A DNA stretch of 64,000 nt, taken from the NCBI GenBank assembly GCA_031835245.2, contig JAVKOQ020000038.1, positions 62,001 to 126,000 on the forward strand, given 5' to 3'. This document shows, piece after piece, positions 1 through 64,000 of the stretch; within the stretch, counting starts at the first letter, position 1; each line of letters begins with the position of its first letter. Source of the DNA: Balamuthia mandrillaris. Its lineage: Eukaryota. The position numbers and the translations under genes are program-made. Below the pieces are notes generated by a model. That model saw only the letters and a list, made by a program, of their open reading frames with translations, had not been told where the DNA came from and did no database searches.

Positions 1-291
1 GGGTTTGAAATGGGCATGGGCTGTTTTGAAATGAACTTGGATTGTTTAGATTGTTGATGGGTTGATTTGCAATGAGTTGGCATTCGCGTCGTTGGTGCTT
101 AACCCAAAGTGGTATTTTGTGGTGTTGATACATCCTCTGGCACCTTCTGCGCAGCTTCCGGGAAGCAGTCCATTGAATGAACGCATAGTCTTTGCTTTCA
201 GTCCAAGAAACAAAAGTTTATAAGGTATGAACAATCTTGGTTTTATTTTGTTTCTAGTTGGTAGTTTTGGTGCAATGGAAAAGGATGAAGC

Positions 292-1062
292 TTACCATTG
301 TGAAGGCTCTCCAGCCATGAAGGTGAACAAGTGTTTGGGCAGGAGCTGCTCCACCTTCAGCGCTTCTTCCGGCACTCTCTTGTGCAGCACTTTGGAGCAA
401 TAAAAAAAAAAAACGGTTGCAACCAAAATGGTGAGCAAAATAATTGCTAAAAAAAATTAAAAAAAAACAATAATTTTCGGCTTTTGAGAAAAACGCACAA
501 CTATCAAAAAACACGATAAAAAATCGACGACAACAACAAAATTTTTACCCTTCAGGACGGCATGACAGGCAGCCTCGGCGTCGTCGTTCCACTTGACGTT
601 GTTCTGGCCGCCGGCTCTCTCCACGGCCAGCCTCAGGAACTCCTCCCGGCTCTTCACCTTGAGGGGCACCCTGGCCGGCTGCCAGCCCTCGTAGTAGGCC
701 CCGCGCAGGACGAGGGGCAGCTGGGCCGCCAGGTGCACGGCCTCCGGCACGGGGAGGCGGTCGCGGGTGGCCGCCATCACCCCGCGGAACATGCTGTAGG
801 CCAGGTGCAGGTCCATGCCCTCGCGCCGCTGCTGCAGCTCCTGGGGGGTGAGCCGGCCGAGGTGGCTGTCGCGCGAGCCCACCAGCTCGCTCTCGAACTC
901 GTTGTAGATGTCCTTGAGCCAGCTGTCCACCTTTTGGAGGTTGGCGTGGAAGAGGTGTTCGGTGGTGTTGGCGAAGGTGGCGCCGTGCTGTTTGTACTTG
1001 TCCATCTTTTTGTCGAGCTGGGTCTCCGCTGCTGGTTGTTGTTGCGGTTGAGCCTGTTGCAT
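292..1062 (-). CDS. DUF2267-family protein (bacterial-type uncharacterised protein), 2 exons
   Basis: Exon 1 (1062-549) reads MQQAQ...VDSWLKDI...AYSMFRGVMAATRDRLPVPEAVHLAAQLPLVLRGAYYEGWQPARVP...SREEFL...AEAACHAVLK, which matches the DUF2267 pattern (LRDRL..EA.HLAAQLP..LRG.YYEGW). After a GT..AAG intron, exon 2 reads VLHKRVPEEALKVEQLLPKHLFTFMAGEPSQW, ending at TAA 294-292. Confidence 0.8.
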
Positions 1063-1775
1063 TGTCGGTGCGGTCGAGGTGGATGAGAAACGGAGGGGAT
1101 GCTTTGCAAGAGGAAGAAAGAAAGAGGCGGTGGTGTGTGTTCTTGTGAGAAGGGCGTTTGGGTGTTGTCTTCTAACAATGTGATGCATCCACTTTCAAAA
1201 AAAAAGAAGATGAAAGAAGGCTATCTTCTTCTGTAATAGAGGCTCTCTCTGTTGGTTGGTTGGTTGGTTGGTGAGCCCGAATGACGGTGGTGGGGAAAGA
1301 ATCTATGCATGCTCAGGGAAGAAGAAAGGTGGGTGACCCATACAACCAAGAGGAGGGGCAAGGAGCCAACAACCGCTCGTTTGCAGCAACCTTGCCGTTG
1401 GTTTGAAGTCATTTAGCCCTGGGATTTCCTCCCTTTTTATCTTGCCATCTTGCCCAAAGGGGATGCAAGCAAAGCAGCCAAAGGCGATGCCCCAGGGGGG
1501 GGGGAGGGGCATAAGGGGGGAGGACGTGTACACCTTTTCAACAAGGACTCAAAGGGAAAGGTTCTGTCGCGGAGCCGATGCAACGAGCTCCCCCGTTCGA
1601 TGCCCCGGAGACTGGAGGACTTCTTTTATCTTTTGGACTTTGGACAACTCAAGAATTGGAGGAGAAGAAGAACAAGAAGAACAAGAAGAGAATAGAAGGA
1701 CAGGAGAGAAGAGAAGGAACGGAGAGAAGAGAACCTTGACTCGAGAAACTGTTTCTTTTTCCTTTCTCTGTCCAA

Positions 1776-3986
1776 TTAGGACGAGGATTGTCTGTCTGCT
1801 CGTTCTTTGGCTTTGTCGGACGATTCTTTCGCTTCCTCTCCGGCTGCTTCGCTCAAATTGCTGCTGCTGGCACTGTTGGTCAGTTGCCGCATCGCCAACT
1901 TGCTATAAACGCTGTCCTCCTGCTCCAACAAAAGCTGGTGCGTCCCGCTCTCCACCAACCGGCCGTTCTGCAACACAAAGATAACGTCTGCCGTTCTGAC
2001 GGTGCTCAGCCGATGCGCGATGATCAGCGATGTCCTTCCGACCATCAACTTGTCCAACGCCTCCTGCACCAAATGCTCGCTCTCTGTGTCCAACGCCGAA
2101 GTGGCCTCATCAAGGAGCAAGATTTTGGGGTCCTTGAGGATGGCCCTTGCGATGGCCACTCGTTGCTTCTGTCCGCCAGAGAGGGCCACGCCTCTCTCTC
2201 CCACGAGAGTCTCGTAGCCATCGGGCAGGTCTTTGACGAAGTTGTGTGCATTAGCAGCGCGGGCGGCTTCTTGGACTTCCTCAAGGGTGGCCGTGTCGCG
2301 CCCGTAGCGAATGTTCTCGGTGATGGTGCCGCTGAAGAGAACGGGCTCTTGGGAGACGAGAGCCACATGATCGTGATACCATTGCAGGTCCAACTCGCGG
2401 AGGTCCTGCCCGTCGATGAGGAGGCGCCCATGAGAAGGATCGTAGAAGCGTTCCAAGAGGGCAATACAAGTAGATTTGCCACTTCCTGATTCTCCCACCT
2501 AGTTGTGTTGTGTTTTTAGTTGAGTTCATCAAGAAACAAAGGAAGCATACTTACAAGAGCAACTGTCTGTCCTGGTTCGATGCTGAAACTGAGATCGCTT
2601 AGTACCTCCACCTCTCGAGTAGGATACGTGAATGACACGTGCTCAAACTCGATGTGTCCCTCCAAAGTATCGCCAGGCAACCGTTTGCCCCCGGCATAAG
2701 GGATGGTGGGCTGTGTGTTGATAATCTCTTGGATGAGAGCAAAGGAAGCACGAGTCTTGAAGATGTCCGGTAGGATGCCCAACGCCATGCTCAGGCCCAT
2801 CACGGCAAATAGCATCATGCCAAAGATGGTGATCAGCTTGCCAAGAGTCAGCTCGTCCTTCTCCACCAAGATTCCTCCATAGAAGAACGCCAGAGCGGCA
2901 GCGGCCCAGATGCAAAACACAGTGAAGCCGCTGCTGGCGCCTTGCGAAAAGGCCTTCTTATTTGCCACCGTCAAAATGCCAGCCACTGCTTTGCAGAAAC
3001 GGAGAAGCTCTGGAATGTAGAGTAAGAGAGGACGTTAAAAGCTGAAGCGAATGCAGGCAACAACAACTAACCTTTCTTCTCTGCAGAAAAGGCACGAACG
3101 GTCCTAAAGTTGGTAATGACCTCCTCCGCAACACTCACGGACTCTGAAGAAGCCTCCGATGCCTTCTTCGTGAAGTAGGCCGTCAGCCTGCCTTGAATGC
3201 CAATGGCCAGGCCCATCAACGGCGCCGCCGACAGCATCACCAACGTCATCTTCCAGCTGTTGTAAAACGCAAACCCCAGCCCTCCGCCAAACTGGAACAA
3301 GGCCGAGGCGCCCTGGTTGAGCCGCTCGCTGAAGAGGCCCCGCACCGTGGCGCAGTCCTCGCTCAAGCGGGTGATAAGGGTGCCCGTCTTGGTCTTGTCG
3401 AAGAAGGTGATGTCCTGCTGGGTGATGGCCCTGAAAAGCTCCCGCCGTATGCGGGCCGCCACGCGCTCCCCGCAGTTCTGCAGCAGGTTCTGCTGGACGA
3501 GCATGCAGAGGCCGCCGATGCCGGCGATCGCGAAGAAGTAGAGGGAGGTCTCCCTCAGCTTGCTGGTCAGCTGGGGGCTGTCGGCGTAGTCCACCAGCTG
3601 GCCAAAAAAGTAGTAGAAGGCCAAGGGGACGAAGCCCTGGATGACGGCGGCGATGAGGCCCACAAAGATGGCCACATAGTCGAACCAACCAAAGTTACTG
3701 AAGAACTTGTAGCTTTTTTTTTAACACAGATGTTTTTGTGGTGGAAAAAGGGGAGGGTCAGCGAGGAGTGTGAAGAAGAAGAAGAAAGAAGATGAACGCT
3801 GGCAAACAAGAAAACAGAGGAAAACGAAAACAAAATAAAGGGCATAGAGTACGTGGTTTTGCGGTAGGGCGGCGCAGCGACAGCGCCGACCGTGCTCCTG
3901 TCTTGCTGAACGGAGAGCACAACGTGGTCCTTCTGGGCAGAGTTTACCAACAGGGGTTGGCGCTCGAGCTCCCTTTCCTCCTTCAT
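1776..3986 (-). CDS. ABC transporter subfamily B half-transporter (TMD-NBD; TAP/ABCB9/ABCB10-like), about 4 exons
   Basis: TMD exons (ORFs 3067-3675 and 2516-2986) contain [22 protein letters not shown] and [15 protein letters not shown]. The NBD has Walker [10 protein letters not shown], signature LSGGQKQR, Walker [13 protein letters not shown] and switch IAHRLST. Confidence 0.95.
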
Positions 3987-4216
3987 CCTTTGGCGAAATG
4001 CGTAGACGGACCGAAGACCAGAAGGGCACCACCGCTTTGGCCAACGAGAAAATGGCTCGCTACGTGTGACGTGTGTGTTTTTTACATTTCCAAGAAAAAT
4101 TATCTATCGCGTCGTCATGGGATAAATTCATTATTTGCAACAAAAACAACAATGTCTTGCGTCAGGTTCGAACGGAAGGAATGTCGACGTTTATTCACAA
4201 ACGAAGAAGAAAGAAA

Positions 4217-5598
4217 ATGGAGGCCGCAAGAAGAGAAGGAAGGACGGATGAACGACGCCATCAGCCACCGCAGGGACCCTACCAGCGTCCAAACGAGGAC
4301 GATGCCCCGGCCCACGAGGAGGAAATGGTGAGATCCCTCTTTTTCGCCCTCTCCAAAGTGGCCCTCGCCTTCAAGCAGCTCCCTTTCGACCTTCTCTCTT
4401 ACCGCTGGTCCGTGGAGCGCGCCCCGGCTCCACCCTCCACTCCCGCTTCCACTTCCGCCTCGTTCTGGTCGCTGAGCACCACCTTTGCCCAGGTACGAAG
4501 GATCTACGCTTTGGAGGGAGTGCTTCGCCACCCAGCGTTTCTCCTCTCCCAAACGCTCTCTCCCGTCGAGAGCGCGATTCGTTCTCTGCTGGTCCCTCGC
4601 CTTCTCTCCTCTTCTCCTCTCCCTCCACAGACCGAGGCTCAACACAAAGGCAAAAGGAGAAGCAGGGGAGAAGCCGAAAGGGCGGACGAGCCGACATGGA
4701 AGCAGCTATGGATGGAGCGGCTGCCGTTCTGTTGGTGGCCACAGGGCGTGGTCTCCGCCCTATTGGAAGCCGTTCTGTGCTTCCCTCTCGACGTGGCTCG
4801 TGCTCGTCTCTCTGTCCAACAAGTAAGTCGTTTTTTTTTTTTGTAATTGTAATGGTGATGGTTAGGTCCGCTAATGGCGTGCTTTCTTCTTTTCATCCTC
4901 GCCCAGCCCACCCTTCTCTCCGACAGAGGAGGCGAACCCCATCTGCAGTATCGCTACAAGGGCCTCTTGGATTGCCTCTGGCAAAGCTTCTTCCGCCCCG
5001 CCTCCACTCCTGCCACTTCTCTCTGCATCCCTTCCATGTTGCTCTCTTCCTTCCTCAGCCGCCTTCTCTCCTCTCTCCTCTCTGCCTTTTACGACTCCAA
5101 GCTTCGTCTCTATCCTTTGCTCAACTCTTCTTCTTCTTCCTCCACGTCATTGTATTTACCTTGGGAGACGTTAAAGAGGTCTTCTTCCATCGCGTTGGAC
5201 TTATCTTTGAAGAGGTTGTTGGTGATGGCTGCTACCATGCCTTTTCAGACGGTGCAGCGACGATTGTGGAGTGGTCACACGAGCGAGTACGGTCGTGACT
5301 ACAGTGGATGGCTGCAGTGCTTTACTTCCATTTTATCTCAAGAAGGCTTTTCGGGCTTTTATAAGGTATTTTTTGTACCTTTGCTTCTTTTTCTGTTCCA
5401 TTTTCTCTTTCTTGTTCTGTTTTTTAACGTTCATGGACAAAGGGAGCATTACCAGAGTTTTGCGGCTTCCTCCTGAACGAAGTGCTGGTGTTCGCAGTGA
5501 TGGAGGCAGTGTGCGCTTGGCTCTACAGAGGAGTTCACTACGAACTACCTGTTGTCGACGTAAGTGATGATGATGAAGAAGACGAAAAAGAGGAATGA
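4217..5598 (+). CDS. Mitochondrial carrier (SLC25) family protein, divergent, 3 exons
   Basis: Carrier-signature-like motifs PFDLLSYR, PLDVARARLSVQ and PFQTVQRRL, plus YKGLLDCL and YSGWLQCFTSILSQEGFSGFYKG. Introns lie at about 4823-4905 and 5366-5442. Confidence 0.8.
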
Positions 5599-5641
5599 AA
5601 TCGAGCGACCAGATAAGGAACCTTTTTTTTTATTCTTGTTA

Positions 5642-8600
5642 TTATTTACTCCGTTCCTGCACTCTTTCCAGTTGTGCGATTTCATCCATCAAGTGCACAG
5701 CTTCTTTTCTTTCTCCTGCTTCTTCCACTTTCTCTTTTCCTTTTCCTTCTTCTTCTTCTTCCACCAGTGCCTCTTCTTCCTCTTCTTCCAATGGAAGCTG
5801 AGTTATAGCTCGCTCTATAGCTATTCTCTCTTTTCCTTTTGTTTCCTCTTCTTCTTTTTCCTTTTCTTCTTCAATGCTTTCAGCTTTCTTTGCTGGGCTC
5901 GCCAGGTAAGGTGCCATTCTTAAACCATCTTTTGTATTTTTGTTAATGAGAATGAGAGAGAAAGCAAGACGGAGAGAGCGAGAGAGAACAAACCTTTCTT
6001 TTGTCTCTCTCTTGCGGCAAGAGATTGATGCAATGAATCCCCAAAGCTAGCTTTGCGGAGGCCAAAGTCCTTGATGTCCTGCCATGGCCCTTTTGCCGGT
6101 GCTCCCTCTTTGGCGGCCCTTCTAGTGCCAGCGATGGTGAACGCTCTTCTTGGTCGCCCTCCTGTCTCTCTCATCCTTCTTTCCTCTTCTTCTCTGGCAA
6201 CTTCTCTGGCAACTTCCTCTGCCATTTGTCTTTGTTCCCATGTGTGAGGTACTGCCATTGATCTTGTAGCTTTTGAGCAACAATGGTCAGAAGAGTGAAG
6301 GAAAAAAAGAAAAACGACAGAACTAAAGGTACATACGTCTGGGCGTTGTAGCGAAGGAATGTTTGTGAATGACGGAAGCCACACGAGACACATCTTCGAT
6401 GGAGGGAGGCTCCATAGCCACAGATGGCCACACATTGGTTAACTTGCGTTGACGAACACCATGCTTGCCATACACCGGATGACCAAAGAATCTTCTTGTT
6501 CTTCGAATCGGCTTAGCTGTTTTTGCCAAAATAAGATAGTTAGTTTCACCTTATTCTTCTCTCTCTCTCTCTCTCTCTCTCATCTTTCTTTCTCTCCCTC
6601 CGTATTGTTTTGTTACCTTTGATAACGGCAGAGACGAGATAGTAAGTTAAGCGTTTGAGAATATCTAATGGAAAGAACCAAATGATGCACCAGATCCATG
6701 CTAACAAAGCCCAACCCCATCCTGATCCTCTAAAGTCTTGAAAATCATCAGACGGATATCCTGCCAAACCTCTTATTTGTTGTTCATTTAGTTTCATCAA
6801 GAAGAACGAAGAACAAGAAAGACATCGAAGAACGAGACGTACAGCGCGCCAAGAACAGTGGCAGCAACTTGAGCAAGGATAAAAGCAATAACGAGCAAAA
6901 TGGAGGGCCGGGAGCTTTGATAATAAGAGGTATAGCGAGTCAAATTTCTTTTAAAATAAACAAAAGGCTTCAAAAAAAAAAATGAAGGTACCTGAAAAAC
7001 CAACGCTGGCTTCTTGTGATGAAAATGGTGGACTGCGAACTGATGGACACCTGAATGTAAATAAGACCTCTAAGCTCATCTTCGCTCAGCTCGGGGAGGC
7101 CGAACCAGTCCTCAAACCAATCAGTCAACTCCACTATTATGAACAACACGACCGTTGATGCCTGTTTTTTTGTTTGTTAGAAAGAAGAAAGCAAAGATTT
7201 CAACAAAGCGACGCACGGTTAGATAAAGGCCAATGACAATGGCTATAACAAAGATACGAGGAAGGTTCCAAACGTCAGGCTCTTGGCTTGGCTTTACTCT
7301 GTCCTTTGATATTGTCAGGATTGTGCCTTAATTTAATGCAAAATAATGCGAAGCAAGTGTTTAGGTCATGTCAATTTGAATTATGAAACTAAGTGAGGAG
7401 AAGTGAGAATGATACCATCATTGAGGAGAGCCAGAATGGCTGTAAGAATCACAGGAAAATAAAAGTCAAAGATGGTGGGCAAAAGAGTAAACGTGAGCAC
7501 GATCCTAACGGTAGAAGCGATGCTGTAGATAGTGTAGTTTCTCATCCGTTGAAAGATCTTTCTGCTGCCAAGTATAGCATCCACTATAACTCCCAATCCT
7601 GGTGATAGCAATACTATGTCTGCGGCTGTAATATTTTATAAGAAAAACAGTAAGAAACAATGAGAGAGAAAGAGAGAGGAGAAGACATACCAGCTCTAGC
7701 GGCATCAGTGGCATCAGCAACTGCAATTCCAATATCAGCCTTCTTCAGGGCAGGAGCTTAGTGTTAAAAAGGGTTAGGAACATCTTCAAACAACGCAAGG
7801 AAGAGCAGGCAAGAAGGGAGGAAGGGAGAAAAGACACCATCGTTGACGCCATCACCAGTCATGCCGACAATGTGTTTTAGTCTTTGAAGACGTTCAACAA
7901 TATCGTATTTGTGTTCTGGGAAGACTTGAGCAAATCCATCCGCTTCTTCCACAAGAAGAGGACTCTGAGGATCTTCCACTGTAGCAATACGAATATTATT
8001 TCATGTTTTAAAATGACATGGTAGCAAACAATAGCAACACAAGAGCGAGAGAGAATGGAGGACATACACATGTTAGGCGTAAGGATGTTAAGGCCCATTC
8101 CAAGGGAACGTGCGGTCTCAACGGCGATCGCAGTTTGATCACCAGTTATCATTTTAACTTTGATGCCATAGTGCTTCACCTTCTCTATGACTTCTCTTGT
8201 ATCATGTCGTGGTGGGTCGTACAGGGGGAGCAACCTATAGTTACCGTGTTTTAAAATTTTACAATGCGCGAAAAAGAAAAGAAAACAACAAGAGAGAAGC
8301 AAGTAGGAGACTGACAAACCCTTCCATGATAAATTTAGGATAGGACTGGTCTTGGGTTGGATCTGTCCCAGGTTTTGGGAACGCTCTTGCTACTCCCAAA
8401 GCACGAAAGCCCCGCGCTGCAAACTCGTTGATTTTAGCCGTCACGGTCGTGTTTATTTCGTCTCTATTTGCCGCTTCCAACAATATCTTTGCTCAAAAGT
8501 TAGCTAGTAAGGAGAGATAAAAAACAAAGGCAGAAGGAGGACAAGTACCACTTGAGGAGCTCCTTTGATCGCTTTGAAGTAAGAGCCATCGGGAGCTTTG

Positions 8601-8766
8601 ATGATTGCGGAACTTTTCTTGGAAACGGGATCGAACGGCTTAAAGTAGACTTGTTCGTGTGCGTTCAATTGCTCTCGTTCTTCTTCTGTGAGATATCCCA
8701 ACATGGCTGTATCAACTGCATCTGGATTCAATTGCTGCGAATAATAAAGTGTAAACATTTAACCTT

Positions 8767-8809
<43 letters not shown>

Positions 8810-10012
8810 GTTCGTCTCTTTTCTTGAAGTGATAAGTAATTATTTTGTAACAAAAGAAAGCTACCTGTGCAGCCAGAGCAGCATGGAAAATAGCAGCTCT
8901 GCCATCCAGTGCTTCAACAGTGACGAAAGGCTCGCCCATTGTCAACTTATTCAAGGTAAGGGTTCCTGTCTTATCAGAGCAAAGCCTGTCCATTCCTGCC
9001 ATTTCTTCTACAGCAGTAAGTCGTGCCACAATCGCTTGCTTTTTGGCCAACATCGAAGCTCCTAGCGCCCTTTTACAACCATCAGCAACAATGAAAAGAC
9101 AAAGAAGGAGCAGAGAAGCAGAGAGGAGAGAGGGAGAGAGGAGAGAGGAGAGAGGGAGAAAGGGCGAGGGAGAGAGAGAGAGAGCAATGAGAAGAAAACG
9201 CACATTGTGACGGAAAGCACTGTTGGCATAGCAATAGGAATTCCACCCACGATAAGTACTAACGCCCCGTCTAAAGGAGGGCAAGCATCACCCGCTAACA
9301 ACACAGATATGGTAAGTAATAGAGGGAGGGAGAGAAGAGAAGAAGCTCGTACTCCAACTGATTCCGGTACAATCCTCTCCTTTAATAGCAAATTGTATAA
9401 TGAGGAGAGTGGCAACGCCCACCACTATGATGCTAATACAAAACAGACCAATTCTTTTCAAAACTCTTTGAAAGTGACCCTATATTTGATATTATGAGAA
9501 AGAAAGTTGAAAGGGACAGAAATATGAGGAGGGAGAGAGGCATACATGTTCTTCGGTCCCAGCAACAAGGGATGCGGCTCTACCAAAAAAAGTGTTGGCA
9601 CCAGTAGCGTAAACCACTGCGTCGATTCTGCCTTCCTTAACCGTGCTGCCTGCAAATACCTCCTCTCCAGATCCTTTATTCACTGGTAATGACTCGCCTG
9701 TTATGGTTAAATAACAGGAAGAAATAGAATAATAGGAGACGAGAACGAAAAGAGAAGAACAAGAGTAAGTGTTTGAAGCAATAACTAGGTAGTTGCTGTC
9801 GTGGTGCGCAAATACCTGTTAGTGCAGCTTGATCCAATTTGATGGATTCGCCTTCCAACAACTTGACGTCGGCCGGGACCACATCTCCAGAGGCCAACTT
9901 TACAATATCTCCTGGGACCAAGTCGAAAGCGGAGATGTGATCATATGTGCCATTTCGTCGACATGTCGCCATTGGTGCTAATTGACCCTGTTAGAGAGAG
10001 GGAGAGAGAGAG

Positions 10013-10053
<41 letters not shown>

Positions 10054-10089
10054 TGGTTACTTTACTCAAACAGAAGAGAAAGGAAACAT

Positions 10090-10121
<32 letters not shown>

Positions 10122-11052
10122 AGAAAGTATTTACCTTAAGAGCATCAACAGCTTTGGAAGAGGAATGGTCCTCCCAGAAGCCAATGACAGCGTTAAGGAC
10201 AAGCAAAGCGAGGATGAGAATAAAGTCGACATAGTCGCCTAGCACTATCGCCAACACTGCTGCAAACTCCATAGCCCATGACAGTGGGTTCCAAAAGAAA
10301 AATAAAAACTGGAAAAGCGGATTCACTTTTTATTGGCGATATGATGTTAACAAGAGCAAAAGAGAAAAAGAAGAGCAAGAACAAGAACAAGAACAACAAC
10401 GTCAACGTCAACGTCATTCAAAAAAGAAGAGCAACTAACCTTTGTGCTCAGGAAGTTTGTTGGGTCCATACTGAGCAAGTCTTTCTTGCACTTCAGCATT
10501 GGTGAGCCCTTCTCGAGTGGCATGCAAATGCTCCAACACCTGATCTATCGTCGCGTTCTTTATGAGCTCAGAGGTCGCTCCTTTCGCCACGAGCGGTGGT
10601 GTCGTCTTCTTTTCTTGCCCCGCCTCTTTTGTGGCCTCCGCCGAAGGGCCGCCTCTCTCCTCCTCCCCCTCTTCTGCCTTCCTTGGTGCCTCTTCAGCAA
10701 CATATTCAGGGAGATGAATTCGAGCTGTTCCTACTTCTCTCTCGTCTTCTCCGCCCTCGTGTTCTGGAGGTTGTGTTGTTGGTGTGGGTTTGGGTAGCGC
10801 CGTTCGCGTTCTCTCAGACTTTTCCGATGCCGGTTCCTCCTCTTCGTTAGGGTTAGCGTTGCTCTTCAACACTTGAAGCTCGTGCTCTTCGCTCTCTGCT
10901 TCTTCTTCTTCAGTCGAGCTTCCATCCTCGGTCGACGAAGAGCCCTCACCACCCCCATCGGCCCAAGAACTAAAACGCTGCGACGCAGCAGGAGCACCAG
11001 CGCGTGGCGCTCCTCTCCGGTGTCGTCGCTGCAAAATCGTCCAACGGGCCAT
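5642..11052 (-). CDS. Plasma-membrane H+-ATPase (P-type IIIA), many exons
   Basis: Motifs [53 protein letters not shown], phosphorylation motif [47 protein letters not shown] and [11 protein letters not shown]. Confidence 0.95.
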
Positions 11053-11978
11053 TCGATCCAACGCGCACACAAAGAAGCAGTTCTTTTCCTCTTTCTTCTC
11101 TCTCCCTCAGAGGAAAAACACTTTCTAGGGCTAAGTAGTTCTGGTGTGAGACGTTGTCAGACTTGACAAAAACAACAAAAAATTTTGGATGATGAGTTCC
11201 TCCAATAAAAGCTACAGGGAGAGCACAGCGGTGCACTCGCGCTATGCTCATGCCATTCCCCCTTCAGGTGGGTCATCCCACCTACCCACCTACCCACCGT
11301 GCCACATGGGAAAATGTGCATGCCCCTATGAGCGGCCACAAAGGGGGGGGGGGGGATGCTTGGGTCCCAAGCTCTCTTGCTGGCGATTCTTCCCCTCTTT
11401 TCTTCTTTCTTTCCGTTGAGAATGTTTGATGTATCCTCTCCTCTCTCCTGTCTTTTCTCGCTGTCCGGTGTGCTCTCTTCCGTCCTCTCTCCTATCCTCG
11501 CTCATCTCCTGCTCCTGGATCGGTGTCTTCACTTTCAGTCCCCTCTCCTCTCCTGTCTCGTGAGTTTGGCTCCTGTCCTTGCTCGTGTCTTGGGTAGTCT
11601 CTTTCGTCCTCTCTCCTTTCCTGGCTCGTGTCTTGGCTCCACTCCTTAAAGCTGTGCTTCAGTTCTTCACGAATGGAGCAGAATATTGATTTATGATTTT
11701 CTATTGGGCAATAACAGATAGATCAATCTACAGTTTGAAAAATTCTATCGGCATGGGGGTCAATAATTATTATAGACAATTAATGTATATCAGTGGCGAT
11801 TTGCATTACACTTCCAAAACAACAGAAAACGCCCGGTGGTAACGGCGAGCGGTTACACTTGCGGCTGTGTAGAGTTAGAGACTCTGGGTTTGTTTTACAA
11901 AAAGAACAACTTTGATAAAAAGTTCAAAGCCTTTTCTTTTCTCTCTCTCAAGGAGAGGGAAAAAACGGTTTCTAAAAC

Positions 11979-13304
11979 ATGTTGGGTATCATCAAGAAAA
12001 AGAAGGAAGGCAGCTCTGAGGAAGATCTCGAGCTCTTATCTTACGAACAGGTTTCTTCCTTTCCTTTCTTTCCTTTTACTTCTTCCTTTCTTTCTTTTAA
12101 AAAAAACCTTTTTTTTAACCAAGAAATACGACCAATATACATCACTATAGAAAGTAAAAGACTCAAAGTTACATCTGAGACAGCTGCACGAGACCCTGGG
12201 CAAAAGCGTTCAGTCCAACACGATAGCGGCGGACCACGGCCACGCCCTCGCCCAGTCGCTCCGCAACTATGCCGTGGCCTTGAAGGAGCAGGACCAGGCG
12301 GCCGAGCCCGAGCTGGGCAACTGCCTGGAAGAGCTGGCCAAAGTGGAGAACACCATAACGGACCTCTCCAGAAAATTCGTACGTTGTTTTTGTTGTTTTT
12401 TTTTTTCAAGTTGGTTTGTTTTGCTGTGTTTGTTTTATTTGTTGTGTGTTGTTTTATTTTATTTTTTGTTAGTTTTTTCCGTTTTTAATGAACAATGCAC
12501 AAACAGAACAGCGCACGCATCAATTCATTGTTGCGTCCAATCGACGACTTGATCAAAGGAGAGATCGCTGCTGCCGAGGTGCTTTTTTCGCTCCTTCTTT
12601 TGTTCTTGTTCTTGTGCTTGTTCTTCTTTTTGTTTTGCTTCTTGTTCTTGTTCTTCTTGTTCTTGTTCTTGTTGTTCTTGTTCTTGTTCTTCTTCTTGTT
12701 CTTGTTCTTCTTCTTCTTCTTGTTCTTGTTCTTCTTCTTCTTCTTGTTCTTGTTCTTCTTCTTCTTCTTGTTCTTCTTCTTCTTCTTCTTCTTCTTCTTC
12801 TTCTTCTTCTTGTTCTTCTTGTTCTTCTTCTTGTTCTTCTTGTTCTTCTTCTTCTTCTTCTTCTTCTTCTTCTTCTTCTTCTTCTTCTTCTTCTTCTCTT
12901 TTATTTGAATTTTATTGCTAATATATATATATATATATATATAACAGCAAGAAAAGAAAAAGTATGACAAGGCGAAAGCAGCCTTCGAGGCTGCCGACGC
13001 CAAGGTCAAACACCTCAAAGTGAAGGAAGATGCCAAGGCCTTTGAGACCGAGAAGGAGCGCAACATCCTCCAAAAGAAATACGAGGAGAGCAAAGCGGTC
13101 ACCAAGAATGCCTTCATGGATGCCTACGAGCGGAACAAAGTGGCGACGCTGGAGCGGCTCTGCGATTACGTGGATGCCTACAAGGAGGTGTTTCGGTACG
13201 GCTTCGAGGCCTTTGCCACCATTGACTCCCAGTTGAACTCCTACAGGAGTTATATTGCCAAGGTATGATTCGCCTTTATACACCGTTCTTCTTGTCTATT
13301 TCTC

Positions 13305-13349
<45 letters not shown>

Positions 13350-14161
13350 CTCGTTCTCTCATCTATGCTTTTCTTTCAAAACAAACAACAACTGGTAACC
13401 TTTTTTAAAAAAAACATAAACATAGAAACGTTCCCAGAATGATGAGCATGAACCAAGCGCTTCCTCCTCTTCCTCCTCCTCTTCTTCCTCTCCTTCTCCT
13501 TCCTTGTCTTCTTCTGGCGATCGACGAAGAACCATCGTTCGGCCTCCACTTCCGACCGACGCCACGAAGAGCGCCGAGAGCTTGGCCGAGCTGACCAAAC
13601 GCAACACCGTGTTGGAGGGATGGATCAACTACAAACAAAACAGGAGCTGGCGAAAGCTTTGGGCGACGGCCAAGTTCAAGTATCTTTATCTTTATAACAA
13701 TCCTCTTGTAAGTTTTGCATTCTCTTCAGAGTTCTTCTCTTCTTTCTTCTCACTGCTTTTTTGTTTTGTTTGCAAAGGAGCGCGAGCTAAAGTTGGTCGT
13801 CCCATTGACGCATTGCTCCATTGATGTAGAAACGTAACTTTCTGCTTCTTGCTTCTTGCTTCTTGCTTCTTGCTTCTTCCTGTCTTCTTACAGTTCAACG
13901 ACTTAATAGAAAAGGCAAAGCAAATACATTCGCGATAAACGGACGACTCGAGTCTTATTTCTTCAGAGTAAAACCGAAGGAGGCGCCACCAACGATGGAA
14001 GACTGGGTCAAAGCTGTCAAGGAATGTACCGAGGAAGAAGAAGTCCACCAAACGCGGGAGTATAAAGGAAAGCGAGACATCAAAGGCCAGGTATTCCTTG
14101 AGCAGGACGAAGACGATACTGACAGCGATGAAGAAGTTCCTTTTGGATGTGGTACATACTT

Positions 14162-14200
<39 letters not shown>

Positions 14201-17200
14201 TGGCTTCCTAACAACAAACACGACACAACAAATAAATAAAGAAACGGTTCAAAGACATGTGCGGAACCTGGTCAAAGAGGAGCGGAGGTACGTACAGATG
14301 CTGGACCGCATCTCCAAGATGTACCGCACGCCTCTAGAAGTGGACCCAAAGCTCAAGAGCAAGTTGTTAGCCGAGGAGGTGGACACTATCTTTGGCAACA
14401 TCAAACCCATTGCAAAGCTTCACGCCAAGCTGCTTCAGCGCTTCGAGTCCATTCTGCAAAACTTGAACAAAGTTCACGACAGTTCCACTCCTTCTACTCC
14501 TTCTGCATCCTTCTCTCCTTCTCCTCCTTCTTCAACCTCTTCTTCAACAAGTTTAACAATAAGAACATTACAAGCAAATGGAACGGCATTGCAGGAGATA
14601 AGCAGCCTTTTACAGGAGGAGAGCTCAAAGTTCGAGCAGGAATACATCAACTATGTGAGCAAGATCAGCAACGCAATGTACTGCCTCGTGGTCTGTCGCA
14701 ACCGAGCCAAAGTGGTGAGGCAGTTCCTCAAGGAGAGAAGGAAGCAGTTGGGAGAGGGCAACGAGCTGGAGGCCCTCTTGGCTCTGCCGTTGCAGAGGTT
14801 GGCGGCTTATGCTGCCTTCTTGGATGAAGCTGGATCCTTGCATCAAAGAGATAGAGCCAAGCTGACTAGTGGTAACGGAAGTGGAAATGCAAACGCCGCA
14901 CGGAATACTAGACCTATATCTTCTGCTTCTGCTCAAGTGGATAGTAGGGGTAAGGCTGTGCATTCTTTTTCTTAGTCTTTCCCCTTTCTTCCTTCCTATG
15001 CCTTTTGGTATTAACGTTATGAGCTTGCCGCTGTGAAGTTGCTACATGTTTGAATAGATTCAGGGAGCTCTCCTCGAAAGTAACGACCAGTAATGCTCTT
15101 TCCCTTAACTTGGAAAAGATGTTGGACATTCGTCGTCGTCTTGTTGATTATGAAGTACTCCTTCGCTGCTTCTCCGCCTTTGTATTTCCTTCTTAACCGT
15201 ACTCTTTCTGGTTTTTATAAAGGGCAACTTGGTCGATCCCAAGCGAGTCTTCCTTCAAGAGGGCAGCATCAATTTGGCTCTTCCTAGCGCACCCACACCG
15301 GGGGTTCCTTCCATGCCTCCATCTTCACCCTCTCTCTCTTCTTCCTCCTCCTCTTCCTCCTCTTCCGCTTCTCCAGCTGTGCTTCCAGCCAACGTTGCTA
15401 CTGCGCTGAAAGAAGGCGGCCTTTTGAAGCCAAGCTACGTCTTTCTCTTCAACGACTTGATCGTCTTTGCAAAGTCTTCCAATCCATTGCAATCCGTTTA
15501 CAAAGTTGTCGGTCAACTTCCTTTGCATAGAGCTGTTCTCACTAACATCGCTGATTCTGGAGGTTTCTTTCCTTAGCTTCTCTCTTTCGTTGTTGTTTCC
15601 ACTTTCTCAATTACTGAACACGTTATTATTCTAACGCTGTACCAGAGCTGAAGAACATATTACGTATCGAAGCTACGCCAAGGAAGCCAGGTTCGGCTGT
15701 ATACTACCTTCAAACTGCGTCCCCGCAAGAAAAAGATGCTTGGTTGTCCACTCTAACAAGTGCCATCGAGGAGGTCGGCAAAGCACGAAAAGGTTCTTCC
15801 TCCTCCTCTTCTTTTTCTTCTTCTTTCTTCTCACTTATATATAAACTTTAAACAACAACTAATATAGTTTATGGACTACCGTTGGTAATGCTAATGGATA
15901 CTCCACGAGAACAAGATCATGACATTCCTACCATCGTTGATAAGGTTGTCTCCTGGATTATTGCTCATGGTATATCCTTTGGAACCCTTTCCTCTTCCTG
16001 CCTCTTTTCTCCTCCTTTAACGCTATGTTTCCATTTTTTTTATTAATAGCGTTGGAGGTGGAAGGCATATTTAGGCTGCCGGGACGGTTGGATAGCATCG
16101 AAGCTTACAAAGATAAAATCAACAATGGTTTGCTCTGCTTCTGCTTTCTCTCCTCTCTCTCTCCCTTGTACGTGGTAAAACCATGTTTTTTTCTCACCGT
16201 TTCACTACTCTTAGGAAACGACATTCATCTTCCGCCAGATGAGAACCCATACGTGGTGGCCAGTCTTCTCACGCATTGGTTGATGGAGCTTCCGGAAACT
16301 CTTTGCACACGTCCTCTATATTCTCTCTTTGTGGGAGCCATTCGTACGTGTTTCTTTATCTCTTTCTCTTTCTCTCTTTTTCTCCGTCGCAAGTTTCTAA
16401 CCTGTATGCGACACTCAGAGAACGCCAGCAACGAGCAAGAACGATGCGACATGCTGATACAGGCTGTTAAGAAAATGCCTCTTTCCAATCGTTTCGTCTT
16501 GCAGCACCTCATTTCTCTGTTCTTGCTCATTGTGGAGAAACAAGAAGGTATTCCTGCCCTTCCTTGCTTTCCTCCTTTATTTTCTTTGCGTTCTCATCAT
16601 TAACTCTCTACGAATCCTTTCCTCTTTCTTTCGTTATAGTAAACAAAATGGGGTTGAGCAACCTGGCCATTGTGTTTAGCGTCTCTTTGTTGGCTTCCGA
16701 TGAGCCGGATCAAATGTGGTCTGGCATACAAGACGCCCAAGCCGTCATTCAAACCTTTATTACCCATTACAACACCATATTCTCGGTATCACTACTCCCT
16801 CCTCCTCTTGTTCTTCTTCTTGTTCTTCTTGTTCTTCTTCTGCTTCTTCTTCTTCTTCTTCTTCTTCTGCTTCTTCTTCTTCTTCTTCTTCTTCTTCTTC
16901 TTCTTCTTCTTCTTCTTCTTCTTCTTCTTCTGCTGCTTCTTCTTGTTCTTCTTGTTCTTCTTCTTCTTCTTGTTCTTCTTCTTGTTCTTCATCTTGTTCT
17001 TCTTCTTCTTCTTCTTCTTCTTCGTCTTCTTGTTCTTCTTGTTCTTCTTCTTCTTCTTCTTCTTCTTCTTCTTCTTCTTCTTCTTCTTCTCTTCTATCAT
17101 CTTGCTCTTTCTTCTTCTATCTGACTTCACATTTTCTCTCACTTATAGTGGGTCGCAGAAGAGCGGAAGCAATGGAAGCTCAGCAGACAAAACGCAACGA

Positions 17201-17946
17201 ACAGTACCAACGGTGCCAAACCAGGAACACCACCACCGGCCGTTCCCAAACGACCTCTCCCTCCCTCTCCTGGTGCAAATGGCGGGGGAGGACCACCATC
17301 ACCAACAGCCGCCGCTGGTCGTGGCAGAGGAGGAGGAGGAGGAGGCAGCTGGCGGGGCAACAGACCATCACAGCTGTCTCGCCTCGGGCCAAAGACGCTC
17401 AGCGACAGAGCCAACTTGACTTCCTCTTTCTTGAACAAACAACAGCTGCCGCAGCAACAAACCCCTCCGGACACGCCCCCAAGGCGTTCTCCCTCTCCCC
17501 TCTCCCCCCGATCCATTCAAAAGCAACAACCCCTCCCTCAGCTTCCTCTGCACTCCTCTGCTCCTTCTCTCTCTGCCTCTCTGGGAGAAGAGGTGATGAG
17601 CCCCAAAGAAGCTGCTGCTCCCTCCTCACACGACATAAACGAGGAAGAGCTGGAGGACGACAGCCTCATCGTGAAGGAGGGATGGCTGGCCAAGAAGGGC
17701 GGCAAACGACGCAACTGGAACACCCGCTGGTGCGTGTTGCGTCCCAAGTACCTCAGCTACTTCAAGGACAAGACGGACGCCAAGCCCAAGGGCACCGTCG
17801 TGCTGAGCGGGGTGAGGGTCATGGAGTCGGCCAGGAAGCAGTACTGCTTTGCCATCACGCTGCCGGACAGGACCTACCTGATGGCTGCAAAGGATGCCAA
17901 GGAGCAGGAAGAATGGATGCAAGCCATCCAAAAGTGCATTCTCTAA
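11979..17946 (+). CDS. Multidomain Rho regulator: BAR-like coiled coil, PH, RhoGEF (DH), PH, RhoGAP, Pro-rich linker, PH
   Basis: N-terminal helical BAR-like exons (KKKYDKAKAAFEAADAKV...RNKVATLERLCDYVDAYKEVF). PH: VLEGWINYKQNRSWRKLW. DH: NLVKEERRYV...IFGNIKPI...LLALPLQRL. PH: YVFLFNDLIVFAK. RhoGAP: EGIFRLPG, VASLLTHWLMELPE, NKMGLSNLAIVF. C-terminal PH: KEGWLAKKGGKRRNWNTRWCVL...EQEEWMQAI. Confidence 0.85.
12600..12897 (+). repeat. (TTC/TTG)n intronic microsatellite
   Basis: About 300 nt of TTC/TTG triplets in an intron of the BAR-GEF-GAP gene. Confidence 0.95.
16800..17095 (+). repeat. (TTC/TTG)n intronic microsatellite
   Basis: Triplet tract in the intron after the RhoGAP exon. Confidence 0.95.
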
Positions 17947-18140
17947 AGAGAGAGAGAAAGAGGAGCAAAGAAGGAAGAAGAAAGAAGGGATGAACAAGAA
18001 GAGAATCCCATTTTACACACACATTTTTTCCTTCACAAACACAAAACAACCATACACAACAATTTAGACTTGTAACAAACACAAAACAAAAAAAACACAT
18101 ATTTACATTCTTTTCCCATGCTTGCTTGCTTCGTTCCGGT

Positions 18141-21100
18141 TCAACAGGGCAGTCCTTTCGTAGAATGGTTTGGGCTTTGTACAGGGCTTAAACTCTTGTT
18201 GTCAGAAGTGTTGGTGCTGGAGGACGTGTTTTCTTTGAGGGATAATTGGGCAAAAGAGGAAGTGGGTGGTGCTGTTGATGAAGAAGAAGAGGAAGAGGAA
18301 GAGGGGATTGAAGAGCTCGTTCGGTCACCAGTTCTTCCTTCTTTCTCTGGTGGTGGTTGTTGCTGCTGTACCCTTGCATTCATTCCACCTGAACGAGAGA
18401 ACAAGAAGATACAGAGAAGAGGAGATAAGGGAGAGAACAACATAAAAGGAACGAAAAAGCGACGAAGAGTAACGAACCTGCGTGAAATTGATATTCAGAA
18501 GGAAAACCGGTGGTTGTAGTTTGGGCAGTGGGAGGGGGCATGGGGAAATAAAGTGGTGGAGGCATTAGTTGATGATACATCGACTGTTGTTGCTGCTGCT
18601 GGTGCTGCTCTGTCATCAGCTGATAGCCTCCTCCTTCCACATTACCGCTGCTGGTGCTGCTGATAGAACTGCTGTACATCGCATCAAACTCTACAAAACC
18701 TTGTTGTTGCTGTTGTTGAAGATGATGATAATCGTCAGAAGATAATAATGAGGATGTTGATGAAACTGCTTGTCCAGTTGATGAAGAGTCTGAAAAAGAG
18801 GTTGTAGGAGGAGCCATGTACATTGTAGTTGTTGAATATGGAGCATAAGTTGGATGCGTGTATCCCATTTGATAGCCGCCACCGCTGCTATCACCGCTAT
18901 AAGATATTCCTCCACTGCTGCTAGAAGGAGTACCACCAACGCCTGTTGTTGGTGATATGGTGGAGGTTGGAGTGGACGAAGTAGCGGAGGAGGTTGGGTA
19001 TGAGTAGTTTGGAACTACTTCCCCTGTTTGAGCCGCGAAGAATTTCCTGTACAGGTAACCAAAAATGAGAGAGATGTTAGAGAAGAAGAAAACAAAAAGA
19101 GGATATAAACTAGAGTACCGGTTGTAAGGATGAAATTTATGAAGAGGGGTGGACGGAGCAGTAGGAGGAGGAGGCATGTTTGTTGGTTGAGAAGGAGGAA
19201 TGTACAACGGCACGTTCCCACCCATTTGTTGCTATTCAAAAGGCGAAATCAGCACCAACGGGTATCACTCAAAGAGTATAGTAAACGAAAAAAATGAAAC
19301 AAAACGATGAAAAGGAAGGAGAAAGATGAATACATACAGGAATGATCATGGGAGGAGGAGCAGGTGCAAATGATGTGGCTGGAGGATACGTGAAATAATG
19401 AGTGCCGCCTTGAAGGTAGGCGTTTGCGGCTGGTACTGGCGGTGCAACCATCATGCCCATAGTATAGGGCGATGCACCTGGCATTTGATGAAGTCTTCTT
19501 CTGCCCTTCATGTCTGCGGATTCGCAATATTGTACTCTAATTCTTTTGCCCAACCATTCCGTTCCATTCTGTATCGATATCGTGCAAAGTGAAGTAAATG
19601 AGTTAGCTGCACGAAGCATTTTTTTTTTTACTTAGTTTACCTCTTGTTCAATGGCAGAAGCGGATGATGAAGCATCTTTGAAACGAACGAAAGCAAATGC
19701 ACTTCGAGGTATGCCTGTTAATTTGAGATGAGAACGAAGCTTATGAAGAGAGGAGAGGAAGGCCATACCTGTCTCAGGTTCTTCCCCTTCATCCTTTTTT
19801 ACCAAGGAAATGCTTTCGATGGGTCCATAACCCTCAAAACGTTCCTGCAATAACTCTTTCGTGATTTGAGTAGGATTGAGCCCACCAACAAAAATATTGT
19901 GCTTGTCCACTCCGGTCATCAGCTCCGATTCGTTTGTGCTTGTTGCCCATTCTATCACCCATCTTCTGTGCGTTTGCTTCATCGACTTTAAAGAGCGAGA
20001 GAGAGAGAGAGAGAGAGAAAGGGGGGGGAGCTACAGAAGCAAGAGGAGATGGAGAGATGTTGAAGGTTAACAAATAGTACCAGAAATGCCTCCATGGCAT
20101 CCTCCCGAAATTCAAACTTAACAAAACCACAGCCTTTGCTCTTTTGCGTGTGATGGTTTTTGATTATAGTAACACTCTCGATAGGGCCAAACGGCTCGAC
20201 AATTTCTCTCAGTTTCTGCATTTGACAACAGGAACAGAAGTAGAATTTGGAGTGAAAGGTAGTTAGCATAACAGAATGTTAGCATTTGAGCGAAAAAAGG
20301 GTACCTGAGCAGTTAGACTCCTGCTCATCTTGGCAATAAAGAGTGTGCGATTAACTTTGGCTTTTTCTACTCGCAACCGCCGTCCTTGCAACACTTGGTC
20401 ATTGGAACTCAACAAAGCTGCATTTGCATCTTCCACTCGCTGTGTTTCATCACTTTAGCCAACACAGAAACAAAGGTAGAAGATTACACTTAAAAAAAAA
20501 AGACACGACACGGAGAAAGAGACTGAGAGAGAGAGAGAGAGAGAGAGAGGAGACAAGACTAACACAAATCAAAAGAAGACTAAACCTTAAACTGAACAAA
20601 GGCATAGGGACGAGAGGCTGGATCTCTCATGATTTTGATCTTAAGCACTTCACCATACTGCGAAAAATGTTGGTGGAGGACCTCTTCCGTCGCCTGCGAG
20701 GACAAGCTCGCCACGAACAGACAGGCTTGCGGAGGTCCCTTTGGTTCTCCTCTCGAAGAAAACGTCGCGGTCGTTACGGTTGGAGCCCCTTTCTTTTCAC
20801 CCGCTTCATGCTCTTCTTCCTCTTCCTCTTTCCTCGTTTCTTCTTGCTCCTTTTCGCTCACCACGTCTCTATGAGTGCTTTGGGGTTCACTTTTGTCTGG
20901 CTGCCCCCTTTCAACATTGTTGCTGGAAGCGGCAGGTTTAGAAAGGAGTGCAGGAGCAGAAGGTGATGTTGCCCCTTTCTCTGGCGGTCCGCCTTGTTTT
21001 AATAAATGTTATGTGAGATAAAGTCGAAAAGAAAAAAATTAATAATTTTGTGAGCGAAAGGATAGATGGAAGGAAACTTCGGATGGGAAAATCATGCATT

Positions 21101-21194
21101 TTACGGAAGGAAACAAACAAAAACAAGGGGTACCTGTAGTTGAAAGTGCTTCCTTTGGCTCGATGGGGCTCTCCTCCTCTTTCTTTGGTTGCAT
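18141..21194 (-). CDS. Triple-RRM RNA-binding protein with long low-complexity C-terminus, Rim4/Msa1-like
   Basis: RRM1 ACLFVASLS...KIMRDPASRPYAFVQF...LQGRRLRVEKAKVNRTLFIAK. RRM2 KGCGFVKFEFREDA...WVIEWA. RRM3 DKHNIFVGGLN...FAFVRF...WLGKRIRVQY. The tail is S/P/Q/Y/T-rich. Confidence 0.85.
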
Positions 21195-22321
21195 TCGTTT
21201 TTGTTTGATTGCTTTGAAACCCTTAAAAAAAAGGGGGGGAAACAGATAACAGAGCGCTCTCTCCGCGGGGTTCCTTTGTGGTTAACGGGTAACAGTGAAA
21301 TAGAAGCCGTTTAGTTTAGGTTTTCGTGAAAAGGTCATTTACATCTCTCAACCGCATCACCCCAAAAAGATAAGAGTGACCCATCTCCTGGAGAGAAAGT
21401 GATATATCTGTCTCTACTTTTTTTGGAGCACGTTACCACAACAAAACATCAGAACTCACCTGCAAAACAAAAATGGGACCCCCTTTGTTTTTCTCTTTCG
21501 ATGAAGAGATGAACGGGGAGGAGGGAGGAGTGGTCGAAGCAAACACACACCTCTGCCCACCGACTTTAAAAGAAAAAACGAAAAAGCAGACTCCCCCCCA
21601 CAAACTTTTTTGGTTGATAAACTACTTTCTTTGAAGACCCTTCTTTTTTGCTTCTTTTGTTTTCTCCTCTCTCTTTCTCTCTGTGTGCGGCAAGCAGGCT
21701 GCCAGACCCACCAAACGGTCGCCAGGATTCCTGTCGGTACGACTCGACGACGTCCAGCTGGCAGAAGAACACTGTCCAGCGCTGCCCCCGCCCTCCCCCA
21801 TCTCCCCAACCGGGCCGTTTCCCACCAAGACCCAACGGTAAACAAAAAGCTGCGAAGGCCTGTCCAGAAAAGGCAAAGCTAGGATGTCAAACGTGCTTGT
21901 TACCATGGGAACCCTAGCGATGGGACAAGATGTCTCACGGGTGTTTTTTTTTCCGTTTCAAAAAAAGATAAACAAAACAAACTGTGGAGCGATGGATCGG
22001 CGCTATCCTCGCCAATGAGAGGAACGGGAGGATGTGCGAGGAAACGAACGAGATTTCCCAGGATACAATGTGGAAATTTCGAAATCAGCTTTTTTTGTGA
22101 ATTTGGATTGGAAGATGATCGGCCGATCGATTGATAAATGCGTCCAATGAGGAGGTACGTCTCTCCGCGTCTGTCCCGCGTTCAATGGACAGGAGAGGGC
22201 TAAAATTTACGTTCAGCAATTCTCTTTATGGAAAATCTAACTCGTTGATAAGAGAGTAGGGATAAAGGTTGAGCCAGCGCTGGTGTGGGGGGGAAGCGCA
22301 AACAACCGAGAGTAAAGCAAG

Positions 22322-23339
22322 ATGCCTCTTCGACTAACCGCAACTTTTGGGCTCCTTTTGGTCGTGGCCCTTGTTGCGCCCACGGCAAGAGCTGCCCTTG
22401 GAGGCCTTGCTCATTTTGAGACGGTCAGCCCCAATTTCTTAGGCGTGGAGTGCATGCTCCCTGTGTATGATGCTGGTGGATGCTTCTTCCCCGAGTTCGG
22501 CAGCCCCGTCACCGTCACCAACTGCTCCGAGAACATCAACGACAGGACGTCTTTTCCCTCTCAAGTAAAAATTTTGAGCCTGAAGATGGACGCCGCTGCT
22601 CGTTTTAAGACTACGGACGAGGAGACCTACCAGCTGTGGTCCAGACAGGGTTGGCTGAGACAAACCTACTCCAGCGAGGAATTGGTGGACCGCCTGTTCG
22701 GCACCACCGGTCTGGAGGCCATCACCTTCACCAAGAACGCCGATCAAAATTCGGCAGAGTTCTTTGAACGTACGATAATATTTTTTTTGTCTCGCTGCTT
22801 GTGTCGCTTCTTGCTCTATCTGCCCTCCTTGTGTGAGCCTCCTTGTTTCCTGTCCCTGGTTCTTGTCCACTCGCTATTCTGTTTTTTAGGTTTATTACGC
22901 TTCTCTTCCACTCACCTTTGTTTTTTTTTTCAATGCCCTCTTCTCGCCCTTCTCCCTGGGGTATCCTTTGCCGTCACGCCCACCCCACACAGTGGCAGCG
23001 AGGTTCAGCAGGGTGGGTTCGTGGGCTGGCGGCAACCAGAGCTGCCACGACTTGCCCCTGGTGCGGGCCGTCTTCGACATGCCCCTCAGCCGACTGACCA
23101 TCACCGAAAAGCTCGTGCTGAAGGCGGAGGGCGTCATCAGCAAGTTCAGCTTCGTGGCGGACCCGGCGGTGGGCGAGCCGGTGGAGGAGATCAAGATGGA
23201 CGTCAACTGCCTCTCCTTCCAGTACCTGTTCAGCAACCGAGCGGACACCCTGCCCACGCCCACCCTCATGAAGAACACCTTTTTCTTCACCGCCAAGTAC
23301 TTGGATGAGCCTGCTTGCGTGGATGCAGGGGGGGAGTAG
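22322..23339 (+). CDS. Secreted protein of 264 aa (2 exons: 22322-22769, 22993-23339) with similarity to Hcp/TssD (T6SS tube) proteins
   Basis: Signal peptide MPLRLTATFGLLLVVALVAPTARA. A GT..AG intron at 22770-22992 joins the frames as SAEFFE-L-AARFS. GC-rich codon usage. Hcp-like motifs ITFTKNADQNSAEFF and VISKFSF...PVEEIKMDVNCLSFQY. The gene itself is well supported; the Hcp assignment is by eye. Confidence 0.6.
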
Positions 23340-23425
23340 AAAGGAAGACACCTTCGTTGCTTTGTTGTTTTGGGGTTGTCGTTGTTGGAAGAAGAAAAAA
23401 AACAGTGAACAAACAATCACCGGTT

Positions 23426-24509
23426 TTAGACTTTGTGGGTCTTCTTCTTGCTTCGCTGCTTCTTCTTCTTGTTTTTCTTTGTCATCGTGGGAGTTGTTGT
23501 GTCTATGTCCTTTTCTTCTGTTGTTGCAACTGACTTTTGCGCTGCTGCTTCTACATCCATCGAAGCTTCTGCTTGTTGTTGCGCTTCTCCAACCCTCGAA
23601 TAAAGGTGAGTAGACGTACTCTCTGTTTCTTCGTCTTCGCCTCGTTCTTCCATCGAAGTGTTTGGTTTCTTCAACAGCGAGTCCATGAAGGAGAGGTAAA
23701 GCTTGGAAGGAGGTGGAATAACATGAGAAGGAGCGTCAAAGAGGTCGGAGAAGAGTGGAGCTTGCATCGCGTCAAGTTGTTGAAGTTGGTCCTCGTCTTC
23801 TTTCTTCTTTTTCTTTCCCTTAGCCTGAAGTTGCTCCGTTTTACCAAACATCTTCTCAAAGTGCGTCAGTTGTTGATTAGCATCTTGCAAAAGTTGTTTC
23901 TCTGTTGTCACTTCGTCTTCTCCTTCTTCATTGTTGTGTTCGGCAGATTGTTTTTGCTGCTCCAGTTTGAAGAGCTCTTTCCGAGCGTTGAGATACAGAA
24001 TAGCTCGTTCGGATCTGGTAGAGGAGTTGAGGAAAGCTAAGCTCTCCACGGGATTTTTCTTCGACACGCGCCAGAACCAAATGGGCTTTGGAGAGGTTGG
24101 CGAGAACAACAGCAAGTACTTTTTGGTCGAAACGACGAAACGTGGTTCGCTCTTGTTAGATGAATAAAATTGTTGTTGCTGTTGGAAGGGATCAACGGCC
24201 AAAGAGATGACGTTGAGTCGATAAGACCACCAAACAGAAGAGGTCAACAAGTTCCACACAAACAACTGGTCTTTTGTGTAGCAGACGAGGAAGGAGGTGT
24301 CAGGAACGAAAGCTAAGCCCTTAATCTCCTCATTGGGAACCGGGTGGCAGAGCGTATGATGTAAAGCGTTATTGATTGCATCCCACAGCGTTATCACCTG
24401 TTAATTTATTTTTTCCAACGAAAGAATCAACGAAAAAACGAAACTTGATAAGGATCACCAGGGAGGGAGAAAAATGAAAGAGGGAGAGAGGGGGGGGGGG
24501 AGAGAGAGA

Positions 24510-24546
<37 letters not shown>

Positions 24547-25064
24547 GCGAGGGTTAAATGCAATGTAGCATACCTGGCCATAAGCAATAGCAAGGAGAGA
24601 GCCATCCGAGGAAAAAGCGGCAGCAGTGGCAGGACTGTCCTTGTAAAAACCAACTGACCTGCACATCCACGCTGTCTTATCTGCAGCTGTGGTGGGAGCT
24701 GGATGCAAGTTTAAAATAAGAAAGAGAACTAATCCAAAAATGCAATGAAAAGTAAAGGAGACGTACTTCCTGGTTTGCGGACGTGAGTCCATATTTTGAA
24801 CTTCTTATCACGCGAGCAACTAACAACGAGGTTCAAGGTAGGGTGATAAACCAGTCCCGTTACTTCCCTGACGTGAGGATTATCCATTCGAGTATTCATG
24901 ACAAAACTATTTGAGAGAAGAGAGGAAGAGGGAGTTAATTTCTTAATCGCGAAACAAAGAGAAAAGCAAAGTTACTTTTGGGACCGTAGATCCCAGTGCC
25001 AAAACTTGAGGGAGGTTTCATCGGGTTCCGGTCCTCTATCCACCTAAAATACAATAACGTGTGA

Positions 25065-25100
<36 letters not shown>

Positions 25101-26929
25101 GTACCGTAACAAGTTGCATGCCATCTGGACTGAAACATATATTCTCCACCACTGCCTCCGAGATCCTAACATTGTTAAAGACGTTTACAGCCGGCGGAGC
25201 ACACACCTCCAACTCAAATGCATGTCGGTCCGCCAGAGCATCATAAAACTGAAGGGTTCCGCGTCTTCCATTTAACACAATCAAGTTCTGTCTGGGCTCC
25301 ACGACGAGACCCGTAGGAATGGTCCTGGATTTGCCAAAGACTTGCACTGGCTTTAAGCCTTGGATAAGGCGCTCTTCGGTCATGGAGAGGGCGTTGATAA
25401 TGCGGATAGAATTGTCAGCGCAGGACAGGGCATAGTATTTGAAGTCGGGACTGGGGGTTATGCCATTGATGGTGGATCCAAGGCGGGGCAAAAAGTCCTT
25501 GTGGCCGGTTTTTAACTGCCATATCACGAACACCGCCTTTTTTTTCAACATTTGTTGATTAGAGGTGTAACACATAGAAGGACAAGCAAAAGAAGCAAAA
25601 AAGTGGGGACGTGCCTCTTCACCACCAGAGTACATATACGCTCCGTCAGGACTGAACGCGAGCGACCGCGGGGAATGAGCATGCCAATGGAAGTTGGTGA
25701 TAACAGGTCGCTCCGCTTTTGGCTTGCTGTTACTGCCATTACTTGCAAGGCAATAGTTGAAAGAGATACAGCCGGTAGTGTCCCCAAAGACTACACAATA
25801 CTCCGTTGGGTGGAAATGCAGACAAGTAATTTCAAACTTGTGGGTCACCCTATTTTTTGAGCATTAGCAAGAATGAAAAGATAGAGTAATAGCGAGGCCA
25901 TAGACCAAAGGAACAGAAGGAGAGAATAGATGGGAGAAAGAGGGTGCGAACCTCCGTGGCTTGCCTGTGCGAGTCAGGCTGTGCAAGAAAAACTCGTTCT
26001 TGCCAAAACTTCTTGTGGCAAGGTAATCCCCGTTAGGGCTTACCCTTAGCTCGCCAAAAGGGGCCATAGATTTGGATATAACTCTTTGCTGCTTTCCCTT
26101 TAGTTGGAAGCAAAGCAAACGCCAAACCTTCACGGCCGGGGCATTCGTTTTCTTCTTAAAAGGCTTCGGCTTCTTTTTCGTTTTATTTGTTGACGTAAGT
26201 TCGCTGTCTTTGGTTTCTTCTTCTCCCTCTTTCTGTTCGTCATTATTGTTGTCGTTATCTCCCTCCACATCCATTGATTTACCATCTTCACCTTTCTCTT
26301 CTTCCTTTTTGTCTTGTTGACCTTCCTTTGTTGAGTCGTTCTCGGAACGTTTCCAGTTGCCGCTGTTATGTTCTTCTTTCGGTCCCAGGACAACGTAAGC
26401 GGTACCTTCGCGGACGGGATCCAACATGAAGCTTTCTATGGGATGTTGCAAATCCCAGGCTTGAAGAATCACTCCGTCGCTATAGTCCCACAGCAACAAT
26501 CTTCCATCCAGTGACGTCGAAAAGAGCTGGACAGAGAGAAGAGAAGCAAGCGAAAAATAGTGAGTGAGAAGAAGAGAAGAGAGAGCGATAAAGAGAGAGA
26601 GAACCTGCAAAGGATTGGCAGGATTGAGAGCGACGCTAGTGACTCTGGTGGTATGCCCAAGCAGCTGACGAACGGGTTCTCCCGTCTCCACGTTAAACAC
26701 TTTGATGCATAGGCCTTGACAACCAAACAAGTACCTTCATTGTAGGATAAAAAAAAGTTAATCGGAGATTGCGATTCTACTTTAATACACAGAGCGAGAG
26801 AGAGCGCGAGAGCGAATAAAAGTCAACAGAAACGTACTTGGTATCGGCGGACCAAACGACGGGGTGACCGCTCGTGAGAAAACCTCCGGCGATGAGGGAG
26901 TGGGACCATTGAGCGGAGGGTTGCGCCAT
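23426..26929 (-). CDS. WDR75: WD-repeat protein 75 / U3 snoRNP component UTP17 (Nan1)
   Basis: Family motifs FHWHAH...LAFSPDGAYMYSGGEE.VFVIWQLKTGHKDFLPRLGSTI, WMCRSVGFYK...AAAFSSDGSLLAIAYG and C-terminal LFDAPSHVIPPPSKLYLSFMDSLL. Confidence 0.9.
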
Positions 26930-27635
26930 TTTGTGTTCAATAAATAAATAAATAATAAAATAAATAAAGAGGCGGGGTGCTGTTTTGAAAAAAAAAAGAG
27001 GAAATATTCCTTGGAGAGGAAGAAGCGCTTTTTTGTTGAGAGTCCTGCGAAGAAGCAATCCCAACAATAAAGAAATAAAAGGTATTATTAGTGTTAGTCT
27101 TTTTTTCATGATCTCAATCTGAGAGGAAAGTTTACGTACGAAAAGCTTGAAAGCCGAAAACGACTCTTTTTTTTTTGTTTCTTTCACGCAAGGAAGGAAG
27201 GAGATGAAGAAGAAGGGCGGGAGGGCGTTGCGCTACACAAACTATTTTTTTTTTGGGTTCTTTCTTTCTTCCTTTCTTCTTTTCTTCGCGCGATTTATTG
27301 CGGACATGTCGACAACAAATCGTGCTCTTCTCCCTGCGATAGGAACCAGAGCGAGTTTCGTCCCTTCCAAGGCAGCGTGTTTGGCGCGATGATTGAGGGA
27401 GACAAATCCTTGCGTTCCTCCGGACACATGGGTTTCTTTTCCTCCTCAAATTTTCGCATTCTTTCCGCCTTTTTTCTTGCCCTTTGAATTTTTTTTTTCG
27501 TTTCTTTTCTTTTTTGCAGCAACAAAAAAACACTCCAGTCACACTTTGATTGGCGCCTTTCGATTTCGGATCCCTCGCTCGCTCACTTTTTTTTTTTCCT
27601 CCTCCCTTTCCCACACACAAAAAAAAAAAACAAAG

Positions 27636-28163
27636 ATGAACACCGTCCTTTACTACGCCGCCATCAACGGAATCGAAACCACCTTCCCTGCCGAGCCCTC
27701 TCCCTCTGCTGCCGAGTCCTCAGCCGCCCCTGCTACCGAAAAAGTAGCGGAGAAGCAAGCGGAGAAGAGCGCCACCGAGGCGGCAGGCGACGACGACTTT
27801 GATGTCTTTGGCGATGTGGACGAACAGGCGGAGGAGGAGCAGAGGAAGGCCCGCGCGGAGGCCGCCCAGGCCTCCAAGAAGAAGGCCGCCCCCGTCGGCA
27901 AGTCCAACCTCATCCTGGACGTGAAGCCCTGGGAGGCGGAGACTGACCTTCAGGCCATGGAGGCCGCCGTTCGCAGCATCCAGATGGAGGGCCTCACCTG
28001 GTCCGTGTCCAAGCTCGTGGAAGTGGCCTATGGCATCAAGAAGCTGCAGATCAGCGCTGTCATTATCGACGACCTGATCAGCGTGGACACTTTGGAGGAG
28101 CAGATCAAGGAGTTCGATGACCTCGTGCAGAGTGTGGACGTTGCTGCATTTGTCAAACTCTAA
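27636..28163 (+). CDS. EEF1B: Translation elongation factor 1-beta/delta (eEF1B guanine-exchange subunit)
   Basis: Acidic DDDFDVFGD segment followed by GKSNLILDVKPWEAETDLQAMEAAVRSIQMEGLTW...VAYGIKKLQI...VQSVDVAAFVKL. Strongly biased GC3 codons. Confidence 0.95.
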   Translation: MNTVLYYAAINGIETTFPAEPSPSAAESSAAPATEKVAEKQAEKSATEAAGDDDFDVFGDVDEQAEEEQRKARAEAAQASKKKAAPVGKSNLILDVKPWEAETDLQAMEAAVRSIQMEGLTWSVSKLVEVAYGIKKLQISAVIIDDLISVDTLEEQIKEFDDLVQSVDVAAFVKL

Positions 28164-28254
28164 ACACAACAACACAATAGAGTTTCAAGCGCTTTAAAAC
28201 CGTACAGCCAAGTTTCTTTACTTTACACTTGTTCTCTCTCTCTCTCTCTCTCTC

Positions 28255-30632
28255 TCACTCGCAGGAAGCAGTCGTGGAGGATGGCTCTGGGGACGACGAT
28301 TGGTAGCTATGAAAGACTTTATCGATGGACCCGACAAAGTTCACCTGGCGGTTGTTCCACAGCACGCAGCTCCCCAGTTTCCTGCACACGCTCATCTTCT
28401 CCACACACACCGGCCTCTCAAACACCAACCTATCGTGATAACGCAACACACACAAACGTTAGATATGAGAGGAGAGAACGAGAGAAAAGGAGGAGGAGAA
28501 CAGAAGCAGCACCGAGCAACAGCAACAACTCCAAGGGGGATGTGCGTGGGAGTCTCGTTCACCACACGTGCGGTGCGTTTATCCAGCAGGCGCTCGATCT
28601 CGGCGATGGTGCAGTGCGTGGAGGCGCTGTGGCAGTAGAAAGTGGAGCCATGGCCGATGGCTGCCTGTGACGCCAAGGGCAGGCTCACCAGCCTAACCGT
28701 AACCTCGTAGGCGGGCTGAAGGGGGTGATGCTCGGCATCGGAGAGCACCAGGCCTTTAAGGTGAAGCTTGTTGGGAGGGATCGGCAAGAAGACGACATCC
28801 TCTTTATCCTCGTCTTTCTGCTCCTTTGGTTCTTTTTCTTCTTCTTGCGTAGGAGACGGAGCTGATGAAGCGGAGGAAGCAGAAGAAGGAGCGCAAAGGT
28901 TCAGGCGAACACCGATGATATCTCCTGGAATGGCTCTGGCCACGGGTGCACCGTTTCTCTCGATGGAGAGCACCCGAAGAGGTCGCTCCAAGGCAGCCGC
29001 TTCCTCATCGTGGTGATCGAACAACCGACGAAGGCGGATGGCCCGATTCGGTTGTTTGCGTTTCCTGTCCCACTTGGTGCTGCTTGCCAAGGCTCTCCTT
29101 CGCGCAAAGAGAACAAGGCCCGACAAAGGAAGCCACACTCGCGTATCACGTGTGATGCAGCCTTGGAGCACCTTCCCGATGAGCACCGTGTATCGTCTGC
29201 CGTCTCTGTCGTCCTCTGCTTTGGAGAGGATCCAATCAAAGACGCACATCCTCAGTGGCGCAAAGAGCTGCCTTGTTGGTTCTGCCATGGCATGCAGTGC
29301 TCCCAACAAAGTCGGTCCGCTGTACCAAGGAGGAGCAACAGCTTGCGCATCCATGACCTCCTCCTCCGCGCTCATCTTTGGTGCTGAGGGAGGCGGAGGC
29401 GGCGCCTTTCTTTCATCCTCTCCGCCCTGCTGCCTGTTTTGTCGATGCACGCTCTCATCGAATAGTTTCAAGCGGGCACGAGTTACGTTCTCTCCTGTCC
29501 ACCCGGAGACTGGCACGAATACTAGGCTTGACGCTGAGTAGCCTACGCGCTTGGCAACGCTGAGGACCTCGTGCTTGACATCGAAGTAGCGGTTGGGGTT
29601 CCAGCGCGCTGCTTCCATTTTGGTTATGGCCACCACCAGCTGTTTGATGCCATGCACCCATGCCAGCACCACGTGCAATCTGAGCCACCCAAAATAGTGA
29701 GCATGAATGGGATGCTGAGAGAGAGAGAGTGAGGGAGAGAGAGAGAGAGAGCAGAGCAGGAGACAAAAAGAACAGACCTGGTCTGACCATTCCTAGAAAT
29801 GCCTGCTTCAAACTCAGCCAAATGGCTGGACACCACCAAGAGGCCATAGTCAGCAAGACAAAAGGCGCGGTGGGCATTCTTTATGAAGCACGTCTTGCCG
29901 GGGACGTCGATAAGGTCGTAGTATCTGTTTTCTGTATCTAACTTGAGGCAACGGGCCTGGGTTGCTATTGTATATCCATGTTATGGAGAAGAAGAAGAAC
30001 AAGAAGAAGGACAAGAAGAACAAGAAGAAGAATGAAAAAGAACTGATAGGAGGAAGCAAAGTGGCGTACATACTTCCTCGTTTTCTCTCCACCGGTGTGC
30101 GATCAACCAGATGGGCGAGCCGGCTCGGAATACCATCCCACTGGTTCGCCTCCCCACCGACAAACAACAGCTGCCCCAGCAATGTGGATTTACCGCAAGC
30201 AGTGTGCCCAAGAAAGATCCAGCTGGTGGTTCTCTTGGCGTGCCGACCCGCCGCAGCAGTCAGGAAGGTCTTTCTCCACAAGGCCTCCTCCTCTTGCGGT
30301 CCTTCTTCTCTCTCTTTTGCTTTGTCAGGAGGTGCACCGAGGGGTTGGCACGGAGAGGAGATGCCACGATGGAAGCACAGCTGCTTCCACAAGTAGGGAT
30401 CCCTTCCAAGCTGAGCAAAGCCGTGGCAAACCTGAAGCAGGCAACCGAGGCTTTTGGCATCCAGCTCCCAGCATATCGTCATCCAAATCTTTTGTGTTCA
30501 ACAAAGAGGGAAGCACAAATGGCACGGAGTGTTGGCAAGCTGCCTGCCAAGGGACAAAAGGGCGGGGAGTGCGAGGCAACAACAACAAACCTCAACAGGG
30601 ATAGAGGGGAGTTGATCGTGGTGGGTCTTCAT
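28255..30632 (-). CDS. F-box protein fused to a divergent eEF1A/HBS1-like GTPase (domains I-III)
   Basis: Exon 1 (30632-30591) plus exon 2 (from 30488) give LPSIPVEIWMTICWELDAKSLGCLLQVCHGFAQLGRDPYLWKQLC (F-box). Then GHTACGKST, ERKRG, IDVPGKTCFIKN, EFEAGISRNGQTR, GIKQLVVAITKME, VPVSGWTGENV, PWYSGPTLL, AIPGDIIG and RPVCVEK...LGSCVL. Confidence 0.85.
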
Positions 30633-31044
30633 GTTCTCTTGTCTCCTCTCATGTGTAACACATGTGTTGATAGGTGCAAGTGGTGCAACTCAAGTTTATT
30701 TCAGTGAAGGATAGCTTGAAAGTGCAGCAATGAATTATAAATAATGTTCACATAAGCAGTTGAGATAGTGCTATTTACTTTGTCTTTATTACCATTTTTA
30801 TTCTTATTTTATATTACTTTCTACTATATACATAATACATTATTCCTTTCCATTCATAAAACAAGTAAAACAAAAAGTATTTACTACTAGATAATAATAT
30901 AATATTTAAGACTGACTTCTTTTTCTTGTTGTCAACCTGAGGAAATGTCTTTTCTTTTTCTCTCTCCTTATTAACTATTTCCTTGATTTCTCTTTTCTTT
31001 TTTATACCTTGATGGATTTGTTAAATAAAAAAGAGTAACTTTTT

Positions 31045-32802
31045 TTAAAATTCAAAATTATTATTTTGATGAATTCTTGGTACAGAAACAAAACATTGAT
31101 TAAATAAAGTTACATCAGAATAAGTATCATCTTTTTCTTCAAAATATGAATCACCATATTCATTATAATTTAAAACAATAGAAAAACCTTTCTCTATATG
31201 TCTTGTAGCCACAATAAAAATCCTTAACTATTATTATGTAAAATAATCAAATTTAAGATATTTACTTCATTTATTTTTTTTTAAAAAATACAAACCTTAT
31301 TATTACACCACACTGTTGTCATTGTGGCATTTTGTTTGATGAAGAAAGGAGTAGTTGGACTTATTGAATTAATAAAACGCATTTCATTGCCAATATACTC
31401 AGCATCAATACATAAAGCTGGTAATTGACATTTAGACTTGAGTTTTTTAGGATACCAAAAACTTGCCATATAATGCCCAGATTTACATTGTTTTTGATAT
31501 TTTACTTGGCCAACATATTCTCCTATAACTTCAAGTGGTTTAATATTTACAAGAGCCTTTAATTCAAATTGTTTTAAATTAACTTAATAATAAAAATTAG
31601 TATAATACAAAAAAACAAAAAAACAAACTTACTTTTACTTAATTCATTTGACCATGCCCAATGACCACTTTGGATTTCAACTATTTGTGTTTTTGTTTCA
31701 AGGTTTTGTTTATGCCAACAAGGAGAATATGACTCCCAAAGAGCACTATATTTTGCTATCATATCAAGTTCTTTTTGATGTATACCATTCCATGAATTGT
31801 TATAAATATAATGGAACTGACTAGAAAAACTTGAAAATGGCCATTCCATTTTTTTAAAATTTGCTTTTAAAAAGTTAAAAACTAAAATAAATTAAAATTA
31901 AATAAAATTAAAAAAAAGTACAAACCTAACTTTGTAAGCTTAATATGAAAAGGACATAAAAAACCTTGATCATCTATCCAATCACCATTACTTGCAATAG
32001 CACATAAATAATGACTTACATAACGACAATCTTTAATATGACACCCTATTGATGCTCTTTTATAACCACAAAATGAACATAACTACAGAGTTTTTAGGTT
32101 AATAAAATAATATAAAATAAAATTACATACCATACTATGCATTTTAACTCTTAAAATAAGTTGATCATCTGTTTCATTACAGTATCTTGAGCTCCATAAT
32201 AAACAGTTTTCATGAATAAATATGTTTTGCATAACTCCTACATGTTGTGTTTGTTTCATTATTAAACTTCCTACCATTCCATTTGATTGTTGTTGACCAC
32301 AAAAATAACATTTTTGTGTTTCATTTAAACAAGTTGTAATAGCTTCAGTTGTGGAAGTGATTGTATTATCTTCAAGTTTTAAAAAAAATTAGTTAAAAAC
32401 AACGTTGTTTAACTTTGAAACAAAAAAAACAAATAACAAATCAAAAAACAACAACAAACCTGGTAATAACTTTGAACAAAAACTTGATTGATGATGTTGT
32501 TGTAAGCCATTAGGTTGTAACTTTAATGATGGTTTAAGTGCAGCTAAAAAATATAAAATGTTTAATTTTAAAACAAAAAAAAATAAAAGTAAGTAAAGTG
32601 CTTTACCATTTAACTGTCTATTTAAAGATACTGGGCTTAATCGTTTTCGTTTGGTTTGATACGTTTTTACTTGTTCTCTTTTTGTCTTCTTGTGTGTTTG
32701 CATTTCCTTTGGGTTCACTTCAAACCATTTGACAGTGAGCCCAGTGATATCCAAGGAATGGTCGTCGAGGGCGTCGCCATTTTCCCTTGGCTGCTTTCTC
32801 AT
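31045..32802 (-). CDS. Extended-PHD (zf-HC5HC2H-like) plus SET-domain protein, multi-exon, in an AT-rich island
   Basis: Spliced translation gives CYFCG...HENCLLWSSR...CSFCGYKRASIGCHIKDCRYVSHYLCA...LCPFH (ePHD). The SET part reads VIGEYVG...CIDAEYIGNEMRFINS...NATM...IFIVATRHIEKGFSIVLNY, with TAA at 31047-31045. Confidence 0.75.
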
Positions 32803-33096
32803 CGTTCGTTTCCAAGCGAAAAACCAGAACCAGAAAAAACAAAAAAAAAAAACCAAAACCAAAAAGCAGAACCAAAGCTTCCTCTTCTCTTTTTTTGTGG
32901 CTCTTTTCGTTTGTTTTTTACTTTTTTCTTCGCTTTTCGGTTCGTGTCGACGCTGCACGAGGGGTCGAACGGATTGTTCTTTCGAAAATTTCGTCAAAAA
33001 TTTACCTGAAAAAGGAAAATAATTGGATCGAGGAATAAAATAAATATAGGAACATTCATTTTCGAACAGCAGAAAAGAAAAGAAAACAAAGGACCC

Positions 33097-34352
33097 ATGG
33101 ACGACCGTGCGCCTGCTGCTAGTGCTCCTCTGGGAACCTCCGCCTCCGCCTCCGCCTCCGCCTTCTCCTCGTGGAAGCTCGCCGTTGGCGCTGCTGTTGG
33201 TGCCGTTGGACTTGCCACCGGGGCTGCCTATTATTTCTACGGCGGCACGCCTAAGGCAGGAGGGGATGGCCCCGCTGCGTTACCCAACAACGGAAGAAGC
33301 ACCGCGGAGAGAGGAGAAGAGCGGGAGCCCCAAACGTTGCAAGAAATGGTGGAGCGGTTGAAAAGTACGTGGATAAACCCTTTATAAATTTTTTTTTTCA
33401 GCTTCTTTAACTCACACAGAGAAAACGACACCATTGACAGAGCAAAGCTATATCACCACGCCGGAGGCGGAGAGAGCGATGCTCACCGTCGATCGGGCCA
33501 GGTACGTTGCCGATGTTGGCGAGGATGAGCCACGGAACAGCAACCCATACGCCGACGCTGCTTGTCCTATTGGCTTCTATGCCACCATTTCTGCTCCACA
33601 CATGGTATTTCTGTTTTCTTGTGCTCATTCTTGTTCTTCTTGTTGTTCTTTTTCTTCTTCTTCTTCTTGTTCTTGTTCTTCTTCTTGTTCTTCTTGTCCT
33701 TCTTCTTGTTCTTGTTCTTGTTCTTGTTCTTCTTGTTCTTCTTGTTCTTCTTCTTCTTCTTCTTCTTCTTCTGCTGATGCTCTGAATTCTGCTTTTACTT
33801 CTTATCATTATCCGACATCTGTAACTAAAACCAACCAACCAACAAAATAAGGCCGCTCTGAGTTTAGATCTGCTTGCGCCCAAGATTAAACCAGGTGCAA
33901 ATGTTTTGGACGTCGGCTCTGGTTCTGGCTTTACTGCTGCCTGCTTAGCTGTCATGGTTCTCTTCTTATTCTTCTTTCGTTTTTTTTTTCCTTCTTTCAA
34001 TCATTTTCTGATGTTTTGCTATTCTGTCTGCTGAACAATAAGGTTGGGGAAGAAGGTCAGGTTCATGGGATAGAACACATCCCTGAGTTGGTGGAACAGT
34101 CCATCGATAATATTCGTAGTGCCAATCCTGATCTCCTCTCTCGCATCAATATCATTGGTACATACTTGTATTTCTTTGGTTTTAATTGTTTGTTGCTTTT
34201 TAACGATGAAACCTTCTCTCCCTCTATCATTTGGGATACTAATATACAGAAGGAGATGGTCTGATGGGAGTTCCTCAGCATGCGCCGTATGATGTCATCA
34301 ACGTCGCTGCTGCTGCGGAAGGTTAGCTTTGTTTTGCATAAGATAGAAGAGA

Positions 34353-34394
<42 letters not shown>

Positions 34395-35074
34395 AAAGAC
34401 GTGAACCTAACCTGTTTTGTATGAATAGAAGTACCACAAGCTCTTATCGATCAGCTGAAGCCTGGCGGCCGAATGGTACTTATTCCTTCCATTCCCTCCA
34501 CTCTGCGCGCACTCAGCCCTCTGCTGTGCTCTGTTCGTTTAAACTGAAACGTCTTATTCCACTTGGCAACACAAGGTGATACCGGTTGGCCCAAGTGCGG
34601 AGTTTCAGACCTACTATCAAATAGACGTTTCCGAAGATGGCAGAGACGTGAAGACGTTGCCCCTTATGCAGGTCCGTTTCGTGCCGATGCTAAGCAAGGA
34701 TGTCCAATTGACGGGAGAGTTCAGCAACAATGCTCGCATCTTAAACGCGCAGGACGGAAGCCGTCTGTTAGTGATGCCTGTTCTGCACCACGCTCCGGAT
34801 AGTACTTCAGAGCAGTTGAAGCTTGTCCGAAGCCAGCTGGATGCTTGGGCTAAGGAAGCAAAAGAAGAACGAGGAGACGAACGTGCCCGACAGAAAGAAA
34901 GAGAAGAAGAACAGAATGACGATGGACGGAAAGCAGAAGCAAAAAAGTACACGATGGAGGAAGTGAGCAAACACAATAAGAGAAACGACTGCTGGATGGT
35001 GATTTATGGTAAAGTCTATGACTTTACTCGTTTTATTGACGAACATCCTGGTGGTGACATCGTACTGGAGGTAT

Positions 35075-35117
<43 letters not shown>

Positions 35118-35251
35118 ATTTTAACTTACAACACAAAATAAAAAACCAGGGAGCAGGAACGGAGGCAACGGAGTTGTTTGAGGATGTTGCTCACTCGCAA
35201 GACGCCAAAGAAATGCTGAAGGAGTTTTATGTTGGAGAGTTTCTGGAATAA
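33097..35251 (+). CDS. Protein-L-isoaspartate O-methyltransferase (PCMT) with N-terminal membrane anchor, fused to a C-terminal cytochrome b5 heme domain
   Basis: Hydrophobic segment [25 protein letters not shown] motifs [71 protein letters not shown] and VRFVPM. Cytochrome b5 motifs [10 protein letters not shown]...[23 protein letters not shown]...[22 protein letters not shown]. Confidence 0.9.
33628..33770 (+). repeat. (TTC/TTG)n intronic microsatellite
   Basis: Triplet tract in a PCMT intron. Confidence 0.9.
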
Positions 35252-35323
35252 GTTATTTAAAGTAAATCTGCTATTTATTGTTGGCCTTATCGTTTCAACA
35301 AACACAAAACTATGATGCACAAG

Positions 35324-35373
<50 letters not shown>

Positions 35374-35388
35374 GATAAGAAAAGACCT

Positions 35389-38044
35389 CTAGTCCGATTC
35401 TAATGCAGAAGGGTCTTCGATGGTCATCTTGTTATCGCTCCTCTTGGACCTGCTGGAGGAGGCCTTGGTGGCCGTTACCATGCTCTGCCACAGTCGGGAA
35501 TACACCCTGCGCCAATCCAAAGTCATAAAGGTCAAGAACAGAAAGAGTCCTTTGGAAGAAGAGGAGCAATTGGTAAGTTTCTCAGAGCCCAGCGGAAGGA
35601 AAGGGAGGTGGAGCAGCAGCAGAACGGAGGAAAGGAGGAAAGCAATACCTAATCCAGAGTAACCGATGGAACGAATGAGCACAAGCCCATAGTTTGTGAT
35701 GTCTTGACTTAGAGAGCAGCCTTCAATCGGCTTCTCGTAGATCAAGCAGACGTAGTAGTCATTGTAGCCCTCTTTGATGGTGTCCTCGTTGGCCTCCACT
35801 TGGATGGAATAGGCAAAGATGAAGCAATACACCGCCAAGAACACGAACACGAAGAGCGCGATACGATAGTACATGAACACCAGCTTCTTGCAAGAGCCTT
35901 CCTTGATGCCTAGGTAGAGGATGCGTGCGATGCTGCACACGAAGAAGACCAGGCCTAAGACAAGCAACAAGCAGACTGGAGCCAACCAGAAGATACCCAA
36001 GTAAACCGCGTCATCTTCGTTCGAAACAAAACAGCTGAGACAAGGTCAATGCATCGTTGATCTTCTTGCCGAGAGTAAGAACGGAGAGAGGCAGAGAAAG
36101 AAACAGACGTACAAAGTGGCAGCCGAGGCGAATGCGATGCGATCCGCAACCATGCACACAAAAGCGCAGATAAGAGGAAGGCCCCATCCGATCGTGTGGA
36201 ACGTAAACTGTTGCCATCGGGTAAACTTCTTGCTGTTCGGTAACCTCTCTTTGAAAAACAGCTGTTTTAAACAGATCCGCTTCGTTAGGCATCGGTCTCT
36301 CTCGCTCACACAAAAAAACTAAAACAAACAAACCAGGAGAGAGAGAGAGAGAGAGAGGGAAAACCTGCAAGAACATGTTGAGGGCGATGAGAGCCCACCA
36401 GCAAGTTCCAGCCAAGAACCCAAACATCAACAGCCCGCCTTGCAATGTGCACACTGGGCTCTTGAACGCCAGGTCCCACTCCACCTGGTAGCTCTGCCCG
36501 GTGAGGCTGGCGTCGGGGTCATAGGTCACCTTCATGTCCGGAACGGCCACATCTCCGTTCAAGCTGCACCAAACGTTCTCGTGGCCGACGAAGGAGGGGA
36601 AGATGATGGCCCAGGCGGCCATGTGGGCGGAGAGAGCCACCATGGTGATGAGGTTGGAGGGCCATCGCCGCAGCTTTGGGTCGATCGCATACGTTACCAC
36701 CAGGAACAAACTTGTTACCTTTATAGTTTGATGAACATAGTTATGGTGAGCGAGAGAACGGTGAGGAGAAACGAGCCTTAAGGCCAAGTCTTTCAAAGAC
36801 AAAGAGATAAAGAAGAGGAAAGACACGGCAACGAAAAGAAGAAGAACGACAAAAGGAACAAAGAGAGAAGTGAAGAGCGTTACCCAGGACAGCCATCCCA
36901 ACACCGACTGCAACACCTTGACCGCATGGTACCTGAGGAAGGAAGAAGGCGAAGCAAAAAAAAATAAAATAAATAAATATAAGTGTTCGTCGGCACTATA
37001 GGAAATATTTGACAATAATCCAATATGGAGCCAACGCAAGTCGAACAAACACAACAAAAAACGTACTGCTCGTCGTCCAGGCTGGGCAAAGGGCATTCGA
37101 AGCCGCAACGAACGGAATTCTCCGAAGCGGGGACCAACGGGCTCACGCAAGCGGAGGCGTTCACCGTGCGTTGAGCGCCTCCACATTGCGCCACCACGGA
37201 CTGTACATCCGCTTCTGCACCGGTCGCAACGCGGTACGTCGTGTTTTGGTAGAACGAGGCGTTGGTGGCTGGATCTATCTCGCCGCAGTCCATTGGAAGC
37301 TGGGCATCTCCTCCTGGGAAGAAGAGGCCGTAACCCAAGGGAGCTCCGAAGCGTTCCCACGTCGACGCACAGGCCTCCGCTTCAGAGTGAAAGAGACATG
37401 TGAGAGAAGGAACACAGGAGAAGAACAAAGAGGAGAACAACTGGAGAAGAAGAAGAAAAGGAAGGAAGGAGAAAAATAAGAAAAGCAAGTAGAAGAAACA
37501 GAAGAAGAAGAAAGGTACTAAAGTCTTGGCATATGGCGCGACAAGGTTGTACAGGATGGACGATGGTTTCTGTTCATCAAACATATCGCACGAAACAACC
37601 GAAAAGAGTTAAAACAAAAACAACAACAAACAATAAAACAGACGATCGGACCATTTGTAACGGGATCCACTACACAGGGACGAATGTACGTCCTGCAAGC
37701 CATATCAACAGAACTGATCTGACATTCCTGGGGGATGCTGGTTGCCCCGTTGCCTCCGGTGAACGAGATGACACCTCCTCTTATCTCTTCCCACGTTCTA
37801 TTCTCTGGCACAAATATCTGCGTCCCAGCTGGTGGTTTTGTTGTTACAATGGAATGCGCTCGCCAGTAAAACCACAAGGAAGGAAGCACGCGGAACAGAG
37901 CAACAAACCTTCAAGCCCAACGTAGGACTGACAGACGGAAGGCTCTCCATCCCATGTATGACAATAACCAGCAGCGAGTGCTGCTGTTGAGGATGGCACT
38001 GACTCCACAAGAAGCAAGAACAACAACACATAACAGATGAACAT
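35389..38044 (-). CDS. Frizzled/Smoothened-like GPCR, copy 1
   Basis: Signal peptide, a Cys-rich extracellular region (CHTW...CQSY...CQISSVDMACRTYIRPC...CASTWERF...CVSPLV...CGFECPLP), then 7TM with RRWPSNLI, CTLQG...FGFLAGTCWW and FHTIGWGLP, as in Dictyostelium Fsl receptors. Confidence 0.85.
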
Positions 38045-38633
38045 CGTTGCTATTGTGTTTGTGCTGTATCGTAACAGAATAATGTAGGGATGATCGTTAC
38101 TGCTGCGTTACGGGTTTTTCAAACAACAAAGCGAAACATAATGGGGTAACAGCAGCACATTCCTAGTCAAGTAGCAGTAGTCAACTGGGGATAGCTGAGT
38201 ATGACGGTTGCTTAGTTAAAACCGTTATTGGGTCATTTCGTTTCATTTTCTCCTTATGGACAACCCCCCGGAGGCCTGTCCACTCCGTTTAGACCAAAAA
38301 ACGCTATCCCGTCAGGTTGCGGGTCACGATGACGAAGCCAATGCCTACGCCACTATTTGCAGAACTCTTTCCCTCGTGCCTACCTCTTCTCTCGTTATCA
38401 ACAGATCTTAAAGAGAAGCTTTTGCGTTTGGTATGTTTAAATGAACCTGCAATTATTTATTCTCTGGTGTACTTCCTTCGCAGAGGAAGAGAGAGAGACA
38501 GAGAGAGAGCGAGAAAGAGGAGAGAGAGCAAGCATGAAGAGAGAAAAAAACAAAATACCAAAACAAAAAGGGTGCAAATGAAAAATATACATGTAAGCAA
38601 AACCAAGGTGAGCCAGCAAAACTGTTTTTGAGT

Positions 38634-41218
38634 CTAGTCCGATTCTAATGTTGAGGGATCCTCGATGGTCATCTTGTCGGAGCTCTTCTTGTTTCTTCTG
38701 GATCTGCTGGAAGAGGTCCTTGTGGTGGTCATGATGCTCTGCCACAGGTGCACATACACCTTTCGCCACTCCAGGGAGGCAAAGGTCAAGAACAGAAACA
38801 GGCCTGTGATTTTATAAAACGAAGGGTGAATATGAGGAAGAGCAAGAGCAAGAGGAAGAGCAAGAGGAAGAGCAAGAGGAGGAGGCTGAAAGAAGTCATT
38901 CGGTTTACCCAATCCAGAGTACCCCAAGGCTCGAATGAGCACAAGGTCATAGTTGGTCACATCCTTGCTGAGCGAGCACCCTTCCTCCGGCTTCTCGTAG
39001 ATCAAGCACACATAATACTCGTCATAACCGCTCTGAATGGTGTCCTTGTTGGCCTCCACTTGGATGGAATAGGCAAAGATGAAGCAATACACCGTCAAGA
39101 ACACGAACACGAACAACACAATGCGGTAGTAGGTGAACACCAGCTTCTTGCACGACCCCTCCTTGATGCCCAGGAAGAGGATGCGTGCAATGCTGCACAC
39201 GAAGAAGATCAGGCCCAAGACAAGCAACAAGCTGACGGGAGCGAACCAGAAGACCCCCAAATAGGCTGCGTCGTCGTCGTTGGACACGAAACAGCTAGCA
39301 ACGAACAATGCTAATCATGTGAGCAAACTGAATGGAAGAAAGAAACAGAGAGCAGAGAAGCGGAGAGGAGAAGGGGAAGACGCACAACGTGGAACCAGAG
39401 GAAAAGGCAATGCGATCAGCAACCATACACACAAAAGCACAGAGAAGCGGGAGGCCCCATCCCACGGTGTGAAACACAAACTGTTGCCATCGTCTGAACT
39501 TTTTGCTCTTTGGCAGCTTCTCCTTGAAATACAGCTATTCTTCCCGACCCACAAAAGTTCGTCACTGAGCTCCGCTGAGGGAGAGAGAGGGGGAGAGAGA
39601 GAGAGAGAGAGGAGAGGAGAGAGAGGGAAAACAAACCTGCAAGAACATGTTGAGGGCGATGAGAGCCCACCAGCAAGTTCCAGCCAAGAACCCAAACATC
39701 AACAATCCGCCTTGCAATGTGCACACCGGGCTCTTGAACACCAGGTCCCACTCCACCTCAAAGTTCTGACCTCCGAGGCTGGCGTTCGGGTCGTAGCTCA
39801 CCTTGAGGTCAGGCGCGGCCACATCTCCGTTCAAGCTGCACCAAACGTTCTCGTGGCCGACGAAGGAGGGGAAGACGATGGCCCAGGCGGCCATGTGGGC
39901 GGAGAGAGCCACCATGGTGATGAGGTTGGAGGGCCATCGCCGCAGCTTTGGGTCGATGGAGTAGGTGATCACCAAGAACAAGCTTGCCACCCAAGACAAC
40001 CATCCCAACACGGTTTGCAACACCTTCACTGCATCATATCTGAGAGGAGGTTAACAACAAGAAGAACAAAGCGACAGAGAAACGCAAAGACATAGAAAAG
40101 AAAACGTTACTGCTCATCGTCAAGACTGGGCAAAGGACACGCGAAGCCACAACGAGCTGAATCTTCCGAAACTTGAACCAAAGGTTCAACACAAGAAGAA
40201 GAGTTGGACGTGCGTTGAGGTCCTCCGCATTGGGTGGTGATGACGGAATTGTTGGTGGACACGCTGAAAGTGGAGTTCAGGAAGAAGGATGCGTTGGTGG
40301 CGGGATCCATCTCCCCACAATCGAGGGGGAGTTGGGCATCTCCTCCTGGGAAGAACAGGCCGTAGCCCAGAGGAGCTGCAAACCTTTCCCATGTTGAGGC
40401 GCAAACCTCAGCTGAGATATAGCAGAGCAAAACAACAAGAGGTCAATATTGGATGTAGGCATCGCTTAAGAAGACAATGAGTTTGAAGATGGAAAAAGAA
40501 GGACAGAGAGGGTACCAAAGTGAAGGCACATGTCAAGACAAGGCTGTACCGGATAAACCATGGTTTCTGTTCAACAACCAGAGGCGACAAGAGAGAACAA
40601 TCAATAGGAAAATATCAAAAATGAACGAAAGAATGCCACATGCAGCATACCATTTGTGGCCGGGTCAACAATGCACGGCCGGACGTAGGTCCTGCAAGCC
40701 ATGTCCAAAGAACTGACCTGACATGCTTGCGGAATGCTGGCAATTCCGTTACCGCTGGTGAAGGTCAACAGCAGCGATCGGATGTCCTCCCAGGCCATTC
40801 CCTCTGGAACGAATATTTGTGTACCCGCTTTTGGCGTTGGTTAACGAGAGCACAACCAAGAGAACAAAGTCAGGAGCTAAGAAAGCAGACGAAGAAAAAG
40901 AAAAAGGAGGGAGGAGCAAACAAGAAGAAGCAGGAGAAGTAGCAGGAGAAGAAGAAGAAGAACAAGACAGTAGAAGACAGAGGAAAAAGATGAACAACAC
41001 GAAGAAGCACAAAGAAAAGAGGAAAAAGAAGAAAAAGCCGCAGAAACAAAAACACTGACAATACCTTCTAACCCAACATAGGCCTGGCAAAGCGAAGGCT
41101 CTCCGTCCCACACAATGCATTCCCCAGCGGCCGCCTCCGCCCTGACCTTCGGGACGGCTGCCGTTGCCCACAACCCCAACAACAACCAAACCAACACCAA
41201 CACGGAAACAGGTTGCAT
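38634..41218 (-). CDS. Frizzled/Smoothened-like GPCR, copy 2
   Basis: Same exon structure as copy 1 and near-identical TM exons (IDPKLRRWPSNLITMVALSAHMAAWAI; C-terminus KMTIEDPSTLESD). Confidence 0.85.
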
Positions 41219-41315
41219 GGCTGCTGTGGTATTAAGAACAGCTGTTTCCGAGCTGTTGTCTCCTCCTGCTGGAATGATGATGGCCAAAATAAAAGACAAG
41301 AACGGAAAGAACTGC

Positions 41316-41356
<41 letters not shown>

Positions 41357-41802
41357 AAAACTGAGAATAGGAGGATTGCCTTCATTTTCCAAAACCAATA
41401 AAGCAATTGTCTCCTGGTGATGCTCGTACATGGCACGTAACCCTTGATCGCTCTTTTCCCTTGTTTGGTTTATGAGGCGCAGCCCTGCTAATTAATGCTC
41501 AAAGCACCAAACAGCGATAATTCAACGAAGTGCGTTGCTGTCTGTTAGCTTTCAAAGGGGGGAGAATAGCTCAGCGTTACGTGTGGCCTCGCTATTTGTC
41601 TGCTCCTCCGGGTTGGCACTCAGGCCGGGTCCAGGTCCCGTGAAACACCCCCCAACGAGTAACGCATTGCTCCGCCGCGTATAACTTGTCGGGTGCTATC
41701 TTCCGTCGTGTAAACAAACCAATTATATTATTTTTACAAGTTGCAGTTATAAACAAAAACAAAACAAAACAAAACCTCAACACGTCAAGTTGACGGGACT
41801 TC

Positions 41803-42830
41803 CTAGCCCTCCTCTTCCAAGATAGACGGGTCTTCGATAGTCATCTTGTCGGAGCTCTTCTTGTTTCTTCTGGACATGCTGGCGGAGGTCCTTGCGGTGG
41901 TCATGACGCTCTGCCACAGGCGCGTCTACACCTTTCGCCACTCCAGGGAGGCGAACGTCAAGAACAGAAACAGGCCTGTGTTGGTATTGTTATTGGCAAT
42001 GGGTTATTAAGTTGGTTGAGGAAAATGAAGAAGAAGAGGGAGGACATCAGGGAAGTTTTGAAGTAAACGTTGCAATCAGAGAAGCACAGCCACAAATAAG
42101 GCGGCAAACATAGGAAGCGAATGAACAATAACACCAAGAAGAGGAGGGAGAACAAGATGAACATGAAGTACCTAATCCAGAGTAACCGATGGAACGAATG
42201 AGCACAAGATCATAGTTGGTCACATCCTTGCTGAGCGAGCACCCTTCCTCCGGCTTCCTGTAAATCAAGCAGACGTAGTAGTCATTGAGAAGGCCACATG
42301 AGAACAGCAAAAACACATGGGCAGCATACCATTAGTGGCAGGGTCAACGACGCAAGGACGAACGAATGTTCTGCAAGCCATGTCCAACGAGCTGATCTGA
42401 CAAGCCTCAGGAATACTCGCAAGTCCATTGCTGTTCGCAAAGGGTGCCACAGCGGCCAGAAGCGCTTCCCACGTTGGATGAATATAGGCGTTCCAACTGT
42501 TGTTTTGTTTGCCTTCAGCACAACAAACGAACAAGAAGACGAAGAAGAACAAGGAAGACGAAGAGCAGAAGATAAAGAAGGAAGAAAAAAAAATGGTAAT
42601 GGCAATAAAAGAGAGATGGCAACTAATGAAAGGCAAGAACAACAACATATGATGGGGAGAAAAAAAACACAAAAACCTTCCAGCCCAACAAAGTCCTGGC
42701 AAGGCGACGGCTGTCCATCCCACTCGATGCAGGTGCCAGCCGCCGCATCTTCTGCCACCGCCTTGGGCAGGGCGGCCGCTGCCCACCACAACAACAAAAT
42801 GAGAGGGACAGCTGAGCAAACCTGTCGCAT
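41803..42830 (-). pseudogene. Internally deleted, frameshifted Frizzled/Smoothened-like copy 3
   Basis: The signal peptide and first two Cys-rich exons are present. Exon 2 is frameshifted (GTPIFI and TWEALL are in different frames near 42475). The following intron is fused at about 42287 directly to the NDYYVCLIY segment before TM7, so the rest of the ectodomain and TM1-6 are missing. Confidence 0.8.
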
Positions 42831-43085
42831 GATGTAAGAAAGAAGTGGCTGGAGAGTTGACGGTTTGTTTTAACTTGAGCGTGTGTGTTATGGGTGTGTT
42901 GTAAACGTAAAATAATAATAAAAAGGATGGCGATGGTGAACAAAAGAGTAAAAGAATAACGTGGAATAACAAGATGAAGAAAAAAAAAGACGTTATGTCC
43001 GTCATCTAGGAAGCGTCGCGTGGAGTTGTTGTATAAAGGTTGTAGGTAATAAATTAGCGAGCTTATTAATGAAATTCTCCTCACT

Positions 43086-43679
43086 TTAATCTTCTGCTTC
43101 CTCCTCCTCGTCCTCTTCTTCTTGGTCGTCTTCGTGATGATCCACAAGGTCCATCGTTCCACCCACTCTCAACGTGATCCTTCCATCATCCCCCGTAAAG
43201 AACATAACGCCGTCGTCATCGCCCCCCTCCTCGTCGTCTTCATCAAACGCCCCATCGTCACTTCCATCCTCATCTTCCTCTTCCAATCTGAAATGGTGAC
43301 GATGCTCTCCATTTTCACTCTCAGAAAGCAAGTCGCTCAACAAAGTGTCCCATTCCTCTTCTTCCATGTTCCACATGCCGCCATCCTCTTCATCCTCATA
43401 GTCGTCATGACCGTCATCATCATCTTCATCGAAGCTTAGTCCAGCTCCATCTTCGTCGTCGTCATCATCATTCTCTTCATCGTCTTCATCTACATCAGAA
43501 TCGTAATGACCGCTGGATTTTTGGCGACCCACTTCATATAGTCGAACGACGGTACTACCCGATTCGATGGCAGTGGGAGCGGCGTTCTCCACTAACGCTA
43601 TTTGATTGTCGGGAGCTAACTCAATTGTTCCTTTGCTCCAAACCCTTCCTCCTTTTTGTTATTGGTTTTAATTTGTTAG

Positions 43680-43714
<35 letters not shown>

Positions 43715-46700
43715 GTGAACTGGAGGGTGTACCTTTTGAAGCAGAAGAGGAAATAGGTTCCCAAGGAAAGGGAACGACGGACGATGTATCAACCGCCAAG
43801 TCAAGCACGTCCTTTCCTAACTCTATAGTGGCGATATGCGAGTAGTCCGTGGCATCAAACGTCATAAAGAAGCGCTTGTTCTTGGTTCTAGAGTGCTCCG
43901 GCCATCCTTCTCTCGGCTCCGGTATGGCATAGAGCACATCACCGAGAGCGTTGAAGACGATTCTTGTTTGGTCTAACAGCGGGATGGTGCGCAGCAGCTT
44001 AAAGGTTTGCAGGTCCCAGACCTCACTGTTGATGATGACCTCGCGACCGGATGGGTTGAAAACGCTGCTGCCTGTGGGAGAGGTAAAGCGATCAAACTTG
44101 TGTACCATGCGAGAGTAGCGCGGGTCCCATAGTACATCTATTTGTATTAGAGCGTTTGTAGGGTTTAGATTGTTTCTTAAACAGACACAAAATACGAAAG
44201 AATACAAACCATCAGAAAGAATAAGGCCGTCACAGGGACTGAAACATGGACGAGGAGTATACTCATGAATGGAATGAGCAGAAGAGGATGTACTCGGTTT
44301 CAACGTGGCGAGTCGTTGCGAGGACTGAATGCTGTACAATACGGTGTTGGAGGAGGCATCGCTGCCAGCAATAAGGGTGCAGGCGTGGTTAAAGGTGGCG
44401 TAGTCGCAGTCAGGAAAGCGATGCATAGGGGAGTTGTCCTGCATGTGAATGCAGTCCTCGGAGACATCCCATAACATGGCCCCAGCAAAGGGAGCTGACG
44501 TCAGTAAGTATTGTCCGTTTAGTGCCATTTGTAACGCCCATATGCAATCCCCTTTCATCAATACATTGAAGTTTAGTTCACCAAACAACAGAGAACAAAA
44601 GAAACAAAAAGACAAACAACAAACCGCATTGCCACGAACGAAGCAAATCTCCACTATTTACATCAAACAAAGAGAGCTGCCCATCGCTGCTTCCCACCAT
44701 AATCCTCCTCCGTCCATAAAACCGGGCACAAGTGAAGAACTCATCCTGGCCTGGATGCAATACACCTCCATCGGCTCCAACGAATGTTCTGATGGCACGG
44801 AAGCGGCCAAACACAAAACGTCGGTCCAGTTTCATGCCTCCTCTTCCACCGTGAGCATAAGAGGAGGAATAGCAGGTTGATCTCCCAAAATTGGAGATGG
44901 CTTGTCGATGAAACAAACGAGAGGTGATGTTCCTGGAGGCTCTGTTGGTGCTGAGAGCAGCTTTTAGGGGTTCGGGACAGCGATGTACCTGGTGCAAGAG
45001 AGGAAAGGGAGGAAGAACGGAGATGGGAGCAGCACAGCGTCGATGTTGGTCCATGCAAAACTGTCTCACGATGTTGTCCAACGTATTACGAAATACATTT
45101 TGTGGTGGTTGTTGTGTATGAGGAAGAATGGAAGAAAGTGATGTATCTCTCTTTTTCTTTTTGGCAGCAGAACGTCGCTTTCGTTTTTGTTGTTTGAGAG
45201 CAGAAGTAGGAGTTGAAGAGGGAGAAGAAAGAAGATGTTTTGCTGAGGCGGCAGTTTTGAGAAAGGCTGGGCTGGAGGTTGGTGTTATGGCCAGCCGAGA
45301 AGGAGAAGCGGCACTGACAGAGGTAAGAGAGTAACGTCGAGGCCGGTGTTGTTGTGTCTGCTCTTGCTTCTTCTCTTCAACAATTTCAGTTATCATCGGC
45401 TCCAATTTTTGTTTTGTTTCTTCTTCCTCTTCTTCCTTTTTTTCTTCTATTTCTTGCTCGTTCTCTTTCGCTTTCTCCTTTTGCCGTATTTCATCTTTCA
45501 GTTTTTTGCGAGCCTTCCTCTGTCGCCGTTTTTTGCTGGAGGTGATTGTACTAGGAGCAAAAGCAAGCGCAGGATCTACTTCTTTCGATTCCTGTCGTAA
45601 GGTCTCCGCCGATTGATGCAAGCCGCAACTCTGAAGATGGTCGTGAATGAGCTGCAGCAATTCCTTTTGGCTGTACTGAATGGGTGTCTCATTGACAATA
45701 ACCGACTTTTGGATCTTCAAGAGAGCTGGGTCGGTAGCTTCTCTCGTGGCAGCCGAGTACATCATTCCTGCTTCTGGTTGCTGGTGAGCGAGTAGTGCTA
45801 GTTGTCTGTTCTGCGCGAGTAGTTGCTGTTGAGCATTGTCAAGGCCAAAAGCTCGTTTGTTGAAGGCCTTTGGTCCGCGTAGGTTGAACATAGTAATCCT
45901 ATCGATGAGCTTCAAGGCGTACGCTCTGAACTTGAGATGGGCGTTGAGGCTTTCTCTGTGCTGAGCCAACGGGCTCTGAATGAGCTCCGAGAGAGTCTCA
46001 CTGAGATGCAGTTTGGAGAGGATCTGGCATATGGTAGCATCTCTCGCCAAGCCTAAAAGCACTTTGCAGGCAAGTCCTCGCAGGTGATCCGCTTCTGGGG
46101 TAGCCTTGCGTTGTCGCAGCAACGCGAAGAGCAGCTGAATACCGTTGTGCGTGCGAATACCAGACCAAACGTACTTGAGACTATCCGGGTCTCGACTAAG
46201 ACCACCAATCATCCACAGGATGTGAAGTGCAGCGTTGACAACAGCGGGGGTTTCGGTGGTATCAACGGAAGCAGCACGAAGTAACACAGCAATGGCCGTA
46301 AGTTGGTCTCCTTGTTCAGCCTCCTGGCGTTCTCGTTCACGTTCTGCATCTCCGTGAGCAGGAGTAGAAGTTGTAGGCAAAGGAGAAAGAGGCGGAAGAG
46401 GTGAACGAGAAGGGAAGGGAGGCAGGAATGGAGAATGAGGGGAAGGTGGAGGGAGACCATCTGAGTAACGATCCACAAGCATGATGGTAGTACCAACAAG
46501 GTATTGATGAGTGAAAGGAACAACTGACATTGCCAACAGAGCTTCCAATCCATATTGGCCTGTCTCTGGATAGCCCCATTGGTACAACGAGCGGTGGATG
46601 GTTTCCAGAATCAAAGCGAAACCCTGAGCTTGCCAGAAGCGCTCCACTTGAGGCCAGAGAGAATGACTGAGGTGCTGCCGCATCATGTCATTTTTTTCGA

Positions 46701-47952
46701 AGAGGGTGAGAGCGGCTTCGACAGCTTTGTCATCCGCGTTGAGTGCTTTGTGCCCTGGTATCAAGGAAGCGAGTTGTTGGTAGTTGGTTGAAGGGCCCAA
46801 GTGTGTGACAGGTGTGAAGGAGGAGGAGGAAGAAGCAGAGGCATGATGATGATAAGTTCGAGTAGGAGTTGCAGTAAGAGAAGTTGGTTCTTCGGAGGAT
46901 GCTGGTACAGCGATGCTGCGCTTTCTTCCTTTTCGCTTTCGTTTGCGCTTTTTTGTATCTTTTTCCTTTCCCTTTTCATTGTCTTCGTTTGCACCTTCTT
47001 CCAGTTTCTCTAGTTCTTCTTTGCTTTCCACCATACTGTCTTCGCCTTCTTTCCTTTCTCGTTGCTTCTTGGGATTTCGGTGCCGCTTTAGTGCTATTGT
47101 TTGTAGGATGAGATGAGCTCGAAAGTATTGCCGCAAACAAAAGCATGCTCCGTGGATAAGTGCAATAACTGACTTCTTGGGAACACCATCCGGTGAAGGC
47201 AGAACAATGGAATTGCGTAAAATTGTCAAAGTGGTCTGAAGGCCGTTGTGTTGGTCAAATAACTCTAAAACCGTTCTATATTCCAAAACTAGAGCAAAGA
47301 AATGACTGTTCCAATAATTTAAAAAAAAGAGAACGTGAGAGGAGAAAGGAGAAATACAGTTAGACCGATATGCAGAACAAACTAAGGAAGATAGGTGAAA
47401 AGCAGGATGGGAAGTAATAATTCTAACCATGTATCCTTGCGAGCTCCATCTTGCAATGTTAAAGAGAGAAGCCACATGGCAGCATGCACCAAACGGGACG
47501 GAAGAGATGGATCAGGAGAGAGAAGAATGCGCTCCATCACAGCAGTCAGCTCAAAGAAGCAAAGAGCAAGGCCACCACTGATGTAGGGCCAAGGAGGTAA
47601 TGAGAGCAAGACATCCAGTCCCGTGTCAACAAACACATTGGCAAACTTTTTGTGAGCGAGTAGACTGTTTATAAGTTGGAGTGTATCTTTAAACAGTATT
47701 TCCAAAAAAAAAAGTCATTTAATTGTCCATTCGTTAAAAGAAGAGATAGAAAAGGACAGCAAAAAATTGATTTCTTTACCTGATAGGATATACAGGTTTG
47801 GGGATTTTAGCAATGTGAGTATAGATTCCATACCACGGCCTCGGAATATATGAGCAAGGATATCTTGATACTCTCCAAGGGAGGCTAAACAGGCTATAAT
47901 TCCTCGCTGTAAAAGTTAAACAATAGTGAATGGAGAGAGGGAGGGAGGGAGG

Positions 47953-47983
<31 letters not shown>

Positions 47984-48499
47984 GATCTAGTTAGCATCAC
48001 TCCACAACAAGCTAGAGAGGAATAGAAGCGCTTACAAGTTCTCGAAAATCAACTTCTTCTTCAGAGAGCCCCATGACCGATTCCCAGAGTTGCCAGTCTA
48101 CTTTCTCCTCCGTTGTAACGTCTTTGCCTTCCTGCTGCTCTTCCGAATAAGCTTGTTCCACAGTTTCCTCGCCTTCTGCTCTTTCTACGGCTTGTTTCTC
48201 GTCCTCCTTTCCTTTGTCTTTTCGTTTCTCTGTTGCGAAAAGGCTTTTCGGTCTTTGCCCTCCAGAGACCATCTTATCGGCAAGTGAAGGGTCAATATCT
48301 CCCAATTTTGGTCGCCACGGCACACCTTTGTCTATTAGGTCCGCTAACCGTTGCACTAAGATTTGCACTATACCAGAGTCCACTGCCTCATCTCCTAGAT
48401 CGCCACTGACCATACGTGCTAAAATGCCAGTCGCTATGGCCCGCATCGGACCTTTTCCTTTCATCACTTCGTCCATTAATTTGTTTTTGGCTCGTTCCT

Positions 48500-48534
<35 letters not shown>

Positions 48535-49295
48535 GTTTTAAGTCTGGCAGAAGTAAGTGGGCAAAAACGCACGTCTTCAGCTTCCAGGTCCAAAGGTAAG
48601 TCAGCCAAAGTGTTTGCTCCTGCTGCTAGGAAAGCGCGTGCACTTGCTACCCTTACCAGCTCGTCCTCGTCGAATAGCAGTCTGTCCGTAATCTACGTCA
48701 CAAGAGAGGCGAGAAAAAAAAATAAGAGAGATGAGCAGGTTGCAAAAAAAAAAAAAAAAAAAGGGATGAGAGAGCGTTGGGAATGGAGAAGAGAGAGAGA
48801 TGGGAGAGAAGAGAAGCTAAGCTTACGATGTTCGGCAATTGGCTGTCGTAGAAGACGTCGGCAAGGAGTGCGATGGCTGAAACGGAGGCAGCGTGGTATC
48901 GGACGTTCGGCGAGTCATGAATGGGATCCTGATGGTACAGCTGAAACTTTTCCTCCTCCTCTTCCAACACTTTCGCAATGCTGTGAGGACAAGCAAGAAT
49001 AAATCAGTTTAGTGTGCCTATTAATTCTTCTCTCTCTCTCCTTCCTCTTTCATTCACAATTCGACAATGGTAGCAGGTACCTGGTCAGCTTGTCCGCTAA
49101 CTCCCGTTTCGGCAGGGTGGCCAGACCGTCGGCAACGGCAGAGATGTGGAGCAGGAACTCACGCAGGAGAGGCTTGTCCGCGTAGCGCGATTCCAATCCA
49201 GAAATAATGTCCGCTTCCTCCTCCTGTGCTTCCTCCTCCACATCGCTTTCTTGCGCATCTGCGATAGCAGACACGAGATCTTGTCCCTCTTGCAT
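43086..49295 (-). CDS. DCAF1: DDB1- and CUL4-associated factor 1 (VprBP)
   Basis: Motifs LINSLLAHKKFANVFVD, ACFCLRQYFRAHL, ADHLRGLACKVLLGLARD..ICQILSKL, LisH ELLQLIHDHLQSCGLHQSAETLRQE, LDNIVRQFCMDQHRRCAAPISVLPPFPLL..HRCPEP, DRRFVFGRFR, WD40 HKFDRF...FNPSGREVIINSEVWDLQTFKLLRTIP, and an acidic tail. Confidence 0.93.
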
Positions 49296-49813
49296 TTTTT
49301 TTTTGGCGTCAGTGGGTAGCTAGTAGGAACAACCTTGGCCCAGGCAAGCCTCCCTTTGAATCGAATGTATTGTTTTTTTTTCGCCACACTTCTTTCGATT
49401 TCTTCTTTTTTTCTTTTTCTGTTCTTTTTCGATAAAATTTCTTGTTGTCGACAAATTTTCGGGCATTATTTCGATAAATTTATTTCCTATTAAAATGTCG
49501 ACACATTACTAAAATTCCTCACATTCTTCTGCGAAGGTGCTGACGCAAAACCGGTCGTTGAGGAAGAGTAAAAGTCCAAGGCGGCTACGTGCTCGAACTT
49601 GCTAGCCCACACTCGGTGGCGTTCCTGTTCGCAAAGTTGCGCCGAGGCACTAGGCCAAGATGTGTTCGACTTGAAGCTTCGACAAGAAGCAGTTCGCTGG
49701 CGGAAAGGCTTTCACATGACATAGAGTGATTCATCACAATTTGAAATGATAGGCGTTCTTGTTCTTTGTTACGAAGTAGATACAAACAAGAGAAAGGGGA
49801 ACGGTACGGTTTG

Positions 49814-49971
49814 TTATGGGCAGTCTGGCTTCAGTGAGGAATAGGGAGACACGTAAGTGGAATACTTCCGCCAAGATGCTGGTCCAGTTTCATCGTATAG
49901 CTTGTTTGTTCATTGTAATTGAGCAAATAGACGAGGGTGATTGAAGGAGGGGAGGGGAGAGGAGAGGAGAG

Positions 49972-50015
<44 letters not shown>

Positions 50016-51126
50016 CCGCTTAGAGATTCCTGATTGTTGTGAAAAGTCACATAGACTGGCAACTATGGAACCTCCTAGCCATGCAGCGTGCTGTTGCACC
50101 GCTGGATCTTCCACAATATTGATTCGTGCTTCATAATGATGCCTGATCTTGCAGTGCACTTGTTCCAACAGCTCGTAAGGAATTCTTTCTAAGTGCGTTC
50201 GTGTGGTTTGAGTGTTGTCAAGGATGGAAGAAAGGAAACGGACTTCACCGCTGCTTTCTTGCACGAGTTCCTCGCGAAGCCTCGTCTTAAAACCTTTTAA
50301 CTTGGTGGGACAACCCTTTTCACAAAATAGAGCGGAAGAAAAGAAGGGAGTGAGAGAAAGAACAAAACATCCACGGATGAACGTAAAGGTACCACAAGGA
50401 CGATGTTTTTCAACAGTTGTGCTCTGCAATCTACAGGACATGCTTTGACGGTTTTCAAGATGATAGAGGCCAACGAAGGACAGGTCTCGATCTCTCGTCC
50501 CAAAAGAGAAGGATTAAAGATCGCTTCAGAGCTTTGCCGTAATGCTGTATGTAAGAATAAGACATGGCGATGAGAGAATTGGAAAGAGCGAAGAGAAGAG
50601 AAGGAGAAGAGGGAGAAGAGAGAAGAGAAAAGAATGAGCAGACAGGAGAAGAGAGCAAAGAGTATACCGTCTGATAGAGTTAGTGTTTGACCATCAGGGA
50701 GGATGAATGTTTCAGTGGTGGAAGCATCAGACCAGGACGGAGCACGTGTATCGTTACCAGCAATAATAGGACGTCGTTCCGATACATAGCATACCGTCTT
50801 TTGAATGTCTCGCCTAGAAGACAAAGAACGAAGTAATAATGCATTAAGAAGAAGAGAAACAAAAAGGTTTTGTACAGCAGGGTAATAGTACAGAATGTCA
50901 AACTCTGAGCTTGTGCTGAGGTAATAACCTGTCTCAGCAATGATTAGCCGGTGCAAGTAAGTCACCAAGTCGAATCCACCAAAGTGAACATTTCTAGCAG
51001 CAGAGTTCTGTTTTTTTGTTTGTGACAAAGGTGAGTGGCCAATGTAGCAAGAGGAAGAGGAAGAGGAAGAGGAAGAGGAAGAGGAAGAGGAAGAGGAAGA
51101 GGAAGAGGAAGAGGAAGAGGAAGAGG

Positions 51127-51157
<31 letters not shown>

Positions 51158-52568
51158 AAGAAACGACAAGAAACGACAAGAAAGAAAGAAAGAGAGTGAA
51201 AGGAGAGAGCGAGAGGACAAGAGATGGAAAACATACTAACAAATAGCCATAGTAACAAGGTGTAACGGTGGTCCGTCCCGCTCCAAAGTCAACGATAAGA
51301 CAAATTTCGTGGCCACAAGCAAGAGCTGCCAATTCCGCCTTTTGCATATTACACAAGAAGAATAAGCACATGACGATGAAGAAGAAAAACAAGCTCAAGA
51401 GTAAGGTTCGTATCATCTCAACAATCGTACATGAGTTCCGAGTTTTAAGTTTAGAGCATCAAACTTCTCGAACAAAAGTTCACATAGTCTATCATTGCTA
51501 GCTGGAGTAACTTAATGTCAAACTCAAGTTCCAAGGGAGAGAAGTAGTGAAAGAAGAAGAAGAAGAAGAAGAAGAAGAAGAAGAAGAAGAAGAACAAGAA
51601 GAACAAGAAGAACAAGAAGAAGAAGAAGAAGAAGAAGAACAAGAAGAAGAAGAACAAGAACAAGAAGAAGAAAAGAAGAAAAGAAGAAGAAGAAGAAGAA
51701 GAAGAAGAAGAAGAAGAAGAAGAAGAAGAAGAAGAAGAAGAACAAGAAGAAGAAGAAGAACAAGAACAAGAAGAAGAACAAGAACAAGAACAAGAACAAC
51801 AACAAGAAGAACAAGAAGAAGAAGAACAAGAAGAACAAGAACAAGAACAAGAAGAAGACGAAGAAGAAGAAGAAGAAGAACAAGAAGAACAAGAAGAACA
51901 AGAAGAACAAGAACGGAGAACGGAGAAGAGCGTACAAGGAGGGTGATAGGGTGAATGACAAAACATGAAAGGGCTGTACTCCGACCTGTTCCCCGACGAA
52001 AGGTTCAGACAATGGGACACCAGCCTCTCAAACCCAACCTATTCACCCCATCATTTTCTGGGAAGAAAGAAAGTGCGAAACAAGATGAGAGTAGCATACC
52101 CAGTCTTCAATCAGTCCTCGTTTCACAGGATAATCTGGCCACAACAAACGAAGCAATGAAACCAGAGAAGCAGAAGAAGAACAAGATCAAGACGAAGAAC
52201 GAGGAGAACGAGAAGAACATAATACCAAGAGAAAGAATGCCACGACGTGCTTGGGCCTCCTCTCCCACGTAGCCTCCCTCTGGCATTTCCCTCATGCCGA
52301 CCATCCTGGGGCCTAAACTGTGTTCAACCACGTACTTTTTCACCGTGCCGCGAAACGACGGGTCGAACTCACGCGGCGCATCATCCCCAGCATAGCCTTT
52401 TCGAAACGCGAATCAGATTTATGTTAAAAATCGATTTAAAAACAAATGCGATCAAGCAACCGAAGAAAGAAGGAAGAAGGAAGGAATTGAAAGGAGTCAA
52501 AGGTTCATACCATAACGTAGAGAGCCACTCCCAAAGTCAAAGACAAGGGTAGACACCCCTTCCGTCAT
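49814..52568 (-). CDS. Divergent actin-related protein, copy A, multi-exon
   Basis: Motifs MTEGVSTLVFDFGSGSLRYG-YAGDDAP, YVGEEAQARRGILSL, IVDFGAGRTTVTP, FGGFDLVTYL, ETFILPDGQTLTL, EAIFNPSLLG, CPVDCRAQLLKNIVL, AAWLGGSIVASL and YDETGP. Confidence 0.85.
51049..51157 (-). repeat. (GAGGAA)n followed by (GA)n, intronic
   Basis: Perfect hexamer array followed by a dinucleotide run in an intron of actin-like copy A. Confidence 0.9.
51550..51912 (-). repeat. (GAA/CAA)n intronic microsatellite (TTC on the sense strand)
   Basis: About 360 nt triplet tract in an intron of actin-like copy A. Confidence 0.95.
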
Positions 52569-52764
52569 TTATCGTCGGTTCGTTCGGGTCGTTCACGGCG
52601 GCCTCCTTTCTCCTCTTAAAGTTTGCTGGCCTGGTAGCGGTGGCGCTCGCCGCGTGTGTTACCTCTCGACTCCCCCCCCCTTCGCCTGGCGCTAGTTTGA
52701 CGAATGCACAAAGATAAATATACACGGTTGTTGCTTTATATATATATATATATTAGTTTTAAAC

Positions 52765-52827
<63 letters not shown>

Positions 52828-52844
52828 GTTCTCTCTCTTGTTGC

Positions 52845-54318
52845 TCAAACCAATGTTTTGGTTGGAGAGGAAAAGGGAGAAGCGAATGCGGAATACTTGC
52901 GCCAACACGACGGTCCTTGCTCCTCGTATTCCTGTTTGAAAGCATGAGAAACCATCAAAAGACAGCAGAAGAGAGGCGAGAAGAATGCAAAGGGACGGGA
53001 GGGGGAGAGGAAACATACACTTCGTAAGATTGGCATGTGCTCGTAATGCTCGCTCATCGAAGCAAAGATGGCACCACCGGTCCAAGAAGCAAACTGCTGA
53101 AGCCTGGGGTCTTCCACAATGTTGATTCTCTTGGCGTTGTGGTGATGAACTTTGCTTCGCACCTGCTCCCATAGCTCATTGGGCAGCCTTTCGAGTTGGG
53201 TTGGAGGCTCTTAGTTTTTCTTTGCCATAAAGGAGGTAAGAAAAGGCATATTACTCGTCTCCCAGAGAAGCTCTTGGTGAAGCCTTTGCTTGAAGCCTTT
53301 CAAGCGGGTTGGCAATCCCTACATAACAGAGAAGCAGAGAAACGTTTAAATGGCAAAGAGAATATACAGCGAGGAAGAGGAAGCAGAAGAAGAAGAAGAA
53401 GAAGAAGAAGAACAAGAACAAGAACAAGAAGAAGAAGAAGAAGAAGAAGAGCACAAAGAGCTAGGAATGCAGAGAAAGGCAGAGAACCACTAGAACAATG
53501 TTTCGCAGGAGTTCTGCTCGACAATCCAAAGGAGAAGCTTTGATGCTCTGGAGGATGAGAGAAGCCAACGAAGGACATGTCTCTATTTCTCTGCCTAAGA
53601 GAGCTGGGTTGAAGACCACCTCGGGACTCTGTTTTAACGCTTTTGCAAACTCCGTGATTGAGCGAGCGATAAGATAGAGAAAGAAGGATGTTGAAAAGCA
53701 GCATTAAGTTTATATACCATCTCCAAGGCAGAGCGTGTTACCATCTGGAAGCTCAAATGCTTGCGTTTCGCTGTAAGGAAGAGGACTGTCGGCCCAAGTT
53801 GGGGCTTGTGTGTCGTTTCCACTATGCAGAGGTCGTTCTTGTGATACATAACACATATCCCTTAAAATGAGTTGACTGCAGAGCGAGGTTACATCGAGCA
53901 GGGGAGAGAGGAGAGAGAGAAAGGAGAGAGAGAGAGAGAACGAACAGAATTTCACGTTCGGAACTTGTGGTGACGGAATAGCCTGTTTCATTGACCACTA
54001 GCCGCGCTAAGTATTCCAATATATCAGCTCCACCAAAGTTGATATGTCTTATTGACGGTTTCTATGATGAATAGATGAGCAGCTTAGGAGAGAATGAGGA
54101 TAGATGAAGGAAGAAGAAGAAGAAGAAGAAGAAGAAGAAGAAGAAGAAGAAGAACAAGAAGAAGAGACAAGCAGAACAAGAAGAAGAAGGAGAAGAATTC
54201 ACACCAGCAGATACCCAGAATAGAAAGGGCTAACGGTAGTTCTTCCTGCTCCTAAATCAACGATCAATGCAGTTTCACGACCCGTAGCCAGTGCTGCCAG
54301 TTCGGCCTACGACAGAAG

Positions 54319-54350
<32 letters not shown>

Positions 54351-55264
54351 AGTTAGTGCCGTCTTTGAAATGGACTAACGGGAAGAAGGCTAACATGAGT
54401 GCCAAGTTTCAGTGCAGTGGTGCCCAACTTTTCGAAAACGACCTCACACAACCGGTTATTACTTGCTTTCAATGTTACGAAGAGGTTTTAAAATAATGAC
54501 GTATAGAACAAAGATAAAACCAGCAGGAAAGAATAGGTTTAACAAAAAGACGAACCTGGAGGATGATAAGGTGAATGACAGAACGTAAGCGGTTCGTCTC
54601 GTGGTAGGATGTGTAAATATAAAATACAGTGCTCCAACAACTTCTCGAAGCTTTCCTTTTTGTCAACGTTGTAAAATGGGAAGAAGCAGCAGGAGCAAAA
54701 GCAAAAGAACAAGAACAAGAGGAAGAAGCACAAGAGGAAGAAGCACACGTAGCGTTAGTCCCATGGCCATGAACTAACGTACCCAATTCTGAATGAGCCC
54801 TCTTTTAACGGGATAGTCTTTGGGGTCGTCGGTAAGACGTGTGTTGCAGGAGCAAAAAAAGCAATAATGCATAGGAGAGAAGAGAGAAGAGAGGAGAGAG
54901 AAGAGAGGAGAGAGAAGAGAGAAGAGAGAAGAGAGAAGAGAGAAGAGAGAAGAGAGGAGAGAAACGCAACCTAGAGAAAGGATGCCTCGATGTTGCTGAG
55001 CGGCATTGCCGACCACGTCAGAAGCACAGTGACCGCCCAACATGACGTAGCCAGAGGCGGACGACATACACTTTCGCAACGTGCCCCTGCAGCTGAGCTC
55101 GCATAGCCATGGTGCGCTGTCTTCGGCATATCCTTTATTATTGTTCTTGCGATTAAAAACACCAAAAAAGAAGAGAAAAACAAACAAACGATGTTACCAT
55201 AACGTAAAGAGCTGCTTCCAAAGTCAAAAACGCAACCAACACCGTTTCGTTCGAACCTTTCCAT
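52845..55264 (-). CDS. Divergent actin-related protein, copy B, multi-exon
   Basis: Motifs VFDFGSSSLRYG-YAEDSAP, VGNAAQQHRGILSL.YPVKRGLIQNW, LIVDLGAGRTTVSP, FGGADILEYL, AFELPDGNTL, ASWTGGAIFASM and QEYEEQGP. Confidence 0.85.
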
Positions 55265-55468
55265 TTCTTTATTTTTTTTTCTTTTTTGTTTTCAATAATT
55301 TTTTTTATAATAAATTGGATAATCGATCCAACAATTTATTACCCTAATTAAGTATTATTTTTTGAATTTCTGTTGGTCGATCATCATCTTATGCCGATCA
55401 TGTTGTCGACTAAAATTCTTTATTGAACAGAAAAGAAAAATTCATTTGGAAAACAAAAAGAAACGAAG

Positions 55469-58400
55469 ATGAGCGAACGAAAGAGAAAGAGAGAAGAAGA
55501 ACCCCAAGAGAACTCGGTCCCTTCTTCTTCTTCTTCTTCCTCTTCCTTCAAAACACAAAAAAATTCACCTCAAACCACAACGACTTTGGACAACAGGAAT
55601 GCTAAAGAAGAAGAGCCCGCCCAGGAAAGCGTTGCCTCTCCAATGGCGACGCCCGCGATGATAGACCTCCTCAACAAGCTCGACCGAAGCAACCTCTCTG
55701 ACGACCACCACCTCCTCGTCTCCGTGTCCTTCCCTCCCCAACCCGAAATCACTCTCTCTTCTGCTTCAGCTTCTGCTTCTTCTTGTTCTTCTTCCTGTTC
55801 TTCTTCTTCTTGTTCTTCTTCTTCTTCTTCTTCTTCTTCTTCTTCTTCTTCTTCTTCTTCTTCTTCCTCTGCTTCTTTCATAGAGCTAAAGTACATGTCT
55901 CCAAGGATGGTGCGCAAGGTGGGCAGCCCGGCCTACTTTTGCTCCCCTCAAGCCAAGCACCGCGCGTCCACTACTACCAGCTGGGGTTGCTTCCGCTCGA
56001 TGCTTAGGGAGGACTCGGCTCGACGGGTGGAGGCCCTCTTCCAACGGAACAGGGTCTTGGTGGCGGAGGAGGACCTCATGCACTCCGGAGAGGCAACCAA
56101 AGGAGCAGCGCTGGTGTTGCCTACTCAGCCGGTTGAGCTGAGCTTTCGTGGGCTTGACTTGTGTACAGTCTACTATGTACAGATCTCTTGCTGTCCATAC
56201 TCTCTGCTCTCTGCTCTCTGCTCTCTGCTCTCTCTACTCTCTGCTCTCTGCTCTCTGCTCTCTGCTCTCTGCTCTCTCCTCTCTGCTCTCTCCTCTCTTC
56301 TCTTTCCTCTCTGCTCTCCTCTCTCCTCTGCTCTCCTCTGCTCTCCTCTCTCCTCTCTCCTCTCTCTCGTTATCTGACCATTTTTTCTTTGCTATTATAT
56401 CATAAAAGGTGGATTTCCTCTTCGCAATAGTGTCTCTAATAGAACGGAAGCAAACAGCTGATGGCGCCGTGACGTTGACTTTTCTTTGTTTGGCAAAACC
56501 ACGTTCGCATAAAGACTTGCAACTCAAGAACGAACAGTTGAAAGAGAAGGTTCGTTTGCTTAATATTGATTCTCAGAAGAGGCAATATCAATCAACTTAT
56601 TGTTCTTCATGTGTTCTTTTCACAGTTGAGCAATGTTAGACGCTTTTTGGAATGGTTTCATGGGAGTATTAATACTCACCTCCCTGCTTTAATGGGAGTA
56701 TGTGAGATATTGAATGAGGACATGTCACTTCCTCCGGTACACCCTCTTCTTCTTCTTTTTTTCAATTCTTTTCTTCTTTCTTGACTTCTCTTTCTTTCAA
56801 GTCAAACGTCATTTCTTCTCTCTCATTTCAGCGTTTCCTTTTGTAAAGCAAAAAAGGGAGATGGTTTCATTTATACAAAATTGTGGTTATGGGTTGGCGG
56901 AAGGCTTGAATCTTTCCGAGTCGTTCTTCCAAATAGAACTCAAAAAGTCTCGTCCTAGTGACATTCACTTGCACGCGGTTACATCCCTTAAGTTCCACTA
57001 TTACTTATGGTTGTTCTTGCACTTACTCTTATTTTTTGCCTCTCAAAGGAATTAACATGTGAACTCAGTAAAGCGTTAAAGTCTGCATTGGCAGTAACGA
57101 ATCAACAACTGGAGACAGAAATCGGATTAGAATGGAAGTTAAAGGCTTACAACAAACTTACTCACTTTCGCTGTGACGCTCGCTTACTTCAACAAGTTTT
57201 GCAAAACGCGCTCTCTCTCTTTCTGCCTACGAAACGTTGTTCATCCCATCCTCAACTTTCTGATTGTCGCTTTCAATCCGTAGTTCTTACAGTGGCTGAT
57301 AAACGTTACGATCAAGCGTGCGTGCGTTATGATGAGGAAAACGCTTATGATGATGATTCAGAACATGATGAGGACAAGAAAGAAAGAGAAGGAAAGGCGA
57401 CAAACATCTTTCTACGTATTCAAGCAACGAATGGAGATAGACGTACTGCTGAGCTAGCATACGACACTCTTTATTCAAGGTTCTATTCCATCCGTTAAAT
57501 CTGGGCTTATTTCATTTAAAAAGACTACCTAACATCCGTAAACAGGAACATAGGCTCTGCTGGTTGGAATTGGAAGCGTGGAGTAAAACTAATGGGAGGC
57601 GATGCAAAGTTTGTCAACGACCTTCCTTCCTATTGCACCTTAGTTGCATCTATTCCTCTTATTCCTATTGTTTCTTCTTCTTCCTCCTCCTCCTCATCTT
57701 CATCTTCTTCATCTTCTCGTCCTCTTCCCCCTTTTCCAACCAAAAAACGGCGTGTTCTGTTGGTCAAGTCAGATGATATGCTGCGAAATATCATTGCTGC
57801 TGCTCTTCATTCTGGTGGCTTTGAGGTAGATCAAGCAAGTACAGCGGCCGAAGGTTTACTTTATTTTTCTCATTTCAACAACAACAGCAGTAATCCTTAT
57901 TACTCTTTAATTCTTTGGGACTCACGACTGGAAGGCTGCTTTGTTCGAAGACATGAATCTACTTCAACTTCGTCTCCTTCCGTTTTGGAGAGCTTTGATC
58001 CTTCCATGTTATCTGCTTCTACGTCATCAACAACAAACTCTTCTTCTGCCTCCTCCTCAGCCTTTATCCCATCCAGCTCCTCTTCTTCACTATCGCAACA
58101 TGACCTGAGGTACAGTCTCTCCAGCATTCGAATGGTGAACAGGAGGAGAGACGGATTACTGCAAGTTTGGGGAGTAGCATTAGGAGAGGAGTTTATCTCA
58201 AGGAAAGAGGCGATAGAAACGGAACAGCTTGTGAAGAGAGCGAAACGGCTGAGCGATGAACCGAAAACTCGAGAGAAAGTTTCCAATAAGTGGGAACAGA
58301 CGCTAAGAACGACAAGGTCTGGAGGCAGACATTGTTTGAAAGAACTTTGTAGAGAAAGTGGCTGCGATTTTATTTCTTCATCTTCGTTTTATTCTTCTTC

Positions 58401-59652
58401 AGAAATGGTATTGAATATGCATCAACAAGAATCAGAAAACGAGAATGAAGGAAGAATTCTTCAAGAAGAAATGATGCAAGAGAGAGTGAACGAGGATGAG
58501 GAAGGACTGAATATTTTGATAGTGGACGATAACATAATCCACCAAAAAGTGATAGCGGCCTTGCTAACTCGTTATGGAGGAAAGAACAGTTTCACACAAG
58601 CTTTCAACGGGCAAGAAGCAATCCAACTTTTGGAAAAAATGAAACGCAACAACAACGAAAAGGACGATGACTACAAACACGATGATGATGACAAAAACAA
58701 TGATTTCGCCCACGATTTTCTTTACCATGGAGACGAAGACGATGAACACCAAACTCAGATGAGGCTGAGAAGACCGTTCGACCTGATCTTGATGGATGAG
58801 CTGATGCCAATCATGTCCGGTAAAGAAGCCTCCAAAATTATTCGACAACGAATGTTGATACCACGAGAGGTCCCTATAGTGGGCATCTCGGCGAGCGGCG
58901 GAGGTGAAGGCGAGGCCGTTCCCAATCGATGGGCTGATGCATTTTTGTACAAGCCTCTTCGTCGTGCTGAGCTCTACAACCTGATCCGCGAATGTCGACG
59001 ACGAAAAGAAGGTAAATTTTATTCCTGTTTTCCTCACTTTCCCTCTCTTTCTCTCATGTACCAAGCTTCTTGTTGCTGAATTTCTTTTTCTTATTCTTTG
59101 CTAACATGCTTTCTCTTAGCTGCAAAGCACAAATTGTTTCATCCTCTGAGTTTATCAGAGCAAACCATTCAAGTACTTGCTGAAAACTTCCTTCATCTCC
59201 CCTCCTCCAGGACGACTTTATCCATCTGGAACTTGCCACAAGAACTTTTGGTTCGAGTTTTTCATAACCTATTTTCGGGAACTTCAGCAATCACTCCAAA
59301 ACGTTTGTTGCGATATTCCTCCATTTCGAACCAAGCCATGAATTGGCTTTATCAATGTTGGGCCGACTCTCTTTGTCCCTCTTCAGCTCTTCAACAAAAT
59401 GCTGCTTTTTCTTTTACTGCTTCCTCTTCTTCATCCAGTTCGTCTGCTCTCTTTGCTCCGTTTGAGGAATTTGGAACGATTTCAACCTCTTCGTCATCTT
59501 CTTCCTCCTCTTCGTCATCGTCCTCATCTCGCGAACCTCTTTCAAGCTTTCCTCCGACAACACCCTTTGAGCAACAAAAGCGGTATCAACGATATCCTTG
59601 CCTCTTCATGTTTCATACCATTCATCTCTTTTACAACGAAGAACTCTTTTAA
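55469..59652 (+). CDS. Degenerate hybrid histidine-kinase/response-regulator protein (PAS-like, pseudo-HisKA/HATPase, two receiver domains, C-terminal F-box-like motif)
   Basis: HK relics RRFLEWFHGSINTHLPALMGVCEIL, CDARLLQQVLQNAL and VKLMGGDAKFV...CTLVASIPL. REC1: RVLLVKSDDMLRNII...YSLILWD. REC2 is intact: LNILIVDDNIIHQKV...AFNGQEAI...FDLILMDELMPIMSGKEA...PIVGISA...FLYKP. The last exon reads IWNLPQELLVRVFHNL. Confidence 0.7.
56200..56370 (+). repeat. (CTCTG/CTCTCTG)n degenerate intronic repeat
   Basis: Tandem ctctgct-like units in an intron of the pseudo-HK gene. Confidence 0.85.
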
Positions 59653-59720
59653 AAACATATTATACTGTAAATAATAATTAAAAAACTTCTTCCTCTTTTC
59701 TTCCTTTTCTTCTCTTCTAT

Positions 59721-60503
59721 CTAAACTGCATTACTGAGCAAAGATGTTTCTTCGTTGATCGTCGTGCGCTGAGCCGTAAGCGGCACACTCGCAGCAGAGG
59801 AATCACCCCCTCTCCCTTTGAGCGTCGGCCTCCGTAGCGAGAAGATCACGCCCACTATAGCCAAGGCCAGCGGAATCAAAGCCAATATCACCTGAAAGAC
59901 CAACTGCCCGTGGAGCCTCGACAGCTGGCATAAGGCGCGGGCGAAACCGACAGTCACCGAGCTGCAGGCCTGTCCGGCCTGGAAGAAGTCGCGGCAAACT
60001 TTGTCGTCCCCGAGTTCGGCCAACACAGCAATTGCCCAAAAGGCAAACGCTGGGAGGAGCGCAAAGTACCAAAGGCAGCAAAACACCCAACACCAACACT
60101 GCCGACGAAGAGTAGGAGATGAAGAAGTTGAAGAAGGACGTAAGTGTGAGAAAAAGGTTTTGAAGGACATGTTCAACGGGAAGGAGTAAATGACGAGGGG
60201 GAAGAGGGCGAAAGACAGGATGTTGCCGACGAAGAGGATGACGACCAAGGCGTAGACGTGGTATTCTGATTCGCAGTCAGAGTCGGCTTTGTCCCGTTGG
60301 AAGATTATCACAATGAGAGAGAACAAGAGCACTTTCAAGAGACAAGCGATGAAAATCCGGAGAGAAGAAGTGAGCTAAACATAATACAGAAAACCTGTGC
60401 GTAAGTTTAATTTTGCTTATGTAAGGATCTTACCACCAGCCATGACGGAAAGCTGGACGCATGCTTTCACGAGCACTAACGAACCGCTAGAGAGACTTCC
60501 CAT
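59721..60503 (-). CDS. Unknown multi-pass membrane protein, tandem family copy A (2 exons)
   Basis: Exon 1 MGSLSSGSLVLVKACVQLSVMAG, then a phase-1 intron, then VLLFSLIVIIFQRDKADSDCESEYHVY...LSRLHGQLVFQV...EETSLL. Homologous to copies B and C. Confidence 0.75.
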
Positions 60504-60867
60504 TTGTGTTGTTGGAGTTAAAAAGCGTGTGTTTCTTGCTTGTTTTTTTTGCAACTTTTCTATTTTTCAAACAGACGAAGGAGAAACGACGGACGAGTTC
60601 TTTATAAACCCTAACCTTCCGTGACGACGCTTCGAAGTTTGCCTTGTACTATTCTAAGCCAATGAGGTCGTCCATGACGTTTTCTCACTGATCGCTGATC
60701 ATGATCCTGTGCATCCAATAAAAAATCAAAAAAAAAACGGTTCCCTCAACAAGCCTCATGGGGATCATATGCTCTTCCAAGATAGTGCACAGCACTCGCC
60801 CACGTCTCCGTCAGCCCATGCCTTGCACCCCAAACGGTTGAACATCGGTGAACTTAAGCGCTTTATT

Positions 60868-61517
60868 TTACACTGCGGAGGTGGCTAGCAAAGCAGTTTC
60901 CTCGTTAACGGAGGTGCCCTTCCGCATGCTGTTGCTTCTTCTGGCTGTGGCAAGGCCGTAGCAAATAGCAACAAGGCAAAAGACCCCAAAACTGACGAGC
61001 AACGCGAAGGGCAGCAACCCGAACACCACTTGAAAGATCAACTGGCCGTGGAGGCGACTCAGCTCACACAAGGTGCGGACGAAGCCCACAGAGGATGAGG
61101 AGCAGACCTGGTCGGCATCGAAAAAGCTCTTGCACTCGCTGTCGTGACCGAGTTGAGCCAAGACGGCCACTGCCCAAAACGATAACGCAGGCTGCAGCAC
61201 AAAGTACCAAAAGATCCCTGATAGAAAGGCCCAACTTTTCCAACAAGAGCAGAGGGCAGGGCTGGTTTTGTTTTGGGAGGCGGGGAGTAAACTGCGGAGG
61301 AAGGCTTTGAAGGAGCGGTGCTGAGGGAAAAAGAGGATGGAGAAGGGGAAAAGGACGATGGCAAGCACGTTGACGACAAAGAGGGAGACCACTAGCACAT
61401 AGACGTGGTACTTCGACTCGCAGTCGGAATGAACTTTGTCCCTTTGTTGGATGATCACCACGAGGGTGTAAACCATCACTACAAGCAACAAAGAGACAGG
61501 TGAGAAAAAAAGTTCGG

Positions 61518-61552
<35 letters not shown>

Positions 61553-61636
61553 CTTACAGGCAATGACAACGAGGAGCTGGAGGCACCCTTTCAGGAGTGA
61601 ACCCAGTTGGTCAGAGGTTTTGCTGGCGGTACTCAT
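60868..61636 (-). CDS. Unknown multi-pass membrane protein, tandem family copy B (2 exons)
   Basis: Exon 1 MSTASKTSDQLGSLLKGCLQLLVVIA, the same phase-1 intron, then MVYTLVVIIQQRDKVHSDCESKYHVY...LSRLHGQLIFQV...EETALL. Confidence 0.75.
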
Positions 61637-62160
61637 GTGCGTGTGGGAGTTCCAGTATGTATGCTTGTTGATTCCTGTAGCTCGTTTCGAACGAAAGACT
61701 CCTTTTTTTTATCCCAAGCCGCGGCGCCTCTGCCACGAGGCGAAACTTCTCCGAGGAGACCACCTAACCTTTTTTTAGCGAAAGCAAACTTTTCCTTCCC
61801 GATGATCTCCACGATCGGGCGTAAACCACCAGCAGCACTGCGAAATCCAATTTAGGAAAATTTCCGTCTAGGTTCTAATTATCAGGTTTATCGTAATTAT
61901 CAGGAACTGGATTATTGCAGTTTATTGTGGTTTATTTTATTAATAGTCGACATGTTTTATTTGTCGACTGGAAACAACCATTTCGAATTTTCCCAAGTAC
62001 CACGTTTCCCAAGGGAACGCCAAGGTTTGGCTCCTTAAACTACAAAAGTTGAAAAAATTCGAAGGTGAGCAGGAATTCGTTTCCAACAAAAGTTTGTGTC
62101 CGAAACAGGTCAGGCCAAAGGAAAAACGTAAACGACAAGCAGAACGACCCGCTGTTGTTA

Positions 62161-62944
62161 TTAGACAGGGTTGGTCAGCAAAGAAGCAGTTTCATCCTTG
62201 TTCATCTCGAGGGCCTCCTTCGTGTCCTCTTTCTTTTTTGAGGTCTTGCAGCACGGCGATGCGGAGATCAGGATGCCCACCAACGCCAAGAAGCCGATGG
62301 TCAATGGCAGCAAGGCCACAATGGCTTGGAAGATCATCTGCCCGTAGAGGCGCCCCAACCGCTCCACAAACATCACGCAAAAGCTCGTGGCCACGCCACC
62401 CGGCCGCGAGTCGCACGCCCCCTCCGCGTCCTGGTAAAAGGCCTTGCAGTCCTCTCCGCTGAGCTGAGCCAACACGGCAATTCCCCAAAAGGCCAAGGCG
62501 GGCATCAGCACAAAGTACAGAAAGTTGCAGAGCAGGAAGGCCCAGTTAAGCAGAGAGGCAAGCAAAGGGTTGGTCGGGAAAAGAGAAGAGGAGGATGGAG
62601 AAGAACAGGGAAGCAGGTTTTGGAGAAAGGCTTTGGGCGTGGTGTTGGAGGGGAAGGAGACGACGAAGAGGGGAATGAAGAACATGGCAAGGATGTTGGC
62701 GATGAAGGTGGAGGCCACCACGGCGTAGAGGTGGTACTCCGACTCGCATTCCGAGTGGGCCTTGTCCCGTTGTCGAATGATGACAACCAGAGAGTACACC
62801 ATCACTTCAAAAAGAAAAATACACAGAGAGAAGGTTAGTTCTTTCAACCAACACGACTGCTTGTGCGGGTGTCGTACGTGCAATCGTGACGATGAGCTGA
62901 CCAAGCGCTTTCAGCAAACCAGCCCCGCTATTGCTATTACTCAT
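62161..62944 (-). CDS. Unknown multi-pass membrane protein, tandem family copy C (2 exons)
   Basis: Exon 1 MSNSNSGAGLLKALGQLIVTIA, the same phase-1 intron, then MVYSLVVIIRQRDKAHSECESEYHLY...LGRLYGQMIFQA...DETASLL. Confidence 0.75.
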
Positions 62945-63297
62945 TGCGTGCTTGTTTTGTTCGTTTGTTTGTTTGGCTTGTTGCTTTCAAGAAAAAAACT
63001 TGGTCTTTGTTGGTCAGGTATCCTGTTCTTATGAGCAGCGTTCCTCCTTCCTGGCCTCCTTCGGAGTTCTCCCAACGAACATTCTTGTTTTTTTTTTTTA
63101 ATTGCATTTCATCATGGGCAGCATTACAGCTCCTGATTTCCTAGTGGGCCGGAGGAATCCTTTTTGTCGACCCATATTCCTCGCGAACGAAGCAAACCAT
63201 GGTATGCCTTTTTTTTTTCCCCTCAAAAAAAAAGCTGTTTTTTGCTTTTTGCTGTGTCTGCACTTTCTTTCACAGACATGATGGCACGGAGGGGAGC

Positions 63298-63341
63298 GGC
63301 CATACCACCCCAGCCATGATGCCGGCTGGGGTGGTATGGCC
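63298..63341. repeat. Perfect 18-bp inverted repeat with an 8-nt loop
   Basis: GGCCATACCACCCCAGCC-ATGATGCC-GGCTGGGGTGGTATGGCC. Confidence 0.9.
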
Positions 63342-63506
63342 AACGGCAACAAAGCCAGTGCATCCATCTGAATGCCCAGGTGCCATTGGATGTTGTTTAT
63401 CAGCAAAGAACCTATCCTATTCGATGCCGGTGCTGTGGTATATGTAGGCAGAGAGGAAGGCTCGCTGCTTCGCCTCAGCCCATTGTATCGTGTGGATGCG
63501 GGCTGC

Positions 63507-63815
63507 TCATGGCTTCAGAGAATTCACAAGTTCTAAAGAGAGCACAACTTGCGAGCATGAACACGTAGGAGCGAAGGGTTGAGCGTAGCGCTTCCAACGA
63601 GTGACGTCCAACTCATCGTCAGTTACTTTAGCGTAAACTTCTCGCACAACTTGGCGTCCCCAAACCTCGGCCCGAAAGGCCTGCTTCGCCAATTCTCGCC
63701 CGTGATAAGGGTCGTTGGCCTTGTTCCGGGCTTCAGCCAGCTCTTTTGCCAGCTGTGAAGCTATTTGCTGAGCCTCGGCTACAGCGTATGCCTTTTTGCT
63801 CAGCTTCGAAACCCC
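63507..63815 (-). CDS. Possible exon of a gene extending beyond the window (unknown product)
   Basis: Open, protein-like helical frame VSKLSKKAYAVAEAQQIASQLAKELAEARNKANDPYHGRELAKQAFRAEVWGRQVVREVYAKV. No family recognised. Confidence 0.3.
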   Translation of the reverse strand, partial: GVSKLSKKAYAVAEAQQIASQLAKELAEARNKANDPYHGRELAKQAFRAEVWGRQVVREVYAKVTDDELDVTRWKRYAQPFAPTCSCSQVVLSLELVNSLKP

Positions 63816-64000
63816 TCAGCACTTTGCATTAAAACAGACAAGGATGGAGTGGGTGCTCGTTCTAGCACTTGTGCTTTGTGGCCGCCGGTTGGTGAGGGCA
63901 TGCCTGCGTCGTCATTGGGCTTGGGCATTTTTCTTCATTCCAACGGTGCACGCGCCCATTCCCATACATTTTGCTCAGATTTCCTCGAAAAAATATCACA

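What the first reader, a model, noticed from the sequence alone, without database searches (positions are those of the whole stretch)
22322..23339. Spliced, signal-peptide-bearing eukaryotic protein that resembles the type VI secretion tube protein Hcp
Seen: a 2-exon, 264-aa gene between ordinary eukaryotic genes, with a signal peptide, six Cys and two N-glycosylation sequons (NCS, NQS). From memory of Hcp/TssD sequences, its mature region follows the Hcp motif order over the whole domain. ENINDRTSFPSQVKILSLKMDAA matches GES.D..H...I.VLSWSWG. GTTGLEAITFTKNADQNSAEFFELAA matches G......LSFTK.IDKSSP.L...C. HDLPLVRAVF matches KHYP.AKL. GVISKFSFVADPAVGEPVEEIKMDVNCLSFQY matches V.ISS.S..G....P.E.VSLNF..I...Y. 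Established: Hcp forms hexameric rings that stack into the T6SS/phage-tail-like tube, and canonical T6SS Hcp has no Sec signal. Inference: a phagotrophic eukaryote may have domesticated an Hcp/tail-tube fold and routed it to the secretory pathway. It could act as a secreted ring, pore or fibre, or as a decoy binding bacterial T6SS effectors. No other T6SS genes are visible in the window.
Basis: partly seen in the sequence, partly recalled or inferred. Interest (0 to 1): 0.88.

Follow-up and report, generated by a model that had tools for sequence, protein, structure and literature searches.

The report
Secreted Hcp-like tube protein in amoebae
A likely spliced gene of the amoeba Balamuthia encodes a protein with a predicted export signal and a predicted fold like Hcp, the ring-forming tube subunit of bacterial type VI injection machines, so these amoebae likely took over a bacterial tube gene and would export it as a stand-alone ring.

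Summary
The gene is as described: two exons (22322-22769, 22993-23339), 264 aa, an N-terminal hydrophobic signal, six Cys, two sequons. It is identical to NCBI hypothetical protein QOT17_005846 of Balamuthia mandrillaris and lies between an RRM gene and WDR75. Family HMMs (Pfam, NCBIfam, PHROGs) do not call it Hcp. Three more sensitive approaches do: ESM Atlas (30 of 30 feature hits carry T6SS_HCP), an AlphaFold2 model built without Hcp sequences (top-ranked PDB matches are Hcp, Z 7.9-8.4, a middling score from a weak model), and a profile comparison (P 4e-4; 0 of 267 shuffles reach it; 20 other families do worse). Four relatives were found, one in a Dracoamoeba transcriptome; all three full-length members have signal peptides and paired cysteines. 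Best reading: an Hcp-derived, disulfide-braced secretory protein of Centramoebida that likely forms rings without the rest of the machine. Ring formation, location and role are untested, no read crosses the splice junction, and expression in the runs examined is low. Ten literature searches showed no eukaryotic Hcp; the nearest precedent is the domesticated Dae amidases.

The parts
22244..22397 (+). 5' end of the gene covered by a 154-nt contig of a spliced transcript assembly (depth 5.5; neighbours 60-73)
   Evidence: run X1; RNA status is the tool's guess, but it shows the neighbours' introns spliced out and no depth at 21310-22212
22322..22769 (+). exon 1: signal peptide, Cys-bearing insert, first Hcp-like strands and the K-x-x-D-x-x-S motif
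22322..22393 (+). predicted signal peptide, residues 1-24, A-R-A before the likely cleavage site
   Evidence: hydropathy; similar N-termini in P0003 and P0005; cleavage site inferred
22727..22753 (+). strand-helix junction F136-S144 matching the Hcp K-x-x-D-x-x-[ST] motif
   Evidence: motif in 24 of 30 Hcp, 1 of 25 CREG-like and 0 of 21 gp19-like proteins, and in 3 of 3 family members that cover it
22770..22992 (+). 223-nt GT..AG intron, phase 1 (inferred)
   Evidence: NCBI model agrees; no junction read
22993..23339 (+). exon 2: end of the helix, glycan/Cys loop, three C-terminal Hcp-like strands, C-terminal Cys, stop
18300..21200 (-). upstream, divergent neighbour: multi-intron RRM protein gene (ends approximate)
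   Evidence: Pfam RRM_1; eight spliced joints
23395..27090 (-). downstream, convergent neighbour: WDR75 gene (5' end approximate); joined to exon 2 on one contig (22921-24472) of an independent DNA run
   Evidence: Pfam WDR75 propellers

Best explanation
This is a likely spliced nuclear gene of a centramoebid amoeba whose product is predicted to keep the fold of Hcp, the bacterial type VI secretion tube subunit, and would enter the secretory pathway, likely assembling into disulfide-braced rings that serve as a stand-alone structural scaffold at the cell surface or in a vacuole lumen rather than as an injection tube. Shown by calls or sequence: the open two-exon frame, eukaryotic neighbours, hydrophobic N-terminus, cysteine and sequon positions, a relative in another centramoebid family, and top-ranked Hcp matches in three kinds of comparison. 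Inferred: splicing; signal cleavage and N-glycosylation; three disulfides (C44-C68, C54-C222, C167-C258); acquisition from a bacterial hcp gene before Balamuthiidae and Acanthamoebidae separated; placement of the added loops on the outside and ends of an Hcp-type ring so that the inner barrel strands stay free; ring assembly; the scaffold role. My odds: Hcp/tail-tube fold 0.85, Hcp rather than a phage tube as source 0.7, secretory route 0.9, rings 0.55.
For: ESM Atlas: 30 of 30 feature hits carry PF05638, best 0.91 with 178 of 256 features; Atlas model vs an Hcp cluster TM 0.53/0.74 over 152 residues. AlphaFold2 on 5 family sequences gives the Hcp order of strands and helix. Foldseek PDB: best hit Hcp1 4w64, E 5.5e-4; 24 of 25 listed rows are Hcp, T6SS, pyocin or phage tail/neck entries, one of them named Hcp only from my recall. 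VIA second look: best 4hkh Z 8.4, rmsd 3.6, 124 of 137 residues; the top 13 rows are T6SS tube entries, 12 titled Hcp. Unbiased VIA over 48,161 chains: best 4hkh Z 7.9, rmsd 3.7, 126 aligned; first split-barrel enzyme-like hit at rank 21, Z 6.2. BFVD: named top hits are tail-tube proteins. hhalign, family vs 30 Hcp: score 31.3, P 4.2e-4, 95 columns; best of 20 other families P 0.08; CREG-like P 0.61; gp19-like P 0.23; 0 of 267 block shuffles reach 31.3 (max 29.1), reversed 12.7, and Hcp vs gp19-like tubes scores 30.1; Hcp stays best in 5 of 5 leave-one-out runs, also without P0001 (P 0.006). Signal-like N-termini in 3 of 3 full-length members; P0005 lacks the partners of C54 and C222 together, while C167 is kept in 4 of 4 and C258 in 5 of 5 members that cover them. 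Balamuthia and Dracoamoeba are different families of Centramoebida. GC3 0.76 lies within the host range 0.52-0.80 of four neighbouring exons.
Against: No hit to Hcp in Pfam, NCBIfam or PHROGs at E up to 10, none for the four relatives in Pfam, and an HMM of 30 Hcp scores all five members at 2 bits or less. The AlphaFold2 model is weak (pLDDT 45.5, pTM 0.48; residues 1-100 below 50) and its best unbiased Z of 7.9 is within the range the tool reports for models without a clear match; Hcp and phage tubes tie within 1 Z. The single-sequence model (pLDDT 37) matches nothing. The Atlas gave no usable hit for P0003 residues 29-300, and 4-10 in 100 shuffled proteins reach 0.9. hhalign probability is only 34% and single members give P 0.035-0.37. 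The residues corresponding to the Hcp G-E-S-x-D motif are poorly kept. No junction read; 0 reads on the gene in two raw RNA samples and about one intron-containing pair in a third, at 3-5% of each run read. No bacterial donor lineage was identified, so transfer is inferred from distribution alone.
Confidence: 0.45

Rival explanations
1. Hcp-derived ring that works as a cargo carrier or decoy: its inner cavity would bind proteins (own secreted cargo, or bacterial proteins in the food vacuole), echoing the loading of effectors on Hcp.
For: Same fold evidence. Effectors are loaded onto Hcp in bacteria (PMC13584744, passages). Domesticated T6SS amidases serve antibacterial roles in eukaryotes (PMC8713801, passages).
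Against: Identity to Hcp is 7-18%, so specific binding of bacterial effectors is unlikely to survive (inference). Balamuthia does not grow on bacterial lawns.
Confidence: 0.17
2. The fold came from a phage, prophage or extracellular contractile-injection tail-tube gene rather than from T6SS hcp; the protein would otherwise behave as in the best explanation.
For: Phage tubes tie with Hcp within 1 Z (Sf11 7.2, YSD1 7.1 vs 7.9); NF5 tail tube ranks 2-5 in Foldseek; BFVD hits.
Against: Profile score vs gp19-like tubes 14.4 against 31.3 for Hcp; K-x-x-D-x-x-[ST] in 0 of 21 gp19-like vs 24 of 30 Hcp; 30 of 30 Atlas hits are T6SS_HCP. Only one tube family was profiled.
Confidence: 0.12
3. A secreted or lysosomal split-barrel protein (CREG/PNPOx-like, or an Hcp descendant that lost ring assembly) acting as a monomer or dimer that binds a small ligand or glycan.
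For: PNPOx-family chains appear at Z 6.2-6.5; CREG is a secreted glycoprotein with that fold (recalled); large inserts could block ring closure (inference).
Against: Profile vs bacterial members of PF13883: P 0.61, 13 columns; no Pfam CREG or PNPOx hit; these chains rank 21 or lower. Eukaryotic CREG sequences were not in my profile.
Confidence: 0.15
4. A pore-forming or membrane-damaging secreted factor.
For: Ring-forming ancestry and secretion (inferred); the host eats other cells.
Against: No hydrophobic segment after the signal peptide; Hcp rings are soluble conduits, not membrane pores (established knowledge, recalled).
Confidence: 0.04
5. The resemblance is chance in a beta-rich orphan, or the gene is a silent or contaminant sequence.
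For: No family HMM hit; weak model; no junction read and very low RNA depth; two amino-acid changes near the C-terminus in another sample.
Against: Three methods agree on Hcp; shuffles and decoys fail; exon 2 is joined to WDR75 in an independent DNA run, with the only indels of those two contigs outside the coding frame; a transcriptome-derived relative exists.
Confidence: 0.07

Closest known systems
Hcp/TssD, T6SS tube protein (Pfam PF05638; PDB 4hkh, 1y12, 4w64, 3he1)
   Same: Predicted fold over about 120-130 residues (Z 7.4-8.4, rmsd 3.5-4.8); same order of strands and helix; K-x-x-D-x-x-[ST] and E-x-[IV] motifs.
   Different: 7-18% identity and below all family cut-offs; N-terminal signal; three inserts and a C-terminal extension; six Cys and two sequons; intron; eukaryotic neighbours and no T6SS genes found in the 64-kb window.
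Phage, pyocin and eCIS tail-tube proteins (T4 gp19-like PF06841, Sf11, YSD1, NF5, pyocin R2)
   Same: Same fold family, Z 5.4-7.2.
   Different: Weaker profile match for the one family tested and no K-x-x-D-x-x-[ST] motif there.
Dae proteins (domesticated T6SS amidase effectors; nvDae4, PMC8713801, passages read)
   Same: T6SS genes acquired by eukaryotes; nvDae4 encodes a secretion signal.
   Different: Daes are enzymes (cargo) that keep their activity; this would be a structural subunit of the machine itself.
CREG / PNPOx-like split barrels (PF13883; PDB 2hq7, 2i02)
   Same: Related barrel topology (Z 6.2-6.5); CREG is a secreted glycoprotein (recalled).
   Different: No profile or HMM support; lower structural rank.

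Membership tests
Hcp/TssD (PF05638) | Sequence match above the curated cut-off of the family HMM | tested here: not met
   No PF05638 or NCBIfam hit at E up to 10; own HMM of 30 Hcp gives 0.7 bits.
Hcp/TssD (PF05638) | Hcp fold: two-sheet beta-barrel with one flanking helix | tested here: met
   On predicted models only: TM 0.53/0.74; Z 8.4 and 7.9, top rank in both searches; weak model, so moderate strength.
Hcp/TssD (PF05638) | K-x-x-D-x-x-[ST] motif at the strand-helix junction | tested here: met
   3 of 3 family members that cover it; 24 of 30 Hcp. I chose the motif after seeing the alignment.
Hcp/TssD (PF05638) | N-terminal G-E-S-x-D-x-x-H motif | tested here: not met
   The aligned segment keeps position and spacing but not the G-E-S residues (global alignment).
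Hcp/TssD (PF05638) | Cytoplasmic synthesis without a Sec signal peptide | tested here: not met
   Hydrophobic N-terminal signal in 3 of 3 full-length members; the Hcp state is established knowledge, recalled.
Hcp/TssD (PF05638) | Hexameric ring that stacks into a tube | not tested
   The complex predictor was not available.
Type VI secretion system | Sheath, baseplate, VgrG and ATPase genes with the tube gene | tested here: inconclusive
   Home-made profiles of seven families from bacterial T6SS and tube loci give no hit better than E 0.017 in six frames of the window; no whole genome is held.
Phage/eCIS tail-tube proteins | Profile similarity to a tail-tube family | tested here: inconclusive
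   gp19-like profile P 0.23; no PHROG tube hit; other tube families not profiled; structures tie within 1 Z.
CREG/PNPOx split barrel | Profile similarity to PF13883 or PNPOx families | tested here: not met
   No Pfam hit; hhalign P 0.61 against 25 bacterial PF13883 members.

The most novel reading that the evidence does not exclude
An ancestor of Balamuthia and Dracoamoeba domesticated the tube subunit of a bacterial type VI secretion system, gave it a signal peptide, glycans and disulfides, and its descendants secrete self-assembling Hcp rings or tubes as an extracellular fibre or cargo container: the first eukaryotic use of a structural part of a contractile injection machine that my searches could find.
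Probability: 0.4. Interest if true: 0.88.

Novelty: new variant of a known kind. Interest (0 to 1): 0.72.

Why it matters
The Hcp/tail-tube fold is known from bacteria, archaea and their viruses. The eukaryotic T6SS acquisitions I could document are enzymes (Dae amidases). A secreted, disulfide-braced Hcp family in amoebae would extend domestication to the machine's architecture, show that the ring can be rebuilt for the ER and the outside of the cell, and give a testable surface or secreted protein in a poorly understood pathogenic amoeba and a harmless relative.

Tried and rejected
Pfam on each exon and on the whole protein, NCBIfam, PHROGs: no meaningful hit. phmmer against PDB sequences: nine WD40-repeat hits with no stretch passing on its own (4-7 bits each, summed over repeats), rejected as an artefact; the family profile gave only E 0.05 or worse. 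Single-sequence AlphaFold2 model unusable. ESM Atlas on the Dracoamoeba protein: no usable hit. Searches for more relatives: word-indexed protein searches returned only proteins already known; none in viral contigs, metagenome contigs, GTDB genomes, plasmids (best E 2) or 401 genomes of one bacterial phylum (one 20-residue match at E 0.08); the pattern-based scans find close relatives only, so this is not absence. No Acanthamoeba relative turned up, which is unexplained. No RNA holder on record was listed. The genomic context of P0002, P0004 and P0005 could not be retrieved, so their eukaryotic origin is inferred from signal peptide, cysteines and exon-like truncation. No tree was built: 7-18% identity is too low. 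A cyst-wall-only role was considered because expression is low, but no cysts have been observed in Dracoamoeba, whose transcriptome holds the relative (PMC5192571, section 26). Read-through of the intron was rejected. Earlier scan notes: nothing by sequence, words or place for this gene; one search returned mostly hybrid-cluster proteins, an unrelated 'Hcp'.

Full report
Observation. The joined frame 22322-22769 + 22993-23339 is open for 264 codons, with six Cys, sequons at 67 and 164 and a single hydrophobic stretch at the N-terminus. The same protein is in NCBI as hypothetical protein QOT17_005846 of Balamuthia mandrillaris, under three accessions. The neighbours are an RRM gene, WDR75 and an EF-1 exchange-domain gene. 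The intron resembles the 14 canonical neighbouring introns seen spliced in run X1 in its ends and pyrimidine content but is the longest. A profile made only from two intron-free relatives prefers the spliced form (47.0 bits, residues 128-251, across the junction at 150) over exon 2 alone (36.5) and read-through (-1.8). In DNA run X3 the gene lies on two overlapping contigs, the second continuing into WDR75, with indels only in the 5' leader, the intron and downstream of the stop. This argues against contamination.

Expression. In X1, which behaves as a transcript assembly, the neighbours have depth 60-73 and this gene only a 154-nt piece of its 5' end at 5.5. X2 has nothing on the gene. Of three raw RNA runs, read at 3-5%, two have no reads on the gene and one has about one pair that includes intron sequence; neighbours were thinly covered too. 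No junction was seen. The gene is therefore weakly expressed in these samples and splicing remains inferred.

Family. phmmer over 1.84 billion representatives found 4 relatives at E up to 0.001: P0003 (441 aa) from the Dracoamoeba jomungandri transcriptome, P0005 (305 aa) and fragments P0002 and P0004 from unnamed environmental data. Balamuthia and Dracoamoeba belong to different families of Centramoebida. All three full-length proteins begin with a signal-like hydrophobic stretch. P0001 and P0003 have six Cys in the same order in the shared domain; P0005 has four and lacks the counterparts of C54 and C222 together; C167 and C258 are kept wherever covered. I infer pairs C44-C68, C54-C222 and C167-C258; the third Cys (C68) is matched by order, not by column, in my alignment. 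Further searches found no more members (see Tried and rejected).

Is it Hcp? Family HMMs say nothing. Three more sensitive tests point to Hcp. First, ESM Atlas: 30 of 30 feature hits carry PF05638 (best 0.91) and the Atlas model aligns to an Hcp cluster at TM 0.53/0.74 over 152 residues; but the same search with P0003 gave nothing usable and 4-10% of shuffles reach 0.9. Second, AlphaFold2 on the five family sequences, without templates or Hcp sequences, gave a weak model (pLDDT 45.5) with the Hcp order of elements. Foldseek ranks Hcp and tail tubes first, with low TM-scores of 0.20-0.27; VIA realignment gives Z 8.4, rmsd 3.6 over 124 of 137 residues of 4hkh; the unbiased search of 48,161 chains gives Z 7.9 for the same entry and places the first PNPOx-like barrel at rank 21 (rank 3, 4ksr, is a GspE entry whose matched part I recall as a fused Hcp1). 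Z below 8 is not decisive by the tool's own calibration; the consistency of rank is the evidence. Third, hhalign of the family against 30 Hcp proteins from 30 loci gives score 31.3, P 4.2e-4, 95 columns, against P 0.08 for the best of 20 other families, 0.23 for gp19-like tubes and 0.61 for CREG-like barrels. None of 267 block shuffles reaches it (max 29.1), and the known remote pair Hcp/gp19-like scores 30.1. It survives leave-one-out in 5 of 5 runs. These tests share the same few sequences and are not fully independent; I put the fold at about 0.85.

Anatomy and mechanism. Against Hcp the protein adds a signal peptide, a Cys-bearing insert after the first strand (about 37-70), an enlarged loop between the second and third strands (about 95-128, modelled as a hairpin and helix), a glycan- and Cys-bearing loop after the main helix (about 152-170) and a C-terminal extension. 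In Hcp the helix faces outward and the second loop lies at the ring end (recalled), so these additions would decorate the outside and ends and leave the barrel strands uninterrupted, which fits a retained ring (inference). Hcp forms ring-like hexamers that polymerise and carry effectors (PMC13584744, passages). No sheath, spike or baseplate gene was detected in the window, the rest of the genome was not available, and a protein made in the ER could not join a cytosolic contractile machine (inference). I therefore favour a stand-alone ring used as a scaffold at the surface or in a vacuole lumen (0.45), ahead of cargo carrier or decoy (0.17), non-ring split barrel (0.15), phage-tube origin (0.12), chance or artefact (0.07) and pore (0.04). 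A cyst-only role is disfavoured because Dracoamoeba has no observed cysts; an anti-T6SS decoy is disfavoured because Balamuthia does not grow on bacteria.

Membership and novelty. It fails the Hcp family cut-off, lacks the G-E-S motif and has a signal peptide, so I do not file it as an Hcp; it is an Hcp-fold derivative. Ten full-text searches (listings and abstract starts only) showed no report of a eukaryotic Hcp or tail-tube protein; two returned no papers at all. The Balamuthia annotation paper PMC10471605 has no occurrence of Hcp or type VI in its main text or in its one held supplement; other supplements and subscription journals were not visible. The nearest precedent is the Dae amidases, acquired several times from T6SS effectors, one with a secretion signal (PMC8713801, passages). 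Verdict: real gene, probable Hcp fold, new variant of a known kind, function open; interest 0.72.

Noticed in passing
window 22322-23339 / P0001: The identical protein has three NCBI accessions on three contigs: paralogous loci, uncollapsed haplotypes or separate assemblies.
   Followed up: no
P0003 residues 310-441: The Dracoamoeba relative carries an extra C-terminal region with 12 Cys and a charged tail, with no Pfam hit; a possible binding or tethering domain fused to the Hcp-like domain.
   Followed up: partly
window 460-1194 (-): DUF2267 (PF10025) protein, E 8e-17; I recall this family as mostly prokaryotic, so it may be another transferred gene.
   Followed up: partly
window 28395-30497 (-): F-box-like motif followed by a divergent EF-Tu/eEF1A-like GTPase and C-terminal domain: an apparent F-box to translation-GTPase fusion.
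   Followed up: partly
window 35389-42900 (-): At least two tandem Frizzled/Smoothened-family receptor genes, with further similar N-terminal exons nearby.
   Followed up: partly
window 59721-62910 (-): Three tandem, similar-looking multi-pass membrane ORFs; two were scanned and have no convincing Pfam family.
   Followed up: partly
window 56992-59079 (+): Response-regulator receiver domain behind what looks like a degenerate histidine-kinase region (by eye).
   Followed up: no
window 23339-23395: The WDR75 transcript ends within about 40-60 nt of this gene's stop codon on the opposite strand, so the 3' ends of the convergent transcripts probably overlap.
   Followed up: no
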